The position numbers were made by a program, and so were the translations under genes. From assembly GCA_964553245.1 (NCBI GenBank), contig CAZKJM010000001.1, positions 447,555 through 511,554 on the forward strand: 64,000 nucleotides of DNA, given 5' to 3'. The DNA comes from an uncultured Gammaproteobacteria bacterium. GTDB taxonomy: Bacteria; Patescibacteriota; Microgenomatia; Levybacterales; UBA12049. A model generated the notes under the pieces. That model did not search any database. It was not told the DNA's origin and saw nothing but the letters and a program-made list of their open reading frames with translations. Positions 1 through 64,000 of this stretch are shown here, one piece after another; positions within the stretch are counted from its first letter, which is position 1, and every line of letters starts with the position of its first letter.

Positions 1-1952
1 TAGCAAGTTGAGTTAACAGTATTTGTTCCATCTACACAGTTTTCGAAACAATAATCAGCGCCATTGCTTTCTGTCCATATCCACCAACCCAAAATTCCAA
101 TATCTACGCCAAGTTTTTCGGAGGCAATAACAGCCTGAGGCATTACTTGTTTCCATCTTTTTAAAATTTCTTCATCAAATATTTTGGGGTTTGGATTATT
201 GGGTGCTGGAAATCCGTATGACTCGAATTTTTTTTGATCAAAACTAGCGCTTGTTGTTTGTCCAGATATTGAACTTGATTGGTTTGCGTTTGATTCCAGC
301 GTCCATTTTACTGTTTTAGTAAGAGATGTGTTTGTTGTTTGGTTTCCGTTTGCGTCAAAAAGAGTTGGGTTGTTGTCTGCGCTTACAAACTCCGCATTAT
401 CGGGGATAGGATCGGTTATAGTTATTTGACTGGGGTTTCCGGAATAAGAAACATTAATTGTAAAGGTTATATCTGAATCAGCAGAGCCAGCAATTGGATT
501 TGGGACACTTTCCTTATTTACTGTTTTAGAAATGTTTACAACAGGATTTCCTCCTATACCAAGCCTTGATTGATAATCCCCAGCACCGAATATAAGAAGA
601 ATTAAGACTAATATAATTATAAAAATTATTACAGCAAGAATAACCCACCCGACAGGATTGCTTCCTAGCGCTACAGCTCCTCCTGTTCCCGCGGCTGCTG
701 TTCCGGCTCCGGCAGCTCCAGCAGCGCTGCCAGCCGCGCCTCCGCCACCAAGAAGAGATCCAAAGATTGATCCTCCGGCTTGCCCTAAAAATCCTCTCCC
801 GGCACTTCCAAACAATTGTCCTCCTAATCTAGGACCAGATTTAAATATAGATTTGCCTTTGTTAAAAAGACTATTTGCTCTATCTATGTAATTTTTGGGT
901 TGTTTAATTGAGGGGAGTCTAAAATTACCAAGTGTTTCATGATCTTCATTATTTGTCGTAGTCGTAGTGGGTGTAAAGGTGGTTGGGGCAAAATACTCAT
1001 TTTGCCTTGCCGAAGAAGAATTGCCGGATGAAGATATGTGCTCACTTAATCTAATTGAAAAACATTGAATAAAAAAAGAAGTTACTTGCTCTCTTGTTTT
1101 TATTGATCCTTTATCCCATTGACGACTCATGGGCTTTTTTAATTTTAAAAATTTTCTCCTTTCTCTTGCGCTTTGGAGTTTTTTTGCCTGTTCAATTTTT
1201 TTTAAGGTTTCGGTTAGAGCAATTGAAACCACATCTCTCTTTGGATCTTGGGCTGGAGCATTTTTTATTGCTTCAATTGCCCTCGCTTTTTCTAAAAGAT
1301 CTGACTTTTCTTTTAAAAATGCTTCGTCTACAGCAAAACGGAAATCGTGATCTTCTTTAATTTGCGCTTCGGTTTTGCCGGCATGCTTTATGCACCATTC
1401 GTCAAACACTTTTTTTTCTGTTCTTCGATATTCCTCTTGCCTTTCTTTTGGGTCCCCAGAGGTCGTGTAGTCTTCTACAACAGTTCTTTTTACAACTTTT
1501 GTAAATAGATCAGGGGCAACAGTTTTTTTTAATCTGACGTTGTATAAAAGCTCTTTTTCTAATTTTTTTATTGATTCATTAAAAAGTTCATCTTTTGTTA
1601 ATTCTTTTTTTTGTTTGCCAAAATAAACGGCGTTTTCCTTTTTGTCTTTTTTTTGCGTCAGATCGCTTGTTTTTTTGTCTTCTGTATCGCTTACCTCCAC
1701 ATGATTTGGGTTTAGGAGAACATTTTCTATGTCCGATCGGAATTTTTCGTATTCAGGATAATCAACCAAGAGCTTAAAAAGGCTATCGTGCGCTCTTTTT
1801 AAACTGTCAGGGGTTCCGAGTGAAGCGTATTTCATTATTAAACTAAATCCATCCCTTGCGGCTTGACCCTTTTCATCTTGTGGCAATGTACTTATGAATT
1901 GCTCAATCCTTTTTTGAACAAATTCCTTTGTTTGACTGTCTTGGTTACTCAT
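1..1952 (-). CDS. Edge-truncated membrane protein. N-terminal ~330 aa are charged/cytoplasmic, followed by a Gly/Ala-rich segment, one TM helix (WVILAVIIFIIILVLILLIF) and an extracellular Ser/Thr/Asn-rich region. The last residues in the window (…VIASEKLGVDIGILGWWIWTESNGADYCFENC…) may begin a peptidoglycan-hydrolase (lytic transglycosylase/VirB1-like) domain.
   Basis: Manual reverse-strand translation gives an uninterrupted frame of 650 codons from ATG at 1952..1950 to the window edge. The ORF track omits it because no stop lies in the window. Its ATG overlaps the VirB4 TGA stop (ATGA), consistent with translational coupling. The small + strand ORFs at 658-1777 are antisense to it. Confidence 0.7.
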   Translation of the reverse strand, partial: MSNQDSQTKEFVQKRIEQFISTLPQDEKGQAARDGFSLIMKYASLGTPDSLKRAHDSLFKLLVDYPEYEKFRSDIENVLLNPNHVEVSDTEDKKTSDLTQKKDKKENAVYFGKQKKELTKDELFNESIKKLEKELLYNVRLKKTVAPDLFTKVVKRTVVEDYTTSGDPKERQEEYRRTEKKVFDEWCIKHAGKTEAQIKEDHDFRFAVDEAFLKEKSDLLEKARAIEAIKNAPAQDPKRDVVSIALTETLKKIEQAKKLQSARERRKFLKLKKPMSRQWDKGSIKTREQVTSFFIQCFSIRLSEHISSSGNSSSARQNEYFAPTTFTPTTTTTNNEDHETLGNFRLPSIKQPKNYIDRANSLFNKGKSIFKSGPRLGGQLFGSAGRGFLGQAGGSIFGSLLGGGGAAGSAAGAAGAGTAAAGTGGAVALGSNPVGWVILAVIIFIIILVLILLIFGAGDYQSRLGIGGNPVVNISKTVNKESVPNPIAGSADSDITFTINVSYSGNPSQITITDPIPDNAEFVSADNNPTLFDANGNQTTNTSLTKTVKWTLESNANQSSSISGQTTSASFDQKKFESYGFPAPNNPNPKIFDEEILKRWKQVMPQAVIASEKLGVDIGILGWWIWTESNGADYCFENCVDGTNTVNSTC

Positions 1953-3877
1953 AGATTAGTTGGCGTGGTTGGGTTTCCTGTCTGTATTGGTTGTTGATCA
2001 GGAGTTATTTCCGGATTTAATTGTTGGGGAGTTTTGGCAAGCGGTGCTTCATCCGTTGGTTTTTCGCTTGATTCCGTTTCTGCCTGTTTTTGCATTTTTT
2101 CAAGCTCTTGAGGATTAGATGTAATTAGCGTGTGCTCAAAAGGAGCAGCAATTACTTTTATAGCAACGTGACTTTGTCCTGCAAAAAATAATCCTTCACC
2201 GATGTCTGCGGAAAGCAACAACTCCTTTTCTCCTTGAGAAAGATAAAATATTTGAGCAATATGGTCAATTTCGGTAGTGCTTTGCTTTAAAAGCACTTGA
2301 ATTGATGAATTGGATAAAACAGCTTTCCCGTAGTCTGTTGATAAAAAGTCCTGAACATCCTGCGTTGCTGTGGTAAGCGCAAGATAATATTTTCTTGATC
2401 TTTTGGCTATTCCATAAACAAACGAAGCTGAATCCTGATATTTCATTATGTACCAAGCTTCATCTAAGATAAGCAATCTCTTTTTAAGATTCTTTTTAAC
2501 TTTTGTCCAAACAAAGTCCAAAATTATATGCATTGCAACCGGTCTTAATTCTTCCTCCAGGGTTTTAATATTAAATACGGTAAAAGGATTCTTTATGTCA
2601 AAGTTAGATTGTTGATTAAATATGCCATTTAAGCTTCCTTTAATGAATTTTTCAAGTCTTAAGGCAAGTTCTCTTGCGGCAGGATCTTCCATTCCCAAAA
2701 GTACTTTGTATAAGTCCTCCATAAGTGGAGGTTGTTTTTTTTGAGTTGAAGGATCTGCGGTAATTCCTTTTTGTCTGTATGTTTCTACCAGAGCTCTATC
2801 AAGTATCGCGTCGTGGGCAGGATCAAGATTGCCCATAATTATTCTTAGCAAGCCGTGAAGAGATAATATTTTTAAGCCGAGTTCGTTTTCCCCTTCTTCG
2901 TAAAGACCAGAAAGATCAAAAGGATTAATTTTTACCGGCTCAGACGGAGTAAAAGAAACATGCTCCCCTCCTAATGTTTTTGTCAGCGCTTCGTATTCTC
3001 CTTCCGGATCAATAATTATTACTTCTGTGCCAAACATAAATTGTCGCATCGCTTCAAGCTTAATAAGATATGATTTTCCGGAACCTGATTTACCAAAAAC
3101 TACTTCATTTGCATTTTCCAGTGTGTATCGATCAAAAATAACTAGTGAACCGTTTTGTTCGTTGATGCCATACATTACTCCGCGATCCTGCGTTAAAGTA
3201 GCAGAGGTAAACGGAAAGGTAGAAGCAAGAGAAGTTGTGTCCATGTTTCTGGTTATGAATAATCTGTCTTGACCAATTGGAATTGTTGACTTAAACCCGT
3301 CTTCCATCTGAAGGGTAGCGGTTTTAGTAATCATCATAATGGAATTAAGTATTGAGTTTAGTCTTTTTGATGCTTCGCTAAGATCATCAAGATTATCCGA
3401 AGATAAAGTTATATACAAACTGAACTGGAAAAATCTTTCAACTCCTTTTGCAAGTTGCTCTTGTATTTCCAGTGCGTCATCAAGTGCTGCTCTTACTTTT
3501 GGATCAACAACTTTTCCCTCCTCGATTTCGGAGGAAATAGTCGCTTCCATTTCGGCAATTTTTCTTCTTAAATCTGCCAGAACATCGGAGGCAGAGGTTG
3601 GGTAAATAAACATTGATACATTCATTGAATGGTCAAAGTCAATTAAAGGCTGTAGCCAGTTTGGAGAAACATAACGTGGGTATCCTACTACAAAAAACGT
3701 ACGATAGTATAAATCTCCAACGCGGATATATTTAAAATCTACTTCAACCGATGGGGGAGCAATTACATCAACTAAAGAAACCATTCCTTTTTCAAGCTTT
3801 TTAATACCGGGACCTTTTGTGTTTTGCTGAACAGGGATTATTGGTTGTTGTTTTGTTTTCTTGCCAAATATTTTCAT
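1949..3877 (-). CDS. virB4: Type IV secretion ATPase, VirB4/TrbE/TraC family
   Basis: Walker A (VVFGKSGSGKSYLIKL) and the family-typical Walker B (LLILDEAWYIMK) are present. Length is 642 aa. Pilin and VirB6-like genes lie upstream in the same orientation. Confidence 0.85.
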   Translation of the reverse strand: MKIFGKKTKQQPIIPVQQNTKGPGIKKLEKGMVSLVDVIAPPSVEVDFKYIRVGDLYYRTFFVVGYPRYVSPNWLQPLIDFDHSMNVSMFIYPTSASDVLADLRRKIAEMEATISSEIEEGKVVDPKVRAALDDALEIQEQLAKGVERFFQFSLYITLSSDNLDDLSEASKRLNSILNSIMMITKTATLQMEDGFKSTIPIGQDRLFITRNMDTTSLASTFPFTSATLTQDRGVMYGINEQNGSLVIFDRYTLENANEVVFGKSGSGKSYLIKLEAMRQFMFGTEVIIIDPEGEYEALTKTLGGEHVSFTPSEPVKINPFDLSGLYEEGENELGLKILSLHGLLRIIMGNLDPAHDAILDRALVETYRQKGITADPSTQKKQPPLMEDLYKVLLGMEDPAARELALRLEKFIKGSLNGIFNQQSNFDIKNPFTVFNIKTLEEELRPVAMHIILDFVWTKVKKNLKKRLLILDEAWYIMKYQDSASFVYGIAKRSRKYYLALTTATQDVQDFLSTDYGKAVLSNSSIQVLLKQSTTEIDHIAQIFYLSQGEKELLLSADIGEGLFFAGQSHVAIKVIAAPFEHTLITSNPQELEKMQKQAETESSEKPTDEAPLAKTPQQLNPEITPDQQPIQTGNPTTPTNL

Positions 3878-4542
3878 TTTTCTTCCTTTCTTACAATAGC
3901 TGTTTTTATATTTTCGGTTATCTGGTTTGTTTCGATATGGGCATCGTTATAAAGCTCGTAATAAAGTTTAACCAATTCCTCTTTTTCTAGCGTTTTTGCT
4001 CCAAGGCTAAGCCTTGCGAGTTGAGCGTGAATCGTATCAAGCTTTGTATGCAAAGATGCTTTTGCCTCTTCGATAAAAGAGTTTTTCCCCGACTGTTTTT
4101 TTACCGTTGCATTTGCAGCTACGGTTGCAGCTCCTTTTTCAAGATACGAATAGGGTATGCAGATATAAAAATTTTTGTCCAGCACGATATTTACTTTAAC
4201 CAATTCCTGCACAAAATCTCTATACAATTTAATTTGACTTGCTAGCATTTCGTTTTGGGTATTTTTGGCTTCGTTGTCTAATAGTTTTAAGTATGAGCTA
4301 ATATCTAGCTTTTTACTCCTAATAATAATTTCTATTGGAAAAGAAAGTGAGTTTAGAAGCGACGCGTAGGAATATATTTTTGTATTTTGCTCTTCAAGCG
4401 ATAAAAGCGCAAAATTTGTCGCTCTAACTTCAATAATAGAACAGGCACTATTTCCGGACAGAAGAACAATATCGTCAATAATATCAATAATTTCCGTAAA
4501 TTTTTGAGTTGTTGAGTGTATTTTTTGGGCAGAATCTTTCAT
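3874..4542 (-). CDS. Hypothetical soluble protein within the T4SS-like operon
   Basis: 222-aa ORF with a 4-nt overlap to virB4 and 3 nt from the upstream gene. No TM segment or recognisable motif. Confidence 0.5.
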   Translation of the reverse strand: MKDSAQKIHSTTQKFTEIIDIIDDIVLLSGNSACSIIEVRATNFALLSLEEQNTKIYSYASLLNSLSFPIEIIIRSKKLDISSYLKLLDNEAKNTQNEMLASQIKLYRDFVQELVKVNIVLDKNFYICIPYSYLEKGAATVAANATVKKQSGKNSFIEEAKASLHTKLDTIHAQLARLSLGAKTLEKEELVKLYYELYNDAHIETNQITENIKTAIVRKEEK

Positions 4543-4545
4543 ATA

Positions 4546-5811
4546 TTAATTACCGAATAAACTTTTTCTTAATTCTTCTCGCTCATCAATAGAAATTACT
4601 TCAATCGGCAAGATTATTTCTCCGGTTGCCTGAAATTCAACAGAATCGAATCTATGTTTTTTTTCCGGATCCTCAAAGTCAATGGTGTATATGCCGTTGG
4701 ACAAAGGAGTTGCTGATGCAAATTGCCCAAGCGGGTTAGTCTTAAAAGCCCGGACTGGGTTTCCTTCCTCGTCTTTTACCTCAACTAAAATATTCGGTAG
4801 AGGATTGTTTCTTGAGTCTTTTATAATACCTGTTAAAACATTTGGAAAATCAGTAGAAATAGGAAGTCCTACGCTTTTGCCCATTTCTTTTGGAATGCTT
4901 CTAACATGTTTAGTTTGTTTTATTTGCGGCTCAGGGATCGCCATGCTTGGGGTGTAAACTTTTTTATTTTGTACCTCAAGTTTTTTTTGAAGTTCCAATA
5001 ATTGATTTTCTAATTGTTGTTTTTGAAGCATAGTTTCATTTAAGATCTTTTCAAGTTCAGTTACTTTTTGGTGCGCTGCCTCATACTCTTTGGATCCTGT
5101 TTTCTCCGAAACTTCTTTTTGCTTTGCTTCCTCAAGTTGTTTTTGAAGAATTACAGCTTCTTTCTGAAGCTCTTCTTCTTTTTCTTCCGGTTCTTCTTTA
5201 GCTTCTTTGGTTGGCATATCAACCGGTTTTGGTGGTTCCACTACAGTTTTTAAATTGTTTTTGCCAAAAATTGCAGCAAATGGATTAGGAAGAGAAAAAG
5301 AGCTGTCATCTTGCAGGGTCTTGGCTTGAATTATTGGGTTAGAAATATTATTCAAGGTTTGCAAAAATGATATTTCTTTTTCGTCCAATTTATTTTTAGG
5401 AGTTTTTGGTAGCGAGGATAAAAATGACTTGAGCTTTTCTTCCGAAATTGCGGGTTGAACAGGAGAGTGAGCCATTATTGCGCCTTGTTTTAATGTCCCA
5501 AACTCGGGAAAATAAAGATCTGCTCCGTTTTTTTGATAAACAAATTGAGTTGGGTTAAAAAGTGCCTTTGAAAAATTGCCAATCATTACATCCAATGGTC
5601 TTCCCTCTATTGGCAAAAAAGCAAAGCTTGCTCCGATTCCGGCTACTACAAGCGCAATCGGAAGTTTTATCAAAAGCAAAAACGGCATAGCAGTAATAAT
5701 CCAACCTAAAATTACGCCTGTTGCAAGATATGCAAACTGTTTGACAGTCATATTGCCGATTAGTTTAAACTGAAAGCCTGTTATATCTTGAGGAATAGGG
5801 TGATTTTCCAT
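4546..5811 (-). CDS. T4SS-associated membrane protein. The N-terminal two-TM module (VirB3/PrgI-like?) is followed by a long coiled coil (EEKEEELQKEAVILQKQLEEAKQ…) and a C-terminal beta-sandwich-like domain.
   Basis: The N-terminus (TGFQFKLIGNMTVKQFAYLATGVILGWIITAMPF…) carries two predicted TM helices and is placed immediately upstream of virB4, as VirB3/PrgI is. Coiled-coil heptads are visible. The C-terminal region (PNILVEVKDEEGNPVRAFKTNPLGQFASATPLSNGIYTIDFE) resembles a carboxypeptidase-regulatory-like/Ig-like fold. Confidence 0.45.
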   Translation of the reverse strand: MENHPIPQDITGFQFKLIGNMTVKQFAYLATGVILGWIITAMPFLLLIKLPIALVVAGIGASFAFLPIEGRPLDVMIGNFSKALFNPTQFVYQKNGADLYFPEFGTLKQGAIMAHSPVQPAISEEKLKSFLSSLPKTPKNKLDEKEISFLQTLNNISNPIIQAKTLQDDSSFSLPNPFAAIFGKNNLKTVVEPPKPVDMPTKEAKEEPEEKEEELQKEAVILQKQLEEAKQKEVSEKTGSKEYEAAHQKVTELEKILNETMLQKQQLENQLLELQKKLEVQNKKVYTPSMAIPEPQIKQTKHVRSIPKEMGKSVGLPISTDFPNVLTGIIKDSRNNPLPNILVEVKDEEGNPVRAFKTNPLGQFASATPLSNGIYTIDFEDPEKKHRFDSVEFQATGEIILPIEVISIDEREELRKSLFGN

Positions 5812-5958
5812 ATAAAACTACTGTATAACGTGAAAAATTTGCTTTCAAGATTATCAAACTAGGTCAAACAACAATTAAAATGTATCTAAAAACCGTGAAA
5901 AATGCAATATAGAAAAACAATAATAATTTATGTAATTATTTCTTTTAGAAAAAGAGGA

Positions 5959-6342
5959 TTAGGAACAGTTATTAAACCCAAAATAATTAATACATTCGGC
6001 TCCTGTTATATAGGCGATAATTTTTATTATTAAAAAAGATAAAAAGATTACCAATAAGCCGATAATTGCATAGGTTAAAGTTTTTTTTGCTTGATCAATT
6101 TTCTTTTGATCTCCGCCTGATGTTATAAAGCTGATTCCGGATAAAATAACAAAAATTAAGGCAACACTTCCCGATAAAATCAAGAGCCAATTAACAACTT
6201 GACCAAATACAACCGGAAGGCATTGAAGAGTTGCAACTCCGTCTACCATACAGTTTGACCAAGAAGCTCCGCCTGAAGTTCCTCCTGTGGAGCCGGTTCC
6301 AGGATCAGCTTTGGCGATAAGGTTAATAAAAGTTGCCAACAT
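5959..6342 (-). CDS. VirB2/TrbC-like T4SS pilin, paralogue 1
   Basis: 127 aa with two hydrophobic helices separated by the short polar loop TSGGDQKKIDQAKKTLTYA, shared with the neighbouring paralogues. It has Cys pairs near the N-terminal (SNCMVDGVATLQC) and C-terminal (AECINYFGFNNC) ends. Confidence 0.6.
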   Translation of the reverse strand: MLATFINLIAKADPGTGSTGGTSGGASWSNCMVDGVATLQCLPVVFGQVVNWLLILSGSVALIFVILSGISFITSGGDQKKIDQAKKTLTYAIIGLLVIFLSFLIIKIIAYITGAECINYFGFNNCS

Positions 6343-6386
6343 AAAGATAGATTAACAAAAGAAATATTAATTTACAATACGCTTTG

Positions 6387-6779
6387 TTATAAAGTCGGGA
6401 GTTCTAGATTATTGATGCTTGGGAGACCAAATACACTTAGTATAATGCTTATTATTAAGTAAGAAAGAAATACTACGATTAATCCAATAATAGCAGCTAC
6501 TATATGACTTCTTGCTGCTTCTACTTTTCCTTTATCTCCACCGGATGTGACCCATCTGATACCACCATATATTAAGTATCCAAGAGCAGCAACAATTGCT
6601 AATATAAATGCGGTATTAATTATTACACCGATTATTTTTCCAAAATCTCCAGCTTTAAGCTCGCATAGAGTTTGAGATATTCCTCCACCTTCGCAAAGAT
6701 TAATGGTCTCTGCAAACGCAAATGGAGCCAGTGTTAAATAGGTTGCTGCTGAGGTAATAATTCCTACAGTTTTTTTCAT
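6387..6779 (-). CDS. VirB2/TrbC-like T4SS pilin, paralogue 2
   Basis: Signal-peptide-like N-terminus (MKKTVGIITSAATYLTLAPFAFA), then TM1, loop (TSGGDKGKVEAARSH) and TM2. This is the classic VirB2 topology. Confidence 0.65.
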   Translation of the reverse strand: MKKTVGIITSAATYLTLAPFAFAETINLCEGGGISQTLCELKAGDFGKIIGVIINTAFILAIVAALGYLIYGGIRWVTSGGDKGKVEAARSHIVAAIIGLIVVFLSYLIISIILSVFGLPSINNLELPTL

Positions 6780-6824
6780 TTATAATTTAATGCTAGTATT
6801 AAATTCCTGTCTTGTCAAGTACTT

Positions 6825-7139
6825 TTATATAAAATTATTAATTCCGAATAGTCCTCCGATAATATTTACAATTAAATACGCTAATAAAACAACTACCAAC
6901 CCGGCTACGGCATAAAATAATTTTTTTCTTGCTGCTTGCAATTTTTGTTTATCGCCCTCTGATGTCATCCACTGAAATCCTCCGTAGATTAAAAAGCCTA
7001 AAGCCAGAATAATAGCAACTATATATAATATATTTACTCCGACACCGATAATTTTTTCAAGAGTACCTGCTCCACCGGTTGGAATTCCTTGTGGTCCTGT
7101 AATCTCTTGTCCTGCAATATTTAAAACGATCTCCTTCAT
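6825..7139 (-). CDS. VirB2/TrbC-like T4SS pilin, paralogue 3
   Basis: 104 aa with TM1, loop MTSEGDKQKLQAARKKL and TM2, the same motif as paralogues 1 and 2. Only 3 nt separate it from the upstream gene. Confidence 0.6.
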   Translation of the reverse strand: MKEIVLNIAGQEITGPQGIPTGGAGTLEKIIGVGVNILYIVAIILALGFLIYGGFQWMTSEGDKQKLQAARKKLFYAVAGLVVVLLAYLIVNIIGGLFGINNFI

Positions 7140-7142
7140 AAA

Positions 7143-8336
7143 TCAGCTGAATCCGGGTATTTTTAAAATATCAACACCAATTACCTGAAGTATAACAAGG
7201 GAAAAGATTATAAACAATAATCCAACAATAGCTGCTGTTAAAGACTCTTTTGCTCCCTGCATTTTTTCCGGGTTTCCTCTTGCCAAAATAATTTTGTAAC
7301 CAGATAGAATGATTAAGATTAATGCAATTCCCCCGGAAAGACTTAAAAGGACACCGAATAAAGATTTAATAAAAGACGCTGCATCTGTTCCTAATGTTAT
7401 TCCAAGCCCAGTATCTATGGATAAACATTTTCCGCCATCTCCCAACTCTGAACAATGCGCAGTAATCGGAGGAAGATTATCAAAAAGGTTATCAATAAAT
7501 ACTTTCCCCTCATTGCTTTCTTCTCCTAAAACATTTAGAACGATCCAGTCTTTATTATTGCCTTCAAAAACATATATAGTTTGATCTCCAATTGCCTTAT
7601 CTGGAACCTTAAGTTCTATTTTACATTCAGGCTCATCTAGACATTGCCTTAAATTGTCCGATCCGCCCTGGAACCTGTATTTATAAGTCCCGCTTTTGTT
7701 GTTATGGATTGTCAATGTAACTGTCTCTCCAGGATTTGCTTTTGAAGGATCGATTGACAACGTGAATGGAGCATTATGTTCTTGATCTAAATAAAAAGTT
7801 CTATAGGTCTCGACATGTTCTTTTTGTTTATTGGTTGCATAAAGTCTATAGACAGCGCCTCCTGTTCCAAAAATATCAAATTTTTCCACTTTAAATTGCG
7901 CTTTAATTTTCCAATTTTTCCCCCCATCATTACTAAAACAAGATTGTTGAACAAATGATGATCCTTGATGAGATAGGTCGCATGTTGAAGACTTTCTGTT
8001 AATTTTATACTCCAATTTCCATTCATGTTTTGAAGATTTAAAAACATTACTGGTTGATTCATTCTCTACCAAAATTAAGAGTTGATATTCTTCATCTGGT
8101 TTTGGCGCTGGTAATTGTCCCCCTCTTGAGTAATAAAGTGTTGTTTGAGTTTGAGCAGTGCTTACTTCTCCCCAAATAGCATCAGAAATATCTAGTTCAA
8201 CGTTTATAATGTCACCGTTTTTTACATTAGTTTTATCAATCGTTAGCGCAACTCCGCTTGCATGAACAGGGTTTTTAAAAAACAGGAAAAAAATTAAGAT
8301 TAAGATTGAAAATAGAATTCTTTTCAGGACAGGCAT
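7143..8336 (-). CDS. Pilin-fusion protein. After a signal peptide, a ~300-aa extracellular domain is fused to a C-terminal VirB2-like pilin module.
   Basis: The N-terminal signal is MPVLKRILFSILILIFFLFFKNPVHA. The Cys-containing extracellular region is beta-rich. The C-terminal 70 aa (…ILSGYKIILARGNPEKMQGAKESLTAAIVGLLFIIFSLVILQ…) repeat the TM-loop-TM motif of the three small pilins. Confidence 0.55.
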   Translation of the reverse strand: MPVLKRILFSILILIFFLFFKNPVHASGVALTIDKTNVKNGDIINVELDISDAIWGEVSTAQTQTTLYYSRGGQLPAPKPDEEYQLLILVENESTSNVFKSSKHEWKLEYKINRKSSTCDLSHQGSSFVQQSCFSNDGGKNWKIKAQFKVEKFDIFGTGGAVYRLYATNKQKEHVETYRTFYLDQEHNAPFTLSIDPSKANPGETVTLTIHNNKSGTYKYRFQGGSDNLRQCLDEPECKIELKVPDKAIGDQTIYVFEGNNKDWIVLNVLGEESNEGKVFIDNLFDNLPPITAHCSELGDGGKCLSIDTGLGITLGTDAASFIKSLFGVLLSLSGGIALILIILSGYKIILARGNPEKMQGAKESLTAAIVGLLFIIFSLVILQVIGVDILKIPGFS

Positions 8337-8374
8337 AATTAAATCGTAATTTAAAAAGTCTGTAAAAGCAAGTT

Positions 8375-9793
8375 TTAAGAAGTAAATTTAAGTCCCCGGC
8401 CTTTTACTGTTTGAAGATGCTTTGGATTATTTGGGTCATCTTCGATTTTTTTTCTGACCCGAAAAATAAGTTGATCCAAAGCCTGATCAGTTACTCCCGC
8501 TGTTGTTTGAGTATCCTTCCAAACAGCAGAAATTATTTCGTTTCTTTCTAAAATTTTTTCATGACTATCGATTAAAAATTTTAATAATCTAAATTCAAGA
8601 GTAGTGAGAGCATCGGATAAAACAATCTCACCTTTTTTAACTTGGTTTGTATTTTGATCGTAAATTATTTTATCCGAGGCGATTTTTATAAGCGCATTAT
8701 TTTTATCAAGAAACATTTCGAGTAGAGGAATTGAAATTTTCCCATTTTTTATTAAACCTATTTTTTCAAGTAGGTTAAGCTGTTCAAGATTAATCTTTTT
8801 AGCCATAGACTTTTGCTCAAACGGCGTTAAAAAACTCCAGATCTCAAAAAGACAGGCTTTAATTTGTTTTCTTTCTATTAAAAAATCAGCAATATTTTCT
8901 TTTGGAAAATCAGAGCTTGTTACAATTTCTGTAGCAAGTCTCGTAAGCTTACTGTGTCCTCCGGTAAGGCTAATTAATTTTTCAATTAATTCTTTTTTAA
9001 TTTTTTTACCCGAGACCTTTTCCAAATACGAAATTCTAAAATCCAGCCCGATTTTGTCTTTAATATTTAAATAGACAATTTTATCAGCAATAAATTCGTA
9101 AAACTGGTTTAATATTTCGGTAATTAAGGTTTCTTCAAGCGGTCTTGTCAGTGAAAATATTGAGGCAAAACGGTATTTAGCTTTATTTCTTAAAATTCTA
9201 AGATTTGCAAAAAACTCGCTTGAAATAACCGGGATGTACTCATCGAAACGATCAAATAAAAAAATAATCGACAATTTTTTTTCGATAGACAAGCAATCAA
9301 AAGCTTCTTTTAAACCCTGAAAAAGAACAAGTTCGTCGTTTAAGCTAAGATGTTCCTTAAAAATACGGTGAATTTCCCTATGTTCATTGATTAACTCTCT
9401 GTCTCTTAATGAATCGGCAAGAGACAAAAAAATATATTTATTTACGTCAAAAAGCGATCGGTTTTTAACCTCGGAAAAATTCATATAAACAAAATGAACA
9501 TTTTTTTGATTTTCTCCCAAATGCTTAACGCGGATTTTGTGATTATAGGCAAGCATCCTTAACAGATTTGATTTACCTGATCCAGGAAGACCAATTAATT
9601 GGCAGGAATTTCCCTCTTTTAGAAAATCTAAAATTTTCTGTATTTCTTCAAAACGGGAATCCTCAGGATAAAGGGATTCAAAATGAGTAAAACCATTATT
9701 GTTTGATTGTTTCATTGCAACACTATGGTAATTGTAAGTTTTTTGTAAGGAAAATATCAAGTTTAATAAGTTCTTAAGGATTAAAATCGCCAT
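8375..9793 (-). CDS. Transcriptional regulator with an N-terminal P-loop NTPase (AAA/STAND-like) fused to a C-terminal OmpR/PhoB-type winged helix
   Basis: Walker A is LIGLPGSGKSNLLRML. The C-terminus matches the trans_reg_C pattern (LTTLEFRLLKFLIDSHEKILERNEIISAVW…ALDQLIFRVRKKI…LQTVKGRGLKF). The annotated start at 9793 lies 4 bp from the divergent ORF start at 9797, so the internal Met at 9715 is a possible alternative start. Confidence 0.65.
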   Translation of the reverse strand: MAILILKNLLNLIFSLQKTYNYHSVAMKQSNNNGFTHFESLYPEDSRFEEIQKILDFLKEGNSCQLIGLPGSGKSNLLRMLAYNHKIRVKHLGENQKNVHFVYMNFSEVKNRSLFDVNKYIFLSLADSLRDRELINEHREIHRIFKEHLSLNDELVLFQGLKEAFDCLSIEKKLSIIFLFDRFDEYIPVISSEFFANLRILRNKAKYRFASIFSLTRPLEETLITEILNQFYEFIADKIVYLNIKDKIGLDFRISYLEKVSGKKIKKELIEKLISLTGGHSKLTRLATEIVTSSDFPKENIADFLIERKQIKACLFEIWSFLTPFEQKSMAKKINLEQLNLLEKIGLIKNGKISIPLLEMFLDKNNALIKIASDKIIYDQNTNQVKKGEIVLSDALTTLEFRLLKFLIDSHEKILERNEIISAVWKDTQTTAGVTDQALDQLIFRVRKKIEDDPNNPKHLQTVKGRGLKFTS

Positions 9794-9796
9794 AAT

Positions 9797-12499
9797 ATGA
9801 CAAAAGAATTTGAATTCCAGAAATTGACAAGCGAAGTTAATTTTTCTACACTCAAAGGTAGAAAGGTTATTTTTATGGAGAACTCAGAAACACCAAGGCC
9901 ACCTGAAGATAAGGGAATGGGTAAGAATGTGTTAGGCGGAGAAAATCCTGCTTCTTCAGAAGCTTCTGGAGTTAACGAAACAAGTGAACAAAGAGGAGAA
10001 GAGCTTCAAAGAAATCTTGCAAGGCTTGGTATAGGAAGCGAAGAGTTTGGAGATATTTCAGAAGAAGAGAGGTTGATGGCTCAAAGAGCACAACAAGAGT
10101 TTATAAGACAAGCAAGGGAGGGTCTTAGAGACAACATTTCCCCGCAGGAAAAACTAAAAAAAGAAGAAGAAAAAATCCTTAGCTTAGGATCAAGAGAAGA
10201 TCTTGATAAATTTTTAGTTTCAAAAGACAAGAATCTTTTGTTTTATCTTCTAGACGCAAAAAGATTAATAGAGAAAGGCGATTTTGCAATAGAAGACGAA
10301 AGAGCAAAGGAAAACTTTTTAAACGAATTAAATGAACTCATTGCGATGTCAAAAGGGGACAAATCAATAGTGGACGTCGATGATTATAAAAGAAGGGTTT
10401 CTGAAATTATTCATGGCAAAACTGATGCGGCTGGTAAAGAAAGCCTCGGCTTAATAGATTTATGTAAAAAACGCGAGCCCAGAGAAATGCACGGCGAAAT
10501 GCCTAAATGCCTTGAAGATCTTGCCGAATTAATCATGAGCTCGGAGGAAGATAAGTGGAGAAAAGACGGAGAAAGAGCGCTTATTAACGAAGAGGGAAGT
10601 GTAAATACGGAAAATTTATTAGCTTGGTTCAGGGACAGAATTATGTGGTTTCATGATTTTAATCCTGATTCGGAGATAAATTTGTTTAATCAAATCTCCG
10701 TGCCAACGCTGTACAGAACCTACTCATTTTCGGAAATGCTTGATAACAAAAGATATTTCTTAAAAAGAACAAAAAGGTTAGGAGAAGGAGAGTACGAACA
10801 TCATAGAAGCGAAGAATATGAAAAATTAAAAGACCATTTGCTTTACGAAGTTTGGTTGTTTAACACCTCGCATAATTATGACGTAAAATACCGCACTGTT
10901 ATGGGAATTGAATCTAAGGTTCCGGAGGTTTTAACAGAAATGTATTACACTAACGTTTTTACTAAGGATAGGAATAGACTTCTCAAGATTTTAAAGCTTC
11001 CTAAAATTGATCAGATAGAAGTAGGAAAGATTGTTAAGTCTAAAAATGGCGAGCAAGAAGGACAGGGAACAGTTGGAAGAGTCGTCAGAAGAGCTCTTCT
11101 TGCCTATTATTATCTTCCGGAGTTGGTTGCAGAAGATGATCAATTAGTAAATGGTGGGAATATGTTTGAAAAGTCACTCGGAGAAAATGGCTCGCTTGAA
11201 TTTTACGCTTCCCTTGTAAAACAGCTTGGTGGAGAAGTCCTAGACACAGGATCAATGGGTTTTAGAGACGCCAGAAATATTTTAAGAGAAAGAATAGCTG
11301 ATTTACTAGATAAAAAATATGGTCATAAATTTACCCAGCTAAATATTTTTGATGACGTAAATAAAGATAGAACGGTACTGCGTCTTATAAGAACTGCCTT
11401 AAGGGATGCGATTGCAAAGGTGGAAGGATTAGCAGATAAAAAAGGAAATCCGGACGAAAACGTTATCTATGGAGAGAACTGGGCAAATACAATGATTTAC
11501 TGGACAGGAATTTCTGCAAAAAACGATACTAATGCAATTGGTTTTGACGCGTGGACAAAAATAATGAGCGCAAAAGATTATAGAGTAAGACAAGCAGGAG
11601 CAAGAGGAATTTTTGGAGAAATGTACAATATTTATGGTTTAACAAGAATCGGATTAAATTTTTGGGAAGGAATTAAAGTAAGAAGAGAAGGAGACAGGGG
11701 TTTTAACTGCAATGTTTTGGAGGTTTTACAGGGTGGTCAAGGAAACGATATTAATCTTGATCGCGGAATAAGCGATTTTGATTTTCAGGATAATGCTCAA
11801 AGACAATTTGCGGCAAATCATATAAGAAATGCTTTTAGTTTTTTTGAATTTGTAATGAAAAAACACGGAATGAATTTTGACCAATTTTTATCTGTTGACG
11901 TATTCGGGAGAATAATTTTTGATCCAGGGAAAGCAGACGAAGTGTTTGATAAATTATGGAGCAAAGGACTTCGTTATACTTTTGATTTGCCGGATTTTTT
12001 TTGGGATCATGAGGTACGTGGTTGGTGGAGAGATAAAGATAAGGATGGTGAGGAGTGCGTATATTTTGGCTCAAAAAAACTAAGGGATTTAATGTTTAAC
12101 GAAGAACTAAATAATATGGGAATGTACGACAGAGAAAGATTTAAAGATCAAAAGAGTAAATTAGCAGCTCGCAATGTTTTTGCATACCTTATTGCTAAAG
12201 AATTATATGCGCATAGAGCATTTGATTCCAGATATAAAAGATACAGCGCAGAACAAATAATGGTAATAGAATCATATTTAAGAGGATACCCATTAGAAAT
12301 TGAAGAAACAGAAGGACACGAGGTTAAAATAAAAGATTACTTTTTCTCAAAAGAGGAATGGGAGCATGTTACAAAAATTTCTCATACACAATATAGTAAG
12401 ATGTTTATGGAAAATCTTGCGTTAACTGGAACCCAAGGAGCAATAGGCGGAGCCTTTTCAGGCATAAAACATTTTATTAAGGAACTAGTAAAATTCTAA
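9797..12499 (+). CDS. Hypothetical 900-aa soluble protein with no recognisable domain, embedded in the T4SS-like locus
   Basis: Long uninterrupted ORF with good coding character, no TM segments, an acidic/charged N-terminal ~250 aa and a Trp/Phe/Tyr-rich core. It is divergent from the regulator gene and convergent with the VirB6-like gene, overlapping it by 4 nt. The start may be a downstream Met (M26 or M41). Confidence 0.6.
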   Translation: MTKEFEFQKLTSEVNFSTLKGRKVIFMENSETPRPPEDKGMGKNVLGGENPASSEASGVNETSEQRGEELQRNLARLGIGSEEFGDISEEERLMAQRAQQEFIRQAREGLRDNISPQEKLKKEEEKILSLGSREDLDKFLVSKDKNLLFYLLDAKRLIEKGDFAIEDERAKENFLNELNELIAMSKGDKSIVDVDDYKRRVSEIIHGKTDAAGKESLGLIDLCKKREPREMHGEMPKCLEDLAELIMSSEEDKWRKDGERALINEEGSVNTENLLAWFRDRIMWFHDFNPDSEINLFNQISVPTLYRTYSFSEMLDNKRYFLKRTKRLGEGEYEHHRSEEYEKLKDHLLYEVWLFNTSHNYDVKYRTVMGIESKVPEVLTEMYYTNVFTKDRNRLLKILKLPKIDQIEVGKIVKSKNGEQEGQGTVGRVVRRALLAYYYLPELVAEDDQLVNGGNMFEKSLGENGSLEFYASLVKQLGGEVLDTGSMGFRDARNILRERIADLLDKKYGHKFTQLNIFDDVNKDRTVLRLIRTALRDAIAKVEGLADKKGNPDENVIYGENWANTMIYWTGISAKNDTNAIGFDAWTKIMSAKDYRVRQAGARGIFGEMYNIYGLTRIGLNFWEGIKVRREGDRGFNCNVLEVLQGGQGNDINLDRGISDFDFQDNAQRQFAANHIRNAFSFFEFVMKKHGMNFDQFLSVDVFGRIIFDPGKADEVFDKLWSKGLRYTFDLPDFFWDHEVRGWWRDKDKDGEECVYFGSKKLRDLMFNEELNNMGMYDRERFKDQKSKLAARNVFAYLIAKELYAHRAFDSRYKRYSAEQIMVIESYLRGYPLEIEETEGHEVKIKDYFFSKEEWEHVTKISHTQYSKMFMENLALTGTQGAIGGAFSGIKHFIKELVKF

Positions 12500-14196
12500 G
12501 ATTGTTTCCCCCAAGCCTTTTCTCCCCCAAGCCATTGTTTAGTGCCATCGGCCAATCGTTGTGCGATCTTAGAATTTTTATGGTTATCGGCATATTTTTG
12601 CGTAAGTCTAATAGGTAAGCTCCTAATAGGACCCGCTCCTCTAGTATAATCAGCAGGTCTTGTCAGTTGTTTCCAGCCGTAACCAGTTGGTTTTCCCAGC
12701 GTTGATGTTCCAACATGGAAGGCTTGACCGATTGGAGCCATCTCAAACTTTGGAGCCTTAAGCATTTTCTCTACCATAGTTGCAACATTCGGAGTTAATA
12801 AAATTATCCCCAGTCCTACAACTGCAGCTAATTGATCTGCATTTCCAACGTTACCTACCAACGGTGGGGTAAAAAAAGTATTTGCGCCGGTTGATTGAAT
12901 TGCATCTATAAAAACTTTTCCGAGCAAAAGCATGGCTACTACAGTAGGAAAAACAATTAACTTAGAGCCTATGCTTCTTAACCAGGAACCAAAACCGCGT
13001 TCGCTTCCCATAAACGGAATTATTCCTATAACAATAAATAAAGGGGACAGTACTATGTCTATGAGTATCCCAACATAAGTGAGCAAAAGCTTAAACCATA
13101 ACCTAAACATAGCAAAAGTTATAGCAACGGCAATAATTAAGAATGCAATTAGTTGACCAAGTCCTGCTAAAACCTTTTCTGCAAATCCAGCAGCAGTTAC
13201 AGCCCCTGCAATTCCACCGATAATACTACCGATAATTGGTATAGCAGATCCAGCAGCTACTCCTGCAGCAACAGACCCAGCCATCATAAGCATACCAAGT
13301 ATTCCTTGAAGTATTTTACCTGGACCAGTTTCGAGCATTGATTGTATAAATGTTCCTATGGCACCCGCAGCTTGCCATGACATACTAACGAAGTTTACAT
13401 TTTTATCGAAATAAATTGGAGCTTGATAATTTACTTGGTTTGCTATTTCAAGTTTAATTTGGGGATCAGCATTTGCAAACAAGTTTATTATTAAATATGT
13501 CGCAACCCACATTAAGTCTATTAGGAATCCGGCAATTGCAAACGAAAAAGTTACTAAAATGATTCCGATAATCATTTTAGGAATTTGATTTTGAATAGTC
13601 ATTACGGTACGCGGATCAATTTTTACACGTAACATTATTGCAAGTCCAACAAGAATAAAAACAAGCACAAAAACTATATAAATCATATTTCTAAAAGCAG
13701 CCCACGCGTTCATTAGTGGATTTAATTGTTGAAAACCGGTTGTTTGTGCAAGCGCTGGTTTTGCAATCCCAAAATTCTGAGCTAGATAATTTACATATTC
13801 AAAACTATGCGCAGGAATATTAAAAGTCATTGTAATCAAATTGTTTAAAACACCGATTACTCCTCCTCCGCCAATTTGTCCGGGTTCTGCAGCGGGTACG
13901 AATCCGATTTTTCCGGTTTTTGGATCTACGCCCAAGCATTGATGATTTTGACTGATTGGGTCATATCCGGTTAACTGACAAGCAACAGTTGCCATTAATT
14001 CTATAAACACATTTTGAGTATAGGTGTGCAGGTTTTGGGGAACATCGGGATTATTTACGGGAGCGGTGTAGCTATTCTGAGCAAAGGAAGATTTACTTAA
14101 GTTAAATAAGAAAATCAGTACAAGAAAAAAAACGGTTATTAACCGGGCAGCGAATCTCATTAATATTAGTTTGAAGTATTTTAATTGGTGTGTCAA
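12496..14196 (-). CDS. Polytopic membrane protein, VirB6/TrbL-like T4SS inner-membrane component
   Basis: A signal-like N-terminus (MRFAARLITVFFLVLIFLFNLSKSSFA, alternative start 14160) precedes a ~130-aa extracytoplasmic region. This is followed by at least six hydrophobic helices with Gly/Ala-rich stretches, as in TrbL/VirB6. Genomic context is the VirB4/pilin locus. Confidence 0.5.
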   Translation of the reverse strand: MTHQLKYFKLILMRFAARLITVFFLVLIFLFNLSKSSFAQNSYTAPVNNPDVPQNLHTYTQNVFIELMATVACQLTGYDPISQNHQCLGVDPKTGKIGFVPAAEPGQIGGGGVIGVLNNLITMTFNIPAHSFEYVNYLAQNFGIAKPALAQTTGFQQLNPLMNAWAAFRNMIYIVFVLVFILVGLAIMLRVKIDPRTVMTIQNQIPKMIIGIILVTFSFAIAGFLIDLMWVATYLIINLFANADPQIKLEIANQVNYQAPIYFDKNVNFVSMSWQAAGAIGTFIQSMLETGPGKILQGILGMLMMAGSVAAGVAAGSAIPIIGSIIGGIAGAVTAAGFAEKVLAGLGQLIAFLIIAVAITFAMFRLWFKLLLTYVGILIDIVLSPLFIVIGIIPFMGSERGFGSWLRSIGSKLIVFPTVVAMLLLGKVFIDAIQSTGANTFFTPPLVGNVGNADQLAAVVGLGIILLTPNVATMVEKMLKAPKFEMAPIGQAFHVGTSTLGKPTGYGWKQLTRPADYTRGAGPIRSLPIRLTQKYADNHKNSKIAQRLADGTKQWLGGEKAWGKQS

Positions 14197-14228
14197 GATT
14201 TATGCTTCTTTGGTATAATCTTGTAACT

Positions 14229-14315
14229 GGAGGGATCGCATAGAGGCCTAGTGCGTTCGCTTGGAGAGCGGATGTCGTCGTGAGATGACCGGGAGTTCGA
14301 ATCTCCCTCCCTCCG
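14229..14315 (+). tRNA. tRNA-Ser(GGA), type II with long variable arm
   Basis: Acceptor GGAGGGA/TCCCTCC, 3-bp D-stem, anticodon stem TTCGC/GCGGA with loop TTGGAGA, an 18-nt variable arm and T-arm GGGAG-TTCGAAT-CTCCC. The track ORF at 14102-14374 is an artefact over it. Confidence 0.8.
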
Positions 14316-14390
14316 CCTTCACCCGCCGAAGCCAGAATGGCGAAGGCGGGCTTCGATCGGGTTTCAGCGGACACAGTCCGCCATAATGAG

Positions 14391-14819
14391 TTATGAGTTA
14401 TGAGTTATGAGTTGTTTTGCTTCCTCCCAAACCTTTTTATCTGATTTGTAAGTTAATTTTTTTTCCACTTTTTCCACAGAAAGCCATTCAACGCTTTCCA
14501 TTTCTTTATCTTTTAAGCTTAAATCCTCAGTTAAATATTCCATTAAAAAATAATAAACGGTTTTCTTGATTTTTTGTTTTTCAAAAACATACCAATACTC
14601 AACCGGATTTAATGATTTTAGAATTTTGGCGTTAATACCTGTTTCTTCCAAAACTTCTCTTATTGCTGTGTCTTCTTTTTTTTCTTTTTCAATCTTATCT
14701 CCGATTAATCCCTTTGGAAAAACCCAGCCGTGATGTTGTGAATGCTGGCACACTAGAATTAAAAGTTTATTTTTTTCTTTTTTAAAGACTATGCCACCGG
14801 CAGAAAATTCAAATTTCAT
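14391..14819 (-). CDS. NUDIX hydrolase
   Basis: Nudix box GX5EX7REVLEETGI present (…KGLIGDKIEKEKKEDTAIREVLEETGINAKI). Overlaps the upstream GIY-YIG gene by 4 nt (ATGA). Confidence 0.7.
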   Translation of the reverse strand: MKFEFSAGGIVFKKEKNKLLILVCQHSQHHGWVFPKGLIGDKIEKEKKEDTAIREVLEETGINAKILKSLNPVEYWYVFEKQKIKKTVYYFLMEYLTEDLSLKDKEMESVEWLSVEKVEKKLTYKSDKKVWEEAKQLITHNS

Positions 14820-15058
14820 AATGGAAATAAATGTTTTTTTAAGAAAGCCCTTCCAGAACCAGATTTAAGGTATTTCTCAAAATTAAAAGCGGTATATTTA
14901 TCTATGAACGCAAAATAAGAGATCAGTCTTATTGGACGTAGTAATTTAGTTGCAGGTACATGTCCTTTTTTATGCCTTTCTATTCTTTCTTCCAAATTGC
15001 TTGTACAACCCGTATATGGTTTGCCGTTTTTACATTTTAAAAAATATACAAAAAACAT
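14816..15058 (-). CDS. Small stand-alone GIY-YIG domain protein (~80 aa)
   Basis: The GIY-YIG-like motif is MFFVYFLKCKNGKPYTGCTSNLEERIERHKKG. The track ORF (14816-15259) is over-extended across two tRNA genes. The real start is probably the Met at 15058, with AAGGAG 9 nt upstream. Confidence 0.6.
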   Translation of the reverse strand: MFFVYFLKCKNGKPYTGCTSNLEERIERHKKGHVPATKLLRPIRLISYFAFIDKYTAFNFEKYLKSGSGRAFLKKHLFPL

Positions 15059-15122
15059 ACTAATTTCTCCTTCGCGAACTACTAAGCGGATGTTATCCGC
15101 CGTAGCTCGCTTCGGCGAGCGA

Positions 15123-15212
15123 TGGCGGAGGAGAGAGGATTCGAACCTCTGTGAGCCGTAAAGCCCGCTCGGTTTTCGAGACCGGCCAAATAAACCACTC
15201 TTGCACTCCTCC
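15123..15212 (-). tRNA. tRNA-Ser(CGA), type II
   Basis: Reverse complement gives acceptor GGAGGAG/CTCCTCC, 3-bp D-stem CAA/TTG, anticodon loop CTCGAAA (one C·A mismatch at the stem top), a long variable arm, T-arm AGAGG-TTCGAAT-CCTCT and an encoded CCA. Confidence 0.65.
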
Positions 15213-15217
15213 ATAAG

Positions 15218-15290
15218 CGCTCTTGGGGAGAATCGAACTCCCAGCCTAAGCGTCCGCAACGCTTCGCTCTATCCGTTGAGCTACAAGAGC
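15218..15290 (-). tRNA. tRNA-Arg(GCG)
   Basis: Reverse complement GCTCTTG-TA-GCTC-AACGGATA-GAGC-G-AAGCG-TTGCGGA-CGCTT-AGGCT-GGGAG-TTCGATT-CTCCC-CAAGAGC-G. Every stem pairs perfectly and the anticodon is GCG. Confidence 0.75.
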
Positions 15291-15297
15291 CCGTTAC

Positions 15298-15346
15298 CGC
15301 TTCGCTCTATCCGTTGACCCCGATTAAATCGGGGTTGAACTACAGG
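15298..15346 (-). repeat. Truncated 5' copy of tRNA-Arg (5' acceptor strand, D-arm and 5' anticodon stem) interrupted by a 17-nt hairpin, upstream of the intact tRNA-Arg
   Basis: The 19-nt stretch gcttcgctctatccgttga occurs at 15261-15279 and again at 15299-15317. The second copy is followed by ccccgattaaatcgggg flanked by a ttga duplication, then actacagg, which is the D-stem region. It ends exactly at the anticodon stem/loop boundary. Confidence 0.55.
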
Positions 15347-15361
15347 CACAGATTAGCAAGT

Positions 15362-15375
15362 AGTATATAGCAAAT
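15362..15375 (-). promoter_or_regulatory. Putative extended -10 promoter (TGCTATATACT on the - strand) for the tRNA-Arg / tRNA-Ser(CGA) transcript
   Basis: The 14-mer agtatatagcaaat also occurs at 16266-16279, upstream of the other minus-strand tRNA pair. It resembles the TGCTATACT element upstream of three other genes. Confidence 0.4.
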
Positions 15376-15424
15376 AATAAATAGCTACACTGTGATTTTA
15401 CTTTAAAGTTGAATTTGAAGCAAA

Positions 15425-15997
15425 TTAATGGGAATTTTCCAAGGGAAAATTTTTAGAAAGCCAGTCGCCTGATTTTTCCATAAAAGTCGGCTTTATATAT
15501 TCCCTAAACGGGAGATAAGGCAAAAGTACTCTTTTTATGTGTTCTCTGTCAATGTTTCTTAATGTTAAGGTTAATTCCCCGGGGATAAATGCTTTTGTTC
15601 GTATGTGCAATACGTCTACGCCGTTTATCTTTTTAAAATAAAAATCATATAATTCTTGCCATAGGAAAAAATGATCCTCAACTTTTATTCCCTCAGTGCT
15701 TATTCTATAATGGAAATCCTGGGGGGGAACACTTGATAGCGCAAAGCTTACAAAGACCAAAGACAAAATTACCAGCATTAGTAAATATTGAGAAAAAAGA
15801 AAAAGAATAATCTCTACAAAAAACATAATCAAAAGCGCAGTTAAATAATATTGTTTTGTTCTTTTTTTAAATGGTCTGCCGGGAGAACTCCATGATAAAA
15901 GAGTTTTTACTTCCGTGGGGGGATAATTAAAGCTTGAATAAGGATGTTGTTCTTTAATTTCATTTGATTTAGGATTTTCCTTTATTTGTTTTTCCAT
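15425..15997 (-). CDS. Hypothetical membrane protein (190 aa, two TM helices)
   Basis: ORF of good length between tRNA genes with central hydrophobic helices (LTALLIMFFVEIILFLFSQYLLMLVILSLVFVSFAL). Confidence 0.45.
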   Translation of the reverse strand: MEKQIKENPKSNEIKEQHPYSSFNYPPTEVKTLLSWSSPGRPFKKRTKQYYLTALLIMFFVEIILFLFSQYLLMLVILSLVFVSFALSSVPPQDFHYRISTEGIKVEDHFFLWQELYDFYFKKINGVDVLHIRTKAFIPGELTLTLRNIDREHIKRVLLPYLPFREYIKPTFMEKSGDWLSKNFPLENSH

Positions 15998-16062
15998 AGA
16001 GCAGTATATTTTTAATCTACCCTAATCAGAAGTATTAGTCAATAAATATTGATTTTCAATTT

Positions 16063-16152
16063 TGGCGGAGAGGGTGGGATTCGAACCCACGTTCACCAAT
16101 TGGCGAAAGCGGTTTTCAAGACCGCCGCACTAGGCCTCTATGCGACCTCTCC
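16063..16152 (-). tRNA. tRNA-Ser(TGA), type II
   Basis: Reverse complement gives GGAGAGG…, D-stem GCA/TGC, anticodon stem GCGGT/ACCGC with loop CTTGAAA, a long variable arm, T-arm and an encoded CCA. Confidence 0.8.
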
Positions 16153-16157
16153 TAGGG

Positions 16158-16247
16158 CGGAGGAGGTGAGATTCGAACTCACGCGAGCTTATTCAGCTCA
16201 GGGGGTTAGCAACCCCCCGCAATGGACCGTGCTATGCGACTCCTCCT
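16158..16247 (-). tRNA. tRNA-Ser(GCT), type II
   Basis: Reverse complement gives GGAGGAG-TC-GCA…, anticodon stem GGGGG/CCCCC with loop TTGCTAA, a long variable arm and T-arm GTGAG-TTCGAAT-CTCAC. The track ORF 16049-16267 is an artefact over the two tRNAs. Confidence 0.8.
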
Positions 16248-16265
16248 TTTTAGCAATTAGCCAAT

Positions 16266-16279
16266 AGTATATAGCAAAT
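16266..16279 (-). promoter_or_regulatory. Putative extended -10 promoter for the tRNA-Ser(GCT)-tRNA-Ser(TGA) pair
   Basis: Same 14-mer as at 15362-15375. It reads TGCTATATACT on the - strand about 20 nt upstream of the tRNA 5' end. Confidence 0.4.
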
Positions 16280-16324
16280 GGTTAATATAGCTTTGGATAT
16301 TATAACATTTGGAAGCTTAACTTA

Positions 16325-16888
16325 CTATTCAGTTTTGTAAAAATAGACCTTTGCCGGGGTGTGTTCAAAAGAACACATTTCATCATTTGTTAAATGTTCA
16401 AAATATTTCCTCATTGGTCTAAGCGAATTACCGTGAGCAGAAATAAAAATTACATCATTCTTTTTCCAAGTCGGAATCTCTTCATTTAAAAATGACAATA
16501 CTCTTTTTTCAACGTCCTTTATGCATTCGCCTTCAGGCGGGGCAATATCGTAGGACCTATGCCATAAAGCATAGTTTCTTGGATCAGAATTAGAAATATC
16601 GTCTTTATTAAGCCCTGTTAGATTTCCGTAGTCTCTTTCTTTAATTCTAGGATCTTCTAAGATTTCTACATTTTTATGATAATTACTTAAAACTAGTTCT
16701 AGCGTATGTTTTGAGCGGATTTGGTCAGAAGTATAAGCTTTATTTACAGAGATGTCTTTTAATTCATCTCCTATTTTTTTTGCCTCTTCTTCTCCTTCTA
16801 AGGTTAAGTCAACGTCTCTAAAGCCCGAAAAAATATGGTTTTTATTATCTGTTGTTTGTCCATGACGAAAAATGTAAATCTTAGCCAT
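16325..16888 (-). CDS. Histidine phosphatase family protein (phosphoglycerate-mutase-like)
   Basis: N-terminal RHGQT motif (IYIFRHGQTTDN) and internal SAHGNSLR, both typical of the family. Confidence 0.7.
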   Translation of the reverse strand: MAKIYIFRHGQTTDNKNHIFSGFRDVDLTLEGEEEAKKIGDELKDISVNKAYTSDQIRSKHTLELVLSNYHKNVEILEDPRIKERDYGNLTGLNKDDISNSDPRNYALWHRSYDIAPPEGECIKDVEKRVLSFLNEEIPTWKKNDVIFISAHGNSLRPMRKYFEHLTNDEMCSFEHTPAKVYFYKTE

Positions 16889-16927
16889 AAATAAAGTATA
16901 TCGTATTTAGTATATAGTATCTAGTAT

Positions 16928-17620
16928 ATGGCAATTTTGGATTTTTTGTTTCCAAAGAAATGCGTTTTATGTAAAAAAATCGGTAGTTTTCTTTGCCCGG
17001 ATTGCTTTTCCCATCTTTCTTTTGACGTAAAAAGTTTATGCTTAGTTTGTAATAAGCCATCTTTTAATGGGATAACTCACCCGAGTTGTAAGTCTAAATA
17101 TTCAATTGATGGCTGTTTTTCTGCACTTTCTTATAACAAAACTGCAAAAAAACTAATTTATAATTTTAAATATAAACCATACCTAACGGAATTAAAACAG
17201 GTTTTAGGAGATTTATTTTATGAAAGTCTTATTCAAAACGAGGAATTGATGCGACAAATAGGGAATAGCGTATGGTATATGGTTCCGATACCTTTGTCAA
17301 AATTAAAGCTAAGAAAGCGCGGATATAACCAATCGGAAATTTTAGCGAAGGAATTGGCAAAAAAGCTTAATTTTCCGATACATAATTTACTAAACAGAAT
17401 CCGCGATACTAAAACCCAAGTCGGATTAAAAGTGGAGGAAAGAAGACTTAATATTAAAAACGCTTTTCAAGTTAGTAGTCAGGAGTTAGTAGTTAGCAGT
17501 GAGAATGTTTTTCTTGTTGATGATTTAGTAACAACCGGATCAACTCTTTTGGAAGCTGCAAAAGTTCTTAGAAAAGCAGGCGTGAAAAAAGTTATTGGTT
17601 TGACTTTAGCGAGGGATTAA
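16928..17620 (+). CDS. comF: ComF family protein (phosphoribosyltransferase domain)
   Basis: An N-terminal Cys-rich zinc finger (CVLCKK…CPDC…CLVCNKP) and a C-terminal PRTase motif (VFLVDDLVTTGSTL). Confidence 0.7.
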   Translation: MAILDFLFPKKCVLCKKIGSFLCPDCFSHLSFDVKSLCLVCNKPSFNGITHPSCKSKYSIDGCFSALSYNKTAKKLIYNFKYKPYLTELKQVLGDLFYESLIQNEELMRQIGNSVWYMVPIPLSKLKLRKRGYNQSEILAKELAKKLNFPIHNLLNRIRDTKTQVGLKVEERRLNIKNAFQVSSQELVVSSENVFLVDDLVTTGSTLLEAAKVLRKAGVKKVIGLTLARD

Positions 17621-17645
17621 AAAACCTATGAAATTGAACAGAAGA

Positions 17646-17918
17646 TTAAATTAATCGTTTGTTTCGAAAAGCAAAACCAGAATTAGTTTTAAGATATTTT
17701 TCAAAGTCAAGCGCCTTTTCCTTCGAAGAAAAGGATGCGTAAAATACGAGCTTAAATGGTCTAAGATTTTTTGTTGACGATACCATTCCATTTTGATGGT
17801 TTTTTAAGCGCGCTTTTAAATTAGATGTTGAGCCATGGTAAAAAGATTTATCTTTTAATTGGATAATGTAAGCAAAATACACAAATTCAGAATACCAAAA
17901 AATGCCCCACTTCGCCAA
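17646..17918 (-). CDS. Small stand-alone GIY-YIG domain protein (~90 aa), paralogue of 14816-15058
   Basis: The motif FVYFAYIIQLKDKSFYHGSTSNLKARLKNHQNG… aligns with the other copy (…KYLKSGSG/KYLKTNSG…). It lies immediately downstream of the tmRNA. Confidence 0.6.
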   Translation of the reverse strand: MAKWGIFWYSEFVYFAYIIQLKDKSFYHGSTSNLKARLKNHQNGMVSSTKNLRPFKLVFYASFSSKEKALDFEKYLKTNSGFAFRNKRLI

Positions 17919-17998
17919 CTAATTTGTTTAAACTCCGTGATTTAAAGAGGCTTCGTTTGGGGCACTCTTCTCAAACCATGTCATGCACTTATTTTTTA

Positions 17999-18038
17999 GA
18001 AGTGTGGTTTACCACTTCGTAGCTCCGATAAGATCGGA
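17999..18038 (-). other. Two stable hairpins just 3' of the tmRNA (GAAGTG-8nt-CACTTC and CTCCGAT-AAG-ATCGGAG)
   Basis: Perfect inverted repeats were read directly. On the - strand they are followed by an A-tract, not a U-tract, so they are not canonical intrinsic terminators. Confidence 0.4.
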
Positions 18039-18046
18039 GTGAAGAG

Positions 18047-18412
18047 TGGAGATGTCGAGCTATGAACTCGAGTCCAAGAAATTCGTTAAAAAACATCTAC
18101 AAGCTTATTCGATTTTTTAAATTTCGCTTTATTCTTATCCAATCGAAAGGAAAAAATAAAGTTAAGATTAAATAAATTCTATAAGGACCTAATCAACTTC
18201 CTTATTATTTCCCAAACTGTGTTTATGCCTAGATAATCCCGTTTAGGAAAAGATTAAATAGACAGTCTTTTAGTTATATGCGTATAAAGGCATATATGCC
18301 AATTGACTTCTAGAATTACTTCTAGCATTTATTTTTTGACTAGTTTAAAGACATTTAGTCGTTGTCTGCTTGCAGTTTTTAAAGTGCTTTCCTGTCGATG
18401 CAATGCATCCCC
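18047..18412 (-). ncRNA. ssrA: tmRNA (ssrA), ~366 nt
   Basis: The - strand 5' end is GGGGATGCATTGCATCGACAGG, matching the conserved GGGGNUG…UCGACNGG. The 3' end is T-arm TCGAG-TTCATAG-CTCGA followed directly by CATCTCC-A. That acceptor pairs with the 5' GGGGATG, including the G3·U wobble. It lies immediately downstream of smpB. The tag-peptide frame was not resolved by eye. Confidence 0.7.
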
Positions 18413-18448
18413 ATTGAACAGGAATTATACCACTTTGAAGCTAAAGAG

Positions 18449-18889
18449 TCAAATTTTACCCCTCAATTCTTCTTCTATTTCTCGATTTAAATCCCGTCTT
18501 TTTATGGCTTCTTTTTTCTCGTATTTTTTCTTTCCCTTACCAAGTCCAAGCTCAACTTTTATAAAACCGTGCTTAATGTACATTGAAACAGGCACAATTG
18601 CAAGATTTTGTCCATCAGTTTTGCCTTTTAAGGCTGTGATTTCTGCTTTGTGAAGCAAAAGCTTTCTTGTTCTTGCCTGATCATAATCTTTAAGACTTGC
18701 GTATTCATATGGAAAAATTTTAGCATTAACTAAGTATGCTTCGCTTCCTTGAATCTTGACAAAGCTTCCTGTTAAATCCGCATGCCCATTTTTAACTGCT
18801 TTTACTTCATAGCCATACAAGTTTATTCCGGCTTCAATCCGGTCTTGAAGTGAATAATCATAGTTAGCGCGCTTATTAAGAATTCTCAT
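18449..18889 (-). CDS. smpB: SsrA-binding protein SmpB
   Basis: Conserved SmpB sequence (NKRANYDY…GYEVKAVK…LLLHK…) followed by a basic C-terminal tail. Confidence 0.85.
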   Translation of the reverse strand: MRILNKRANYDYSLQDRIEAGINLYGYEVKAVKNGHADLTGSFVKIQGSEAYLVNAKIFPYEYASLKDYDQARTRKLLLHKAEITALKGKTDGQNLAIVPVSMYIKHGFIKVELGLGKGKKKYEKKEAIKRRDLNREIEEELRGKI

Positions 18890-18937
18890 GGTTCGATTTC
18901 ACTCACCATAATACGGCAAAGAAAGGGAAAAGTAAAA

Positions 18938-20779
18938 TTATTTTAAATCTATTTCGTAGATTTTGCCGGAGGATAGCACCAGAACTTTTTTATCGTTTTC
19001 CAAAACTTCAAATTCTTTTGCAGAGGATAAAATATTTGATGAATATTGTTCTTTATAATTTCCATTTTTTTCTAAAACAACGATTCTTGAATTACCATTG
19101 TCTAAAACATAAACATAATCAGAATCTACGTCGGTATAAATTTTGCTAGGGTTGGAAAGCGGGGAATCAACCCCGGTTAAATTAAATGCGTCTGCCTTTC
19201 CTTTGGTGAATTTAAGAATTGTTCCATCAGAAAGAAGGATCCAGATTGATCCATCTATTGCAATTGATTTTGCATTTTTTAGATCTGGTTCGGAATCGGT
19301 AAAATAATTTATTTGTCCGAATCCCTCGGATCCTCCTACAAACTTTATAACCCCGCCTTTTGTTTTATCCAAAACATAAATGTTGCTTAAGTATGGAAAA
19401 ACTCCTACAGGGTTTTTCCAGTAATCTTCATTTTTGATGATTTCTTTTGTGTTTTCTTTTCCTTTGGTTGTAGAATAAACACCGTCTTTGTCTATGGAAT
19501 AAATATTACTACTGTCTTTTGCAAAAGCAACAGCTTTGGATTCTTCAACGAATTTTAAGAATTCACTTTGGTCTTTTCCAACCTCTTTTGCCTTAACAGT
19601 GTTTATCTTAGAGGTATTTTTAACGGATTCTTCTATTTTTACCAGTAATTCAAGAATTTGTTGTTCCTCTTTGGAATTTTTATCAAATTTTTCTTTTCCA
19701 TCTTCCAGGATTTTTTTAGCCGAAACAAAACTATCCCTTGCCAAATTCTGATTTAAGTCCTCAAGGCTTTTTCCTTCGTCGTATTTTTTAAGAGCAACAG
19801 GATAAACTTGTTCAAAAAGAGCTTTTGTTTTAGCTTCGTTTTGTTTATTAATTGCAAAAATAATACTCGTAATCAAAACAACCAAAATAATTACAGTAAT
19901 TGAAAGATACATTCTTTTTGAGTGACTTAAGCTTATTGGTTTTTTTGGAACGATTTTTTTAAGAAAGGATGCTAGGAAAACATTTACGCTTCCTAATATT
20001 GCAAACTTATTGTAAGAAACCGTTTTTACAGGAGCTTCTTTTATGAGCTCTTCTTCGAGTGTTCTGTCTTCTTCGGATTCTTTTTTGTACTCCTCTTCAG
20101 CGCTAACTTCTTGTTCATCTTTTGGAACTTCTTTAAAGCTCATAATTATAGAAGCTGCTCCGCCTTCGTTGTGTCTGTGAATAATCGGCGCTAAAGTTTC
20201 AGCTATTTCATTTGGCGGGAGATTGTCCAAAATAGATGTTAATTTTTCTGAGGGGACAAGGTTTGAAAATTGGTTTGTTTCCAAAATCACAATATCGTTT
20301 TCCATAACATAACCTGACGCGCCTTTAATATTATTCTCCTCGTCTTTTGCTAGATTAAGGATTAGTCCGAAATTATTGTTTCTTTTTAAATAAATTTTTC
20401 CAGAGCCGAATACAAAAACATATAAAACGTTTTTTGCCAATGAGGTAATTACAAAAGAAGATCGTATGTTCTCCGGAATTTTTTTTGAGGTTGCTATGAT
20501 GGCATTTTTTACCGAATCAAGATTTTTATCTTCTAAGGCAAAATACTCGCTTTCTAGAGTGTCTAAGACTTCTTTTCCCAAAATTGCCAGAAAATCTTTA
20601 TCTTCTATTTTATCTTCTAAGGATTCTTCTGGATTTTCACCCTTTGTCTCTTTTTCTAAAGAAATAACTGCAAAAAGTTTCCCTGCATTGTATGCTTGTG
20701 CCCAAGAAGTAGTGTTTGGATTAGCAACTATTTTTGCAAAATTTATATTCGAGTCAGGCATTAATTTATAATATAACAA
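18938..20779 (-). CDS. Hypothetical single-pass membrane protein with a large N-terminal cytoplasmic domain, one TM helix (ISLSHSKRMYLSITVIILVVLITSIIFAI) and a C-terminal beta-propeller-like repeat region (NHL/YVTN-like)
   Basis: The C-terminal ~200 aa carry repeated strands such as YSIDKDGVY, IYVLDKTKG, IWILLSDG and YVYVLDNGNSRIVVL. The N-terminal domain is unassigned. Confidence 0.4.
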   Translation of the reverse strand: MLYYKLMPDSNINFAKIVANPNTTSWAQAYNAGKLFAVISLEKETKGENPEESLEDKIEDKDFLAILGKEVLDTLESEYFALEDKNLDSVKNAIIATSKKIPENIRSSFVITSLAKNVLYVFVFGSGKIYLKRNNNFGLILNLAKDEENNIKGASGYVMENDIVILETNQFSNLVPSEKLTSILDNLPPNEIAETLAPIIHRHNEGGAASIIMSFKEVPKDEQEVSAEEEYKKESEEDRTLEEELIKEAPVKTVSYNKFAILGSVNVFLASFLKKIVPKKPISLSHSKRMYLSITVIILVVLITSIIFAINKQNEAKTKALFEQVYPVALKKYDEGKSLEDLNQNLARDSFVSAKKILEDGKEKFDKNSKEEQQILELLVKIEESVKNTSKINTVKAKEVGKDQSEFLKFVEESKAVAFAKDSSNIYSIDKDGVYSTTKGKENTKEIIKNEDYWKNPVGVFPYLSNIYVLDKTKGGVIKFVGGSEGFGQINYFTDSEPDLKNAKSIAIDGSIWILLSDGTILKFTKGKADAFNLTGVDSPLSNPSKIYTDVDSDYVYVLDNGNSRIVVLEKNGNYKEQYSSNILSSAKEFEVLENDKKVLVLSSGKIYEIDLK

Positions 20780-21002
20780 TTGCTGTTAAGAAAAGCAAAA
20801 TCGCAAAAATAATATTAATCAAAGAAATTAAAACTAAAATGAATGATGACTGGGATTGTTCAACGACATTGTTCATAATTTTTACCCTTTTAAAAATAAT
20901 AAAAGAAAAAACGACATAAAAAAAGATCAGGATTACGATCCCAATTTTTATAAAAACAAACGGGTTTTGAAATGGATATAATATTATTTGTTCACTCTGC
21001 AT
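20766..21002 (-). CDS. Small hydrophobic membrane protein (78 aa, two TM helices)
   Basis: Short ORF that overlaps both neighbours by a few nt. Composition is strongly hydrophobic. Confidence 0.35.
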   Translation of the reverse strand: MQSEQIILYPFQNPFVFIKIGIVILIFFYVVFSFIIFKRVKIMNNVVEQSQSSFILVLISLINIIFAILLFLTAIVIL

Positions 21003-21846
21003 CGGAAGATCCTCCTATTAAGTCTTCTAAAATATTAACAACTCTTTCTGGTTTTGGAATAGAGATAAAATCAAATCTTAAAGATTTTCCTGCGGTTTCT
21101 GCGTATACATTGCCAAATCCAAAAAAAGACCCAAAAAAACCTGACTGAACATAATTAACACTCTCGATTAGGTTAAGTTTTGTCATTGAAACATCATGAT
21201 AAATAACATCTTGAAAGCAAATATCAACGAGCTTTTTGTTTGTTATAAGAGAAACATTGTAATACCAAGTAATAAAGTTAATAAACATGTAGGCAAAAAC
21301 AATTAGGTAGTAAAAAGAAATATAAATTAAAAGACTTGATGAAGAAATCGAAAAAATAAATGATATATCAGTGAGGTTAAACACAAAAGCTATTAGGAAT
21401 GGAGAAATAAGCAGAATAATACTTAAAAATACCCACGGGGTATTGGTGATAAAATGCCTTCTTAAGAGCAGTAAAATTTCCTCATCCTCATCTTGTTCGT
21501 TGTAGTGTAGTCCTCTTGGGTTTACTCTAAAAGCACTAAGTAATCCCGGAGGATTAGAGATTTTGGTTTTCTCAATTTTTTTCGAGGTTGTTTTTTTACC
21601 TGAGATGTCATCCAGTAATTTGCTAGAATGAATGTGCTTAGCAGTATTATCTAAAACTTCTTTTCCGTGAAGCATCACAGAATGTTCTTCTTCTTTAATT
21701 AATTTTCTTTTGGATTCCCTTTTTAGTTCATCTGGTTCTTTTTTATTTGCTATGAATATGTCTGGCATATGATTAAATTTTAAATTCAAAATTTTTATTT
21801 CCAAATCGGTTTTATCGTCTTTCCACATTATACAACGGTCCGACAA
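20992..21846 (-). CDS. Membrane protein with a bacterial PH-like domain (YdbT/bPH_2-like), tentative
   Basis: Two adjacent TM helices (WVFLSIILLISPFLIAFVF…LLIYISFYYLIVFAYMFINFI) are followed by a ~100-aa soluble domain. No catalytic motifs. Confidence 0.35.
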   Translation of the reverse strand: MSDRCIMWKDDKTDLEIKILNLKFNHMPDIFIANKKEPDELKRESKRKLIKEEEHSVMLHGKEVLDNTAKHIHSSKLLDDISGKKTTSKKIEKTKISNPPGLLSAFRVNPRGLHYNEQDEDEEILLLLRRHFITNTPWVFLSIILLISPFLIAFVFNLTDISFIFSISSSSLLIYISFYYLIVFAYMFINFITWYYNVSLITNKKLVDICFQDVIYHDVSMTKLNLIESVNYVQSGFFGSFFGFGNVYAETAGKSLRFDFISIPKPERVVNILEDLIGGSSDAE

Positions 21847-23509
21847 TTTGAATATTCGCAGGAGCTCTTAAGTTAAACCAATTTTTAAATTCAGAAGCAT
21901 CAAATGATTTTGAACCCGCGTCCCCAGAGAGGTTTATTGAATTTGTTTTTCCCGATCCGAAATCAACGCTTACAGAGACATCAGAGATGCTATTAAACGG
22001 TGTAATTCCTTTTGTTTTTAACTCCTGTTTTACTCGATCTTCGTTCCAGACTTCGCCTCCATAGGGATGTGACTTATCTGTTTGATAAAGATGATCGCTA
22101 GATGATGAATCTGCTTTTGCCAAGAGGATTACATTGACAATATCAGCAACTTCCGTTTGTTTTAACCAAGCTGTTTTATTGTAATTTGCCCTAGACCCCC
22201 AGTCGCAATAAAACCAGGGAGATTCTTTATCATAGGCGCGTTCATTTAATTCTGCAAAGCTTGTTGGGTTACCCCCAGATCCATCAAACTTACCTAAATT
22301 TTGAATATATCCTCCGTGAGTTGATGCATATTGCGTAAATCCTGGAGATCCACCGTCTATAAGGACCCAGCCTTTAGTTGACTCAACCGCTGTTTCCCAA
22401 TTGCCGCCTTTTGGATCCGGCTTAAAAACTTGGCATTGTTCGGTTGTACAAATTTGATTTGCTCCGTTATTGGTTGATCGAAGGGCGTAAGTTCTGGCGG
22501 CTACAGCTTGCGCTTTTAACACAGCTAAATTATTGTCTGTCCATGAATCAGGAACTTCGTAAATTCTTTTTACATAATCCTCAATTGATCCGGACCAACC
22601 GGTAGTCGTTGTTATTTGAATATTTTGATCATAATCCTTTCTAAGCGTCATTCCCGGATAATATTCCTGAAGAATTTGCTCTTCATTTTGTCCTGATTTT
22701 GCTCTTCCCCAAGCGCCATATTGATTTAATCCATTCCTATGTGGTGCTCCATAAGTAAAAAACGCAATCCTTGGAGAAAACCCTGGATCGATATCTCGAT
22801 CATCAGTACATCCACGCGCAGAGGTACCTGCAGATCTTGGAATATTAAGGCTTCCTAATTTTTGTGCCAATAATTGTTTTTGTTTTTCGGAAAGTTCGGC
22901 GATTTGTGAAGATAATTTAGACTGATATTCTTTTGCCCCACTCACTACTTTGTCCAGCTTTGCAGATTGTTCATCTAAATTTGTCCTTGCTAGGGTAAGA
23001 CGTTTTTGCTCATCTTCAAGCTGCAGCTTTTTTGTTTCCAAGTCTTCTATTACCAAAGCGATGTTGGTAATAATCAACTTATCTTGATCTGTTGCTGCTT
23101 TTTGATACGCTAAAATCTGCGTTATATCGGAAGCCTTCGAGGAAGAAAGAAATATTAAAATAGGAGAATAATAATAGCTTTTAATATAATAATCGTTTAT
23201 TGCCTTATAAAGAATTTTTTCTTGTTTTTCCAAATCCTTGTAGCCTTGATCTATTTTTATTTTTTTATTAGCAACGTCACTTTCTATAGCTGTAATTCTT
23301 GTTTTTATGCCGTCAATTTCTTTTTTTAAACTATTTAATTCCGATTCAAGCGGCTGTGTTGCTTTAACAGATTGATCCAAAGCTGCGGTCAAGTCATTTA
23401 TTTGTTTTGTAATATCATCTAACTCATCGGAAAAAGTTTTGGGTAAGTTATTAAAGACAAGCGTAATCACTAGTAATAAAAAGAAGAATATTGAAAGGAG
23501 TTTTTTCAT
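21812..23509 (-). CDS. SpoIID/LytB-domain peptidoglycan hydrolase with an N-terminal signal peptide and a long coiled coil
   Basis: The C-terminal region contains the SpoIID signature (AVLKAQAVAARTYALRS…GGYIQNLG…). The N-terminal ~230 aa are heptad-rich (LESELNSLKKEIDGIKTRITAIESD…), like the coiled coils of EnvC/PcsB. Confidence 0.7.
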   Translation of the reverse strand: MKKLLSIFFFLLLVITLVFNNLPKTFSDELDDITKQINDLTAALDQSVKATQPLESELNSLKKEIDGIKTRITAIESDVANKKIKIDQGYKDLEKQEKILYKAINDYYIKSYYYSPILIFLSSSKASDITQILAYQKAATDQDKLIITNIALVIEDLETKKLQLEDEQKRLTLARTNLDEQSAKLDKVVSGAKEYQSKLSSQIAELSEKQKQLLAQKLGSLNIPRSAGTSARGCTDDRDIDPGFSPRIAFFTYGAPHRNGLNQYGAWGRAKSGQNEEQILQEYYPGMTLRKDYDQNIQITTTTGWSGSIEDYVKRIYEVPDSWTDNNLAVLKAQAVAARTYALRSTNNGANQICTTEQCQVFKPDPKGGNWETAVESTKGWVLIDGGSPGFTQYASTHGGYIQNLGKFDGSGGNPTSFAELNERAYDKESPWFYCDWGSRANYNKTAWLKQTEVADIVNVILLAKADSSSSDHLYQTDKSHPYGGEVWNEDRVKQELKTKGITPFNSISDVSVSVDFGSGKTNSINLSGDAGSKSFDASEFKNWFNLRAPANIQIVGPLYNVERR

Positions 23510-23577
23510 GGCTATGTAATTATAACAGATATAATTATGCCCTATTTCTTTTTTAAAAAAACTGTTATCATTTTTTA

Positions 23578-23832
23578 ATGAGCAAAAGGCAAAACTCCTT
23601 TTTAAACGTACTTTCTCAATTCTTACTGCCCTTTTTTACCGTATTGGGATTTTTGTTTACATCTTTTAAGATTCCTCAATGGGGATTAATCTTTAATCTT
23701 ATTGCTCAAGTTTTTTGGTTGTATTCCGGATGGCAAGCTTGGAAAAAAGCAAATCAAATCGGAATATTTATTGCTTCAGTAATGATCACAATAATTGTTG
23801 CATACGGGGTTTTAAATTATTGGGTTTTTTAA
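23578..23832 (+). CDS. Small membrane protein (84 aa, 3 TM)
   Basis: Hydrophobic ORF with a Trp-rich loop. Confidence 0.35.
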   Translation: MSKRQNSFLNVLSQFLLPFFTVLGFLFTSFKIPQWGLIFNLIAQVFWLYSGWQAWKKANQIGIFIASVMITIIVAYGVLNYWVF

Positions 23833-23839
23833 CAACGTC

Positions 23840-23870
23840 TTCTTGAAAAAAGGATTTTTTATGCTATACT
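23840..23870 (+). promoter_or_regulatory. Putative sigma-70 promoter TTGAAA-16-TGCTATACT (extended -10) for the LytR_C gene
   Basis: ttgaaaaaaggattttttatgctatact at 23843-23870. A GGGG RBS follows, then the ATG at 23890. Confidence 0.45.
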
Positions 23871-23889
23871 GCTTGTAGATTTAGGGGTT

Positions 23890-24477
23890 ATGGAAGATAC
23901 TGTATTTCAGGAACCTTCTCAGACATTTCCTGCTCCCCGAAGACGAAATCAAAAACGCCTAGCTCTTTTTATTGTTGCGGTTTTAATTATTGTCATTTTT
24001 ACGATATTTATCTCTTTAGCAAACTCCGGCAAGCAAAATCAAAATGAGGAAAAACTGACACCAACTCCTACGGTTGAAAAAATAACAGATACACCTACTC
24101 CAACCCCGGAGGAAGAAACCACTCCAACTCCTGAAGAAACAAAAACCCCAACCCCAAAACCTACCAATAATCCGATTGATAAAACAACAGGACTTGATAG
24201 AAGTGAGTTATCGGTTGCGGTGGAAAACGGAAGTGGGGAAGCAGGTGTTGCTGGTAAGGCAGCGGGAATCTTAAAAGAGTTAGGTTATAAAATTGCATCT
24301 ACAGGAAACGCGGATAATTACGACTATCAGAACGTGACAATAAAAGTAAAAAGCAGCAAAAGTGATTACATAACTCTTTTAAAAACCGATTTGGGGAAAA
24401 ACTATACAGTTGGCGAAGCTTCAAGCGATCTCTCCGCATCGGTTTCCGCAGATGCTTTGGTTATTGTTGGAAAGTAA
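23890..24477 (+). CDS. LytR_C (LytR cell-envelope-related C-terminal) domain protein with an N-terminal TM and a Pro/Thr-rich linker
   Basis: LytR_C pattern: LSVAVENGSGEAGVAGKAAGILKELGYKIASTGNADNYDYQNVTIK. The linker is PTPTVEKITDTPTPTPEEETTPTPEETKTPTPKPT. Confidence 0.6.
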   Translation: MEDTVFQEPSQTFPAPRRRNQKRLALFIVAVLIIVIFTIFISLANSGKQNQNEEKLTPTPTVEKITDTPTPTPEEETTPTPEETKTPTPKPTNNPIDKTTGLDRSELSVAVENGSGEAGVAGKAAGILKELGYKIASTGNADNYDYQNVTIKVKSSKSDYITLLKTDLGKNYTVGEASSDLSASVSADALVIVGK

Positions 24478-24531
24478 AAAACAAACAACTTTACTATTGC
24501 CCAAAAACAATCTTTGAAGTATAAATAAGAT

Positions 24532-25482
24532 ATGAATAATGTATTTGATCTTATTGCCGTTGGCAATGCTACAGTTGATCTTTTTTTAACAATTCACGAC
24601 GAGAACAAGCACTTTCATTTAAACGAAGAAAAAGAACTTTGTGTAAAATACGCAGACAAAATATTGGTTGATAATGCCAAGTTTTTACTTGGCGGAAACG
24701 CATGTAACGTTGCGGTTGGACTTAAGAGGTTAGGGTTTAAAACAGCAATTGTCGCAGAAATAGGACAAGATGAATTTTCCAAAAAAATAATGAATGGTCT
24801 TAAAAAAGAAGAGGTAGATGATAGTTTAATTATAAAATCAAACAATGAAATATCGCCGTTCTCGATAATTTTAAACTACAAAAAAGAAAGGACAATTTTT
24901 TCCGAAAATACGGAAAAAGACCACGATTTCGATTTTAAGGATTTTTCCTCCAACTTTATTTATTTAACTTCTCTTGGAAAAAAATGGATGGATGCTTATG
25001 ATAAAACATTGGATTTTGCAAAAAGAAAAAATGCAAAAATAATTTTTAATCCCGGAACGCCGCAAATAGATGCCGGAGAAAATCATATTTCAAAAATTTT
25101 AGAAAATACGGATATTTTAATAGTTAACAAAGAAGAAGCAGAGAAAATAGTAAATACTGATAAAGAAGCAATGAAGGACTTATTAAGGAGATTAAAAGAG
25201 CATGGTCCGAGAATTGTGGCAATAACAGATGGGCTTAATGGAGCATACTGTATAGATGAAAATGAACAAATTTATTACCAGCCAATAACAGAAGCAGAAA
25301 TTGTGGAAAGAACCGGGGCTGGAGACTCTTTTTCTTCTGGTTTTGTTGCAGCGTTAATGCATAAAAAAACCATAAAAGAAGCGATGCATTGGGGAAGCCA
25401 TAATGCAGCATCTGTAGTTAGAAAAGTTGGCGCACAACAGGGATTATTAAAAAAATTAGAAATGGAAGAGCTGCTAAAATGA
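24532..25482 (+). CDS. PfkB-family carbohydrate kinase (ribokinase/5-dehydro-2-deoxygluconokinase-like)
   Basis: N-terminal GG motif (LLGGNACNVAVGLKRLG) and C-terminal GAGDSF anion hole (GAGDSFSSGFVAAL). Confidence 0.75.
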   Translation: MNNVFDLIAVGNATVDLFLTIHDENKHFHLNEEKELCVKYADKILVDNAKFLLGGNACNVAVGLKRLGFKTAIVAEIGQDEFSKKIMNGLKKEEVDDSLIIKSNNEISPFSIILNYKKERTIFSENTEKDHDFDFKDFSSNFIYLTSLGKKWMDAYDKTLDFAKRKNAKIIFNPGTPQIDAGENHISKILENTDILIVNKEEAEKIVNTDKEAMKDLLRRLKEHGPRIVAITDGLNGAYCIDENEQIYYQPITEAEIVERTGAGDSFSSGFVAALMHKKTIKEAMHWGSHNAASVVRKVGAQQGLLKKLEMEELLK

Positions 25483-26408
25483 TAGACCTTTCAAAATTAG
25501 GATATAACAAACCTCTTTTTATTTTACCCTTTGATCATAGAGCCTCATTTATAAAAGGGATTTTTGGAGATGAGGTTAAAGAAATCAACAATGTTCAAAA
25601 ACAAAAAATTATTGAAGAAAAACAAATGATATACGAAGCATTTAAAAAAGCGATTTTGGAAAAAATTCCAAAAGAAAATGCAGCAATTTTGGTTGATGAA
25701 GAATTCGGTGATTTGATTTTGCAGGACGCGGTTAAAAATAATTTTAACACTTGTCTTACAACAGAAAAAAGCGGACAGGAAATTTTTGATTTTGAATACG
25801 GAGACAAATTTCCTGAACATATAAAAAAATACAATCCAAAATTTGTTAAAGCGCTAATAAGATATAACCCTGAGGGAGAGGTAGAGGTAAATAAAAATCA
25901 AGAAGAAAAATTAAGACTACTTAATAATTATTGTCATAACGAAGGTTATTTATTTTTGCTGGAAGTTTTAATTCCTCCAACAAAAAACCAATTAGAAAAA
26001 ACTGGTGGAAATTTAATTGTTTACGAAGAAAGCGTAAAGCCAGAATTAGCTTTAAGAATGATTGATTTACTAAGAAAAGCAAGTATTGAGCCGGATGTTT
26101 GGAAGCTTGAGGGTTTAAGCTCTAAGAAAAATTACGAAAAAACTTGTTTAAAAATCAAAGAGGGAAATAGGAAAAACGTTTCGGTAGTAATTTTAGGAAG
26201 AGGAGAAAAGAAAGAGCTGGTTGATAAATGGATAGTTCAGGGCGCAAGAGAAAAGGGAGTAATAGGTTTTGCGATTGGAAGAACAGTTTTTTGGCAGCCA
26301 TTAGTAAGTTACAGAAATAAAAATTTAACAAAAGAAGAAGCAATAGATATAATAAGTAGTAATTATCAATACTATTACCAATTATTTATTGATAATAAAA
26401 ATCTATGA
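25479..26408 (+). CDS. TIM-barrel aldolase-like protein (LacD/DUF2090-type), tentative
   Basis: The N-terminus (ILPFDHRASFIKGIF) resembles the tagatose-bisphosphate-aldolase / DUF2090 start. It overlaps the PfkB kinase by 4 nt. The PfkB-DUF2090 pairing is recalled from inositol-type clusters. Confidence 0.4.
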   Translation: MIDLSKLGYNKPLFILPFDHRASFIKGIFGDEVKEINNVQKQKIIEEKQMIYEAFKKAILEKIPKENAAILVDEEFGDLILQDAVKNNFNTCLTTEKSGQEIFDFEYGDKFPEHIKKYNPKFVKALIRYNPEGEVEVNKNQEEKLRLLNNYCHNEGYLFLLEVLIPPTKNQLEKTGGNLIVYEESVKPELALRMIDLLRKASIEPDVWKLEGLSSKKNYEKTCLKIKEGNRKNVSVVILGRGEKKELVDKWIVQGAREKGVIGFAIGRTVFWQPLVSYRNKNLTKEEAIDIISSNYQYYYQLFIDNKNL

Positions 26409-26854
26409 AGATTTTTTTAGCAGCAGACCACGCAGGATTTGAGTTAAAAGAAGAGGTAAAAAAATATTTACTGGAAAAAGGAATAACTATTGAGGATTGC
26501 GGTGCAGAAATATTCCATCCGGAAGATGATTACCCTGATTTTGTCCAATTAGCTGCAAGAAAAGTTGCTGAAAATTCAAAATCAATGGGAATTGTTTTTG
26601 GAAAATCAGGAGCAGGAGAGGCAATTGTTGCCAATAAAATAAAAGGAATAAGAGCAATTCTAGGGTTTAACAAGGAGAACGTTATCCTTTCAAGACAGCA
26701 TAATGATGCAAACGTGCTTTCCTTGGGCTCTCAATTCGTTTCAAAAGACGAGGTAAAAGAATTAGTTGACTTTTTTTTAAACACGCCTTTTTCCAATGAA
26801 GATCGCCACAAAAGAAGAATCGAAAAAATAACAGAAATAGAAAAAGAGTCATAA
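26405..26854 (+). CDS. rpiB: Ribose-5-phosphate isomerase B (RpiB/LacAB family)
   Basis: MKIFLAADHAGFELKEEV…GIVFGKSGAGEAIVANKIKGIRAIL matches the RpiB signature. Confidence 0.8.
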   Translation: MKIFLAADHAGFELKEEVKKYLLEKGITIEDCGAEIFHPEDDYPDFVQLAARKVAENSKSMGIVFGKSGAGEAIVANKIKGIRAILGFNKENVILSRQHNDANVLSLGSQFVSKDEVKELVDFFLNTPFSNEDRHKRRIEKITEIEKES

Positions 26855-26858
26855 GTAT

Positions 26859-27488
26859 ATGTGGGAAATTATTCCTGGAATATTGGAAAAAGACTGGAAT
26901 TCAATTGAGGGAAAGATAGGGCTTATTAAGTCTTTTGCAAAGACAATACAAATAGATGTTATTGATGGAAAATTTGCGCCAAACGCTACTTTTTTAGACC
27001 CAAAACCATTTAAAAAATATTCTGGCGACATTTTTTTTGAAGTTCAACTAATGGTTGAAAACCCACTGGATTACATAGAAAATTTTGCAAACGCAGGTTT
27101 TAAAAGATTTATAGGCCAAATAGAAGAAATGCCGGATCAAAAAACCTTTATCGATTTTGCGAAAAAATTTGGAGAAGCAGGATTAGCAATTGATGCTCAA
27201 ACGTCATTGGATAACATAAAGGTGGATTTTAATTACCCTGACTGTTTTACATTAATGAGCGTTAAAGCTGGTTTTTCGGGGCAACTGTTTATTTCATCTG
27301 TCTTGGAAAAGACAAAAGCCTTAAGAGAAAAAACTTTAAAGCCAATAGAGATAGACGGTGGGATAAATAGAAGTACAATAAGAGGGGTTAAAGAATTTGG
27401 CGCAAACAGATGTGTGGTAAATAGTGCATTATTTAAAGCAAATAATTTAAAAAATGAATTTGAAAACCTTCGTGATTTATCATTTTAG
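26859..27488 (+). CDS. rpe: Ribulose-phosphate 3-epimerase-like protein
   Basis: IIPGIL…IDVIDGKFAPNATF…VQLMVENP resembles Rpe motifs (IDVMDGHFVPNLTF, HLMV). Confidence 0.65.
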   Translation: MWEIIPGILEKDWNSIEGKIGLIKSFAKTIQIDVIDGKFAPNATFLDPKPFKKYSGDIFFEVQLMVENPLDYIENFANAGFKRFIGQIEEMPDQKTFIDFAKKFGEAGLAIDAQTSLDNIKVDFNYPDCFTLMSVKAGFSGQLFISSVLEKTKALREKTLKPIEIDGGINRSTIRGVKEFGANRCVVNSALFKANNLKNEFENLRDLSF

Positions 27489-29674
27489 TTTATAGCAACG
27501 GGAACAGCGCTTGGGGTAGCAATAAAAGTGCAATTTACAATTTTTTCCGTTCCTTTTATGAAATATTCATTTTTACTTTGGCAAAACTTACTAACAATGT
27601 TTTCTGGAACGATAGGCGTTTCTTTTGGTTTATCTTTAATAAGGTGAGTCATAAGCTTATTCCAAATCGGTGCAGCTCCTGTTATTCCGGAGGCAATTCC
27701 ACTCATCGGGCTATTGTCGTTATTTCCGACCCATACGGCAACAAGTACGGATTGAGTATATCCAATAGTCCAGTTATCCCTTATGTTATTTGAAGTTCCT
27801 GTTTTAACCGATACATATTTACCAGGAATGTTTAAGGGAGAATTTGTTCCAAACTCAATTGCTCTTGCATTATTGTCAGCTAAAATATCGGAGATAATGA
27901 ACGCAACCCCTTTATCCAGTATTCTTGTTTTTGAAATATTTTTCTTTTCGTATAAAACTTCTCCTTTTGAATCGGTTACTTTTAATAATGGGTTAAGATT
28001 TACTTTTTCTCCCTGATTTGCCAAGGATCCATAGGCTACTGCCATATCAGTCATTTTTACCTCCGCTGCCCCAAGAGTTATTGAGAGTCCGTAATCTTTA
28101 GCCTCTTTCCATGTGGTTATTCCCATCCTTTTTGCCAAGCCGACCATTTTTTCGATACCGATTTTATTCAATGTTTTAACAGCTGGAATATTGATTGAAT
28201 TTCCGAGAGCGGTTCTTAATGTCATAAGCCCCCTAAATTGTCCATCGTAATTAACCGGAATATAATCTTCTGCTCCCGAAAACCTAAATCTTATAGGAGA
28301 ATCGTCAATTAAAGTTGCAGATGTAAATCCATTGTTTAACGCTTCGCTGTAGGTAATTACTTTTATTGTTGAGCCGGGTTGTCTTAGGGCTGTTGTAACA
28401 TTATAGTTTCCGCTTGCAGGGTCTTCGTAATCTTTACTTCCAACCATTGCTAAAATATCACCGTTTTTTGGGTTGGTTATTAATGCTGCGCCATTGGTTA
28501 AGTTATAAAAATAACTATTGCTGACTTCGTTTCTTACTGTTTCTTCGGCAAATTCTTGAGTTTTTAGATCAAGGCTTGTGACAACATTTAGTCCTCCCTT
28601 TTCAACCATTGGAAGCCCGTATTTTTTAATAAGTTGTTCTTTTATATACATTACAAAGTGAGGTGCAAGAATCGGCGATTGGGGAGAGCGAATATTTAAT
28701 TCTTCTTGTATTGCTTGCTCTTTTTGTTTTTTAGTAATATATCTTAGTTCTTGCATTCTTTCCAAAACCTCTTTTTGCCTTTTTTTCCATAAATCAGGAT
28801 TTTCTCCGTAAGGGGAATAAATACTTGGTGCCTTTGGCATCCCTGCTAAAAATGCAGCCTCTGCCAGTGATACATCTTTAACTGATTTATTAAAGTATGT
28901 TTGTGAAGCAGCTTCTATTCCCCAAGAAGTCCCGCCATATGGAACTTGATTGAAGTACATTTGTAAAATTTGGTCTTTTGTGTAAATTTGCTCTGCCCAG
29001 AAAGCCAAAATAATTTCTTTTATTTTTCTTTCTATAGTAATTTCCGGAGTTAATAAGCTCGATTTAATTAATTGTTGAGTAATTGTTGATCCTCCCTGAA
29101 GAGGTTCTCCGGAAAGGTCTGCGATTGCAGCTCTAACTATAGCTGTTAAATCAAACCCTGGATTTTTATAAAAATCCTTGTCTTCTATTGCAATAGTTGC
29201 GTCTTTTAAATATTTTGGAATATTGGACAAGGGCACAATGGTTCTATTTTGATTTGCGTAAATTTGGTATAAGAGCTTATTGTTTCGATCGTAAATTTTC
29301 GTGGTTTGAGCAATTTCTGCTCCTGATAAGGTTTTTGGATCAGGCAAATTTTGAAGAAAAATTAAAACTAATAAGGGTATAAAAACTAAAAATAACGAGC
29401 AAAAAACCCCGATTATAAAATATCTAAATTTCGTAAAAAAGGGTAGAGGGAAAAGTTTCACTGGTTTTTTGTGTTTCAGTTTTTTAATTTTTATTTTCTT
29501 TTTCTTCTCAGAGATTTTATATTTAAAAACAGGAAGCTTGGTCTTTTTTACTCTTATTTTAGAAAAAAATGTTTTTACAAGAGATAACGGCAGTTTTAAG
29601 ATAAAAAGCGTAATATCTCCGATAAGAATGAAAAAATTAGTTATTAAAACAATAATTTTTAAAATTATTCCCAT
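27485..29674 (-). CDS. Class A penicillin-binding protein (bifunctional glycosyltransferase GT51 / transpeptidase), PBP1A-like
   Basis: Carries the GT51 motifs EDKDFYKNPGFD and GGSTITQQL and the TP motifs RQPGSTIK, SxN and KTGT, with an N-terminal TM. Confidence 0.85.
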   Translation of the reverse strand: MGIILKIIVLITNFFILIGDITLFILKLPLSLVKTFFSKIRVKKTKLPVFKYKISEKKKKIKIKKLKHKKPVKLFPLPFFTKFRYFIIGVFCSLFLVFIPLLVLIFLQNLPDPKTLSGAEIAQTTKIYDRNNKLLYQIYANQNRTIVPLSNIPKYLKDATIAIEDKDFYKNPGFDLTAIVRAAIADLSGEPLQGGSTITQQLIKSSLLTPEITIERKIKEIILAFWAEQIYTKDQILQMYFNQVPYGGTSWGIEAASQTYFNKSVKDVSLAEAAFLAGMPKAPSIYSPYGENPDLWKKRQKEVLERMQELRYITKKQKEQAIQEELNIRSPQSPILAPHFVMYIKEQLIKKYGLPMVEKGGLNVVTSLDLKTQEFAEETVRNEVSNSYFYNLTNGAALITNPKNGDILAMVGSKDYEDPASGNYNVTTALRQPGSTIKVITYSEALNNGFTSATLIDDSPIRFRFSGAEDYIPVNYDGQFRGLMTLRTALGNSINIPAVKTLNKIGIEKMVGLAKRMGITTWKEAKDYGLSITLGAAEVKMTDMAVAYGSLANQGEKVNLNPLLKVTDSKGEVLYEKKNISKTRILDKGVAFIISDILADNNARAIEFGTNSPLNIPGKYVSVKTGTSNNIRDNWTIGYTQSVLVAVWVGNNDNSPMSGIASGITGAAPIWNKLMTHLIKDKPKETPIVPENIVSKFCQSKNEYFIKGTEKIVNCTFIATPSAVPVAIN

Positions 29675-29770
29675 ATTTTAAAAGAGGCAGATTAATAAAA
29701 ATAAATTCAAAAGATAAAATCAGGTTTGCCAAATTATACTATAGGAGCCTTTTAAAGAAAAGGACTTCTT

Positions 29771-31945
29771 TTATGGAGTTGGTGATGGGGTTAAAGTTGG
29801 TGATGGATGGGGACAATTTAAACAATACTTATCTCCGGTAAGATCTGTAATTATTTGTTGCTCTTTTAATTCTAAATTATCTGTTTTCCCCGGAGGGGGA
29901 AGATCTTGAGTATCTTTGTCAATCCAAACTTGCTGATTTGAAATGTTTGCGTATTTACCTTCAGTTCCTTTTATAAAATATTCGTAACGTGCTTGGCATC
30001 CTGATGGGCTATCTTTTGAGCTTGATAAAGATCCTGATAGTGAACATACTGATTTTTGAATTACATTTGAAGGTCGTTGAATTGACTGAGGTAGTTTATC
30101 TTTTAAAAGCCTAACCATGATTTCGTGCCAAATCGGTGCAGCTCCTGTTATACCGGAAACCAATCCGCTCATTGGGGTATTGTCATTATTTCCAACCCAC
30201 GTTGTAACAACATATGATGGAGTATAACCAATGGTCCAGTTGTCTCGGTAATCGTTTGTTGTTCCTGTTTTTACAGAAACAATTTGATTTGGAATTCTAA
30301 GTTCTGAATTTGAACCAAAGGCAATAAGTCTTGCGTTATTATCGGCTAAAATATCGGATATAATAAATGAAACGCCGTCAGGTAGCACTTTTTTCCCGAA
30401 AATTGGGCTTTTTGGCGGTATGTATTCCTCTAATGTCTTACCGCGTTTGTCGATTACTTTTAAAATCGGATGTAAGTCAACTTTATATCCTCCGGTTGCA
30501 AAAACACCGAAAGCCTGAGTCATATCATACATGGTGACTTCTCCTCCTCCAAGAGTAAGAGATAATCCGTAATCGTCAGGATTTTTAAAGGTTGTTATTC
30601 CCATTGCAGAAGCGGTTGCGATCATATTTTTTATTCCGTTTGCTTTTAGCATTTTTACAGCAGGGATGTTTAAAGAGCTTCCTAAAGAGTCTCTCATAGA
30701 AACAATTCCGTGGAATTTTCCGTCGTAATTAACCGGACAATAATTCTTTCCGCCCTGATTTGGAAAACAGGTTTTTTGATCTATAAAAGGCGTTGCTGGA
30801 GAGTAGCCATTGATTAATCCAACTGCATAATTAATTGGCTTTATAGAAGAACCCGGTTGTCTTAGGGAAAGAGCAACATTTACGTTTCCATCAATGTCGG
30901 TGTCAAAATAATTCCTGCTTCCAACCATTGCTAAAACTTCACCAGTTGATGGATTGGATACCATAGCGGCACCATTTGATACGCGGTAACTTTTGAGGCT
31001 TTTTACTTCCGCTGCAACTGTTGCCTGAACCATGTCCTGAATATCTAGATCAAGGCTGGTTGTGACTTTAAGTCCTCCTTCTTCAACAATTTTTTCTCCG
31101 TATTTTTTAATTAAAAGATCCCTAATAAAAAGGGAAAAATGAGGAGCTTTAATCGAAGTGGAAAAGCGTTTATAATTTAAAGGTTCTTTTTCCGCTTTTT
31201 CTTTTTGCTCTTTAGTTATATATTTTTCTTCGTACATTGCTTGAAGAACCTGAAATTGTCTTTGTTTTGCTCGTTCAGGATGGGAACCAAATGGGGAAAA
31301 AGCTGTTGGTGCTTCGGGAAGACCTGTTAAAAGAGCGGATTCGGCAAGATTTAATTCCTTTGCCTTTTTGCCAAAATATGTTTGCGCCGCAGCCTCTATT
31401 CCATAGGCGGTTCCTCCATAGGGTGTTTGATTAAGATACATTTCTAAAATTTTATTTTTTGAATATAAAAATTCTGTTGCGAATGCTAAAATGACTTCTT
31501 TTATTTTTCTGGTTATTGTCCTTTCTTGGCTGAGCAAACTATTTTTGACAAGTTGCTGAGTTAGAGTTGATCCTCCCTGAAGCTCTTTATGAAAAATAAT
31601 GGAGTAAGCTGCTCTTGTAATTCCTTTTAAATCGATTGCTCCATGTGAATAAAAATTTCGATCTTCTATTGCGATAGTAGCTTGTTGAATTTGCTTGGGA
31701 ATTTGCGAGAGAGGGATAAATGTTTGATCCTTAGAGCGATAAATATTATAAAGCAATTTTCCGTTTTTATCATAAATTTGACTAGATTGTGGATTTGAAG
31801 AGCTGCCTAATTTTGTTGGGGAAGGAAGATCTTTTAAAAAATAAATATAAAAAGGAATAAGGAGAACAATAAGAAAAGTAAAAATAAATATCAGTTTCTT
31901 AGGAATTTTTTTAGCTTTTTTTAGTTTCTTTTTAATGACCTGCAC
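29771..31945 (-). CDS. Class A penicillin-binding protein, second tandem paralogue
   Basis: EDRNFYSHGAIDLKG…GGSTLTQQL, RQPGSSIKP and KTGTT. It is collinear with the neighbouring PBP and has a Pro/Thr-rich C-terminal tail. Confidence 0.85.
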   Translation of the reverse strand: MQVIKKKLKKAKKIPKKLIFIFTFLIVLLIPFYIYFLKDLPSPTKLGSSSNPQSSQIYDKNGKLLYNIYRSKDQTFIPLSQIPKQIQQATIAIEDRNFYSHGAIDLKGITRAAYSIIFHKELQGGSTLTQQLVKNSLLSQERTITRKIKEVILAFATEFLYSKNKILEMYLNQTPYGGTAYGIEAAAQTYFGKKAKELNLAESALLTGLPEAPTAFSPFGSHPERAKQRQFQVLQAMYEEKYITKEQKEKAEKEPLNYKRFSTSIKAPHFSLFIRDLLIKKYGEKIVEEGGLKVTTSLDLDIQDMVQATVAAEVKSLKSYRVSNGAAMVSNPSTGEVLAMVGSRNYFDTDIDGNVNVALSLRQPGSSIKPINYAVGLINGYSPATPFIDQKTCFPNQGGKNYCPVNYDGKFHGIVSMRDSLGSSLNIPAVKMLKANGIKNMIATASAMGITTFKNPDDYGLSLTLGGGEVTMYDMTQAFGVFATGGYKVDLHPILKVIDKRGKTLEEYIPPKSPIFGKKVLPDGVSFIISDILADNNARLIAFGSNSELRIPNQIVSVKTGTTNDYRDNWTIGYTPSYVVTTWVGNNDNTPMSGLVSGITGAAPIWHEIMVRLLKDKLPQSIQRPSNVIQKSVCSLSGSLSSSKDSPSGCQARYEYFIKGTEGKYANISNQQVWIDKDTQDLPPPGKTDNLELKEQQIITDLTGDKYCLNCPHPSPTLTPSPTP

Positions 31946-31970
31946 AAGCCATATAATAGCATTATCTTAA

Positions 31971-33023
31971 TTGTCTGGCAATTATTTTAGGATCGGATAT
32001 AATAAAATTATGGACTTGAACTCTTTTTTTTACACGTTTTCACAAACAGGAGTTAATTGGATAGACTTATTAATCTTAATTGTAATTACCATTTATATGG
32101 TAGAAGGTTACATATTGGGGTTTTGGTCTTCTTTCTATGATTTTTTAAGCTTTATTTTCTCTTTTATTGCCGGACTTAGCTTTTATCATTTACTATCAAA
32201 ATTGTTAGTCAGTTATTTTTCCATTCCCCAAGGTTTTGCAAACGCAGCCTCTTTTTTTGTTATAGCTTTTTTATTCGAATTAATAATTAGCTTTATAATT
32301 AAAAATCTTGCAATGCTTAAATCTGAAAAAGAAGTTAAAGAAAGCGATAAAACGGATTTTTGGGATAAGATATTAGGAATAATTCCTTCTGTTTTGTCTG
32401 CGATAGTCTTGATTTCTTTTGTTTTAACAATGATTACTTCATTACCCTTGTCACTATTTTTAAAACAATCAGTTTCAAACTCGGTAACGGGTAATATTTT
32501 AGTTGAAAAAACGCAATGGTTTTCCAAGAACATAAACTCTATTTTCGGGCAGGCCGTAAATGACACCCTGTCTTTTTTAACTGTTGAGCCTCAAAGCAAC
32601 GAAACAGTAAATTTAAATTTTAAAGTAAAAATTCCTAAGATTGATCAGTCTTCGGAAAATAAAATGCTTGAGCTTATTAATATGGAAAGACAAATAAGAG
32701 GGTTATCAAAGCTTGAAATGTCCTATGATTCACAAAAACTTGCAAGACATTATTGCGAAGATATGTTAAAGCGCGGGTATTTTTCGCATTATTCCCCTGA
32801 GGGATTTTCTCCTTTTGACAGAATGGCACAGTTTGATATTTATTATACTTATGCAGGCGAAAACTTAGCATTTGCCCCCAATGTTCAACTGGCAATGCGG
32901 GGATTAATGCAGAGCAAAGGACACAGAGAAAATATTTTATCAAGCGAATTTAAAAAAGTCGGTGTTGGAGTTGCGGATGGAGGAATATACGGACAAATGT
33001 ATTGTCAGGAGTTTACAGATTAA
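31971..33023 (+). CDS. CvpA-family membrane protein fused to a C-terminal CAP/SCP (PR-1-like) domain
   Basis: The N-terminal ~170 aa have four TM helices (CvpA-like). The C-terminal domain carries SCP-like motifs (…RHYCEDMLKRGYFSHYSPEG…GENLAF…GHRENIL…). Confidence 0.55.
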   Translation: MSGNYFRIGYNKIMDLNSFFYTFSQTGVNWIDLLILIVITIYMVEGYILGFWSSFYDFLSFIFSFIAGLSFYHLLSKLLVSYFSIPQGFANAASFFVIAFLFELIISFIIKNLAMLKSEKEVKESDKTDFWDKILGIIPSVLSAIVLISFVLTMITSLPLSLFLKQSVSNSVTGNILVEKTQWFSKNINSIFGQAVNDTLSFLTVEPQSNETVNLNFKVKIPKIDQSSENKMLELINMERQIRGLSKLEMSYDSQKLARHYCEDMLKRGYFSHYSPEGFSPFDRMAQFDIYYTYAGENLAFAPNVQLAMRGLMQSKGHRENILSSEFKKVGVGVADGGIYGQMYCQEFTD

Positions 33024-33025
33024 AT

Positions 33026-34054
33026 ATGAAAAACAAACTGCCCGTTTTAGATAAAAAGTTAATAAGCAATAAGAAGGTTTTTTTAAGACTTGATTTAGAT
33101 GTTCCTATCATAAACGGGGAAATCAAAGATGAAACCAGATTAATCGCAGGCTTAAAGACTTTGCAGTTTTTATTAAATTATTCCTCAAAAATAATTATTT
33201 GTGGACATTTGGGAAGACCAATCGGTTTTGATAAAAATTTTAGTTTAAAGCCGGTTGCAGAATGGTTTAGGGACAAGCTTAAAGTTCAGAGCTCAAAGTT
33301 CAAAAACGAGAGAATGGGAGAATTTTTGGGTTGGGAAATCGGCGAAAAAATCTTTTTATTGGAAAATATCCGTTTTTATGAAGAAGAAGAAAGAAGCGAT
33401 AAAAAATTCAGCAAAAAATTAGCGCATTTGGCAGATATTTATGTAAATGACGCATTTGCAGCATCTCACAGAAACCATGCATCAATAGCGGGTGTTCCAA
33501 AATACTTAACTCATTTTGCAGGATTTAATCTTGAAAATGAGATTAAAAATCTTTCTTTGGTTTTTGAAAATCCTATGAGACCATTAACTGTGATTATTGG
33601 CGGAGCTAAGATAGAGACAAAGCTTCCGCTTGTTGAAAAAATGGATAAAATTGCTGATTCAATTTTAATTGGCGGAAAAATAGCGTTGGAGAAAAATAAG
33701 ATTAAAACCAAAGATAATAAAGTATATATTGCTGTTTTAAATAAAGAAGAAATGGACATAAACCAAGACGATATTTCATTTTTCAAAAAAATCATTAATA
33801 GATCAAGAATGATCATTTGGAACGGACCAGTCGGAAAAATAGAGGAAAAAGAATATCAAAAGGGAACAGAAAAAGTTGCTAGGGCAATTATTCAAACAAA
33901 AGTTTTTTCGATAGTTGGCGGTGGGGATACGATTGATTTTATTAATAAAATAGGCTTAATAAATAAATTTTCCTTTATCTCAACTGGTGGAGGGGCGATG
34001 TTGTCTTTTTTATCGGGCGAAAAGCTTCCCGGAATTGAAGTTTTAAAAACATAA
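33026..34054 (+). CDS. pgk: Phosphoglycerate kinase
   Basis: PGK N-domain motif VFLRLDLDVPI…DETRLIAGLKTL…CGHLGRP. The track start at 33002 overlaps cvpA, so the Met at 33026 is preferred. Confidence 0.8.
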   Translation: MKNKLPVLDKKLISNKKVFLRLDLDVPIINGEIKDETRLIAGLKTLQFLLNYSSKIIICGHLGRPIGFDKNFSLKPVAEWFRDKLKVQSSKFKNERMGEFLGWEIGEKIFLLENIRFYEEEERSDKKFSKKLAHLADIYVNDAFAASHRNHASIAGVPKYLTHFAGFNLENEIKNLSLVFENPMRPLTVIIGGAKIETKLPLVEKMDKIADSILIGGKIALEKNKIKTKDNKVYIAVLNKEEMDINQDDISFFKKIINRSRMIIWNGPVGKIEEKEYQKGTEKVARAIIQTKVFSIVGGGDTIDFINKIGLINKFSFISTGGGAMLSFLSGEKLPGIEVLKT

Positions 34055-34094
34055 AGTATTGAACCTTCTGATTTAAAAAGTATATACTATTTAT

Positions 34095-35168
34095 ATGTTT
34101 CGCGTTGCAATTAATGGTTACGGAAGAATTGGAAGAATTGCCCATAGGGTAATTTTGGAACGTTTTTCGGAACATATAGATTTAGTTGCTATAAACGCCG
34201 GATCCTCAACGGATATTAAGGGGTGGATGAATCTTTTAAAATATGATACTGCTTATGGTCCAATTTTATCCTTAAACATAAATTATCAGGATCCTGAGCC
34301 AATGCCTTTGATAAAGGATTTAGTTGGTTATTTAATTATTGAAGATAAAAAAATACCTGTTACTTCTCAAAAAGACCCAATGCTTCTTCCCTGGCAAGAT
34401 TTGGAAGTAGACGTAGTTATTGAATCAACAGGTCATTTTACGACCCTTGAAAAACTCCAGAAGCATTTAAATGCAGGTGCAAAATCAGTTATTTTATCAG
34501 CTCCGTCAAAAGGCGAGGGGGTACCAACTTATGTTTTGGGAGTAAATGCCCAAGATTATCAGGGAGAAAAAATTATCAATAATGCTTCGTGTACAACCAA
34601 CTGCATTGCGCCGGTTGCCAAAATTATGGTTGATAATTTTGGCGTGGAAAAAGCAATGATGACAACAATACACAGCTATACTTCGGATCAAAAACTTCAC
34701 GATGGTGGGCATAGCGATTACAGAAGATCAAGAGCAGCTGCTTACAATATTGTTCCTACATCAACCGGCGCTGCTATTGCAACAGGAGAAGTAGTTGGGG
34801 AGTTAAAGGAAGTATTCGAAGGCTTGGCAGTTAGAGTACCTGTAATAGTTGGGTCGCTTTCTGATTTTACTTTTGTTTTAAAAAAAGAAACAACAGTAGA
34901 TGAAGTTAATAATATTTTAAAACAGGCATCGGAAGACCCAAATTATGAAGGGATCTTAATGACATCAGAAGAACCGATTGTTTCTTCTGATATAATAGGA
35001 AATCCATATTCGTCTATAGTTGATTTATCTTTAACTCAAGTAATCGGAAATCTGGTTAAGATAGTTGCATGGTACGATAACGAATATGGTTATGCAAACA
35101 GGTTAATAGAGGAAGTGTTAATGGTTGGAAATTATTTAAATCAAAAACTGCCCCAATCCAATAGTTAG
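34095..35168 (+). CDS. gap: Glyceraldehyde-3-phosphate dehydrogenase
   Basis: NGYGRIGR NAD-binding motif and the catalytic ASCTTNC. Confidence 0.9.
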   Translation: MFRVAINGYGRIGRIAHRVILERFSEHIDLVAINAGSSTDIKGWMNLLKYDTAYGPILSLNINYQDPEPMPLIKDLVGYLIIEDKKIPVTSQKDPMLLPWQDLEVDVVIESTGHFTTLEKLQKHLNAGAKSVILSAPSKGEGVPTYVLGVNAQDYQGEKIINNASCTTNCIAPVAKIMVDNFGVEKAMMTTIHSYTSDQKLHDGGHSDYRRSRAAAYNIVPTSTGAAIATGEVVGELKEVFEGLAVRVPVIVGSLSDFTFVLKKETTVDEVNNILKQASEDPNYEGILMTSEEPIVSSDIIGNPYSSIVDLSLTQVIGNLVKIVAWYDNEYGYANRLIEEVLMVGNYLNQKLPQSNS

Positions 35169-35170
35169 TT

Positions 35171-35755
35171 ATGGTTAAGCAAAAAGCATTACAAGATATA
35201 AAGGTTATTACAGTTTCGGGAAGAATTGCTTCTGGGGCAACAACGCTGGCAAAAAACCTCGCGGACGCTTTGGGCTGGAAATTGTTGGAAGGCGGGGCGC
35301 TATTTGAAAAAATTCATCAGGAATTAAACCTTGATCAGGAAATGGTAGATAAAAGACCGGATCATTTTGATCTAGAATACGAAAAGAAGGTAAAGCAAAT
35401 TTGTAAAAATGATAAAAATATAATTATCCAAAGCCATCTTGCAGGATATGATGCACAGGGAATAAATGGAGTTTTTAAAATACTAGTCGAGTGCACGGAT
35501 CACGGCATTGATAAGCCAGAAATAAGGATAGATAGGCTTGTTAATAGAGATGGAATCAACACTCAAAAGGCAAAGCAGGAGGTTTTGGAAAGAGAAAGAC
35601 GACATCTAGAGAAATTCAGGAGACTTTATGCAAATGGGGATAGTAATTGGGTTTATTGGGATAAAAAGTATTATGATTTAATCATAAATACATTCACTTA
35701 CAATAAAGAAGAGAGTTTAGAGTTAGCGTTTAAAAAAATCGGAATAACAGAATAA
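35171..35755 (+). CDS. Cytidylate-kinase-like P-loop NMP kinase
   Basis: Degenerate P-loop VSGRIASGATTLAKNLADALGW, similar to archaeal-type Cmk. Confidence 0.45.
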   Translation: MVKQKALQDIKVITVSGRIASGATTLAKNLADALGWKLLEGGALFEKIHQELNLDQEMVDKRPDHFDLEYEKKVKQICKNDKNIIIQSHLAGYDAQGINGVFKILVECTDHGIDKPEIRIDRLVNRDGINTQKAKQEVLERERRHLEKFRRLYANGDSNWVYWDKKYYDLIINTFTYNKEESLELAFKKIGITE

Positions 35756-35799
35756 TCTCCTTATTGATTATTATGTTATAATAGGCTAGATTTAGCATT

Positions 35800-37068
35800 A
35801 TGAAAATCTCCAATATAATGCAAAAATGTATAGCTTCAGTAACGGAAGATACTCCATTAAAAGAGGTTGGTAGGCACATTTTTAGTTTTGGAATAAGTGC
35901 AGTCCCTGTTGTTAGGGACGGAAAACTCGTTGGAATTGTCACAGAGTCAGATATGCTTAGAAAAATGTATCCTTCTATGGAAGAGTTAGCAGAAGACTAT
36001 ATTCATCTTCGGGATTTTGAGCAAATGGAAAGAAATCTCAAAAGTATTTTGGATAGTCCGGTTTCCGAGGTTATGAATAAGAGAGTAAAAACAATATCTC
36101 CAGATACTCCAATAATGAACGCGCAATCGACAATGCTTGTAAATGAGTTTAGTCATTTACCAGTTGTTGATAATGACGGTAAGTTAGTTGGAATAGTATC
36201 TCAAGGGGATATTTTTAGAAGATTAATAAAAGATGAAATCCCAAAGCTTGAAAGAGAAAAGTACGCTGATTTTATTTCTCAGTTTTATGATTCAATGGTA
36301 GATTGGGAAAAAAGATTTAAAGATGAGTTTCCTGCACTTATAAATCTTTTTGAGAAAGAAAAAGTGAAAAATATTATTGATTTAGGATCATGGACAGGAG
36401 AATACACATTAGGATTGTTAAAAAAAGGAAAATATAATATTCTGGGGCTTGATCATAATCCGGAAATGATAAGCCTTGCAAATAAAAAAAGAGAAGAATT
36501 GTCAGAAAATTTAAAACACAGAATTGATTTTACCTTAACAGATTATAAAAATATAACAAAAGAAGTAAAAGAAAAATTCGATGTTGCGTTAAGCGTTGGA
36601 AATGCGTTGCCTTATTTTCCGATTGAACCACAAGAGCTTTTTAAGAATACTGCAAAAGTTTTAAAAAGTAAAAATGCTCTTTTTGTTTTGCACACAATAA
36701 ATTTTGATAAAATATTGGAGTCAAGAGGAAGACTTTTAAATTTTAAAATAGAAGAAGAAGGTTGTAACGAAACAAAGGAAAGATTGGTAATAGAATTCTT
36801 TGAAAGAAAAGGTGAAAGAGATTTAAAACAACATTTGATCGTTTTTAACAATGACGGGAAAAATTGGTTATTTAGAGGATTGACATCTATAGATATTCAT
36901 TACTTTAATAAGGAAGACATCGAAAAAGCTTTTAAAAAAGCTGGTTTTAAAAAAATAAATTTTTATGGTTCGAAGGGAGAATACAAGTGGGATTTTGGTA
37001 AATTAAACTTTGACGAAAAGTTTGATTCAGATGAAAGCGATTGGTTAATAGCGGTTGCAAAAAAATAA
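35800..37068 (+). CDS. CBS-pair domain protein fused to a class I SAM-dependent methyltransferase
   Basis: Two CBS repeats (…PVVRDGKLVGIVTESDML…, …PVVDNDGKLVGIVSQGDIF…) followed by MTase motif I (IIDLGSWTGEYT). Confidence 0.6.
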   Translation: MKISNIMQKCIASVTEDTPLKEVGRHIFSFGISAVPVVRDGKLVGIVTESDMLRKMYPSMEELAEDYIHLRDFEQMERNLKSILDSPVSEVMNKRVKTISPDTPIMNAQSTMLVNEFSHLPVVDNDGKLVGIVSQGDIFRRLIKDEIPKLEREKYADFISQFYDSMVDWEKRFKDEFPALINLFEKEKVKNIIDLGSWTGEYTLGLLKKGKYNILGLDHNPEMISLANKKREELSENLKHRIDFTLTDYKNITKEVKEKFDVALSVGNALPYFPIEPQELFKNTAKVLKSKNALFVLHTINFDKILESRGRLLNFKIEEEGCNETKERLVIEFFERKGERDLKQHLIVFNNDGKNWLFRGLTSIDIHYFNKEDIEKAFKKAGFKKINFYGSKGEYKWDFGKLNFDEKFDSDESDWLIAVAKK

Positions 37069-37636
37069 AATGTTTAAAAAAGCAATATTAATATTTTTAT
37101 CTATTTTTTTATTTTTTATTTTATTTACTTCAGATATCTTCGCAGAAGAAATAATTAAAGAAGAAAGTTCTCCTTCTGCCAAAAAACAAATAATTGACTA
37201 CAACCTTCCTTATCCTGGAATCTTGCCGGATAACCCTTTCTATATAGTTAAAACAGTAAGGGACGGAATAATTCGTTTTTTTATTTCTGATCCTCTTAAA
37301 AAAGCAGAATTTGATTTACTTCAGGCGGATAAAAGATTAAACGCAGGTTACTATTTATTTGTTAAGGGTGATAAGAGTAGGAAATTAGCAATTAGTACAA
37401 TTTCCAAAGGAGAAAATTACTTTTTTAATGCAATAGAAGGTGCAATAAAAGCAGAAAAACAAGGCGTAGAAACCGATGTATTTTGGGAAAAGCTTTTAAC
37501 TTCCTCAAAAAAACACAAAGAAATCTTAGAAGATTTAAAATTAAAATCTTCTAAAGATCTTATTTCGAACATAGAGACTGAACTGAAGAGAGTGAATGAC
37601 TTTAGCAAAAAGGTAGAAAAAATTAAGCTTAAATAA
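37055..37636 (+). CDS. Hypothetical secreted protein (signal/TM anchor plus helical domain)
   Basis: N-terminal hydrophobic segment ILIFLSIFLFFILFTSDIFA. No known motif. Confidence 0.4.
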   Translation: MQKNKMFKKAILIFLSIFLFFILFTSDIFAEEIIKEESSPSAKKQIIDYNLPYPGILPDNPFYIVKTVRDGIIRFFISDPLKKAEFDLLQADKRLNAGYYLFVKGDKSRKLAISTISKGENYFFNAIEGAIKAEKQGVETDVFWEKLLTSSKKHKEILEDLKLKSSKDLISNIETELKRVNDFSKKVEKIKLK

Positions 37637-37794
37637 AGAGGATTTATTAACTAAAAGTACACTTTTTTTACTCTTAAGCGCAAGGCATATTTTTAATAAA
37701 TATGTCTTTTTTGTTCATTTTTTTGCTCGGTAGAATTTCAGTTAAAAATCAAGGCTAAAAAACAGGTTGACGTTTTTTGATATATTTATTAATA

Positions 37795-37847
37795 GTTGAC
37801 ATGTCAGATCTAGGGTTTTATGATTTTTTTGGCACTAGATATAGTGA
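37795..37847 (+). promoter_or_regulatory. Promoter TTGACA-17-TATGAT with an NrdR-box-like palindrome (GCACTAGATATAGTGA) upstream of nrdR-nrdJ
   Basis: ttgacatgtcagatctagggttttatgat is followed by the palindrome cacta-gata-tagtg at 37832-37847. This matches the NrdR box consensus acaCwAtATaTwGtgt at most positions. Confidence 0.5.
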
Positions 37848-37853
37848 TTTTTT

Positions 37854-38303
37854 ATGAAATGTCCATATTGTGGGAGCAGAGACACGGAAGTAGTTGAAAC
37901 AAGAGTCAGTGAAGATTTAGACACAATTAGAAGAAGAAGAGCTTGTACAAACTGCGAAAAAAGATTTACGACTTACGAAAGAGTAGAAAATATAAATTTA
38001 GTAGTCATTAAAAAAGATGGGAAAAGAGAACAGTTTAATAGAGATAAATTAAAAAATGGAATAATAAGATCCTGCGAAAAAACAAAAATATCGGTTGCGG
38101 ACATAGAACAAATTGTAACAGAAATAGAAAGAGAGCTAAGAGGAGCAGATTCAGTAGAAGTGGAAAGTAAAAAAATTGGACAGATGGTGGCAGTAAGGTT
38201 AAAAAAATTGGACAAAGTTGCGTACATAAGGTTTTCGAGCGTATTTAGAAGATTCGTGGACGTAGAAGACTTTGAAAAGGAAGTCAAAAAATTAATTAAA
38301 TAA
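37854..38303 (+). CDS. nrdR: Transcriptional repressor NrdR
   Basis: MKCPYCGSRDTEVVETR zinc ribbon followed by the ATP-cone. Confidence 0.85.
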   Translation: MKCPYCGSRDTEVVETRVSEDLDTIRRRRACTNCEKRFTTYERVENINLVVIKKDGKREQFNRDKLKNGIIRSCEKTKISVADIEQIVTEIERELRGADSVEVESKKIGQMVAVRLKKLDKVAYIRFSSVFRRFVDVEDFEKEVKKLIK

Positions 38304-38306
38304 TTT

Positions 38307-40793
38307 ATGAAACTAGACGGAATTAGAGAAAAAGTATTTTTAGATAGATATGCCTTAAAAGACAAAAAAGGTAATCCTATCGAAAAGACCCCCGATGAAA
38401 TGTGGAGAAGGGTTGCGAAGGGTGTTTCACAAGCAGAAAAAAAATCAGAGCGTACAAAATGGGAGAAAAAATTCTATGAAGCAATGCAGGATTTTAAATT
38501 TGTTCCGGGTGGAAGAATTCTGGCAGGTGCAGGTACAGGCTATCAAGTAACATTCTATAATTGCTTTGTCCTCCCTAGCCCTAAAGATTCAAGAGACGGG
38601 ATTTTAGAAAATCTAAAACATATGACCGAGATTATGGCAAGAGGAGGAGGAGCGGGAATAAATCTTTCTTCTTTAAGACCAAGAGGAGCAAGGGTAAAAA
38701 AGGTAAATGGTTTTTCCTCCGGTCCGATTAATTGGGCAGAGCTTTATTCCATAACCACAAAAGACATAATTCAACAAGGAGGTTCAAGAAGAGGAGCATT
38801 AATGTTAATGCTTTGGGATTGGCATCCGGATATTGAAGAATTTATTACGGTAAAACAGGATCTTACTAAAATTAACGGCGCTAATTTATCCGTTTGTGTT
38901 TCCGATAAATTTATGGAGGCAGTTAAAAAAGATGAAGATTGGGATTTAGTTTTTCCGGATATTGACGACAAAGATTACGATGAAAAATGGGACGGAAACT
39001 TGGAAACTTGGAAATCTCTAAAGAAAAAAGTAAAAGTTTTTAAAACAATAAAAGCAAGACATCTTTGGGATTTAATTTGTGAAGCTGCATGGAGATCTGC
39101 AGAGCCGGGAATCGTTTTTATGGAAAGATATAATAAATGGTATAACAACTGGTATTGGAATAAAGTTAATTGTACAAATCCTTGCGGCGAAGAAGGATTG
39201 CCCGCTTGGGGAGTTTGTAATTTAAGCTCTTTAAATCTCTCAGCCTTTGTAAAAGGATATTCTGTAGATAAAGCAGGAGAGATGGACTATAAATCATTAG
39301 CGGAATACGCAAAAATTGGCGTTAGACTGCAGGACGATGTTATAGATATGGATTCCTACGCTTTTCCTCAAATCAGACAAGTTCAGGTAAATGGAGAAAG
39401 AAGAATTGGGCTTGGCACAATGGGGCTTGGAGACGCTTTAATAAAAATGCATCTTCGCTATGGAACAGAAGAATCCTTAAAAGTCATCGAGAAAATTTTT
39501 AAAACAATAAGGGACGCTGCTTATGAGGTGTCATCTGAGCTTGCAAAAGAAAAAGGTGTATTTCCTAAGTTTAACAGTCAAAAATATACAAAGGGCTATT
39601 TTATTAAAAAGTTACCAAAAGAATTAAGAACAAAAATTAAGAAACAGGGTATTAGGAATTCTCTTTTGCTTCAAGCGGCGCCAACTGGATCAACCAGTCT
39701 TTTATCGGGAGTATCATCGGGAATAGAGCCGATTTATGAATTTGAATTTATTAGAAAAGACAGGCTTGGAGAGCACAAAATTTATCACCATCTGTATGAA
39801 GAATGGAAAAATGCCCATCCGGATTTATCGGAAAGCGAAAAGCCTGAATACTTTGTTTCTGCAAACGATCTTACTCCCGCAGATCATGTAAAAGTTCAAG
39901 GAACAATCCAAAAATATGTAGATGCTTCCATTTCCAAAACAGTTAACGCTCCAAGGACACATACAGTTAATGATGTAAAAAATCTTTATATGATGGCTTA
40001 TGAAGAAGGTTGTAAGGGAATTGCTTATATGAGGGAAGGATCAAGAGAAGGAGTTTTGGTTAGAAAAGAGGATAAAAAAGAAGAATTAGCTAATTTACAA
40101 GCCGGCGGAGAAAGAACTGCGCCAAAAAATACAATTACACCAAGACCGTATATGGTAGAAGGAGTGACTTATAAAACAGAAACCCCTGTTGGGCAAACGT
40201 ATATAACCATAAATCATGATGAGTGTAAGGAGCCGTTTGAGATATTTATAACCGTTGGAAAATCCGGTTCAGACGTTGCTGCAATGGCGGATGGATTAGG
40301 AAGAATGATTTCTTTATTTCTAAGACTTAACGGACATCTTTCTTCAAGAGAAAGAGTAAAGCAGGTTATAGCGCAATTAATCGGAATCGGTGGTGCAAAA
40401 AGCGTTGGCTTTGGAGATAAAAGAGTAAGATCATTGCCGGATGCGGTTGCCAAAGTTTTAGCAAGGCACTTTTCTTTTAGAGTTAACGGTGTAGTTGAAG
40501 ATAAGCCTCGTACTTTGCATGCAAACGGAGCTTCTAATCAAAATGGTCATAAAAATGGATTAATGAATGGGCACACTTTACCAGTAAATAATATTGCTTC
40601 TTCGGAAAAACAGGATGATCAGCCAATTGTAGTTATGAAACAACTTACTTTGGAAACGCAAGAGGGTAATCTTTCATCCTCGGAAGGTGTCTCCACAGGG
40701 CTTTTTGATATTTGTCCGGATTGTGGAAGTGGAAGCTTAGCTTACGAAGAAGGCTGTAGAAAATGCTACAGTTGTGGATATTCAGAGTGTTAA
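38307..40793 (+). CDS. nrdJ: Class II (adenosylcobalamin-dependent) ribonucleotide reductase NrdJ
   Basis: Active-site CTNPCGEEGL and a C-terminal zinc ribbon (CPDCGSGSLAYEEGCRKCYSCGYSEC). A single long chain lies immediately after nrdR. Confidence 0.85.
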   Translation: MKLDGIREKVFLDRYALKDKKGNPIEKTPDEMWRRVAKGVSQAEKKSERTKWEKKFYEAMQDFKFVPGGRILAGAGTGYQVTFYNCFVLPSPKDSRDGILENLKHMTEIMARGGGAGINLSSLRPRGARVKKVNGFSSGPINWAELYSITTKDIIQQGGSRRGALMLMLWDWHPDIEEFITVKQDLTKINGANLSVCVSDKFMEAVKKDEDWDLVFPDIDDKDYDEKWDGNLETWKSLKKKVKVFKTIKARHLWDLICEAAWRSAEPGIVFMERYNKWYNNWYWNKVNCTNPCGEEGLPAWGVCNLSSLNLSAFVKGYSVDKAGEMDYKSLAEYAKIGVRLQDDVIDMDSYAFPQIRQVQVNGERRIGLGTMGLGDALIKMHLRYGTEESLKVIEKIFKTIRDAAYEVSSELAKEKGVFPKFNSQKYTKGYFIKKLPKELRTKIKKQGIRNSLLLQAAPTGSTSLLSGVSSGIEPIYEFEFIRKDRLGEHKIYHHLYEEWKNAHPDLSESEKPEYFVSANDLTPADHVKVQGTIQKYVDASISKTVNAPRTHTVNDVKNLYMMAYEEGCKGIAYMREGSREGVLVRKEDKKEELANLQAGGERTAPKNTITPRPYMVEGVTYKTETPVGQTYITINHDECKEPFEIFITVGKSGSDVAAMADGLGRMISLFLRLNGHLSSRERVKQVIAQLIGIGGAKSVGFGDKRVRSLPDAVAKVLARHFSFRVNGVVEDKPRTLHANGASNQNGHKNGLMNGHTLPVNNIASSEKQDDQPIVVMKQLTLETQEGNLSSSEGVSTGLFDICPDCGSGSLAYEEGCRKCYSCGYSEC

Positions 40794-40975
40794 CTAGTGC
40801 ATAGGTAATTGCCGTTAAATTCGGCAGCAGTGCCGCTACTGTAAATTCCGCGAAGCCTCTTGGGCAAAGTGGAATAAAGCCAGAAAACTATGTACGTTCG
40901 CCAAAAGGCGGATGTTTCCCGAGCAGGAATTTTTTTGTAAAAAACCTCCTCGGGATTACCTAGGGAGGATTTTTT
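40794..40975 (+). promoter_or_regulatory. Candidate cobalamin riboswitch / structured leader upstream of the PduO-type adenosyltransferase
   Basis: The 182-nt region is unusually GC-rich for this genome. It contains GCCGCTACTGTAA (compare the conserved gCcCccgCaACtGtaa element), AGCCAG (B12-box-like) and a GGAGG RBS within a possible sequestering hairpin. Confidence 0.35.
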
Positions 40976-41533
40976 ATGGTTAAACAGATTCACCGCGAGT
41001 TTAAAATATATACAAAAAGGGGGGACAAGGGTTTTACCTATCTTTTTAATGGCAAAAAAATTAAAAAAGACAATAATAGAGTGCAAGCTTATGGGAATAT
41101 TGATGAATTAAATTCAATAGTAGGAATTTTAATTGCCTTTTTAAGAGATAAGCAACTAAAAAAAGAGTTGATCTGTGTTCAAAAAGATTTGTTTTTAGTA
41201 GGTGGGTATTTAGCAAAATCAATTGGTAGAGAAATAGAGATACTTAATAAAAGAACAAAAGAGATAGAACTGCTAATCGATAAATTATCGGTAAAACTTC
41301 CCAAAATTACTTCTTTTATATTACCAGGGGGTACAATAGAGGCTTCGTTTATGCATTTTGCAAGAACTGTTTGTAGAAGATCGGAAAGAAGTGTCGTTTT
41401 ATTGTCCAAAAAAGAAACCGTAGAAAAAACAGTGATTGTTTATTTGAATAGGCTTTCAGACGCCCTTTTTATAATGGCTAGATTTATAAATTTTAAAGAA
41501 GGGAAAAAAGAGGAGGTCTGGAAAACAAAATGA
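40976..41533 (+). CDS. PduO-type ATP:cob(I)alamin adenosyltransferase
   Basis: N-terminal IYTKRGDKGFTYLFNGKKIKKDNNRVQAYGNIDELNSIVG closely matches the PduO/MMAB signature (YTKTGDKG…EAYG..DELNS). Confidence 0.85.
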   Translation: MVKQIHREFKIYTKRGDKGFTYLFNGKKIKKDNNRVQAYGNIDELNSIVGILIAFLRDKQLKKELICVQKDLFLVGGYLAKSIGREIEILNKRTKEIELLIDKLSVKLPKITSFILPGGTIEASFMHFARTVCRRSERSVVLLSKKETVEKTVIVYLNRLSDALFIMARFINFKEGKKEEVWKTK

Positions 41534-42600
41534 AAGAAAAAATTGCCGGATCAATTGCGTTTAGATTAGAATATCAGCCACAAGTATTGGAAAAGGAAAT
41601 AAGAGAAGACGTAATTTCTTATCTTTGGGAATACCGTTTTAGTGGTCAAAAATATGATTATTCCCTTTCTTTTACAGACGGAAAAATAACAGATATCCAT
41701 AGGGGGGAATCGATGGTGGTTAAGGGAGAAAGAGCAGTTGAGGACAGGAAAATCCGAGGATTATCCACAACAAGAGAAGAAGCGGAATTGGTTGGCATTA
41801 AAAGATTAGAAGACCAACTTAGTTTATTAAAAAACGAGGGAACAATCATTTGGGCAAGTCCTCCTGGATCAACGGAAGATGGATATGGTGATTATGGATT
41901 TTTATATGTCGGTAAAGTTAGATCGGATGATTCTAGTAATAAAGAAATAACAATGACTGCTATAAGAGTGGAGAGTCCGACTGTAAAAGGTTTTAATGAA
42001 GTTTTTTCCGATTTATTAAAGGATAAAGTAGAGGCAAAAAATCCAGAAGATTTTATTTCTGCGCCGCTTGTTTTAGAAAGACAAATGGATATTGGTCATA
42101 TTGAAGAAATTTTGCATAAGGTTTTTTTATACGAAGAAAAGACAAAAGAAAAAGAATTATTTAAAAGAGTTTTAAAAAGACTGAATCCATTAATTACTGA
42201 TTTTACAAATTTTTATGGAAAGGCAAGTCCTGAGGAAAGACAAAAAGCGTTATATGCATTAGAGAATTATGCACTTATTTTAAAGGCTGAAGAAAATGTT
42301 TTGGATAAAGAAAATGTAATTTATGTAAGTCAAAAACAAGAGCAAAGCCTGGTAGCAATTATGCCTGTCTTGGGTTACGAACCGCCGAAGGTTCTTGGCA
42401 GTTGTGGAAGTACCAAAACAGAGAGCAATAATATCTTTGGACCAAAAACTATTTTAAATTCACTTTTAGAAGATGATAATTACGGATCAAGAGCGTTTAA
42501 GTGTCCAAGGTGCGGACAAGTTAATATTAGACCAAAAAATGAGCTTGTAAGTCATTGTCAGTATTGTGGAAGCAATGAGGTAAGTTGTTCTAATTCATAG
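41530..42600 (+). CDS. Hypothetical protein with a C-terminal zinc-ribbon (CPRCGQ…CQYCGS)
   Basis: 356-aa ORF with a 4-nt overlap to the upstream gene. No known domain apart from the terminal Cys4 pair. Confidence 0.45.
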   Translation: MKEKIAGSIAFRLEYQPQVLEKEIREDVISYLWEYRFSGQKYDYSLSFTDGKITDIHRGESMVVKGERAVEDRKIRGLSTTREEAELVGIKRLEDQLSLLKNEGTIIWASPPGSTEDGYGDYGFLYVGKVRSDDSSNKEITMTAIRVESPTVKGFNEVFSDLLKDKVEAKNPEDFISAPLVLERQMDIGHIEEILHKVFLYEEKTKEKELFKRVLKRLNPLITDFTNFYGKASPEERQKALYALENYALILKAEENVLDKENVIYVSQKQEQSLVAIMPVLGYEPPKVLGSCGSTKTESNNIFGPKTILNSLLEDDNYGSRAFKCPRCGQVNIRPKNELVSHCQYCGSNEVSCSNS

Positions 42601-42639
42601 GTTTGTTTAACCTCTTTTTTAATGCTATTATGATTATGT

Positions 42640-43053
42640 ATGGATGATGTTCAACGAAATTCCCAAAATTCGCAAGCTAGCAGCCATATGCAGCCGTTTA
42701 GTTCAATGCATAAAGAGCAAGCGCCGATTTCGGAAATCGGAAATGTCAGCGATTTTTTATCTCACGCGGAAAAGGGGCCTGAATTAGATGATGACCTAAA
42801 GAGAGCTGGAGTGGAAAAAGCCGGCGAGAGATTTGAATTATCAAAGGAGCATAATGATTTTGGAATAGAAGACGCAAAAGAATCAATTAAGCCGCATTTG
42901 GAACCAAAAGGAACAGTAAAAATATTAACTAACGATGAAGCAACGCAAATAGATAAAAAAGATAAAAATACAGAAGATTCAATAAAATGGCTAGCTAGAC
43001 TACGTTTAAAAATTCAAAAAGTGTGGCAAAATATAAGAGGAAATAAAATTTAA
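42640..43053 (+). CDS. Hypothetical acidic protein (137 aa)
   Basis: ORF ending 5 nt before the T4CP-like gene. Low complexity and charged. Confidence 0.35.
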   Translation: MDDVQRNSQNSQASSHMQPFSSMHKEQAPISEIGNVSDFLSHAEKGPELDDDLKRAGVEKAGERFELSKEHNDFGIEDAKESIKPHLEPKGTVKILTNDEATQIDKKDKNTEDSIKWLARLRLKIQKVWQNIRGNKI

Positions 43054-43057
43054 ATTT

Positions 43058-45427
43058 ATGATAGAAGCTCTCACCATGGAAAATTTAGTTCCATCATTAA
43101 TATTATTTGGAGCTTATGCTTTAGCAATAACGGTTTTAGTATTTTTCATAGCGTTTGTAGCCTACTCGTTGTTTATTTTATATAAAAACAGAAATAGGGA
43201 AAAAGATGCGCTTAATTCAACGCTTCTTCAGGTTTCACTAACCAGAGATAATGAGGTTAAAATTGATGCTGCAGAACAGCTTTTTGCATCTTTAGCATCG
43301 GTCAGAAAAGGAGGAAAATTAAGTTTTTTAAAACCTCAACCCCATTTTTCTTTTGAGATTGTCGGAATACCCGGGGACATCAGTTTTTATATTTATACCC
43401 CGAATAAACTAAAGGATTTAATCGAGAAGCAAATAAATGGTGCTTATCCAGAAGCGGAAATAAAAGTTGTTGATGAAAAAACGCAAAAAGAGGGATATGT
43501 AATCGGTAATGAATATAATATTTTCTCCAAAGAAGGAAAAGTTGCCTTTACTTCCCTTAAGCTTAAAACTTCAAATTATTATCCAATAAAAGTTTTTAAA
43601 GATTTACCTGTTGATCCTTTGTCTTCTATTACATCAGTCTTGGCAAAAATGACCGAAGGAGAAGGAGCTGCAATTCAAGTTTTATTTAGTCCGGTAGATG
43701 GAAAATGGAAAAAAATGGGAAGGGGATATATTTCCCGAACTAAAAAAGGAGAGGCAAATCCGGAAACGGCTAAATATTCGGCAGACTCTAAAGAGCTGGA
43801 AGCAGTAGAAAACAAAATATCAAAAACGGGTTTTGATACGGTTATAAGAATTGTAGTTTCCTCAAGCACAAAAGAAGCTGCAAGTGCTCATCTTAGCAAT
43901 ATTATAACCAGCTTTGGCCAGTTTAACGGAATAAACTCTTTTACTAAAAATAAACATAGGCTTAAAGGTTTGTTTATGAATGATTTTATTTACCGTTTTA
44001 TGCCAATGTATGGTCAGACTTCGGTGTTGTCGAATGAAGAACTGGCAACGGTTTTCCATTTTCCGAACAAATCGGTAACAACGCCTCATATTCATTGGCT
44101 AAATTCCAAAAGGGCACCAGCTCCTGCACAAATACCTGATAACGGTCTTTTTTTGGGAAGAAGTACTTATAGAGGCTTGTCAAAGCCGGTTTACATGCAA
44201 AGAGACGATAGAAGACGCCATATGTACGTTATTGGAAAAACCGGTGTTGGAAAATCCGAGTTTTTAAAAGATATGATTTTGCAGGATATTAGAAATGGAG
44301 AAGGGGTTTGTTTTATAGATCCTCACGATACAATTGATAAATTACTTCCTCTGATTCCGCCGGAGCGTGCAGAAGACGTAATCCTTTTTGAGCCTTCGGA
44401 TACAGATAGACCAATGGGGCTAAATATGTTAGAAGCACAAACAGAAGACCAGAAACATTATGTTGTTTCGTCGATAATAGGCCTTATGTATAAACTTTAT
44501 GATCCAAATAAAACCGGAATTATCGGACCAAGGTTTGAGCACGCAATAAGAAATGCAATGCTAACAGTAATGTCAGAACCGGGAAATACTTTTGTAGAAG
44601 TAGTAAGGGCTTTAACAGATTCCAGTTTTGTAGAAGAATTATTGCCAAAAGTACAGGATCCAATGGTAAGAAGATATTGGACAGATCAAATTGCTCAAAC
44701 ATCGGATTTTCATAAATCAGAAGTTTTAGATTATATTGTTTCTAAGTTCAGTAGATTCGTAAGCAATAAAATGATGAGAAACATTATTGGTCAGTCTGAA
44801 TCTGCTTTTAATTTTAGAAAAGTAATGGATGAGGGTAAAATTCTTTTAATTTCTTTATCAAAAGGAAGAATTGGGGAAGAGAATTCAAGCTTTTTAGGAC
44901 TCGTTTTAGTGCCAAAGATTTTAGTTGCCGCAATGAGCAGGCAGGATATTCCGGAAGAAAAAAGAAGGGACTTTTATTTATACGTTGATGAGTTTCAAAA
45001 TTTTGCAACGCCTGATTTTGCCCAAATACTTTCAGAGGCAAGAAAATACAGGCTTAATTTAACGGTTGCTAACCAGTTTATCGGTCAAATGGACGAGGAG
45101 GTAAAAAACGCAATTTTTGGAAACGTTGGTTCTCTTGTTTCATTTAGAGTTGGTGTAACAGATGCTAATTATCTTCAACATGAATTCCAACCTGTATTTA
45201 CAGAAGCAGATCTTATTAATGTAGACAGGTTTAATGCTTATATAAAAACGGTTGTCGGTGGAGAACCTGTTTTGCCTTTTTCAATTGATCTAACTCGTGA
45301 TATGACAAAAGAAAAACAGACCGAAAATCCAAGAGTAGCAGAATTAATTCGTGAGCTTTCAAGATTAAAATATGGTCACGATGTTACCACCGTAGAGCAG
45401 CAAATTGCCCAAAGGGCAAGATTGTAA
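43058..45427 (+). CDS. Type IV coupling protein-like ATPase (VirD4/TraG/TraD family)
   Basis: N-terminal TM anchor, Walker A (YVIGKTGVGKSEF), Walker B (FYLYVDEFQNF) and the family-typical segment ARKYRLNLTVANQFIGQMDEE… Length is 789 aa. Confidence 0.6.
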   Translation: MIEALTMENLVPSLILFGAYALAITVLVFFIAFVAYSLFILYKNRNREKDALNSTLLQVSLTRDNEVKIDAAEQLFASLASVRKGGKLSFLKPQPHFSFEIVGIPGDISFYIYTPNKLKDLIEKQINGAYPEAEIKVVDEKTQKEGYVIGNEYNIFSKEGKVAFTSLKLKTSNYYPIKVFKDLPVDPLSSITSVLAKMTEGEGAAIQVLFSPVDGKWKKMGRGYISRTKKGEANPETAKYSADSKELEAVENKISKTGFDTVIRIVVSSSTKEAASAHLSNIITSFGQFNGINSFTKNKHRLKGLFMNDFIYRFMPMYGQTSVLSNEELATVFHFPNKSVTTPHIHWLNSKRAPAPAQIPDNGLFLGRSTYRGLSKPVYMQRDDRRRHMYVIGKTGVGKSEFLKDMILQDIRNGEGVCFIDPHDTIDKLLPLIPPERAEDVILFEPSDTDRPMGLNMLEAQTEDQKHYVVSSIIGLMYKLYDPNKTGIIGPRFEHAIRNAMLTVMSEPGNTFVEVVRALTDSSFVEELLPKVQDPMVRRYWTDQIAQTSDFHKSEVLDYIVSKFSRFVSNKMMRNIIGQSESAFNFRKVMDEGKILLISLSKGRIGEENSSFLGLVLVPKILVAAMSRQDIPEEKRRDFYLYVDEFQNFATPDFAQILSEARKYRLNLTVANQFIGQMDEEVKNAIFGNVGSLVSFRVGVTDANYLQHEFQPVFTEADLINVDRFNAYIKTVVGGEPVLPFSIDLTRDMTKEKQTENPRVAELIRELSRLKYGHDVTTVEQQIAQRARL

Positions 45428-45488
45428 TATACACCTGATAGGTTAAATTCTTTTGATACGTCTTGTTTTGTGCTAAAATTACTCGGAA

Positions 45489-45560
45489 GCGTCTGTAGCT
45501 CAGTGGCAGAGCGCTACTCTTATAAAGTAGATGTCCTTGGTTCGAACCCAAGCAGACGCA
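45489..45560 (+). tRNA. tRNA-Ile(TAT)
   Basis: GCGTCTG-TA-GCTC-AGTGGCA-GAGC-G-CTACT-CTTATAA-AGTAG-ATGTC-CTTGG-TTCGAAC-CCAAG-CAGACGC-A. Every stem pairs perfectly and the anticodon is UAU. Confidence 0.75.
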
Positions 45561-45563
45561 CAA

Positions 45564-46424
45564 TTAAAGCTCTGAGAGGATGTTTGTTTCTTTGCCGCGT
45601 TCTGGTACGTATTGAAGATATCTTTCGGTTGTAGAAAGCCTTTTATGACCCAAGAGCTTAGAAAGCATTACTAAAGAAACACCGTGTTTTAAATGATGTG
45701 CAACAAAAGTGTGTCTTAAATCATTTACTTTTGCCCCTTTAATTTCTGCTAATCTAAAGTATCTTTCGACCGCAGTCCTAATGTTTCTGATTAAAAATGG
45801 TTTTCCGGATTTAGTTATAAACAAAGTGTTTTCGGTTGCCTTTGGTCTTACTTCTAAATATTTTTCCAAAGCGTCTTTTGCTCTTTTATTAAGCGGCACT
45901 GTTCTTTCTTCGTGTTTTTCAAAAGGTGCAATATGAAGACTATCCTTTTGCATATCAGATAATGTTAAAGCTGCTAATTCTCCGATTCTAATTCCGGTTT
46001 GAAGCAATAATTCGATTACCGCATACATTCTTGCGTCATTTCTTGCAGCGTCTCTTAATGCTCTATACTCGGTTGGGGTAAGGATTCTGGGTGGAGCAAG
46101 TTGGTAGGTTGGGTGAGTAATTAAAAGCGATGGATCATCGGTTATATATTCACTGATTTTTAAAAACCTATAAAAAGTTCTGGTTGAGTTTATTTTTCTA
46201 GAGACCGATTTTGGCGTATAACCATCTTTATTCATTTTTGCCAAAAATGCTTCCAAATCTTCTTTTTTAACATCGTGAACTTGAGCTTTTTGAAGCTCTT
46301 CTAGAAAACCGACAAGCTGGTCAATGTCTTTACCGTAGGCAATAACAGTTGAGTTTGAATGCTTGTTATCCTTTAAATATTTTTTAAACTGTTCGTGGGC
46401 ATCGCGAAGTTTAACTGGTTTCAT
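45564..46424 (-). CDS. Tyrosine recombinase (XerC/XerD-like)
   Basis: Catalytic R…HxxR…Y region (LRHTFVAHHLKHGVSLVMLSKLLGHKRLSTTERYLQ) and an N-terminal SAM-like core-binding domain. It ends 3 nt from the tRNA-Ile 3' end. Confidence 0.8.
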   Translation of the reverse strand: MKPVKLRDAHEQFKKYLKDNKHSNSTVIAYGKDIDQLVGFLEELQKAQVHDVKKEDLEAFLAKMNKDGYTPKSVSRKINSTRTFYRFLKISEYITDDPSLLITHPTYQLAPPRILTPTEYRALRDAARNDARMYAVIELLLQTGIRIGELAALTLSDMQKDSLHIAPFEKHEERTVPLNKRAKDALEKYLEVRPKATENTLFITKSGKPFLIRNIRTAVERYFRLAEIKGAKVNDLRHTFVAHHLKHGVSLVMLSKLLGHKRLSTTERYLQYVPERGKETNILSEL

Positions 46425-46527
46425 AATAATATCCTATAATATCACTAAAAATACCTATAGTCAAGGGTATTTTTTACAAAATAATCTAAAAACAGTCAAA
46501 GTATGTTAATATAGTTAAAAGTAGTTC

Positions 46528-46869
46528 ATGAAGAAGATACTATTTGTAGTTACGGTTATAATTCTGCTCTTAATAATTAATAATCTTTCACGCTCAATTT
46601 ATGATTTGTGGAAAAAGCAGGATCTTCTTACTAAAGCTCAGAAAGAGCTTGTAAAAGAACAACAATTAAATCAAAAGCTTAAAGCAGAATTGTCCTTTGC
46701 GAAAACCCGTCAATTTATAGAGGAAGAGGCTAGAAATAAGCTTTTTTTACTAAAACCGGGTGAGCAACAAGTGTTAATTTCCGAAGATCAGCTTAATCTA
46801 GGAAAACAAAAGTCAACAAAACCGGAAATTCCAAATTGGCAAAAATGGTTAAACTTATTTGTAAAATAG
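46528..46869 (+). CDS. Septum formation initiator (FtsB/DivIC-like)
   Basis: N-terminal TM followed by a coiled coil (LWKKQDLLTKAQKELVKEQQLNQKLKAEL). Confidence 0.5.
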   Translation: MKKILFVVTVIILLLIINNLSRSIYDLWKKQDLLTKAQKELVKEQQLNQKLKAELSFAKTRQFIEEEARNKLFLLKPGEQQVLISEDQLNLGKQKSTKPEIPNWQKWLNLFVK

Positions 46870-46873
46870 GCAT

Positions 46874-47659
46874 ATGTTGAAACAAAGAGAAATAATTAAG
46901 AGGGCAGCATTGGAGGCTGGAAAAATAATTTTGGCAACTAAGCCAACGGAAAATGTAAAGGAAAAAGCAGGAAGGGCGAATCTAGTTACAGAAGCGGATC
47001 TTAAAAGCGAAAATGCAATAGTTGAGCTTATAAATCAACACTTTCCCGAAGACTTAATATTGTCAGAAGAAACAAAAAGTAACATCCCAAATCCATTATT
47101 AGCAGAAAAGCTCTGGGTTGTGGACCCAATTGACGGAACAAATAATTTTAGATACGAAAGAAATTATTCTTGTGTTTCAATTGCCTATGCGGAAAAAGGC
47201 GTAGTGCAATTAGGGGTAGTTTATGATCCGTTTAGAGATGAAATGTTTTATGCAGAAAAAATGCAGGGAGCATTTTTAAACGGAAAAAAGATTTTTGTCT
47301 CCAAGTTAAAAGATTTAGCAAGGTCAGTGGTAGCCAGTGATAATTCTTACGAGTCCGAAGGAACCAAGTATAACCTTGAGTTATTTTTAAAATTAAATCC
47401 AGCGCCTTGGTTTTTGATAAAAGGAAGCGCCACTTTAACAATGTGCGAAGTTGCTGCCGGTAGAATTGATCTCTATTTTCACAATTATTTAAAACCATGG
47501 GATAATGCGGCAGCGTTTTTAATAGTTGAGGAAGCAGGCGGAGTAGTAAGAGGTATTAGCGGTAATAATGCAAATTTTATGTCGGAAAGCGTAATTTGTG
47601 GAAACGAAGAACTTGTAAAAAACTTTGTTGCGGGGCTAGGAGTTGCGCCTAGCCTGTGA
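46874..47659 (+). CDS. Inositol monophosphatase family protein (SuhB-like)
   Basis: Signature WVVDPIDGTNNF and the metal-binding EE motif. Confidence 0.75.
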   Translation: MLKQREIIKRAALEAGKIILATKPTENVKEKAGRANLVTEADLKSENAIVELINQHFPEDLILSEETKSNIPNPLLAEKLWVVDPIDGTNNFRYERNYSCVSIAYAEKGVVQLGVVYDPFRDEMFYAEKMQGAFLNGKKIFVSKLKDLARSVVASDNSYESEGTKYNLELFLKLNPAPWFLIKGSATLTMCEVAAGRIDLYFHNYLKPWDNAAAFLIVEEAGGVVRGISGNNANFMSESVICGNEELVKNFVAGLGVAPSL

Positions 47660-47708
47660 GATTATGAGCCTCACGTGCACTGTACACTACCCCGCACGTA
47701 AAGCACAT

Positions 47709-47748
47709 TTTAACAGAATTTTGAATTTAGGTCAAAGTTTGCTATACT
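47709..47748 (+). promoter_or_regulatory. Promoter TTGAAT-16-TATACT with TGn extended -10 (TGCTATACT) for the tRNA(CAT) gene
   Basis: ttgaatttaggtcaaagtttgctatact. The -10 element ends about 9 nt before the tRNA 5' end at 47758. Confidence 0.55.
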
Positions 47749-47757
47749 TGAGGCTAC

Positions 47758-47831
47758 GCCAGGGTAGCTCAGTCGGTTAGAGCACAGCATTCATAACGCT
47801 GAGGTCGTGGGTTCGATCCCCACCTCTGGTA
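47758..47831 (+). tRNA. tRNA with CAT anticodon (elongator Met or Ile2; not initiator-like)
   Basis: GCCAGGG-TA-GCTC-AGTCGGTTA-GAGC-A-CAGCA-TTCATAA-CGCTG-AGGTC-GTGGG-TTCGATC-CCCAC-CTCTGGT-A. The acceptor has two G·U pairs. It lacks the three G:C anticodon-stem pairs of initiator tRNA. Confidence 0.65.
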
Positions 47832-47879
47832 CACATTCGACTCGCTTCACTCGCTCAGTGCAAGCACCAGTTATTCATT

Positions 47880-48664
47880 ATGAATAATCAGCCTATTGGA
47901 ATTTTTGATTCTGGCCTTGGTGGTTTATCTGTTTTAAAAGAAATCGAAAAACTGCTTCCCAAAGAAAATTTTATTTACGTTGCTGATCAGGCAAATTTTT
48001 CTTATGGGTTAAAGTCAAAAAAAGAGCTTGAGGCACTTACGACTAAAATCGTACAATTTTTAATCAATAAAAAAGTAAAATTAGTAGTTGTCGCATGTAA
48101 CACGGCCACAATTCAGGCAATAGAGTGTTTAAGGAAAAACTTCACAATCCCAATAATTGGCATTGTGCCTGTTATTAAAACCATTTCCTCTATTTCCAAA
48201 ACAAAAAACACGGCAGTATTTGCAACTCCGTCAACAACAAAAAGTAAGTACTTAAGTAGTTTAATAAAAAAATATGCTCATGGCGTAAAGGTTTATAAAA
48301 TAAGCGGAATTGGATTAGAGCAGCTAATAGAGCAGGGGGAATTTAATGACGGCAGAATTAAGAATGCATTGGAAAAGTCACTGGCTAAGTTAAAAAATAA
48401 AAACATTGATGTTATTGCTCTTGGTTGTACGCATTATCCATTTATCAAGCCTCAAATTCAAAGAATACTCGGTTCAAAAATTACCATTATTGATTCGGGA
48501 GGTGCGGTTGCAAGGAGAGTAAAGTCGATTTTAATTCAAGAGAATTTGCTTGCCGGAGATAAAAGGGAAAACAGCTTTTATACTTCTTGCGATGCAAAAA
48601 GGTTTAAAAGAATGCTAAAATCACTATTAAGAATAGAAACAGATAATGTTTTTGGTTTAAATAT

Positions 48665-48668
<4 letters not shown>
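47880..48668 (+). CDS. murI: Glutamate racemase
   Basis: IGIFDSGLGGLSV… and VVACNTAT motifs. Confidence 0.85.
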
Positions 48669-52339
<3,671 letters not shown>

Positions 52340-52353
52340 TAAATAATAAATGG

Positions 52354-52382
52354 TTGACAAAATAAGCATTTAGTTTTATAGT
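52354..52382 (+). promoter_or_regulatory. Consensus sigma-70 promoter TTGACA-17-TATAGT, 7 nt upstream of a GTG-start ORF (leaderless?)
   Basis: ttgacaaaataagcatttagttttatagt. The ORF GTG at 52390 has no intervening RBS. Confidence 0.5.
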
Positions 52383-52389
52383 TTGCATC

Positions 52390-52941
52390 GTGAAGGAAAG
52401 ATATAGCGAGGAAAGATCAGAAAAAAGAACAGTAGTCGTGCATTTATTATTTTCTAAAACTCCAGAACCAGAAGTTTATCGCGCTTCATTAAAAAACGGA
52501 GAAGACCCCTCAGCTTATGCTTTAAATATTCTTGGCAAAGATGGAGCCTATGGTTATAAAATTGGAGATCTTTATTCAGGAACAATAATTCTTGATGGTA
52601 AGACGAGGGCTTATCAGACAACAGAGCAAATGGAGCCAGGTATAGTTTATGTTGACGCGGAAAAATTTTCCGTTGAAGATTCAAGGAAAGCATTAAGGGA
52701 ATTAGAAGAAGAATTTGCTTTTGAAAACGAAGGTAATATCTATGCAACAAAAACAATAGACAAAGACCCTGGATATAAATTGGAATATTTAACATTAAGT
52801 GAATCATTGAAAAATGTTCTTCGTCTTAGGGAAAGAGCGGGAGATGAATTTGTGGAGCCGGAATTAGTAAGAGCAAGAGATGGATCATGGCATATTTTGG
52901 GAACAAAGGATAAAATGGTAAAGTCTAAAGATAAAAGATAA
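52390..52941 (+). CDS. Hypothetical protein (183 aa; apparent GTG start)
   Basis: ORF directly downstream of the consensus promoter. No recognised domain. Confidence 0.4.
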   Translation: MKERYSEERSEKRTVVVHLLFSKTPEPEVYRASLKNGEDPSAYALNILGKDGAYGYKIGDLYSGTIILDGKTRAYQTTEQMEPGIVYVDAEKFSVEDSRKALRELEEEFAFENEGNIYATKTIDKDPGYKLEYLTLSESLKNVLRLRERAGDEFVEPELVRARDGSWHILGTKDKMVKSKDKR

Positions 52942-52967
52942 ATTTTTCAAAATACCACTTAAGTTAT

Positions 52968-53459
52968 ATGGAGAGATTTTTAAGCCCACGAAGACCAAGA
53001 GAAGAAGCCGTAAAACAGTGGCAAACAATACAAGTCTTAGAAGAAATTACTTTTGGTAAAAAGAGTTTTTTTCGGACAAGAGTTAATTCTAAACTTTCTA
53101 ATCAAGGGATAGCAAGTGAGGTTATAGAAATCAGCAGACGAGCATATGGATTTGTAAAAATTGACAGTAGAGATCCAGAAACCGAAGATGCGAATCCAAA
53201 AATTAATTATATTGACGCACGCTTTTTTACTATGGAAGAAACTCTCCGTTTTCCACCAAAATTTGAACGTTCTTTAAAAAAGAAAGAATATTTAAGCTTA
53301 ATGTATGCAATGAGCGAATATATGACGATGCTTGCAGTGAGCGAATGCAAAAATGAAAACGAAATAAAAAAACCAAGAGGGATAATTAGAAGAAGAGATG
53401 GATTATTTACGGTTTTAAAAAATGGGGATAGAATTATTTCGACGACTCAAAAAAACTAG
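52968..53459 (+). CDS. Hypothetical protein (163 aa)
   Basis: ORF with coding-like composition and no recognised domain. Confidence 0.4.
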   Translation: MERFLSPRRPREEAVKQWQTIQVLEEITFGKKSFFRTRVNSKLSNQGIASEVIEISRRAYGFVKIDSRDPETEDANPKINYIDARFFTMEETLRFPPKFERSLKKKEYLSLMYAMSEYMTMLAVSECKNENEIKKPRGIIRRRDGLFTVLKNGDRIISTTQKN

Positions 53460-53465
53460 AAATAT

Positions 53466-53485
53466 AGCCTCTACTATGCTATACT
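53466..53485 (+). promoter_or_regulatory. Extended -10 promoter element TGCTATACT, 7 nt upstream of the ftsH ATG (possible leaderless transcript)
   Basis: ctactatgctatactgaccaccATG, the same 9-mer as at 23862 and 47740. Confidence 0.4.
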
Positions 53486-53492
53486 GACCACC

Positions 53493-55370
53493 ATGCGAAA
53501 CGGTAAAAAAAGAAAAATAAAAATTACAAAACCAAATGTCAGGTTTTCTTGGAAAAATGGAATTATTTATGCTTTTTTAGCGGTTTTTATTTGGTTTGTA
53601 ATTATCGGAATTACTCAGCCTATAGGAGAAAATGGATCAGAAACAAAAGACGTTCCTCTCTCGCAAATTATTACAGAAGTAAAACAAAACAAAATTAAAC
53701 AAATTGAAGTTTCTGGAAATAAAATTACAGCAATAGATAAAGAAGGAAAAACCATAGAAGCAAATAAGGAAGAAGGCGCAAATCTTTATCAGATTTTTAA
53801 AGATTCAGGTATATCTTTGGAAAAAACAAAAGTTGTTGTTAAGGATGATACTACTTTAAATACTTGGGTTAGTATTCTTTCTTCGGTTTTGCCTGTAATC
53901 TTAATGGTTGCTTTTTTCTACTTTATATTTAGACAGGCCCGTGGAGCACAGGAGAATGTTTTTTCTTTTGGTCAGTCAAAAGCAAAAATGTTTAATAAGG
54001 GAATTCAAAGGGTTACATTTGCAGACGTTGCGGGAGTAGATGAGGCAAAACAGGAGTTATCGGAAATCGTTGATTTTCTTAAAAACCCGAGTAAATATAA
54101 GGCAATGGGAGCAAGAACCCCAAAGGGAGTGTTAATGATTGGTCCATCAGGTACCGGTAAAACACTTTTAGCAAGAGCAACGGCAGGCGAAGCAAATGTT
54201 CCGTTTTTTTCTATGGCAGGATCTGAATTTATGGAAATGCTGGTTGGCGTTGGAGCATCAAGGGTAAGGGATTTATTTAATACTGCAAAAAAGGCACAGC
54301 CTGCAATTATTTTTATAGACGAAATCGATGCGATTGGAAGACAACGTGGGGCAGGGTTAATGGGTGGACATGATGAAAGAGAGCAAACATTAAATCAGAT
54401 TCTAGTAGAAATGGATGGATTTGCTCCGACGGAACAATTAATCGTAATTGCAGCAACCAATAGACCTGATGTTTTGGATCCGGCTTTGGTAAGACCGGGA
54501 AGATTTGACAGGCGAGTTGCTTTGGATATGCCGGATGTTGAAGGTAGAAAAGCGATTTTAGCAATTCATGCAAAAGGAAAGCCATTTGCAGAGGACGTTA
54601 ATTGGGACAAAGCATCCAAGAGAACGGTTGGTTTTTCTGGTGCGGATTTAGAAAATATGCTAAATGAAGCGGCGATTTTAGCAGCCCGTTTAGGCAAAAA
54701 AGCAATAGAAATGAAAGACTTGGAGGAAGCGGCAACTAAAGTAAAATTGGGACCGGAGAAAAAAAGACTTCAAACAGAAGAGGATCGAAAGATGACTGCA
54801 TATCATGAAGCAGGTCACGCGATTGTTTCATGGTCGATGCCGCATACTGATCCCGTGCACAGAATCTCAATTGTTTCAAGAGGAATGTCCTTGGGTCATA
54901 CGATGCTTGAACCAACAGAGCATTTACACGAAACAAAAACATATCTTCTTGAGCAAATTGCAGTAATGCTTGGGGGAAGAGCAGCGGAGAATTTAATTTT
55001 TAAGGAAATGACAACAGGAGCAGCAGATGATATTTCCAAGGCAACTATGGTTGCAAGAACAATGGTAACAGAGTATGGAATGAGCGACATAGGACCGATT
55101 AACCTTGATGGAGAAAAAAGAATGATTTATGAACAAGCGCCGATTTCTCCGGATATGTCTGCAAAAATTGACGCAGAAATTAAAAAAATAACAGACGATG
55201 CGTATAAAAAAGCAGCTTCAATTTTGGTTAAGCATAAGAAAAAACTGGATAAATTAGCAGAAGAACTTCTTAAAAAAGAAACACTTGAATCAGAAGATTT
55301 CGAGGCGCTGGTTGGCAAAAAACCACTGATGGAAAAATCTGTTAAACTAAAAAAGACCATAAGGTCTTGA
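53493..55370 (+). CDS. ftsH: ATP-dependent zinc metalloprotease FtsH
   Basis: AAA Walker A ([13 protein letters not shown]), SRH, and the HEAGH zinc-binding motif (HEAGHAIV). Confidence 0.9.
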
Positions 55371-55371
55371 T

Positions 55372-57048
55372 ATGAAAAAAATATTCAAGTCTCTAACACT
55401 CGGTCTTATTCTGTTTATTTTTTCTACGTCTTCTTCTTTTGCCTCGGCTGAATCAATCGAAGTTTTCAATACACAAATAACCGTGCGTAAAGATGGAAGT
55501 CTTGATGTTATCGAAAACATAAAATACAATTTTTTTGACAATCAAAAACACGGTATTTACAGAGATATACCATTGGCAAGCTCTAATAACGGTGTTTACA
55601 AAGAAATTGGAGTTGAAGTAAAAGAGGTTTTAAGAGATGGAACAAGCGAGAGGTATACAAAGACAGTAAATAATAATAAATTAAATCTTAAAATCGGAAA
55701 AGCGGAACAGACGATTTCCGGAATTCACAATTATATAATTTCTTATAAAGTTACTAATGTAATCGGAAATTTTGATGATCACGATGAAATATATTGGAAC
55801 GCAACCGGTACTGATTGGGAAGTAGGAGTTAATTCTACAAGTGTTAAAATAATTCCGGATTTTGATACTTCGATTACTAAATTTACCTGTTTTACAGGAA
55901 GCTTTGGCTCCAAGGACAAAAATTGCGAATTCAGTAAAGACGGCGAAGTCGGAATTTTTAAATCAACAGCTGTTTTAAATCCAGGAGAAGGATTAACAAT
56001 TGTTGCTGGATTTCCGCCAAATACTTTTCCAAAAAGCAAAATAAGCGTTTTAGAAAATAAGGAATTATCCCCGTTTTGGACAGCAGTAATAATTGGATTA
56101 GTAATTTTAGCAACTGTTTTGTATTATATTGCGCTTCCATTTTTTGTTTTTCGCTGGTATTTAAGAAACAGACATAAATCCCGTTTTGGAAGCCCTTCCG
56201 TTAACTTTGATTTACCAAAAGATAACGACAACAACCGCTTACTTCCCGCAGAAGCAGGAGTGATGGATACGGCAAGATTGGAAAAAGATGATGTTGTTGC
56301 AACAATTTTTGACTTGGCAATAAGAAAATATATTTTTATAGAGCAGATTAAAAAGAAAAAATTTTTGGGTCTTGGTGAAGATAAAGACTTTTTGATAAAA
56401 AAGAAAAAAGATTTTAATGACCTAACAGGATTTGAAAAAACCCTATTAGAAAGGCTTTTTAAGAACGGTGAATCGGTTGAGTTAGGTTCATTGTCCTCGG
56501 ATTTTTATGAAACATTTACGAAACTACAAAAAGACATTTTTTCTATTCTAATTAAGAAAGGTTTTTACAAGGAAAACCCACAGAATAAAAAAGCTCTTTA
56601 TGCAGGTCTTGGATTTTTTTCGGTTATTTTTTTCCTAAACTTGCCTCTTGCTTTTATTCTATTCTGGATGTTCGGCGAATATAACGGCAGAACAGACTTA
56701 GGGGATGAGGTAGACTTTCGAGTTGATGGACTTAAGCTTTTCTTAAAAAGCATGGACAGGGAACATAAATGGTATGCCAATCAACTTGCTTTAGTTGAGC
56801 AAATGATTCCGTATTCAATTGCCTTAGGTTACATAGACAAATTTATGGAGCAATTAAAAATTTCTTATCCGGATTATGATCCTACATGGTACAAAGGGAA
56901 TATGGCGTTTTTTGCAGTGTCAAATAGTATGTTTAACTCAATGAATAGTAGCATTGCAACAAATGCTCCTTCAAGATCGAGTGGTTTTTCCGGTGGAGGC
57001 GGATTCTCCGGCGGGGGATCCGGTGGAGGCGGAGGAGGAAGTTGGTAG
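55372..57048 (+). CDS. DUF2207-family membrane protein with a C-terminal Gly-rich tail
   Basis: Signal peptide, a large extracellular N-domain, TM helices around residues 240-265 and ~420, and the C-terminus SGFSGGGGFSGGGSGGGGGGSW typical of DUF2207. Confidence 0.5.
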   Translation: MKKIFKSLTLGLILFIFSTSSSFASAESIEVFNTQITVRKDGSLDVIENIKYNFFDNQKHGIYRDIPLASSNNGVYKEIGVEVKEVLRDGTSERYTKTVNNNKLNLKIGKAEQTISGIHNYIISYKVTNVIGNFDDHDEIYWNATGTDWEVGVNSTSVKIIPDFDTSITKFTCFTGSFGSKDKNCEFSKDGEVGIFKSTAVLNPGEGLTIVAGFPPNTFPKSKISVLENKELSPFWTAVIIGLVILATVLYYIALPFFVFRWYLRNRHKSRFGSPSVNFDLPKDNDNNRLLPAEAGVMDTARLEKDDVVATIFDLAIRKYIFIEQIKKKKFLGLGEDKDFLIKKKKDFNDLTGFEKTLLERLFKNGESVELGSLSSDFYETFTKLQKDIFSILIKKGFYKENPQNKKALYAGLGFFSVIFFLNLPLAFILFWMFGEYNGRTDLGDEVDFRVDGLKLFLKSMDREHKWYANQLALVEQMIPYSIALGYIDKFMEQLKISYPDYDPTWYKGNMAFFAVSNSMFNSMNSSIATNAPSRSSGFSGGGGFSGGGSGGGGGGSW

Positions 57049-57094
57049 AAAAATTACTTGACACAAAAAAACATTAGTGGGAAACTAAAGCTAT

Positions 57095-57703
57095 ATGAAA
57101 ATATTCTCAATTTCAGATGCAATTAGTTTTGGGTTTAAAACAGTAAAGAGGAACTTCTTTTTCTTTTTAGGTGTAGTTGCAATTGTTTTTGCAGTATCTG
57201 CTGTTAACAGTAGTCTTCAGGAAAGCTTAATTGACCAGTGGTTTTTATACACTTTAGTAAGCATAGTTTTTTGGATTATTGCAGAAGTTGTCGGAATGGG
57301 AGTTATTAGGATTAATCTTTCTTTTGTTGACGGTAAGAAGCCTAAATTTTCCGATCTTTTTATACTCAATTGGAGACAGTTATTAAATTATATCTTAAGT
57401 TCATTTTTAGTAGGCTTAACGGTGCTTGGGGGCATGATACTTTTGATAGTCCCCGGAATTATTTTCGCCTTAAAACTTCAGTACACGACTTATTTAATAG
57501 TTGATAAAAATATTGGTCCAATTGAAGCATATAAAAAAAGCTGGAAAATGACTAAAGGACAAGTTTGGCATTTGTTTTTACTTGCCCTAACTTTTATTGG
57601 AATTAATTTAGCTGGATTACTACTTCTTGTAATCGGATTATTATTTTCTGCGCCCTTATCGATGGTTGCAGCTACTTCCGTTTATAGAAAGCTTTCCTCT
57701 TAA
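57095..57703 (+). CDS. Hypothetical membrane protein (about 4-5 TM)
   Basis: Hydrophobic helices throughout. No motif. Confidence 0.4.
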   Translation: MKIFSISDAISFGFKTVKRNFFFFLGVVAIVFAVSAVNSSLQESLIDQWFLYTLVSIVFWIIAEVVGMGVIRINLSFVDGKKPKFSDLFILNWRQLLNYILSSFLVGLTVLGGMILLIVPGIIFALKLQYTTYLIVDKNIGPIEAYKKSWKMTKGQVWHLFLLALTFIGINLAGLLLLVIGLLFSAPLSMVAATSVYRKLSS

Positions 57704-57733
57704 AAACCTTTTTAAAATGTTATAATTCAAGCT

Positions 57734-58666
57734 ATGGATAAACTGATTCTCGTTGATGGCAACGCAATTTTACATCGGGCTTTTCACGCACTTCCTCCGC
57801 TTAATAACATAGAAGGTCAGATGACCAACGCGGTTTTTGGTTTTTTTTCAATGCTTTTTAAAATAATAACAGATTTAAAACCGGAGTATTTAGCAGTTTG
57901 CTTTGATAGACCAAAGCCGACATTTAGACAAGAGCTTTACGTCGGCTATCACGCACAAAGACCAAAAATGGACGAAAATTTAGTTCCGCAAATAGGCTTG
58001 GTTCACGAAGGTTTGGAAAAAGCAGGAATAAAAATTTTTGAAATAGACGGATATGAAGCAGACGATTTAATAGGAACTCTTTCTTACCAAGCGGTAAAGA
58101 TTGAAAAAAATGCTCATGTAATAATTGTCTCGGGAGACCGGGATATGCTTCAATTGGTAAATCATAGGGTTAATGTTTTAGCACCAATTATTGGAATTAC
58201 AAAAATGATTTTATTCGATGAGGAAAAGGTTAAGGAAAAATACGGACTTAAACCGCTTCAGATTATTGACTACAAAGCACTCGTTGGAGACCCATCGGAT
58301 AATTACCCGGGAGTTTCTGGAGTTGGTCCTAAAACAGCAAGTGAGTTATTAAAAAAATATGAAACATTTGAAAATTTATACAAACATTTAAACGAACTTC
58401 CCGAAAAACTCTCCGTAAGGCTGGCAGAAGATGCGGAGCAGGCAGCTTTGTGCCGCAAATTGGCAACCATAGTTACGAATGCACCGATTCACCTAAAACT
58501 TACCGAGCTAGATATGGCAAAACTTAAAAAAGAAAAATTAATTAATTTTTTCGAAAAAATGAACTTTAAAAGTTTAATCAATCGTTTGTCAAACGGGGTA
58601 GAGAATCATATTCAGGAGCAAAAGGCAAAAAAAGAAAACAATAATGAGCAACTGGGTTTAATATGA
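57734..58666 (+). CDS. 5'-3' exonuclease (FEN/Pol I N-terminal domain family)
   Basis: LILVDGNAILHRAFHALPPL…, an acidic metal site (…GYEADDLIGT…SGDRDMLQL) and a HhH segment (GVSGVGPKTA). Confidence 0.75.
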   Translation: MDKLILVDGNAILHRAFHALPPLNNIEGQMTNAVFGFFSMLFKIITDLKPEYLAVCFDRPKPTFRQELYVGYHAQRPKMDENLVPQIGLVHEGLEKAGIKIFEIDGYEADDLIGTLSYQAVKIEKNAHVIIVSGDRDMLQLVNHRVNVLAPIIGITKMILFDEEKVKEKYGLKPLQIIDYKALVGDPSDNYPGVSGVGPKTASELLKKYETFENLYKHLNELPEKLSVRLAEDAEQAALCRKLATIVTNAPIHLKLTELDMAKLKKEKLINFFEKMNFKSLINRLSNGVENHIQEQKAKKENNNEQLGLI

Positions 58667-59358
58667 AAATAAAAAAACACGGAAATTTAAGATATGTAGA
58701 TGAGGGAAAAGGTGATGCTATTCTGTTTTTTCATGGCTGGGCTGTAACTCCTTTTTCGTACCTTAATTCAATCAAATTCTTAGCAAAGGATTTTAGGGTA
58801 ATAGCCCCATTTATAGATTCATTTAGAAAATTTAAAAGCATAACAAAAGATACGGAAGATCTTTTGAAAAACTTACAAATAGAAAAAGTATTAGTTATTG
58901 GTCATTCTGCAGGAGGAATTACGGCAGCTAGTTTTGTAGCAAATTGCAATAAGTCTTCTTCGGGATTAATACTTATTAACTCAGCCGGAATAAAAACTAA
59001 AAAAAACGTCTCTATACATATGTTAAAATGGCTTAATTATTTACGTATATTAGTTACTAGACATATACAGCATTTTTCCTTAATGATAATGGATTTTTTA
59101 AGAAATTTGCTATTTTTTAAAGATTTGATAGACGAAGCAATTTTTATTAGAAATTATTCATTTAATGACCTTAGCTTGAATATTCCCGTTTTTATTATTT
59201 GGGGTAAGGATGATCATTTAATATCGGTTAATAATGCTTATGAATTAAATAAAATTTTTGTCGGATCAAAGCTGGAAATTGTTGAAGGTGATCACGAATG
59301 GCTTGCAGAAAATCCGCAATTACTGGTTAAAAAAATTAAGGAATTTTTAGAAAAATGA
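58663..59358 (+). CDS. Alpha/beta hydrolase fold protein
   Basis: Nucleophile elbow GHSAGG and the C-terminal GDHE. Confidence 0.5.
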   Translation: MKIKKHGNLRYVDEGKGDAILFFHGWAVTPFSYLNSIKFLAKDFRVIAPFIDSFRKFKSITKDTEDLLKNLQIEKVLVIGHSAGGITAASFVANCNKSSSGLILINSAGIKTKKNVSIHMLKWLNYLRILVTRHIQHFSLMIMDFLRNLLFFKDLIDEAIFIRNYSFNDLSLNIPVFIIWGKDDHLISVNNAYELNKIFVGSKLEIVEGDHEWLAENPQLLVKKIKEFLEK

Positions 59359-60470
59359 AGATTGCTATAGTTCACGATTATATAAAAGAATACGGTGGAG
59401 CAGAAAGGGTTTTGGAGACTCTTCACGAAATTTATCCGGATGCACCGATTTTTACCTCTGTTTATCTACCAAAGTATTTAGGACCACATAAAAAACGGTT
59501 TAAAAAAATGGACATTAGAGCTTCTTTTTTACAAAATCTACCATTTAAATCAAAGTTAATTAGCCCGATAAGACTTATTGCACCAATGCTTTTTAGGCGT
59601 TTTGATTTTTCTAAATTCGATGTTGTAATTGTTTCTGCAACCGGAGCATATACTCCAAACGCAATTAATAAAAACAATGCAGTGCAAGTTTGTTATTGTC
59701 ATACGCCGCCAAGATATTTATACGGTTTTGCAACGGCAAGAGAATGGAAGAATAATATAGTCTTTAGAATTTTAGGAGAAATTGCAAACCATTTTTTAAG
59801 ACTTACCGATTTTAAATCATCGGAAACCGTGGATTATTTTATAGCAAATTCAGAAAATGTAAGAAGAAGAATCCAAAAATTTTATAAAAAAGACGCGAAA
59901 GTAATATATCCACCTGTAGAAACAAATCCTAAATCCAAAGTTCTAAAATCTAAAAAAATACAAAACACAAAATATTATCTTGCCGGGGGGAGGTTGGCAA
60001 GACCAAAGCACATAGATTTAATTATAGAAACGTGTTCCAAAAATGATATTCCGCTTAAAGTTTTTGGGAAGGCATTTGCCGGTTATGGAAAGGAATTAAA
60101 AAATATCGCCGGTCCAACGGTTGAATTTTTAGGAGAAGTTACAGATGAGGAAAAATTAGCTTTAATGAAAAACGCAAAAGCGTTTATTTTTGCTTCGGAA
60201 GATGAGGATTTTGGTATCACGCCTGTTGAGGCAATGTCGGTTGGCACGCCTGTTATTGCTTATGCATCGGGTGGAGTCTTAGAGTCGGTTATAGACGGCA
60301 AGACAGGTTTATTTTTTAATGAATTAACAGTAGGAAATATAAGAAAAGCGATAGAGAAACTTCAAAAAACAAAAATTAACAAGCAAGATTGTATAAAACA
60401 AGCCCAAAGTTTTAGTAAGGCAAGGTTTAAAAGAGAAATAAAAAAGTTTGTGGAAGCAAGAATAAATTAG
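59355..60470 (+). CDS. Glycosyltransferase family 4 (GT-B)
   Basis: C-terminal EX7E-type motif (ASEDEDFGITPVEAMSVGTPVIAYASGG). Confidence 0.75.
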   Translation: MKIAIVHDYIKEYGGAERVLETLHEIYPDAPIFTSVYLPKYLGPHKKRFKKMDIRASFLQNLPFKSKLISPIRLIAPMLFRRFDFSKFDVVIVSATGAYTPNAINKNNAVQVCYCHTPPRYLYGFATAREWKNNIVFRILGEIANHFLRLTDFKSSETVDYFIANSENVRRRIQKFYKKDAKVIYPPVETNPKSKVLKSKKIQNTKYYLAGGRLARPKHIDLIIETCSKNDIPLKVFGKAFAGYGKELKNIAGPTVEFLGEVTDEEKLALMKNAKAFIFASEDEDFGITPVEAMSVGTPVIAYASGGVLESVIDGKTGLFFNELTVGNIRKAIEKLQKTKINKQDCIKQAQSFSKARFKREIKKFVEARIN

Positions 60471-60475
60471 CAGTA

Positions 60476-60560
60476 TGCCGGAGTTGCCAGAAGTTGACCC
60501 CATAGAGATTTTACCTCGCGCCAGAGGCTTACAGCCTCGTGCTCGCGAGGGGCAATTCTA
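60476..60560 (+). repeat. Partial duplication of the fpg 5' end (ATGCCGGAGTTGCCAGAAGTTGA, giving a 'MPELPEVDPI*' pseudo-start) followed by a GC-rich extended hairpin
   Basis: Compare the true fpg start ATGCCAGAGTTGCCGGAGGTAGAA at 60594. The hairpin is CCTCGCGCCAGAGGCT-TAC-AGCCTCGTGCTCGCGAGG (about 13 bp in two segments). Confidence 0.6.
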
Positions 60561-60593
60561 CGGGGCAAGAACATTAAAGGAGGTTGATTATTA

Positions 60594-61499
60594 ATGCCAG
60601 AGTTGCCGGAGGTAGAAACGTTGAGGCTTGGTTTAGTCAAATATGTTGTAGGGCATAAGATTTTAGATGTGGAAATAAGAGTTCCCAAGATTTTTCAGGG
60701 TGACAAAAATAAAATTATTGGTGCAAAAATTATTGGAGTAAAAAGAATAGGGAAAGGATTGATAATAGAACTTGATAATGGATTTTGCCTTGCAGTTCAC
60801 CTTAAAATGACCGGACAGTTAATTTACAGGGGGAAGGAAACTAAGGATATTGTTCTTTCAAAAAAAACAGGTGGTGATTTACCTTCAAAGTACAGCCACG
60901 TCATATTTAAGCTCAAAAATCCTCCGCCAGCCGGCGGATCAAAACTTAAAAATGACAAGCCCGATTCTTTTCTATATTTTAACGATTTAAGAAAATTCGG
61001 CTGGGTTAAGGTTTTAAAAAGAGAAGAAGTTGAAGAATTAGCGTTTTTTAAAGAAATGGGTCCAGAGCCATACAAAAAAACCGATTTAAATCGGTTGGTT
61101 TTGACTTTAAAAAGATTTTCCGAGTTAATAAAAAAAAATAACTTAGCAATTAAAGTTTTTTTGATGGATCAAAAAAGAATTGGAGGAATTGGTAATATTT
61201 ATGCAAACGAAGCATTATTCATGGCTGGGTTAGATCCAAGAAGAAAAGCCAATCAACTTACAGACAATGAAATAAGAAAACTTTATTCCTCAGTTTTTAA
61301 CGTAATTAAACAAGGATTAAAGTATGGCGGATCATCGGATGAGAATTTTATTAATGTTTTAGGACAGGAAGGTGCTTATCAACAGCATTTTTTGGTTTAC
61401 AATAGAAAGGGTAAAAAATGTCATCAATGTAAAGGATTTATCAACAAAATAAAGCTTGGAGGTAGAGGTACATATTTCTGTCCAAATTGCCAAAAATAA
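60594..61499 (+). CDS. mutM: Formamidopyrimidine-DNA glycosylase (Fpg/MutM)
   Basis: N-terminal MPELPEVE (catalytic P2/E3) and a C-terminal zinc finger (CHQCKG…CPNCQ). Confidence 0.85.
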   Translation: MPELPEVETLRLGLVKYVVGHKILDVEIRVPKIFQGDKNKIIGAKIIGVKRIGKGLIIELDNGFCLAVHLKMTGQLIYRGKETKDIVLSKKTGGDLPSKYSHVIFKLKNPPPAGGSKLKNDKPDSFLYFNDLRKFGWVKVLKREEVEELAFFKEMGPEPYKKTDLNRLVLTLKRFSELIKKNNLAIKVFLMDQKRIGGIGNIYANEALFMAGLDPRRKANQLTDNEIRKLYSSVFNVIKQGLKYGGSSDENFINVLGQEGAYQQHFLVYNRKGKKCHQCKGFINKIKLGGRGTYFCPNCQK

Positions 61500-61566
61500 C
61501 ACATTGACGTTATTCAAACTGTATGCTAAGATCAGGATCTAGCAACCTAAAAATTGCTAGTTTTTT

Positions 61567-62316
61567 ATGCCTAAAAAATGGTTAAAGCGTAAACTTGGAA
61601 GAGAAAAGCGAACACCAAATTCGTATACGGAAAAAATCGTAATTTCCGTAGGTGGATCTTTAATTATTCCCAATGGGGGAATTGATAAGGAATTTCTTTG
61701 CAAATTAAACAAATTTATTAGAAATCAACTGGCAAGAAACAAACACCGCCAGTTTTTTTTAATTACAGGAGGAGGTAAGACAACAAGACATTATCAAAAG
61801 GCAGCAATGGACGTGGTAGGTAAATTAGCAAACGAAGACTTAGACTGGATCGGAATACATGCAACAAGACTAAATGCTCACTTGGTAAGAACAATCTTTA
61901 GAGACATAGCACATCCTTACATAATTAAGGATTACGAAACAATTTTAAAACCCATAGAACCGGTTGTGATTGCCTCTGGATGGAAACCGGGGTGGTCAAC
62001 GGATTACGACGCTGTAATTATTTGTGAAGATTATGGTGCAAAACAAATAATTAATTTAAGTAACATTAATATGGCTTACGATAAAGATCCTAAGAAATAT
62101 AAAGATGCAAAACCGATAAGGAAAACAACTTGGAGAGAGTTCAGAAAAATAGTCGGTAGTAAATGGACGCCCGGAATGAATGCTCCGTTTGATCCAATTG
62201 CCGCTAAAAAGGCGGAAGAATTAAAGCTCAAAGCAGTATTGATGAGCGGGAAAAATTTTGAAAATTTAAACAATTTTTTGGACGGAAACAAATTCGTAGG
62301 AACTGTAATTGAATAA
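61567..62316 (+). CDS. pyrH: UMP kinase (amino-acid-kinase family, archaeal-like short form)
   Basis: IVISVGGSLI… and ITGGG motifs of the AAK fold. Confidence 0.55.
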   Translation: MPKKWLKRKLGREKRTPNSYTEKIVISVGGSLIIPNGGIDKEFLCKLNKFIRNQLARNKHRQFFLITGGGKTTRHYQKAAMDVVGKLANEDLDWIGIHATRLNAHLVRTIFRDIAHPYIIKDYETILKPIEPVVIASGWKPGWSTDYDAVIICEDYGAKQIINLSNINMAYDKDPKKYKDAKPIRKTTWREFRKIVGSKWTPGMNAPFDPIAAKKAEELKLKAVLMSGKNFENLNNFLDGNKFVGTVIE

Positions 62317-62360
62317 CCTCAAATTGAAAAATGTTCCCCAAGACTGTAAAATGCTTGTAC

Positions 62361-63443
62361 ATGTTTTTAAAATCCCTCGCGCTAAATAACTTTAGGAATT
62401 ATCAAAAATTGGAGTTGGAATTTAACCCCAAAACAACAGTTGTTATAGGACCAAATACTTATGGAAAAAGTAATTTGGCAGAAGCCATATTTTTGCTTTC
62501 TACTGGAAAAAGTTTTAGAGCAGAAAAAGATTTTGAAATGATTAAATTTGGCGAGGATGTTGCAAGGGTTATTGGAGAAGCTGGAGATATAAAACTAGAA
62601 GCAGTTTTAGCGATTGGGCAAAATAACGGGAAAAACGGATTTTTAAAAAAGCTTTTGGTAAACGGAATTTCAAGAAGAAGAATTGACTTTGCTGCAAATT
62701 TATCTGTAGTTTTATTTTCTCCGGAGGATTTAGATATTATTATAGATTCTCCTAGTTTAAGAAGAAATTTTTTAGATAATGTTTTAGAGCAAACAGACAG
62801 AGAGTATAGGCTTTCTTTAATTAATTATACCAAAGCTTTAAGGCAAAGAAACGCGCTTTTAGAAAGAATAAGGGAAGTACATGCAGACAGCTTAAAAACT
62901 CAAAGCTTTGGAGATGAGAAACAACTTGAATATTGGAATAATATTTTAATTGAAAACGGAGAAAAAATTACTTTAAAAAGGGAAGAATTTTTAGAATTTG
63001 TTAATAGCCAGTCAAAAGATCTTTTTGATTTTATGACAATTTACGATAAAAGTATTATTTCTCATCAAAGATTGTTGCAGTATAAAAACGAGGAAGTTTT
63101 TGCAGGAGTAACTTTAGTTGGTCCGCATAGGGATGATTTTTCTCTTTCCATGTTTGATAAAGAGAGGCAATCTACGCACGACATTAAACATTATGGATCA
63201 AGAGGACAGCAAAGGTTGGCAATTTTACAACTTAAGCTTTTAGAGCTATTGTTTATAGAAAAAAAATTAGGATATAGACCTTTGCTTTTACTTGATGATA
63301 TTTTTTCGGAACTTGACGAAGATCACATAAGATTGGTGCTTGAGGTTATAGATAAACAGCAGACAATTATTACAACAACACATAAAGAGTTTATTCCGAA
63401 AAAAATATTAGCTAAAATGCAAATAGTTGAATTAAAAAAATGA
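62361..63443 (+). CDS. recF: DNA replication and repair protein RecF
   Basis: LKSLALNNFRNY, Walker A GPNTYGKSNLAEAI and the signature/D-loop LLLDDIFSELD. The start is probably the Met at 62361 rather than the track start 62331. Confidence 0.8.
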   Translation: MFLKSLALNNFRNYQKLELEFNPKTTVVIGPNTYGKSNLAEAIFLLSTGKSFRAEKDFEMIKFGEDVARVIGEAGDIKLEAVLAIGQNNGKNGFLKKLLVNGISRRRIDFAANLSVVLFSPEDLDIIIDSPSLRRNFLDNVLEQTDREYRLSLINYTKALRQRNALLERIREVHADSLKTQSFGDEKQLEYWNNILIENGEKITLKREEFLEFVNSQSKDLFDFMTIYDKSIISHQRLLQYKNEEVFAGVTLVGPHRDDFSLSMFDKERQSTHDIKHYGSRGQQRLAILQLKLLELLFIEKKLGYRPLLLLDDIFSELDEDHIRLVLEVIDKQQTIITTTHKEFIPKKILAKMQIVELKK

Positions 63444-64000
63444 TTGACTTTAGTATCGAAGAATTAAAAAAACTTTATAAACCTGCTTTCAATTCGCACA
63501 AGGGACAGAACGGAAAATTAATGATAATTGGCGGATCTAAGCTGTTTCACGCAGCATCACTTTGGTCTTTAAAAGTAGCAAGTAGAATTGTTGATATGGT
63601 TTTTTATTCGTCTGTTCCGGAAAACAACCAAATAATAATAGAACAGAAAAAAGAATTTCGAGACGGAATTATTATTCCAAGAGATAAAATTGATAATTAC
63701 ATACAGGAAGCAGATTGTATCTTAATCGGACCTGGTCTTCCTAGAAAAAATGGGGAAGAGGCCGGAGATGACGACACAAAAGAGCTTTCTGAAAGATTGC
63801 TTAAAAAATACAAAGATAAAAAATTGGTTATAGATGGAGGAAGCCTGCAGGTAATAGATCCGGAATTTATTCCTCATGGATCGATATTAACACCACACCA
63901 CAGGGAGTTTAGAGACCTCAAATTAAAAATTAAAAATGAAAAATTAAAAATTACAATTCAAAATTCAAAAATTGAAGAACAAGCCCAAATATTTGCTAGG
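63440..64000 (+). CDS. NAD(P)H-hydrate dehydratase (YjeF C-terminal / Nnr-like), truncated at the window end
   Basis: Manual translation gives MIDFSIEELKKLYKPAFNSHKGQNGKLMIIGGSKLFHAASLW…, which matches the family (HKGxxG…GG…GA). The ATG overlaps the recF stop (ATGA). The track omits it because no stop lies in the window. Confidence 0.65.
   Translation, partial: MIDFSIEELKKLYKPAFNSHKGQNGKLMIIGGSKLFHAASLWSLKVASRIVDMVFYSSVPENNQIIIEQKKEFRDGIIIPRDKIDNYIQEADCILIGPGLPRKNGEEAGDDDTKELSERLLKKYKDKKLVIDGGSLQVIDPEFIPHGSILTPHHREFRDLKLKIKNEKLKITIQNSKIEEQAQIFAR

Follow-up and report, generated by a model that had tools for sequence, protein, structure and literature searches.

A probable class-II cobalamin riboswitch between nrdJ and pduO in a patescibacterial genome

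The locus analyzed here raises the question whether a short spacer, located between a gene for a B12-dependent ribonucleotide reductase and a gene for a cobalamin adenosyltransferase, contains a cobalamin riboswitch, as a first-pass annotation of the DNA had proposed. The whole stretch of DNA analyzed, hereafter the window, is 64 kb long. Gene nrdJ (38307-40793, forward strand) encodes an 828-residue, class II, AdoCbl-dependent ribonucleotide reductase having Ribonuc_red_lgC/lgN and TSCPD domains (Pfam PF02867, PF00317 and PF12637), and a gene for NrdR is located just upstream of it. The nrdJ stop codon (TAA, 40791-40793) is followed by a spacer of 182 nt (40794-40975) and then by gene pduO (40976-41533, forward strand, start codon ATG at 40976), which encodes a PduO-type ATP:cob(I)alamin adenosyltransferase of 185 residues (Pfam PF01923, Cob_adeno_trans, E=5e-53). 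The NrdR, class II reductase and Cob_adeno_trans assignments made earlier for these genes are therefore correct. An exact look-up of the PduO protein returned no record; the protein has a handful of close relatives, which share about 64% identity with it. The spacer had also been described as GC-rich for this genome, and this is borne out, the enrichment being moderate: its GC content is 45.1% compared to 34.5% for the whole window, and only 2.3% of 182-nt windows are equally GC-rich. The fold of the whole spacer has an energy of -66 kcal/mol (z = -3.9 with respect to dinucleotide shuffles). The motifs quoted by the first-pass annotation, GCCGCTACTGTAA (40832-40844), AGCCAG (40878-40883), CCTCCTCGGG (40945-40954), CTAGGGAGG (40960-40968) and GGAGG (40964-40968), are all present and, the short ones excepted, unique within the window. 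The results described below lead us to assign a probability of about 0.85 to the reading that positions 40797-40895 constitute a class-II cobalamin riboswitch aptamer (RF01689, AdoCbl-II/AdoCbl-variant; Cbl-IIb-like), which represses pduO and the gene downstream of it when cobalamin is plentiful.

A scan of the whole window with Rfam 15 did not give a match to the cobalamin clan at the gathering thresholds. The RNAs that Rfam detected in the window were a tmRNA (97.4 bits) and seven tRNA genes (18044-18412 on the reverse strand, 14229-16246, 45489-45560 and 47758-47831), which are ordinary and unrelated to the riboswitch. In a permissive scan of the region 40700-41050 the window copy did not reach the gathering score of any of the three cobalamin models of Rfam, the best being RF00174 with 24.4 bits (E=2e-4; gathering score 31.5). 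The corresponding alignment was awkward, with a poorly paired P2 forced into the coding end of nrdJ and both P3 strands of the model deleted. The AdoCbl-variant model, which the first-pass annotation had named RF01482 and whose correct identifier is RF01689, gave high scores for the nrdJ-pduO spacers of related loci: 58.3 (L094), 56.7 (L093), 50.8 (L091), 50.8 (L006), 45.5 (L001) and 37.6 bits (L009), the gathering score being 36.5. The window spacer is collinear with these six orthologous spacers. In addition, a covariance model (R1) was derived from nine copies, leaving out that of the window, after manual excision of the optional insertions in L4 and P6. On the 64-kb window, R1 produced a single match (40793-40897, 65.4 bits, E~7e-19), in which the P6 hairpin of the window copy is treated as a 35-nt insertion. 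The R1 score of the window copy is the lowest of the nrdJ-pduO copies, those without the insertion scoring 79-93 bits, and low Rfam scores likewise coincide with the P6-hairpin insertion, which is found in the window and in L009 (37.6 bits with the same insertion). Thus, the covariance-model check suggested by the first-pass annotation came out negative at the Rfam gathering thresholds and positive with R1; the permissive RF00174 match, taken by itself, would have left the matter undecided. That annotation would have taken the lack of a significant match as refuting the riboswitch; since the window copy lies below the Rfam thresholds, such a test would wrongly reject a true element.

The gene order of the window is kept in the relatives: CBS-methyltransferase, DUF5667, NrdR, NrdJ, spacer, PduO, an unannotated gene of ~350-390 codons, a gene of ~125 codons and a TraG/VirD4-like ATPase. 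In the window the latter is a 789-residue TraG/VirD4/TrwB-like (DUF8128-type) ATPase (43058-45427, forward strand), a few genes 3′ of pduO, and it is kept in most related loci. The spacers of the relatives align with that of the window block by block, the invariant blocks being AAUUG.CGU..AAU.CGGC..CAGUGCCGCUACUGU.A, AAG.CAGAAAACU and UUUCCCGAGCAGGA.U7. Five further loci (L091-L095), some of them from 0.1-µm groundwater filtrates, were obtained by a DNA-pattern scan of metagenome contigs. This filtrate origin, the DUF5667 neighbor and the names of the sources of homologues suggest that the window probably belongs to a CPR (Patescibacteria) genome. The matches listed by a PduO-based contig scan, L029 among them, all had at most 48% identity and belonged to other phyla, and were uninformative for the spacer. 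The helix closing the element shows compensatory changes, being GUGCAUAG/CUAUGUAC in the window versus GUGUAUAG/CUAUACAC in L006, and has wholly different sequences in L091-L095, for example UCGUAAGUGG/CCACUUAUGA in L094. Covariation was counted on 15 copies aligned to the model, because MAFFT misaligned the 3′ half of the full aptamers as a result of the optional L4 and P6 insertions. In this alignment, which is fitted to the model and contains several closely related sequences, 87.8% of the pair cells are standard pairs, compared to 30-48% with slid partners; 18 of the 20 base pairs change on both sides, and none of 500 shuffles reached the observed values. The spacer is conserved in relatives: over a 40-nt core of the aptamer the loci share 87.5-92.5% identity, more than they do in the coding DNA on either side (68-74% for pduO and 80-89% for nrdJ). 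Together, the orthologue scores above the RF01689 gathering score, the R1 score and the co-varying helices strongly support the proposed cobalamin riboswitch.

All elements of the aptamer are on the forward strand, and it starts 4 nt past the nrdJ stop codon. P1 and P3 form one continuous 8-bp helix (5′ strand GUGCAUAG, 40797-40804; 3′ strand CUAUGUAC, 40888-40895) having neither a P2 arm nor a J1/3 internal loop. Both strands are found in the minimum free energy (MFE) fold and in the R1 alignment, the 3′ strand also by covariation, and 10/10 pairs of the helix change on both sides across the copies. Junction J3/4 (GUAAU, 40805-40809) is kept as G(U/C)AAU and aligns with the GAAAu junction of RF01689 in the orthologues. 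The Rfam and R1 alignments place P4 (UGCCG/CGGCA) with its 7-nt T-loop-type L4 (UUAAAUU) at 40810-40826; four of its five pairs change on both sides, and L4 of the window copy contains a U where nearly all other copies carry a G. They also place P5 (AG/CU, 2 bp) at 40829-40837. This stem displays A-U to U-A covariation, and its loop L5 (40831-40835), a predicted kissing-loop partner, is UGCCG in every CPR copy. P6 (40839-40883) consists of CUG (40839-40841) paired with CAG (40881-40883), and its loop L6 (UAA / AAAGC) is split by a 31-nt hairpin (40845-40875). The binding-core junction J6/3 (40884-40887) is AAAA, which is invariant in the nrdJ-pduO copies and differs from the RF01689 consensus AGcG. 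The segments that had been singled out earlier as resembling conserved cobalamin-riboswitch elements fit this architecture: GCCGCUACUGUAA spans L5 together with the 3′ strand of P5 and the 5′ strand of P6, and AGCCAG, the core of the B12 box, includes the 3′ strand of P6.

This architecture is that of the small class II and not of the large, classical RF00174 riboswitch. The window copy contains a P3-P6 four-way junction whose junctions and loops are conserved and whose helices co-vary; there is no P2 between P1 and P3, and P6 carries a single short hairpin, which most relatives lack. The features of class I, a P2 loop-stem-loop and a long P7-P11 periphery on P6, were not found in the window copy, to which RF00174 aligns with gapped P3 strands and a score below 31.5 bits. 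RF00174 does share with it an GCCGCUACUGUAA-like motif and the AGCCAG B12 box, and P6 is extended at an identical position in both, which explains why this model is the best Rfam match for the window. The hairpin in P6 is shared with L009, where a G-U to A-U change preserves the pairing, and is absent from L001, L005, L006, L091a, L093 and L094. P6 of RF01689 has only 3 bp and a 7-nt loop, and hence the short P6 of L001, L006 and the L09x loci is the canonical form. A threading by hand onto RF00174, in which the hairpin missing from the relatives was considered a loss, was rejected because a short P6 is the norm of RF01689 and the window hairpin an insertion.

With RF01689/Cbl-IIb riboswitches, such as the Enterococcus faecalis eut riboswitch, the window copy shares the P3-P6 four-way junction, the T-loop L4, a short P5 with kissing L5, a minimal P6 and the lack of P2. 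It differs from them in its score below the gathering threshold, in having AAAA instead of AGcG as J6/3, in having UGCCG instead of the usual UCCCG as L5, with a matching change in L13, and in its occurrence between nrdJ and pduO of a probable patescibacterial genome. In PMC7367189, Cbl-IIb is defined by a paired or mismatched segment replacing the J1/3 T-loop plus a short P6 hairpin, and is reported to be AdoCbl-specific; for Cbl-IIa, J1/3 is a bulged T-loop, P6 ends in a plain loop, and hydroxo- and methyl-cobalamin are the preferred ligands. The paired segment in place of J1/3 and the short P6 hairpin drawn in Fig. 1 of that source for Cbl-IIb are both found in the window copy and in L009. 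L001, L005, L006, L091a, L093 and L094 have only the first of these features and contain a plain P6 loop; the group thus straddles the peripheral definitions of IIa and IIb. Some class-II members, including the E. faecalis eut riboswitch, lack J1/3 (PMC6158498), and the selectivity of class-II members varies gradually, depending on small changes in the periphery (PMC6158498, PMC7367189). Since close relatives lack the P6 hairpin, the assignment of the window copy to Cbl-IIb and its possible selectivity for AdoCbl are uncertain, and AdoCbl would be the best guess for the ligand. Ligand binding itself is regarded as putative for the window copy because of its score below the gathering thresholds, its J6/3 sequence AAAA and the U replacing the usual G in L4.

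Downstream of the aptamer the spacer contains the elements of an expression platform. An optional linker hairpin (GUUCGCC-AAAA-GGCGGAU, 40896-40913, forward strand) lies within J1/13; its structure is kept with a different sequence in L009, L001, L006 and L005, and it is absent in L093 and L094. It is followed by P13 (UUCC/GGAA, 40916-40929, forward strand) with loop L13 (CGAGCA, 40920-40925). All CPR copies have an identical L13, and covariation is seen in the stem of P13, which is CUUC/GAAG in L096 and L092b and UCU/AGA in L097. L5 and L13 are complementary and are predicted to form a kissing loop with pairs G35-C20, C34-G21, C33-G23, G32-C24 and U31-A25 (last two digits of the positions) and with A22 bulged. 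A kissing loop of this type requires at least one unpaired nucleotide and an L13 displayed by a stem-loop, P13 (PMC5028336, PMC10327014); at the sequence level both are present. Besides the invariant sequences, one compensatory example argues for this predicted interaction: L029 combines L5 UACCG with L13 CGAGUcA, a G:C to A:U change. The invariant UUUCCCGAGCAGGA box had also been considered as a promoter, as a weak nrdJ terminator and as a signal of a leader ORF, readings that were rejected in view of its co-varying stem, its loop complementing L5 and its complementarity to the terminator 5′ arm.

Nearly the whole P13/L13 segment can pair alternatively, as an antiterminator or anti-sequestrator (40918-40954, forward strand), in which CCCGAG(c)AGG (40918-40927) pairs with CCU(c)CUCGGG (40945-40954) to form a duplex of -17.4 kcal/mol. 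The competing structure is a terminator-like, SD-sequestering hairpin (40939-40975, forward strand) of AAAAAACCUCCUCGGG-AUUA-CCUAGGGAGGA followed by U6, which alone has an energy of -14.6 kcal/mol and contains the SD sequence (GGAGG, 40964-40968) next to the AUG at 40976. The proposal that the ribosome binding site lies inside a hairpin is thus in agreement with the predicted fold, and this hairpin forms part of the platform. A simple terminator scan did not call the 40939-40975 hairpin; equivalent hairpins with a U-run are present in L006, L005, L093, L094, L091, L092, L096 and L098. The two folds of the window platform are nearly equal in energy (-28.6 for the antiterminator versus -30.0 kcal/mol for the terminator, a difference of 1.4). 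The antiterminator was the co-transcriptional MFE structure of every nascent window transcript until the U-tract had emerged, and the terminator fold is the MFE structure of the window with or without L13 blocked, so that switching in the window must be kinetic. In L009, L094, L091a, L091b and L092b the free MFE structure is the antiterminator, and blocking L13 leads to the terminator.

The platforms of the relatives vary in several ways. In L091 (4761-4860) and L092 (4897-5010) the P13/L13 box is interrupted between CCCGAGC and AGGA by one or two additional hairpins, with the kissing nucleotides located 5′ of the insertion; in L091a and L092a the position of the inserted hairpins coincides with the mismatch in the antiterminator duplex, which fits a three-way junction. 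In L091 and L093 the hairpin and U-run are located ~60 nt upstream of the AUG, and consequently the platform of these loci can act on transcription only. In L001 (3957-4003) the final terminator/SD hairpin is missing, and the P13/L13 box GAGCAGGA with U8 abuts the pduO AUG, a layout like the translational one of env8; a deletion between two GGAUUUUUUU(A)UG repeats is the likely cause of the loss. L029 (3549-3623), from a gammaproteobacterial MAG, contains a class-II riboswitch (RF01689, 37.5 bits) immediately after pduO with the same P13/antiterminator/terminator layout, and this platform design is thus not specific for CPR bacteria.

Based on these structures, we propose that the element would most likely be an OFF switch acting on both termination and SD access. 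Upon binding of cobalamin, AdoCbl being the best guess, L5 would kiss L13 and stabilize P13, a small hairpin, and the hairpin further downstream (40939-40975) could then form; the U6 tail of the latter may terminate transcription, and its 3′ arm would bury the pduO SD sequence beside the AUG. When cobalamin is scarce, P13/L13 would instead pair with the 5′ arm of the hairpin as antiterminator, allowing read-through with a free SD sequence and production of PduO and of a translationally coupled 356-residue protein. Transcripts would therefore end after nrdJ when cobalamin is sufficient and continue into pduO and the following genes when there is too little of it, the net effect being feedback repression of genes for cobalamin adenosylation and handling placed just behind the AdoCbl-consuming enzyme. 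[quoted passage not shown]

Two known systems resemble the one proposed. The class I corrinoid riboswitch of Priestia megaterium metE, which is transcriptional and repressing, follows the same logic, in that a ligand-stabilized kissing loop stabilizes P13 (PMC10327014). Unlike the window copy, it has a large class-I aptamer with P2 and a long P6 extension, its L5 is UCCCG, and only the 3′ side of its P13 pairs with the terminator, whereas nearly the whole P13/L13 does so in the window, where the terminator also hides the SD sequence. The env8HyCbl riboswitch (Cbl-IIa; PDB 4FRN/4FRG) shares with the window copy the core and an L5-L13 kissing loop with one or more unpaired nucleotides, and its L13/P13 box is located at SD distance from the start codon, as it is in L001 (PMC5028336). 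The window copy lacks J1/3, which in env8 is a T-loop docked on J6/3, and the ligands preferred by env8 are HyCbl/MeCbl. Moreover, L13 of env8 itself carries the ribosome binding site, whereas P13/L13 of the window is a predicted antiterminator for a separate terminator/SD hairpin.

Gene pduO is most likely the first gene under control of the riboswitch. A search for promoter-like sites in the spacer did not reveal any, and this, together with the start of the aptamer 4 nt after the nrdJ stop codon, suggests that the riboswitch is most likely transcribed from the nrdR-nrdJ promoter as the tail of that message and would be an operon-internal attenuator. The aptamer is located upstream of pduO in the window and in L001, L005, L006, L009, L091, L093 and L094. 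In L092 an aptamer of this type is found in front of an operon encoding DUF4430, ECF-S-like (DUF6580) and PduO proteins; this putative cobalamin uptake module provides independent regulon support for a cobalamin signal. In addition to a P6 extension of its own, the L092 copy at 4766-4896 contains a ~31-nt hairpin within T-loop L4, which is highly conserved as a rule; its R1 score is 53.4 bits, and the Rfam scan did not give a match for it. L091 (5499-5588) and L092 (6769-6861) have second riboswitch copies 3′ of pduO (R1 55-56 bits; Rfam 30.3-30.4 bits, just below the gathering score), and these loci thus carry two riboswitches in series. The NrdJ orthologue of L097 (476-4147) has 1223 residues and contains an intein with a LAGLIDADG endonuclease domain according to precomputed Pfam annotation.

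Other explanations of the spacer were weighed against that of a repressing class-II riboswitch. It might be an ordinary intergenic region in which an nrdJ terminator and a structured pduO ribosome binding site resemble a B12 box by chance and no ligand is sensed. The lack of an Rfam match at the gathering thresholds in the window is compatible with this, and the downstream hairpin and U-run could simply terminate nrdJ transcription, yet the independent family model recognizes the window copy with 65.4 bits (E~7e-19), the same element is present upstream of other B12-related genes, and the core is more conserved than the genes that flank it. We regard such a coincidence as very improbable; the RF01689 scores of the orthologues, all above the gathering score, the R1 score and the covariation of 18/20 pairs have effectively refuted it already. 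Even less credible is a decaying riboswitch, in which binding would have been lost through the insertion in P6, the G-to-U change in L4 and the AAAA of J6/3, leaving a constitutive platform. Such decay could account for the lowest R1 score among the nrdJ-pduO copies (65.4 versus 79-93 bits), for the scores below all Rfam gathering thresholds and for a terminator fold that is the MFE structure regardless of L13. It is contradicted by L009, which carries the same P6 hairpin with the pair-preserving G-U to A-U change and scores above the gathering threshold, by core junctions, L5 and L13 that are intact and identical to those of high-scoring copies, and by J6/3 AAAA being common to every high-scoring nrdJ-pduO copy. 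A U at position 2 is compatible with T-loops, as in those of tRNA.

A true class-II aptamer with another ligand or another logic is unlikely but deserves more consideration. The ligand would then be hydroxo- or methyl-cobalamin or a broad range of corrinoids, as for Cbl-IIa-like or promiscuous members, or control would be mainly translational. The absence from all nrdJ-pduO copies of the J1/3 T-loop that buttresses the Cbl-IIa pocket argues against the former, and end-product feedback by AdoCbl would be the simplest logic for an adenosyltransferase; in its favor, the closest relatives carry a plain P6 loop, as does Cbl-IIa, and small peripheral changes shift class II members along a continuum of selectivity (PMC6158498, PMC7367189). 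Translational control agrees with an SD sequence inside the hairpin, with an AUG directly 3′ of the U-run and with the P13/L13 box of L001 at SD distance from the AUG, as in env8, whereas the hairpin and U-run of L091 and L093, ~60 nt upstream of the AUG, can have a terminator role only. We therefore retain as the main reading a repressing class-II cobalamin riboswitch acting on both termination and SD access.

The gene downstream of pduO (41530-42600, forward strand) encodes a 356-residue protein of an uncharacterized family that carries a zinc ribbon at the C terminus. As its start codon overlaps the stop codon of pduO (ATGA), the gene probably belongs to the same regulated operon. The protein did not match Pfam or NCBIfam; its family comprises 26 clusters, which are all unnamed except for one 'hypothetical protein, Patescibacteria group bacterium'. 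Four further contexts of the family again place it behind NrdR-NrdJ-PduO, and in the three of these with DNA (L096, L097 and L098) a cobalamin riboswitch is located between pduO and the homologue of the 356-residue protein. R1 scores these copies at 50, 46 and 41 bits, respectively, and RF00174 scores those of L097 (48.5 bits) and L098 (50.1 bits) above its gathering threshold. In L091 and L092 the second riboswitch copy is followed by a gene for an unannotated protein of 446 or 432 residues; with hhalign these proteins matched the family with 92% probability (E=5e-7) over 246 columns, and with 89% over the C-terminal GxCG...CPxC...CxxCG region, suggesting that they are probable distant relatives. 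The CxxC...CxxC..C tail of NrdJ (CPDCG...CRKCYSCGYSEC, 40700-40793) resembles that of the 356-residue protein (CPRCG...HCQYCGSNEVSC, 42500-42600).

Both the riboswitch class and its mechanism were already known, and the window copy is an additional class-II example with a published type of working, which makes the riboswitch itself a modest gain. In the literature library searched, no paper was found that links Patescibacteria or CPR with cobalamin riboswitches, which is absence of evidence only. The window copy is a false negative of the Rfam 15 gathering thresholds: the optional hairpin in P6, or that in L4 in the case of L092, pushes members of the family below the cut-off. Because optional hairpins drop true members below the gathering scores, regulon surveys of small-genome CPR bacteria will under-count B12 control. 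The locus suggests that an ultra-small and probably B12-auxotrophic bacterium has retained sequence for a feedback control of cobalamin adenosylation, located immediately after the gene for its AdoCbl-dependent ribonucleotide reductase. More interesting than the riboswitch itself is that the uncharacterized family of the 356-residue protein is now flagged as linked to cobalamin riboswitches, a linkage that makes a role of this family in cobalamin handling a reasonable hypothesis.

Follow-up and report, generated by a model that had tools for sequence, protein, structure and literature searches.

The window analysed here, a stretch of 64,000 nucleotides, contains a gene for a coupling-protein-like (T4CP-like) ATPase that lies directly ahead of a tRNA gene; beyond the tRNA follows a tyrosine recombinase gene. 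The features of this part of the window are as follows.

37854..41533, + strand: nrdR, a class II (B12-dependent) ribonucleotide reductase (RNR, nrdJ) and a PduO-type cobalamin adenosyltransferase (cobAT), the housekeeping genes of the upstream flank
41530..42600, + strand: ORF356, a domain-less ORF with a C-terminal zinc ribbon
42640..43053, + strand: ORF137, a small acidic protein, the upstream partner of the ATPase gene (iterative HMM search)
43058..45427, + strand: T4CP-like (VirD4/VirB4-clade) P-loop ATPase, 789 amino acids
45489..45561, + strand: tRNA-Ile(UAU) (ARAGORN; Rfam tRNA, 72.6 bits)
45564..46424, - strand: Xer-type tyrosine recombinase (xer), 286 amino acids, with Phage_int_SAM_1 and Phage_integrase domains (Pfam)
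46447..46474, no strand assigned: a 9-nt perfect inverted repeat, AAAAATACC-N10-GGTATTTTT, between xer and ftsB
46528..46869, + strand: FtsB/DivIC septum-formation initiator (ftsB), the divergent neighbour of xer (Pfam DivIC, 1.6e-11; synteny)

The ATPase has a VirD4-type layout: an N-terminal membrane anchor made of one hydrophobic helix (amino acids 7-43), a P-loop nucleotide-binding domain with Walker A (GKTGVGKS, amino acids 393-400, nt 44234-44257) and Walker B (YLYVDEFQ, amino acids 640-647, nt 44975-44998) motifs, and an all-helical insert in the motor domain (approximately amino acids 463-577). A DUF8128 domain (approximately amino acids 45-350) separates the membrane helix from the motor. 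The Pfam families TraG-D_C (24.2, cutoff 22), TrwB_AAD_bind (22.0, cutoff 20.5) and T4SS-DNA_transf (20.1, cutoff 20.1) are each only marginally reached, and the scores of the NCBIfam TraD and CD1115 models fall far under their cutoffs. A profile search of the PDB recovered TrwB and DotL and not TrwK, and the NCBIfam model VirB4_plasma gave only 19 bits. An hhalign comparison with the VirB4 protein of the same window covers amino acids 242-711 (probability 83%, E = 9e-6), and the top Foldseek matches are full-length TrwK with a TM-score of only about 0.3. The AF2 model of the ATPase is of medium quality (pLDDT 68), and the N-terminal domain modelled alone (pLDDT 45) is unusable. A Pfam search covering nearly every ORF of at least 110 amino acids and a Walker A scan agree with a first reading made from the sequence only, which had called this the only T4CP-like gene in the window. 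The other physical elements described in that reading also stand at the positions it gave.

Gene order was compared in 80 species-level loci, picked by their similarity to the ATPase. Sixty-seven of them, from Levy-, Beckwith-, Gottesman- and Curtissbacteria genomes with enough downstream sequence, are informative. The ATPase orthologues share 63-86% identity; in each of the loci compared the protein is more conserved than RNR, cobAT, MurD, MurI, DivIC, PGK, GAPDH, TGT and TrpRS, and it is about equal to FtsH and NrdR, an apparent conservation that the choice of loci by ATPase similarity somewhat inflates. The order ORF137, ATPase gene, tRNA-Ile(UAU), (xer, ftsB) recurs in the 80 species-level genomes, which represent several Microgenomates lineages, and the same order is found in seven of nine independent metagenome contigs. 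The tRNA lies 3' of the orthologous ATPase gene in 65 of the 67 informative loci, at a distance of at most 300 bp in 40 of them, and this linkage is ancestral. The xer gene (- strand) and divIC (+ strand) follow further downstream in 46/67 loci, while RNR/nrdJ-cobAT is found upstream in most. ORF137 and the ATPase gene, with tRNA-Ile(UAU) directly 3', form an ancestral arrangement that Levy-, Beckwith-, Gottesman- and Curtissbacteria have retained; the xer-ftsB/divIC pair and the B12 module of nrdJ, cobAT and ORF356 are further parts of this old order, which are slowly being lost.

The two ORFs ahead of the ATPase gene had been described as domain-less, one of them with a zinc ribbon, and this description holds. 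Neither family is present in Pfam or NCBIfam, no Pfam family emerges even when divergent members are queried, and the ORF137 family is also missing from PADLOC. The stop codon of ORF137 lies 4 nt ahead of the ATPase start codon, and in 65 of the 80 related loci an iterative HMM search finds an ORF137 homologue that ends just 5' of the ATPase gene. Its C-terminus carries a conserved basic/amphipathic helix (consensus LPLT..E..GLH.K..dSiRWLAeWC.R.lK). ORF356, whose zinc ribbon (CPRCG...CQYCG) stands at the C-terminal end, has homologues in 30 loci. Where cobAT and RNR sit elsewhere and on the other strand (loci L032, L044 and L053), ORF356 moves with them, and in two loci (L008 and L010) an AdoCbl-II riboswitch lies directly 5' of its homologue; a sub-threshold cobalamin riboswitch is also seen in the window itself (40768-40906). 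ORF356 is a member of the nrdJ-cobAT (B12) module and not of the ATPase module.

The tRNA begins 61 nt past the ATPase stop codon, in keeping with the distance of at most 62 nt first reported, and both ARAGORN and Rfam identify it. It presumably decodes AUA, which is used 26 times per 1000 codons in the genes of the window. The spacing between tRNA and recombinase gene varies among relatives from 7 nt to 6.4 kb, and the abutment seen here is one close-packed state of this variable spacing. The longest spacer, in locus L046, holds mgsA, thyX and ORFs of unknown function; a search of it gave neither mobility genes nor repeats, and we dropped the idea that the variable DNA between tRNA and xer in relatives represents islands. 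In some distant relatives partial tRNA copies surround the tRNA-Ile gene, which is itself inverted. Recombination has occurred at tRNA-Ile in these other lineages.

Is the recombinase an integrase or a chromosomal Xer protein? Its best NCBIfam scores are with XerC (169.5 bits), XerD (167.5) and XerA (149.3), all under the respective equivalog cutoffs (335, 330 and 220), and its scores with integron, HP1 and Tn916-type integrases are far lower. The best PDB sequence match is E. coli XerD (1a0p, 3e-26), compared to 1e-8 for the HP1 integrase. The protein has the catalytic residues R-I (GIRIGEL) and R-II, the histidine of LGH and the tyrosine (ERYLQYV), while Asn (VNDLRH) takes the place of the first HxxR-box His in all orthologues examined (about 49). 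By sequence the protein is Xer-like and assignable to none of XerC, XerD and XerA. Its orthologues share 49-91% identity, and its gene is always divergent to ftsB/divIC (at least 44 loci) and occupies a conserved single chromosomal position beside this cell-division gene; the recombinase is linked to division genes and not to the ATPase. These scores and this pairing favour the alternative that had been raised alongside the mobile-element idea, namely a chromosomal XerC/D, with the exact XerC/XerD class not assignable. From homology and context, the protein is probably a housekeeping Xer that would serve chromosome-dimer resolution.

The inverted repeat between xer and ftsB overlaps the best promoter-like site for xer, and relatives have hairpins of unconserved sequence at the same place; it is probably an operator or a 5'-leader hairpin. 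We considered this 28-nt palindrome-like repeat as an 11-6-11 dif site and rejected it on account of the promoter overlap and the unconserved sequence. A dif-consensus scan of the window stayed at chance level (three matches, 2.1 expected). Since virB4 sits near dnaA in this phylum, the window probably lies close to the replication origin.

A tRNA beside a tyrosine recombinase had been read as the footprint of an integrative element. The ATPase gene, perhaps together with ORF356 and ORF137, would then have been carried in by an integrative or mobilisable element inserted at tRNA-Ile(UAU), with the adjacent recombinase as its integrase. Such a reading can appeal to the recombinase, whose stop codon begins 2 nt beyond the tRNA end (it had been placed 3 nt from the tRNA 3' end), to the T4CP-like gene on the other side of the tRNA, to the inverted and partial tRNA copies of distant relatives, and to the variable-length DNA (0.5-6.4 kb) between tRNA and xer in some genomes. 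Most of the evidence stands against it. The ATPase-tRNA adjacency, kept in 65/67 loci across several candidate phyla or classes, speaks against an empty site or variable presence. The ATPase and the recombinase lie on opposite sides of the tRNA, so an island that included the recombinase and was bounded by the tRNA 3' end would run away from the ATPase. The recombinase is Xer-like with ftsB as its partner gene, and the 6.4-kb insert of L046 carries mgsA and thyX rather than mobility genes.

The search for an att repeat and the composition of the region agree with this. The 22-nt tRNA 3' end has no second copy in the 64-kb window; the sequence-only reading had likewise found no direct repeat, and the result stands even with three mismatches allowed. 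The same 22-mer is single-copy in each of the nine metagenome stretches returned, including one from a relative's 863-kb contig, and when all 80 loci were searched for 13-mer copies of the tRNA, the only matches were to the D-arm of tRNA-Met and to local partial copies in distant relatives. In GC, GC3 and codon usage, ORF356, ORF137, the ATPase gene and xer are indistinguishable from the other 50 genes of the window: the ATPase gene has a GC z of 0.59, a GC3 z of -0.14 and a codon-usage distance of 0.066, among the lowest of 54 genes, and the other three deviate from the window mean by no more than 1.5 sd. The sliding GC profile stays level at 0.33-0.37, and the T4CP region shows no deviation from its flanks. 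These flanks consist of housekeeping genes on both sides (nrdR-nrdJ-cobAT upstream, ftsB-IMPase-murI-murD on the other side), and no replication or other mobility gene accompanies them; the window contains no relaxase, and Pfam and NCBIfam gave no relaxase or excisionase family among the neighbours of the ATPase gene. We regard an integrative element as highly improbable. The locus is very probably vertically inherited Microgenomates (Patescibacteria/CPR) chromosome.

The window also carries a chromosomal T4SS.

1949..8336, - strand: chromosomal Patescibacteria-type T4SS block
1949-3877, - strand: VirB4 (CD1110 family, 399.6 bits)
within this block, - strand: ORF222
4546-5811, - strand: PrgI/VirB3-like gene
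5959-8336, - strand: three T4SS_pilin genes

The ATPase gene lies 39 kb from virB4 and about 35 kb from the end of the last pilin gene (8336). Its separation from the VirB4 cluster, first given as 29 kb, is thus real and larger; the smaller figure applies only if a domain-less ORF at 12496-14196 is counted with the cluster. In the 80 relatives virB4 is never found within 10 kb of the ATPase gene. A survey of Patescibacteria reported 5,713 VirD4-like genes in 2,918 of 3,035 genomes (96%), only 148 of them near virB4, with relaxases almost absent (PMC12102498). A coupling-protein gene far from virB4 is already known as the published norm in these organisms, which further weakens the case for an inserted element.

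What might the ATPase do? It is presumably a membrane translocase that either serves the chromosomal T4SS in trans or has a T4SS-independent housekeeping role. The single helix at its N-terminus would hold the protein in the membrane, leaving the DUF8128 and motor domains on the cytoplasmic side; a hexameric ring of the TrwB/VirB4 type is probable, which would use ATP to move a substrate up to the membrane or across it. As its partner we think most likely, with about an even chance, the relaxase-less chromosomal T4SS 35-39 kb away (VirB4, PrgI-like protein and pilins), acting in trans and with ORF137 as an adaptor or regulator. In a Saccharibacterium the T4SS is essential, and its cluster is without a recognisable coupling protein or relaxase (PMC10633639).

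It is tempting to consider instead that the ATPase and ORF137 form a housekeeping translocase independent of the T4SS, either a septal DNA pump that substitutes for or aids FtsK together with Xer, or a cytoplasmic motor for DNA uptake. The conservation at the level of FtsH, GAPDH and NrdR, the linkage to xer-ftsB-murI-murD in 46/67 loci, the absence of virB4 within 10 kb in any locus and the very large size of the family (5,890 clusters at 50% identity, E <= 1e-30) are in its favour. Among Patescibacteria genomes, 96% have T4CP-like genes and 80% have VirB4, and exaptation has been raised as possible; in S. epibionticum the T4SS genes are essential, while the t4cp homologue was reported to be non-essential (PMC12102498). 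The difference in occurrence and the non-essential homologue speak for an independence from the T4SS that is at least partial. The ATPase itself does not combine an FtsK_SpoIIIE motor domain with a gamma (KOPS/XerD-activating) domain. No ftsK was found within the examined loci, and literature searches on FtsK in Microgenomates yielded nothing. A septal pump or uptake motor of this kind seems unlikely to us. We are only a little less doubtful that ORF137 and the ATPase are a near-universal Microgenomates housekeeping machine that works independently of the T4SS, for example a membrane DNA translocase, and not a relic of conjugation. Such a machine could replace or assist FtsK in segregation and Xer dimer resolution, or power the import of DNA or nucleotides, and it would explain the FtsH-level conservation, the occurrence beyond that of VirB4 and the lasting division and cell-wall neighbourhood.

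PADLOC matched the ATPase to mad8, which would make it a component of anti-phage defence (mad8-like, as in MADS, or DptH/HerA-like). The similarity to mad8, DptH and HerA is confined to the shared P-loop motor, and PADLOC detected no other defence-system component adjacent to the gene. Defence genes are patchy and fast-evolving, whereas this gene is single, syntenic, near-universal and very highly conserved. We dropped the defence reading, which is scarcely credible for a motor-domain match with its partners absent.

With the integrative-element idea gone, the locus is ordinary conserved chromosome, and its residual value is descriptive. The orphan T4CP-like gene of Microgenomates has a fixed ancestral context, with ORF137 on its 5' side and tRNA-Ile(UAU) on its 3' side; it encodes a distinctive DUF8128 N-domain, is conserved like core housekeeping genes and is unlinked to T4SS genes. 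With these properties, the role of the VirD4-like ATPases that nearly all Patescibacteria carry becomes a sharper question, and ORF137 and the ATPase offer a concrete two-gene target for interaction modelling or genetics.

Compared with known systems, the locus resembles tRNA-targeting ICEs, IMEs and genomic islands in that a tyrosine recombinase abuts the tRNA at its 3' end and an ATPase of conjugation type is close by; it differs from them in lacking an att repeat, a compositional shift, a relaxase and mobility cargo, and in being a block that is conserved rather than variable among relatives. The 286-aa recombinase shares with Xer recombinases the architecture of a SAM-like N-domain and a catalytic domain and the R/R/H/Y residues, and departs from XerC, XerD and XerA in its scores under the equivalog cutoffs and in the Asn that replaces the first His of HxxR. 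VirB4/TrwK proteins are set apart from the ATPase by TM-scores of about 0.3 and the absence of any significant VirB4 sequence family, and a bona fide VirB4 is already encoded separately in the window (1949-3877). In contrast to VirD4/TrwB/TraG coupling proteins, the ATPase has an additional DUF8128 domain of approximately 300 amino acids that is foreign to canonical VirD4, one long hydrophobic helix in place of the usual two transmembrane helices, extreme conservation (63-86% across candidate phyla) and a dedicated small partner ORF (ORF137), and it is unlinked to a relaxase or any mobile element. Its closest known kin are the orphan VirD4-like genes that Quinonero-Coronel et al. 2025 (PMC12102498) catalogued in Patescibacteria.

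The VirD4/TraG-like ATPase considered here is a coupling-protein-like gene (type IV coupling protein, T4CP) that lies apart from the T4SS block of the same window and next to a tRNA-Ile(UAU) gene and a tyrosine recombinase. The sequence-only reading located these three genes correctly, and its distances hold as well: 61 nt separate the ATPase stop from the tRNA, and 2 nt separate the tRNA end from the stop codon of the recombinase. Its figure of 29 kb between the ATPase and the VirB4 cluster needs qualifying, as virB4 itself is 39 kb away. The genes discussed are as follows.

Features of the window
37854-38303: nrdR
38307-40793: class II (B12-dependent) ribonucleotide reductase (RNR, nrdJ)
40976-41533: PduO-type cobalamin adenosyltransferase (cobAT)
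41530-42600, plus strand: ORF356, with a zinc ribbon
42640-43053, plus strand: ORF137
43058-45427, plus strand: ATPase, 789 aa
45489-45561: tRNA-Ile(UAU)
45564-46424, minus strand: tyrosine recombinase, 286 aa (xer)
46528-46869: ftsB/divIC
beyond ftsB/divIC, in order: inositol monophosphatase, tRNA-Met, murI, murD
1949-8336, minus strand: T4SS block (VirB4, ORF222, a PrgI-like gene and three T4SS_pilin genes)

With GC between 0.29 and 0.40 in 2-kb windows the sequence is AT-rich, and its gene content is that of a typical Patescibacteria (CPR) chromosome; homologues of the ATPase carry annotations such as Levybacteria and "Patescibacteria group". The VirB4 of the T4SS block belongs to the CD1110 family (399.6 bits). 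Downstream of virB4, an ORF of more than 650 aa on the minus strand extends past the window start. A STAND/AAA NTPase fused to a Trans_reg_C (OmpR-type) DNA-binding domain (8375-9793, minus strand) adjoins the pilin genes, and after it come two large ORFs (9797-14196; 900 and 566 aa) with no family match detected.

We compared the locus with 80 relative loci, each from another GTDB species genome and fetched with 10-kb flanks, in which the ATPase relative is 63-86% identical. Flanking genes were mapped by tblastn with the proteins of the window, and tRNAs were called by ARAGORN. Most of the 80 loci have the order RNR-cobAT-(ORF356)-(ORF137) upstream of the ATPase, and xer (minus) and divIC (plus) on the downstream side, often followed by murI-murD. 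Of the 67 loci with more than 1.5 kb of sequence beyond the ATPase, 65 have tRNA-Ile(UAU) there (at most 300 bp away in 40), and xer follows the tRNA in 46 loci, within 300 bp in 21. These loci include Levy-, Beckwith-, Gottesman- and Curtissbacteria, and none of the 80 has virB4 within 10 kb of the ATPase. A metagenome collection scanned for the exact 22-mer of the tRNA 3' end yielded nine stretches, among them one from an 863-kb contig, and the 22-mer occurs once in each; the order ATPase-tRNA-xer-divIC is found in seven of the nine. Between tRNA and xer the relatives have anything from 7 nt to 6.4 kb, and the tight abutment in the window is therefore one point in a variable range. The insert of locus L046, the largest, contains mgsA, thyX and unknown ORFs but no mobility genes.

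The abutment of tRNA and recombinase had been read as the mark of an integrative element carrying the ATPase. This reading is largely refuted by the ATPase-tRNA order kept in 65 of 67 loci and by the results from the window. With three mismatches allowed, there is no second copy of the tRNA-Ile 3' end within the 64 kb. In GC, GC3 and synonymous-codon usage none of ORF356, ORF137, the ATPase and xer departs from the spread of the window's other 50 genes, and the codon-usage distance of the ATPase is among the smallest. The neighbourhood of the ATPase contains no relaxase, excisionase or replication gene. Moreover, the recombinase lies 3' and the ATPase 5' of the tRNA, so an island of the classical kind, with the tRNA 3' end as its boundary, would hold the recombinase and not the ATPase.

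Some of the more distant relatives have an inverted tRNA-Ile(UAU), opposite in orientation to the ATPase gene, and next to it partial copies of the tRNA's 3' or 5' half (20-33 nt, 82-95% identity; L048, ~6090-6120; L064, ~12437-12469; L053, ~12503-12533; L072, ~2998-3025 and 3162-3182), which are possibly scars of past recombination at the tRNA. In the loci with the inverted tRNA, ORF137 is missing and no xer lies downstream; two tRNA-Ser genes precede the ATPase in some of them. Bacteria usually read AUA with a lysidine-modified CAU tRNA, and a decoder with a UAU anticodon is uncommon among them. Nearly all relatives keep the tRNA-Ile(UAU), and AUA makes up 26 per 1000 codons in the genes of the window. 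ARAGORN also calls a 70-nt tRNA-Met(CAT) (47627-47696, minus strand) overlapping the 3' end of the inositol-monophosphatase ORF, and an equal 70-nt call in many relatives; the Rfam tRNA model gave no report for the window's copy at E <= 0.1. Group I catalytic introns that score over the gathering threshold (56-82 bits) occur slightly downstream of divIC, near tRNA-Met genes, in relatives (L001, 14670-14852, minus; L008, 15022-15215, plus; L013, 14507-14699, minus; L016, 16485-16678, plus), with no match in the equivalent part of the window.

Is the recombinase then a chromosomal Xer protein, as the same reading had allowed? Its best scores and its constant ftsB/divIC partner support this. With a Phage_int_SAM_1 plus Phage_integrase architecture, it scores best against the NCBIfam models XerC (169.5 bits), XerD (167.5), generic "tyrosine recombinase" (152.3) and archaeal XerA (149.3); the integron integrase model reaches 58 bits, with no phage or ICE integrase model above it. 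Among solved structures E. coli XerD is the best match (3e-26) and XerA the next, with HP1 and other integrases at 1e-8 or worse. Every score is under the equivalog cutoffs, and the recombinase is therefore Xer-like, assignable neither to XerC nor to XerD. Its orthologues (49-91% identity) are always divergent from ftsB/divIC. The catalytic Arg (GIRIGEL), second Arg, LGH His and Tyr (ERYLQYV) are conserved, while the HxxR box has Asn for the first His (VNDLRH / VNDLRHTF) in the window protein and all of the approximately 49 orthologues examined.

A dif consensus scan of the window gave chance-level matches. A perfect 9-nt inverted repeat, AAAAATACC-N10-GGTATTTTT (46447-46474), also readable as a 28-nt 11-6-11 palindrome, lies 23 nt upstream of the xer start. 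We rejected it as dif because it overlaps the best sigma-70-like promoter match for xer and is replaced in several relatives by hairpins of unrelated sequence. Since T4SS genes in Patescibacteria tend to lie near dnaA (PMC12102498), the window is probably origin-proximal, and a dif site is then not expected inside it.

The two ORFs upstream of the ATPase are not equivalent. Iterative HMM searches covering every ORF of the loci find, in 65 of 80, an ORF137 homologue that ends directly ahead of the ATPase start; in the window its stop is 4 nt ahead of the ATPase ATG. The N-terminus is variable and acidic and the C-terminal motif conserved (LPLT..E..GLH.K..SIRWLAEWC.R.IK). ORF137 is a conserved partner gene of the ATPase. 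ORF356, with homologues in 30 loci, moves with cobAT and RNR where those sit elsewhere on the other strand (L032, L044, L053). AdoCbl-II riboswitches above the Rfam gathering score lie upstream of cobAT in one relative (L001, 7839-7918) and directly upstream of the ORF356 homologue in two (L008, 8146-8226; L010, 8238-8312). The co-movement and the riboswitch position thus place ORF356 in the B12/RNR module, and the riboswitch positions imply that this domain-less ORF is B12-regulated. In the window, between nrdJ and cobAT (40768-40906), the cobalamin riboswitch model RF00174 reaches 24.4 bits, short of its gathering score (31.5).

The ATPase family is large: the scored candidates of a 90%-identity database give 5,862 matches, and 5,890 of the 50%-identity clusters match at E <= 1e-30, some with fusion proteins of 1,400-2,000 aa as members. 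The N-terminal two-fifths is Pfam DUF8128 (PF26449) in precomputed annotation, and TraG-D_C, TrwB_AAD_bind and T4SS-DNA_transf match the C-terminal part marginally, just over their cutoffs. A 49-sequence family profile searched against the PDB sequence set finds TrwB (1.5e-7) and DotL (1.6e-6). An AF2 model of medium quality (pLDDT 68) predicts a long helix at the N-terminus (aa 7-43), an N-domain of alpha/beta type, and a RecA-like motor in which a helical insert separates Walker A (GKTGVGKS, 393-400) from Walker B (DEFQ, 644-647). Its best full-length Foldseek matches are R388 TrwK/VirB4, and hhalign aligns aa 242-711 with the window's own VirB4 (E = 9e-6). Together these results place the ATPase in the VirB4/VirD4 clade. 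In L028 the orthologue is accompanied, approximately 7.6 kb upstream, by a second, divergent paralogue of the ATPase (214-2349; 33% identity). Reports for the phylum give about two T4CP-like genes per genome, and the L028 pair fits this.

Conserved chromosomal context, domain architecture, intact ATPase motifs and a conserved partner ORF are established for this locus. The ATPase is most likely an NTPase anchored in the membrane, probably a hexamer, and its cytoplasmic ring would push substrate to a membrane channel. The most economical partner would be the genome's own chromosomal T4SS, which has no relaxase, with the ATPase working in trans, and ORF137 might serve as adaptor or regulator. 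A T4SS-independent housekeeping role, one version of which is cooperation with Xer and the divisome, has a small but appreciable probability in our view, because T4CP-like genes occur in more Patescibacteria genomes than VirB4 (96% versus 80%; PMC12102498), the t4cp homologue of S. epibionticum is reported dispensable (PMC12102498), and conservation of the ATPase is at housekeeping level. In each locus compared, the loci being ranked by similarity to the ATPase itself, it is more conserved than RNR, cobAT, MurD, MurI, DivIC, PGK, GAPDH, TGT and TrpRS, and on a par with FtsH and NrdR. A part in a defence system, suggested by a PADLOC mad8 match (55 bits) and similarity to DptH, was rejected: these matches concern only the shared motor, and the universality and synteny of the ATPase contradict it.

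The role in trans with the T4SS agrees with published work. Of 3,035 Patescibacteria genomes, 2,918 carry VirD4-like genes; these number 5,713, of which no more than 148 have virB4 nearby, and hardly any relaxases are present (PMC12102498). In Southlakia epibionticum the T4SS is essential and its cluster has no recognisable coupling protein (PMC10633639). An orphan T4CP far from virB4 is thus already described for the phylum, and this locus is one more member. What it adds is modest and descriptive: the ORF137 partner, the linkage to tRNA-Ile(UAU) and the placement of ORF356 in the B12 module. The recombinase has its best profile match in XerC and its best match among solved structures in XerD, but differs from them in its sub-cutoff scores and the Asn of the HxxR box. 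The ATPase is closest to T4CPs at the sequence level but differs from them by its lineage-specific DUF8128 N-domain, and TrwK/VirB4, although the best full-length structural matches of its model, reach a TM of only ~0.3.

Follow-up and report, generated by a model that had tools for sequence, protein, structure and literature searches.

The window, by which we mean the whole 64-kb stretch of DNA that was analysed, was searched for tRNA genes with ARAGORN and with the Rfam model RF00005 (gathering score 29). Eight tRNA genes were identified by ARAGORN, including a tRNA-Ile with the anticodon UAU and a tRNA-Arg with the anticodon GCG, which the original prediction had singled out as a non-canonical decoding set. 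The tRNA genes and three protein-coding genes referred to below are as follows.

14229–14317, plus strand: tRNA-Ser(GGA), part of the Ser/Arg cluster (ARAGORN, Rfam)
15123–15212, minus strand: tRNA-Ser(CGA), 4 nt downstream of tRNA-Arg(GCG) (ARAGORN, Rfam)
15217–15290, minus strand: tRNA-Arg, anticodon GCG, predicted to read CGC and CGU codons (ARAGORN)
16063–16152, minus strand: tRNA-Ser(UGA) (ARAGORN, Rfam)
16156–16246, minus strand: tRNA-Ser(GCU) (ARAGORN, Rfam)
43058–45427, plus strand: T4SS coupling-protein-like ATPase (DUF8128/TraD-like; Pfam, NCBIfam), conserved upstream neighbour of tRNA-Ile(UAU)
45489–45561, plus strand: tRNA-Ile, anticodon UAU (TAT), predicted AUA decoder (ARAGORN)
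45564–46424, minus strand: XerC/XerD-like tyrosine recombinase (Pfam; NCBIfam XerC/XerD/XerA, E-values 1e-49 to 1e-43), conserved downstream neighbour of tRNA-Ile(UAU)
47627–47696, minus strand: tRNA with anticodon CAU, initiator type (ARAGORN only), with the acceptor UGCGGGG/CCCCGCA, A73 and an atypical T-loop, CGCAACU
47758–47832, plus strand: tRNA with anticodon CAU, elongator type (ARAGORN; Rfam, 64.9 bits)
50119–51303, plus strand: tRNA guanosine(34) transglycosylase Tgt (Pfam TGT, E-value 6e-144; NCBIfam TIGR00430, 489.6 bits, cut-off 306.75)

Full-length matches to RF00005 were obtained for both tRNAs of interest, at positions 45489–45560 for tRNA-Ile(UAU) (72.6 bits, E-value 6e-14) and at positions 15218–15290 for tRNA-Arg(GCG) (67.7 bits, E-value 1.3e-12), which is far above chance level. 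Read by eye, each of them folds into a canonical cloverleaf. The tRNA-Ile(UAU) has the acceptor stem GCGUCUG/CAGACGC with A73, and an anticodon loop, CUUAUAA, that includes A37 and A38. The acceptor stem of tRNA-Arg(GCG) is GCUCUUG/CAAGAGC with G73, its anticodon loop is UUGCGGA with C35, G36 and G37, and it contains the Arg identity elements A20 (in the D-loop), C35 and G36. The CCA end is encoded in neither gene. The original prediction of a well-formed tRNA-Ile(UAU) and of a tRNA-Arg(GCG) was thereby upheld, and the folding program assigned the same anticodons, TAT and GCG, to the two genes.

The window has a G+C content of 34% and encodes tmRNA and SmpB, four T4SS-pilin genes, PrgI, a VirB4/TraG-like ATPase, DUF5667 and two class A penicillin-binding proteins, along with enzymes of lower glycolysis, NrdR, a ribonucleotide reductase (RNR), Tgt, TrpRS and FtsH. 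This gene content is typical of Patescibacteria/CPR; the T4SS-like cluster at 1949–8336 on the minus strand, in which a VirB4/TraG P-loop ATPase and a PrgI-family protein accompany the four genes with T4SS-pilin domains, is likewise typical for Patescibacteria. The closest named homologues of FtsH were from "Candidatus Levybacteria" and "Patescibacteria group bacterium" (75–78% identity), and the initiator-type tRNA at 47627–47696 belongs to the same family as Microgenomatia tRNAs in the supplementary tables of PMC13011429. On the strength of the CPR-type gene set, the FtsH homologues and the initiator-type tRNA family, we assign the host to a Levybacteria-like lineage of the class Microgenomatia within the Patescibacteria/CPR. 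A pair of paralogous ORFs (183 and 163 amino acids) without Pfam matches is located between trpS and ftsH (52390–53459, plus strand). Since ftsH directly follows trpS in four related loci (L126, L127, L251 and L252), this segment of ca. 1.1 kb is a strain-specific insertion.

The tRNA-Ile(UAU) gene is flanked by the gene for the T4SS coupling protein (T4CP) on one side and by the xer recombinase gene followed by divIC on the other. A tRNA-Ile(TAT) was found at the same site in two relatives, L127 (GCA_964523705.1; FtsH 83% identical) and L252 (FtsH 75% identical), and tRNA-Ile(UAU) was also present in a third, L124. We searched metagenome contigs with the anticodon arm of tRNA-Ile(UAU) as the pattern, leaving position 34 free, and obtained at least 120 matches. 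Among the matches listed, 79 had a T at position 34 and 41 a G; C did not occur there. In about 57 of the listed T34 loci, the tRNA adjoins homologues of T4CP and/or Xer and/or DivIC, with identities in the metagenome loci of 58–90% for T4CP (tblastn) and 43–85% for Xer. The 41 loci with G34 share the anticodon stem and have GGGCCC-type acceptors, an encoded CCA end and different genomic contexts, so that these tRNAs look unrelated to tRNA-Ile(UAU).

Across 36 distinct copies of tRNA-Ile(UAU), 99.9% of the stem cells were paired, compensatory changes were seen in 12 of the 21 base pairs (118 cells changed on both sides), and none of 500 shuffles equalled the observed covariation. The anticodon stem was preset by the search pattern, and its constancy therefore carries no weight; the signal comes from the acceptor and T stems. 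Taken together, these patterns identify tRNA-Ile(UAU) as an AUA decoder that is functional, inherited vertically and common to a large clade.

The positions of the neighbouring genes raise the question of whether tRNA-Ile(UAU) is carried by an integrative element or serves as its insertion site, as the gene of the Phage_integrase family ends only 3 nt past the tRNA and the gene for the TraD/VirD4-like ATPase stops 61 nt short of it. We consider such an origin very improbable. The recombinase is of the XerC/XerD/XerA type, and the order T4CP, tRNA, xer (and divIC) was retained in about 57 of the listed contigs, as well as in L127 and L252, even where the identity had fallen to 43% for Xer and to about 60% for T4CP. 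The flanking genes are housekeeping genes (RNR, MurD, Tgt, TrpRS, FtsH), and T4SS-like genes are normal constituents of Patescibacteria chromosomes (10.1101/2025.01.22.634366). The Xer-like scores and the arrangement kept in the ca. 57 contigs also ruled out that the gene at 45564–46424 is a prophage integrase.

Codon usage, which the original prediction had proposed as a check, showed that AUA is heavily used in the ORFs of the window, with 534 of 1606 Ile codons (33%) and 2.8% of all codons. In an alignment of 110 FtsH homologues, the ATA positions of ftsH corresponded to I (38%), L and V, not to M, whereas the ATG positions corresponded to M in 80% of the cases. Because ATA and ATG differ in this manner, the alignment indicates that AUA codes for Ile in the host. 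These results bear on the idea that the anticodons were mis-called, that the genes are pseudogenes or that AUA has been reassigned, for example to Met. Some encouragement for it might be drawn from BLAST comparisons of tRNA-Ile(UAU) with annotated phage tRNAs, which gave matches of mixed isotypes (Asn, Lys, Thr, Ile, Met), so that the Ile isotype rests on the anticodon. ARAGORN and Rfam agree independently, however, the compensatory covariation of tRNA-Ile(UAU) is strong, the ATA positions do not match Met, and A73, A37 and A38 are compatible with Ile identity. An artefact or an altered code can hence be given hardly any credence.

The tRNA-Arg(GCG) gene is part of a cluster with the order Ser(GCU), Ser(UGA), Arg(GCG), Ser(CGA), Ser(GGA), which is retained in a strain-level relative (L001). 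The same Ser/Arg cluster was found in loci from Levyibacteriota, Woesebacteria and Collierbacteria (L059, L099, L086, L113). Adjoining tRNA-Ser genes as it does, tRNA-Arg(GCG) takes the position that tRNA-Arg(ACG) has in the cluster of textbook bacteria, for which we take serV-argV of E. coli to be the reference. No blastn match to tRNA-Arg(GCG) was obtained in E. coli. Using a degenerate pattern that describes a bacterial-type tRNA-Arg body with the anticodon GCG, we also scanned one genome per GTDB species and obtained at least 120 loci. ARAGORN confirmed Arg(GCG) in 118 of the 120 loci among the matches listed, and none of these 118 had an Arg(ACG) beside it. The listed matches came from Chloroflexota (ca. 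34), several classes of Patescibacteria (33), Actinomycetota (16), Spirochaetes (5, Treponema and Spirochaetaceae being represented), Planctomycetota (4), and from Armatimonadota, Thermotogae and others; in these 120 loci, the most common neighbours were tRNA-Ser genes.

As tRNA-Arg(GCG) occurs in Chloroflexota, Actinomycetota, Planctomycetota and Spirochaetes with large genomes as well as in CPR bacteria, it is no mark of streamlining, and G34 in tRNA-Arg appears to be widespread with no tie to genome reduction. Also relevant here is Tgt, the enzyme that modifies G34, which scores at full strength in the window, and its retention gives no indication of a general reduction of wobble modification. 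The proposal that the two tRNAs hint at a reduced modification repertoire as in streamlined lineages thus stands in one respect, that the host is a streamlined CPR bacterium, but it is weakened both by the presence of Arg(GCG) in large-genome phyla and by the retention of Tgt.

CGN codons are rare in the ORFs of the window (CGT 45, CGC 39, CGA 33, CGG 16), as compared to 476 AGA codons. Since the GCG anticodon reads only CGC and CGU, a further tRNA-Arg for CGA and CGG would be needed elsewhere in the genome; no such companion for these codons (49 in the window) was seen within the 64 kb.

Several other features were observed within and around the Ser/Arg cluster. Directly 5' of tRNA-Arg(GCG) is a stretch that resembles a 5' tRNA half (15291–15350, minus strand), consisting of GTGCCTGTAGTTCAA, followed by the hairpin CCCCGATTTAATCGGGG and then by TCAACGGATAGAGCGAAGCG. 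Its last 20 nt duplicate positions 13–32 of the intact tRNA-Arg, and the stretch is identical in L001; it could be a pseudogene or stem from a tandem duplication of part of the gene. The otherwise near-identical L001 is about 3 kb longer in the segment that corresponds to 16152–16325 of the window (2882–6025 in L001). The additional DNA encodes an ATP-grasp protein (faint Pfam matches to GSH-S_ATP, Dala_Dala_lig_C and RimK), a Mur-ligase/FolC-like protein, a hydrolase and a second tRNA-Ser(UGA), and the difference is best described as a between-strain indel inside the tRNA cluster. A small GIY-YIG-type ORF (14816–15121, minus strand), located just downstream of tRNA-Ser(CGA), showed a weak NCBIfam match to a group I intron endonuclease. 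Pfam assigned GIY-YIG to its copy in L001, and the longest-ORF version overlaps tRNA genes.

We conclude that the two tRNAs are genuine genes under purifying selection, that they are conserved throughout the clade and that they are not carried by a mobile element. Both genes represent known alternative ways of reading AUA and CGU/CGC. In a survey by Diwan and Agashe (2018; PMC6063277), TadA was found to have been lost repeatedly, with tRNA-Arg(ACG) vanishing along with the enzyme and non-target Arg tRNAs appearing, the Spirochaetes being one such clade; a tRNA-Ile(UAU) is a known TilS-independent route to AUA (PMC3575796). Published work thus lends support to the original description of the decoding set as non-canonical, with tRNA-Arg(GCG) tied to the loss of TadA and tRNA-Ile(UAU) to AUA reading without TilS.

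We searched for the two enzymes themselves. No TilS- or TadA-like ORF was found within the 64-kb window by Pfam searches of 55 ORFs, motif scans, tblastn with the E. coli proteins or HMM searches. No PF01171 domain, PP-loop motif or tblastn match to the E. coli TilS was obtained in the window plus 1.75 Mb of related loci, and a TadA HMM built from the E. coli protein and homologues gave no match in either the window or the CPR loci. ARAGORN identified no tRNA-Arg(ACG) in the 64 kb. There is no tilS upstream of ftsH in the window, and it is equally absent from this position in the relatives: at 75–85% FtsH identity, the TrpRS gene is located directly upstream of the FtsH gene, as it is in the window apart from the insertion. 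Because the relatives also lack tilS at this site, the ftsH neighbourhood, which was used as an argument for Mycoplasma mobile (PMC1635315), is uninformative about TilS here. Based on the published association between tRNA and enzyme and on the lack of an ACG partner in the loci surveyed, TadA is likely to be absent from the lineage. For TilS, absence is only slightly favoured.

TadA homologues were observed no more than a few kb away from the tRNA-Ser/tRNA-Arg(GCG) cluster in three contigs from Chloroflexota (L022, ca. 310–750, minus strand; L074, ca. 2985–3410, minus strand; L085, ca. 4790–5230, plus strand). Their best NCBIfam match was TadA at 98–118 bits, which is below the cut-off of 150, and they are 32–37% identical to E. 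coli TadA. The PCxMC motif is intact, and the catalytic Glu of H-A-E has been replaced (DPTAHAV or DPTAHAI). They look like catalytically dead TadA proteins beside the G34 form of the former substrate, which fits with inosine being dispensable once position 34 is G.

Of the two tRNAs with CAU anticodons, the elongator-type one is located 2.2 kb from tRNA-Ile(UAU) and may be either an elongator tRNA-Met or a tRNA-Ile2; its identity as Met or Ile2 bears on the need for TilS. In the relatives, it always adjoins the initiator-type tRNA. The family profile scored 56.8 bits against a phage tRNA-Ile(GAU), 49.8 bits against the E. coli tRNA-Met and 43.2 bits against the E. coli tRNA-Ile2, a spread of about 14 bits, and the best significant E. 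coli match of the tRNA at 47758–47832 in BLAST searches of annotated E. coli and phage tRNAs was the elongator tRNA-Met, so that the similarity results conflict. Members of this family, which includes copies in L126, L127 and the metagenome loci, have a non-Watson-Crick 31:39 pair, mostly A.C and otherwise U.G; G1.U72 is frequent, and 4 of the 21 members have U38. A38 is used by the IleRS of E. coli. The identity elements recognized by TilS differ between species (PMC12514573).

The initiator-type tRNA at 47627–47696 gave no match to the Rfam tRNA model even at E-values up to 10. It has a U1-A72 pair (C1xA72 in many relatives), a D stem of 3 bp and an anticodon stem with a single intact G:C pair of the usual three (A29-U41, G30-C40, G31.U39). 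The CGCAACU T-loop, with C54 G55 in place of T54 Psi55, is common to a subclade. Its 3' end overlaps with the last 11 codons of an inositol-monophosphatase ORF. The tRNA is retained in L126 (5482–5551, minus strand), and the homologue in L127 (4570–4850, minus strand) is split at positions 33/34 by a group I intron of 183 nt (RF00028, 81.6 bits).

The main competing explanation is that the two tRNAs are auxiliary isoacceptors in a redundant set, with the canonical tilS and tRNA-Ile2(CAU) and/or tadA and tRNA-Arg(ACG) also encoded in the genome. About 98% of bacteria have TilS (PMC6063277, PMC12514573), both tilS and tRNA-Ile(UAU) occur in Lactobacillus plantarum and L. casei (PMC3575796), the elongator-type tRNA nearby could be the Ile2 species, and our view is confined to 64 kb of the genome. 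On the other hand, redundant decoders are rarely retained in genomes this small. The scan with the tRNA-Ile(UAU) anticodon stem produced no C34 form among its listed loci, which number at least 120, and Arg(ACG) was never found beside the 118 Arg(GCG) loci listed, in line with the published association of Arg(GCG) with TadA loss (PMC6063277). The U38 residues in the CAU family and its best significant E. coli match, the elongator tRNA-Met, also count against a redundant set. We regard such a set as possible but less likely than the explanation favoured below.

We compared the decoding set to those of previously described systems. In the literature, bacterial tRNA-Ile(UAU) goes back to 2006; nine tilS-less species from three clades were on record as carriers by 2013, and 19 species were listed by 2014, along with 371 distinct metagenome sequences (PMC1635315, PMC3575796, PMC4013482). 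It was still termed rare in a preprint from 2026. The closest parallel is Mycoplasma mobile (Silva 2006, PMC1635315; Taniguchi 2013, PMC3575796), which shares with the present host a tRNA with a TAT anticodon, an AT-rich reduced genome, heavy use of AUA and an ftsH gene without an adjoining tilS. M. mobile reads AUA by an unmodified tRNA-Ile(UAU) without TilS, whereas the tilS search here covers the 64-kb window, and the M. mobile IleRS has an Arg at the position of W905 in E. coli, an adaptation to UAU. No ileS gene occurs in the window or in the related loci that were retrieved. M. mobile is a single species, in contrast to the spread of the trait over a large CPR clade at a fixed synteny. 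L. plantarum and L. casei (PMC3575796) also resemble the present host in having tRNA-Ile(UAU), here with the elongator-type CAU tRNA as a possible Ile2, but they have larger genomes and a documented tilS, as compared to none found in the 64-kb window.

With respect to tRNA-Arg, the host resembles lineages that have lost TadA, such as the Spirochaetes, in which G34 replaces A34 in the tRNA-Arg of the CGN box, and our matches in Treponema and Spirochaetaceae agree with the clade reported to have lost inosine (PMC6063277). Mollicutes without TadA differ in having a single tRNA-Arg(UCG) instead of the GCG form (Yokobori 2013, PMC3711424). A deep-sea symbiotic Spiroplasma with a tRNA profile that suggests few anticodon modifications (PMC5861454) is similar in that the anticodons are gene-encoded rather than modified, but Tgt is retained here and the comparison rests on two anticodons. 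The same two anticodon choices are seen in archaeal decoding sets. In archaea, tRNA-Arg(GCG) is standard, and Nanoarchaeum and Korarchaeum have tRNA-Ile(UAU). Unlike these, the present host is bacterial by its tmRNA and SmpB, its bacterial Tgt and its bacterial-type tRNA-Arg body (the GGAUAGAGC D-arm and the Ser/Arg cluster).

The explanation that we favour, with some reservation, is that both genes are ordinary chromosomal, vertically inherited tRNAs of a Levybacteria-like CPR host and that they spare it TilS and TadA. The tRNA-Ile(UAU) would be a dedicated reader of the abundant AUA codon, and tRNA-Arg(GCG) would read CGC, plus CGU by G:U wobble, leaving CGA and CGG to a tRNA-Arg(UCG) and/or (CCG) from elsewhere in the genome. 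With both anticodons already specified by the gene sequences, we infer that the lineage may need neither lysidine for AUA nor inosine for CGN. If TilS is absent, the IleRS must accept the UAU anticodon, and either the ribosome or competition from tRNA-Met would have to prevent misreading of AUG, as in M. mobile. The broader claim, that a class-level CPR clade (Microgenomatia) reads AUA by tRNA-Ile(UAU) without TilS and CGY by tRNA-Arg(GCG) without TadA, is more tentative, and we place it just short of an even call.

No report linking CPR bacteria to lysidine, TilS or TadA was found in our literature search. What is new here is the presence of tRNA-Ile(UAU) at one fixed locus in a class-level CPR clade; the results for tRNA-Arg(GCG) mostly confirm the published pattern of TadA loss and add to the known breadth of occurrence. 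TilS is regarded as near-universal and essential in bacteria, yet tRNA-Ile(UAU) is fixed and syntenic in a large, environmentally abundant CPR clade. If tilS is indeed missing, the number of bacteria that live without lysidine would increase considerably, and a clade that lacks both TilS and TadA would be much the largest group of bacteria to decode without lysidine and inosine. There would be consequences for annotation pipelines, for estimates of CPR genome completeness from marker genes and for proposals to target TilS with antibacterials. An "archaeal-looking" anticodon set would then be fixed in a deep bacterial lineage, which bears on the presence of lysidine and inosine in the bacterial ancestor.
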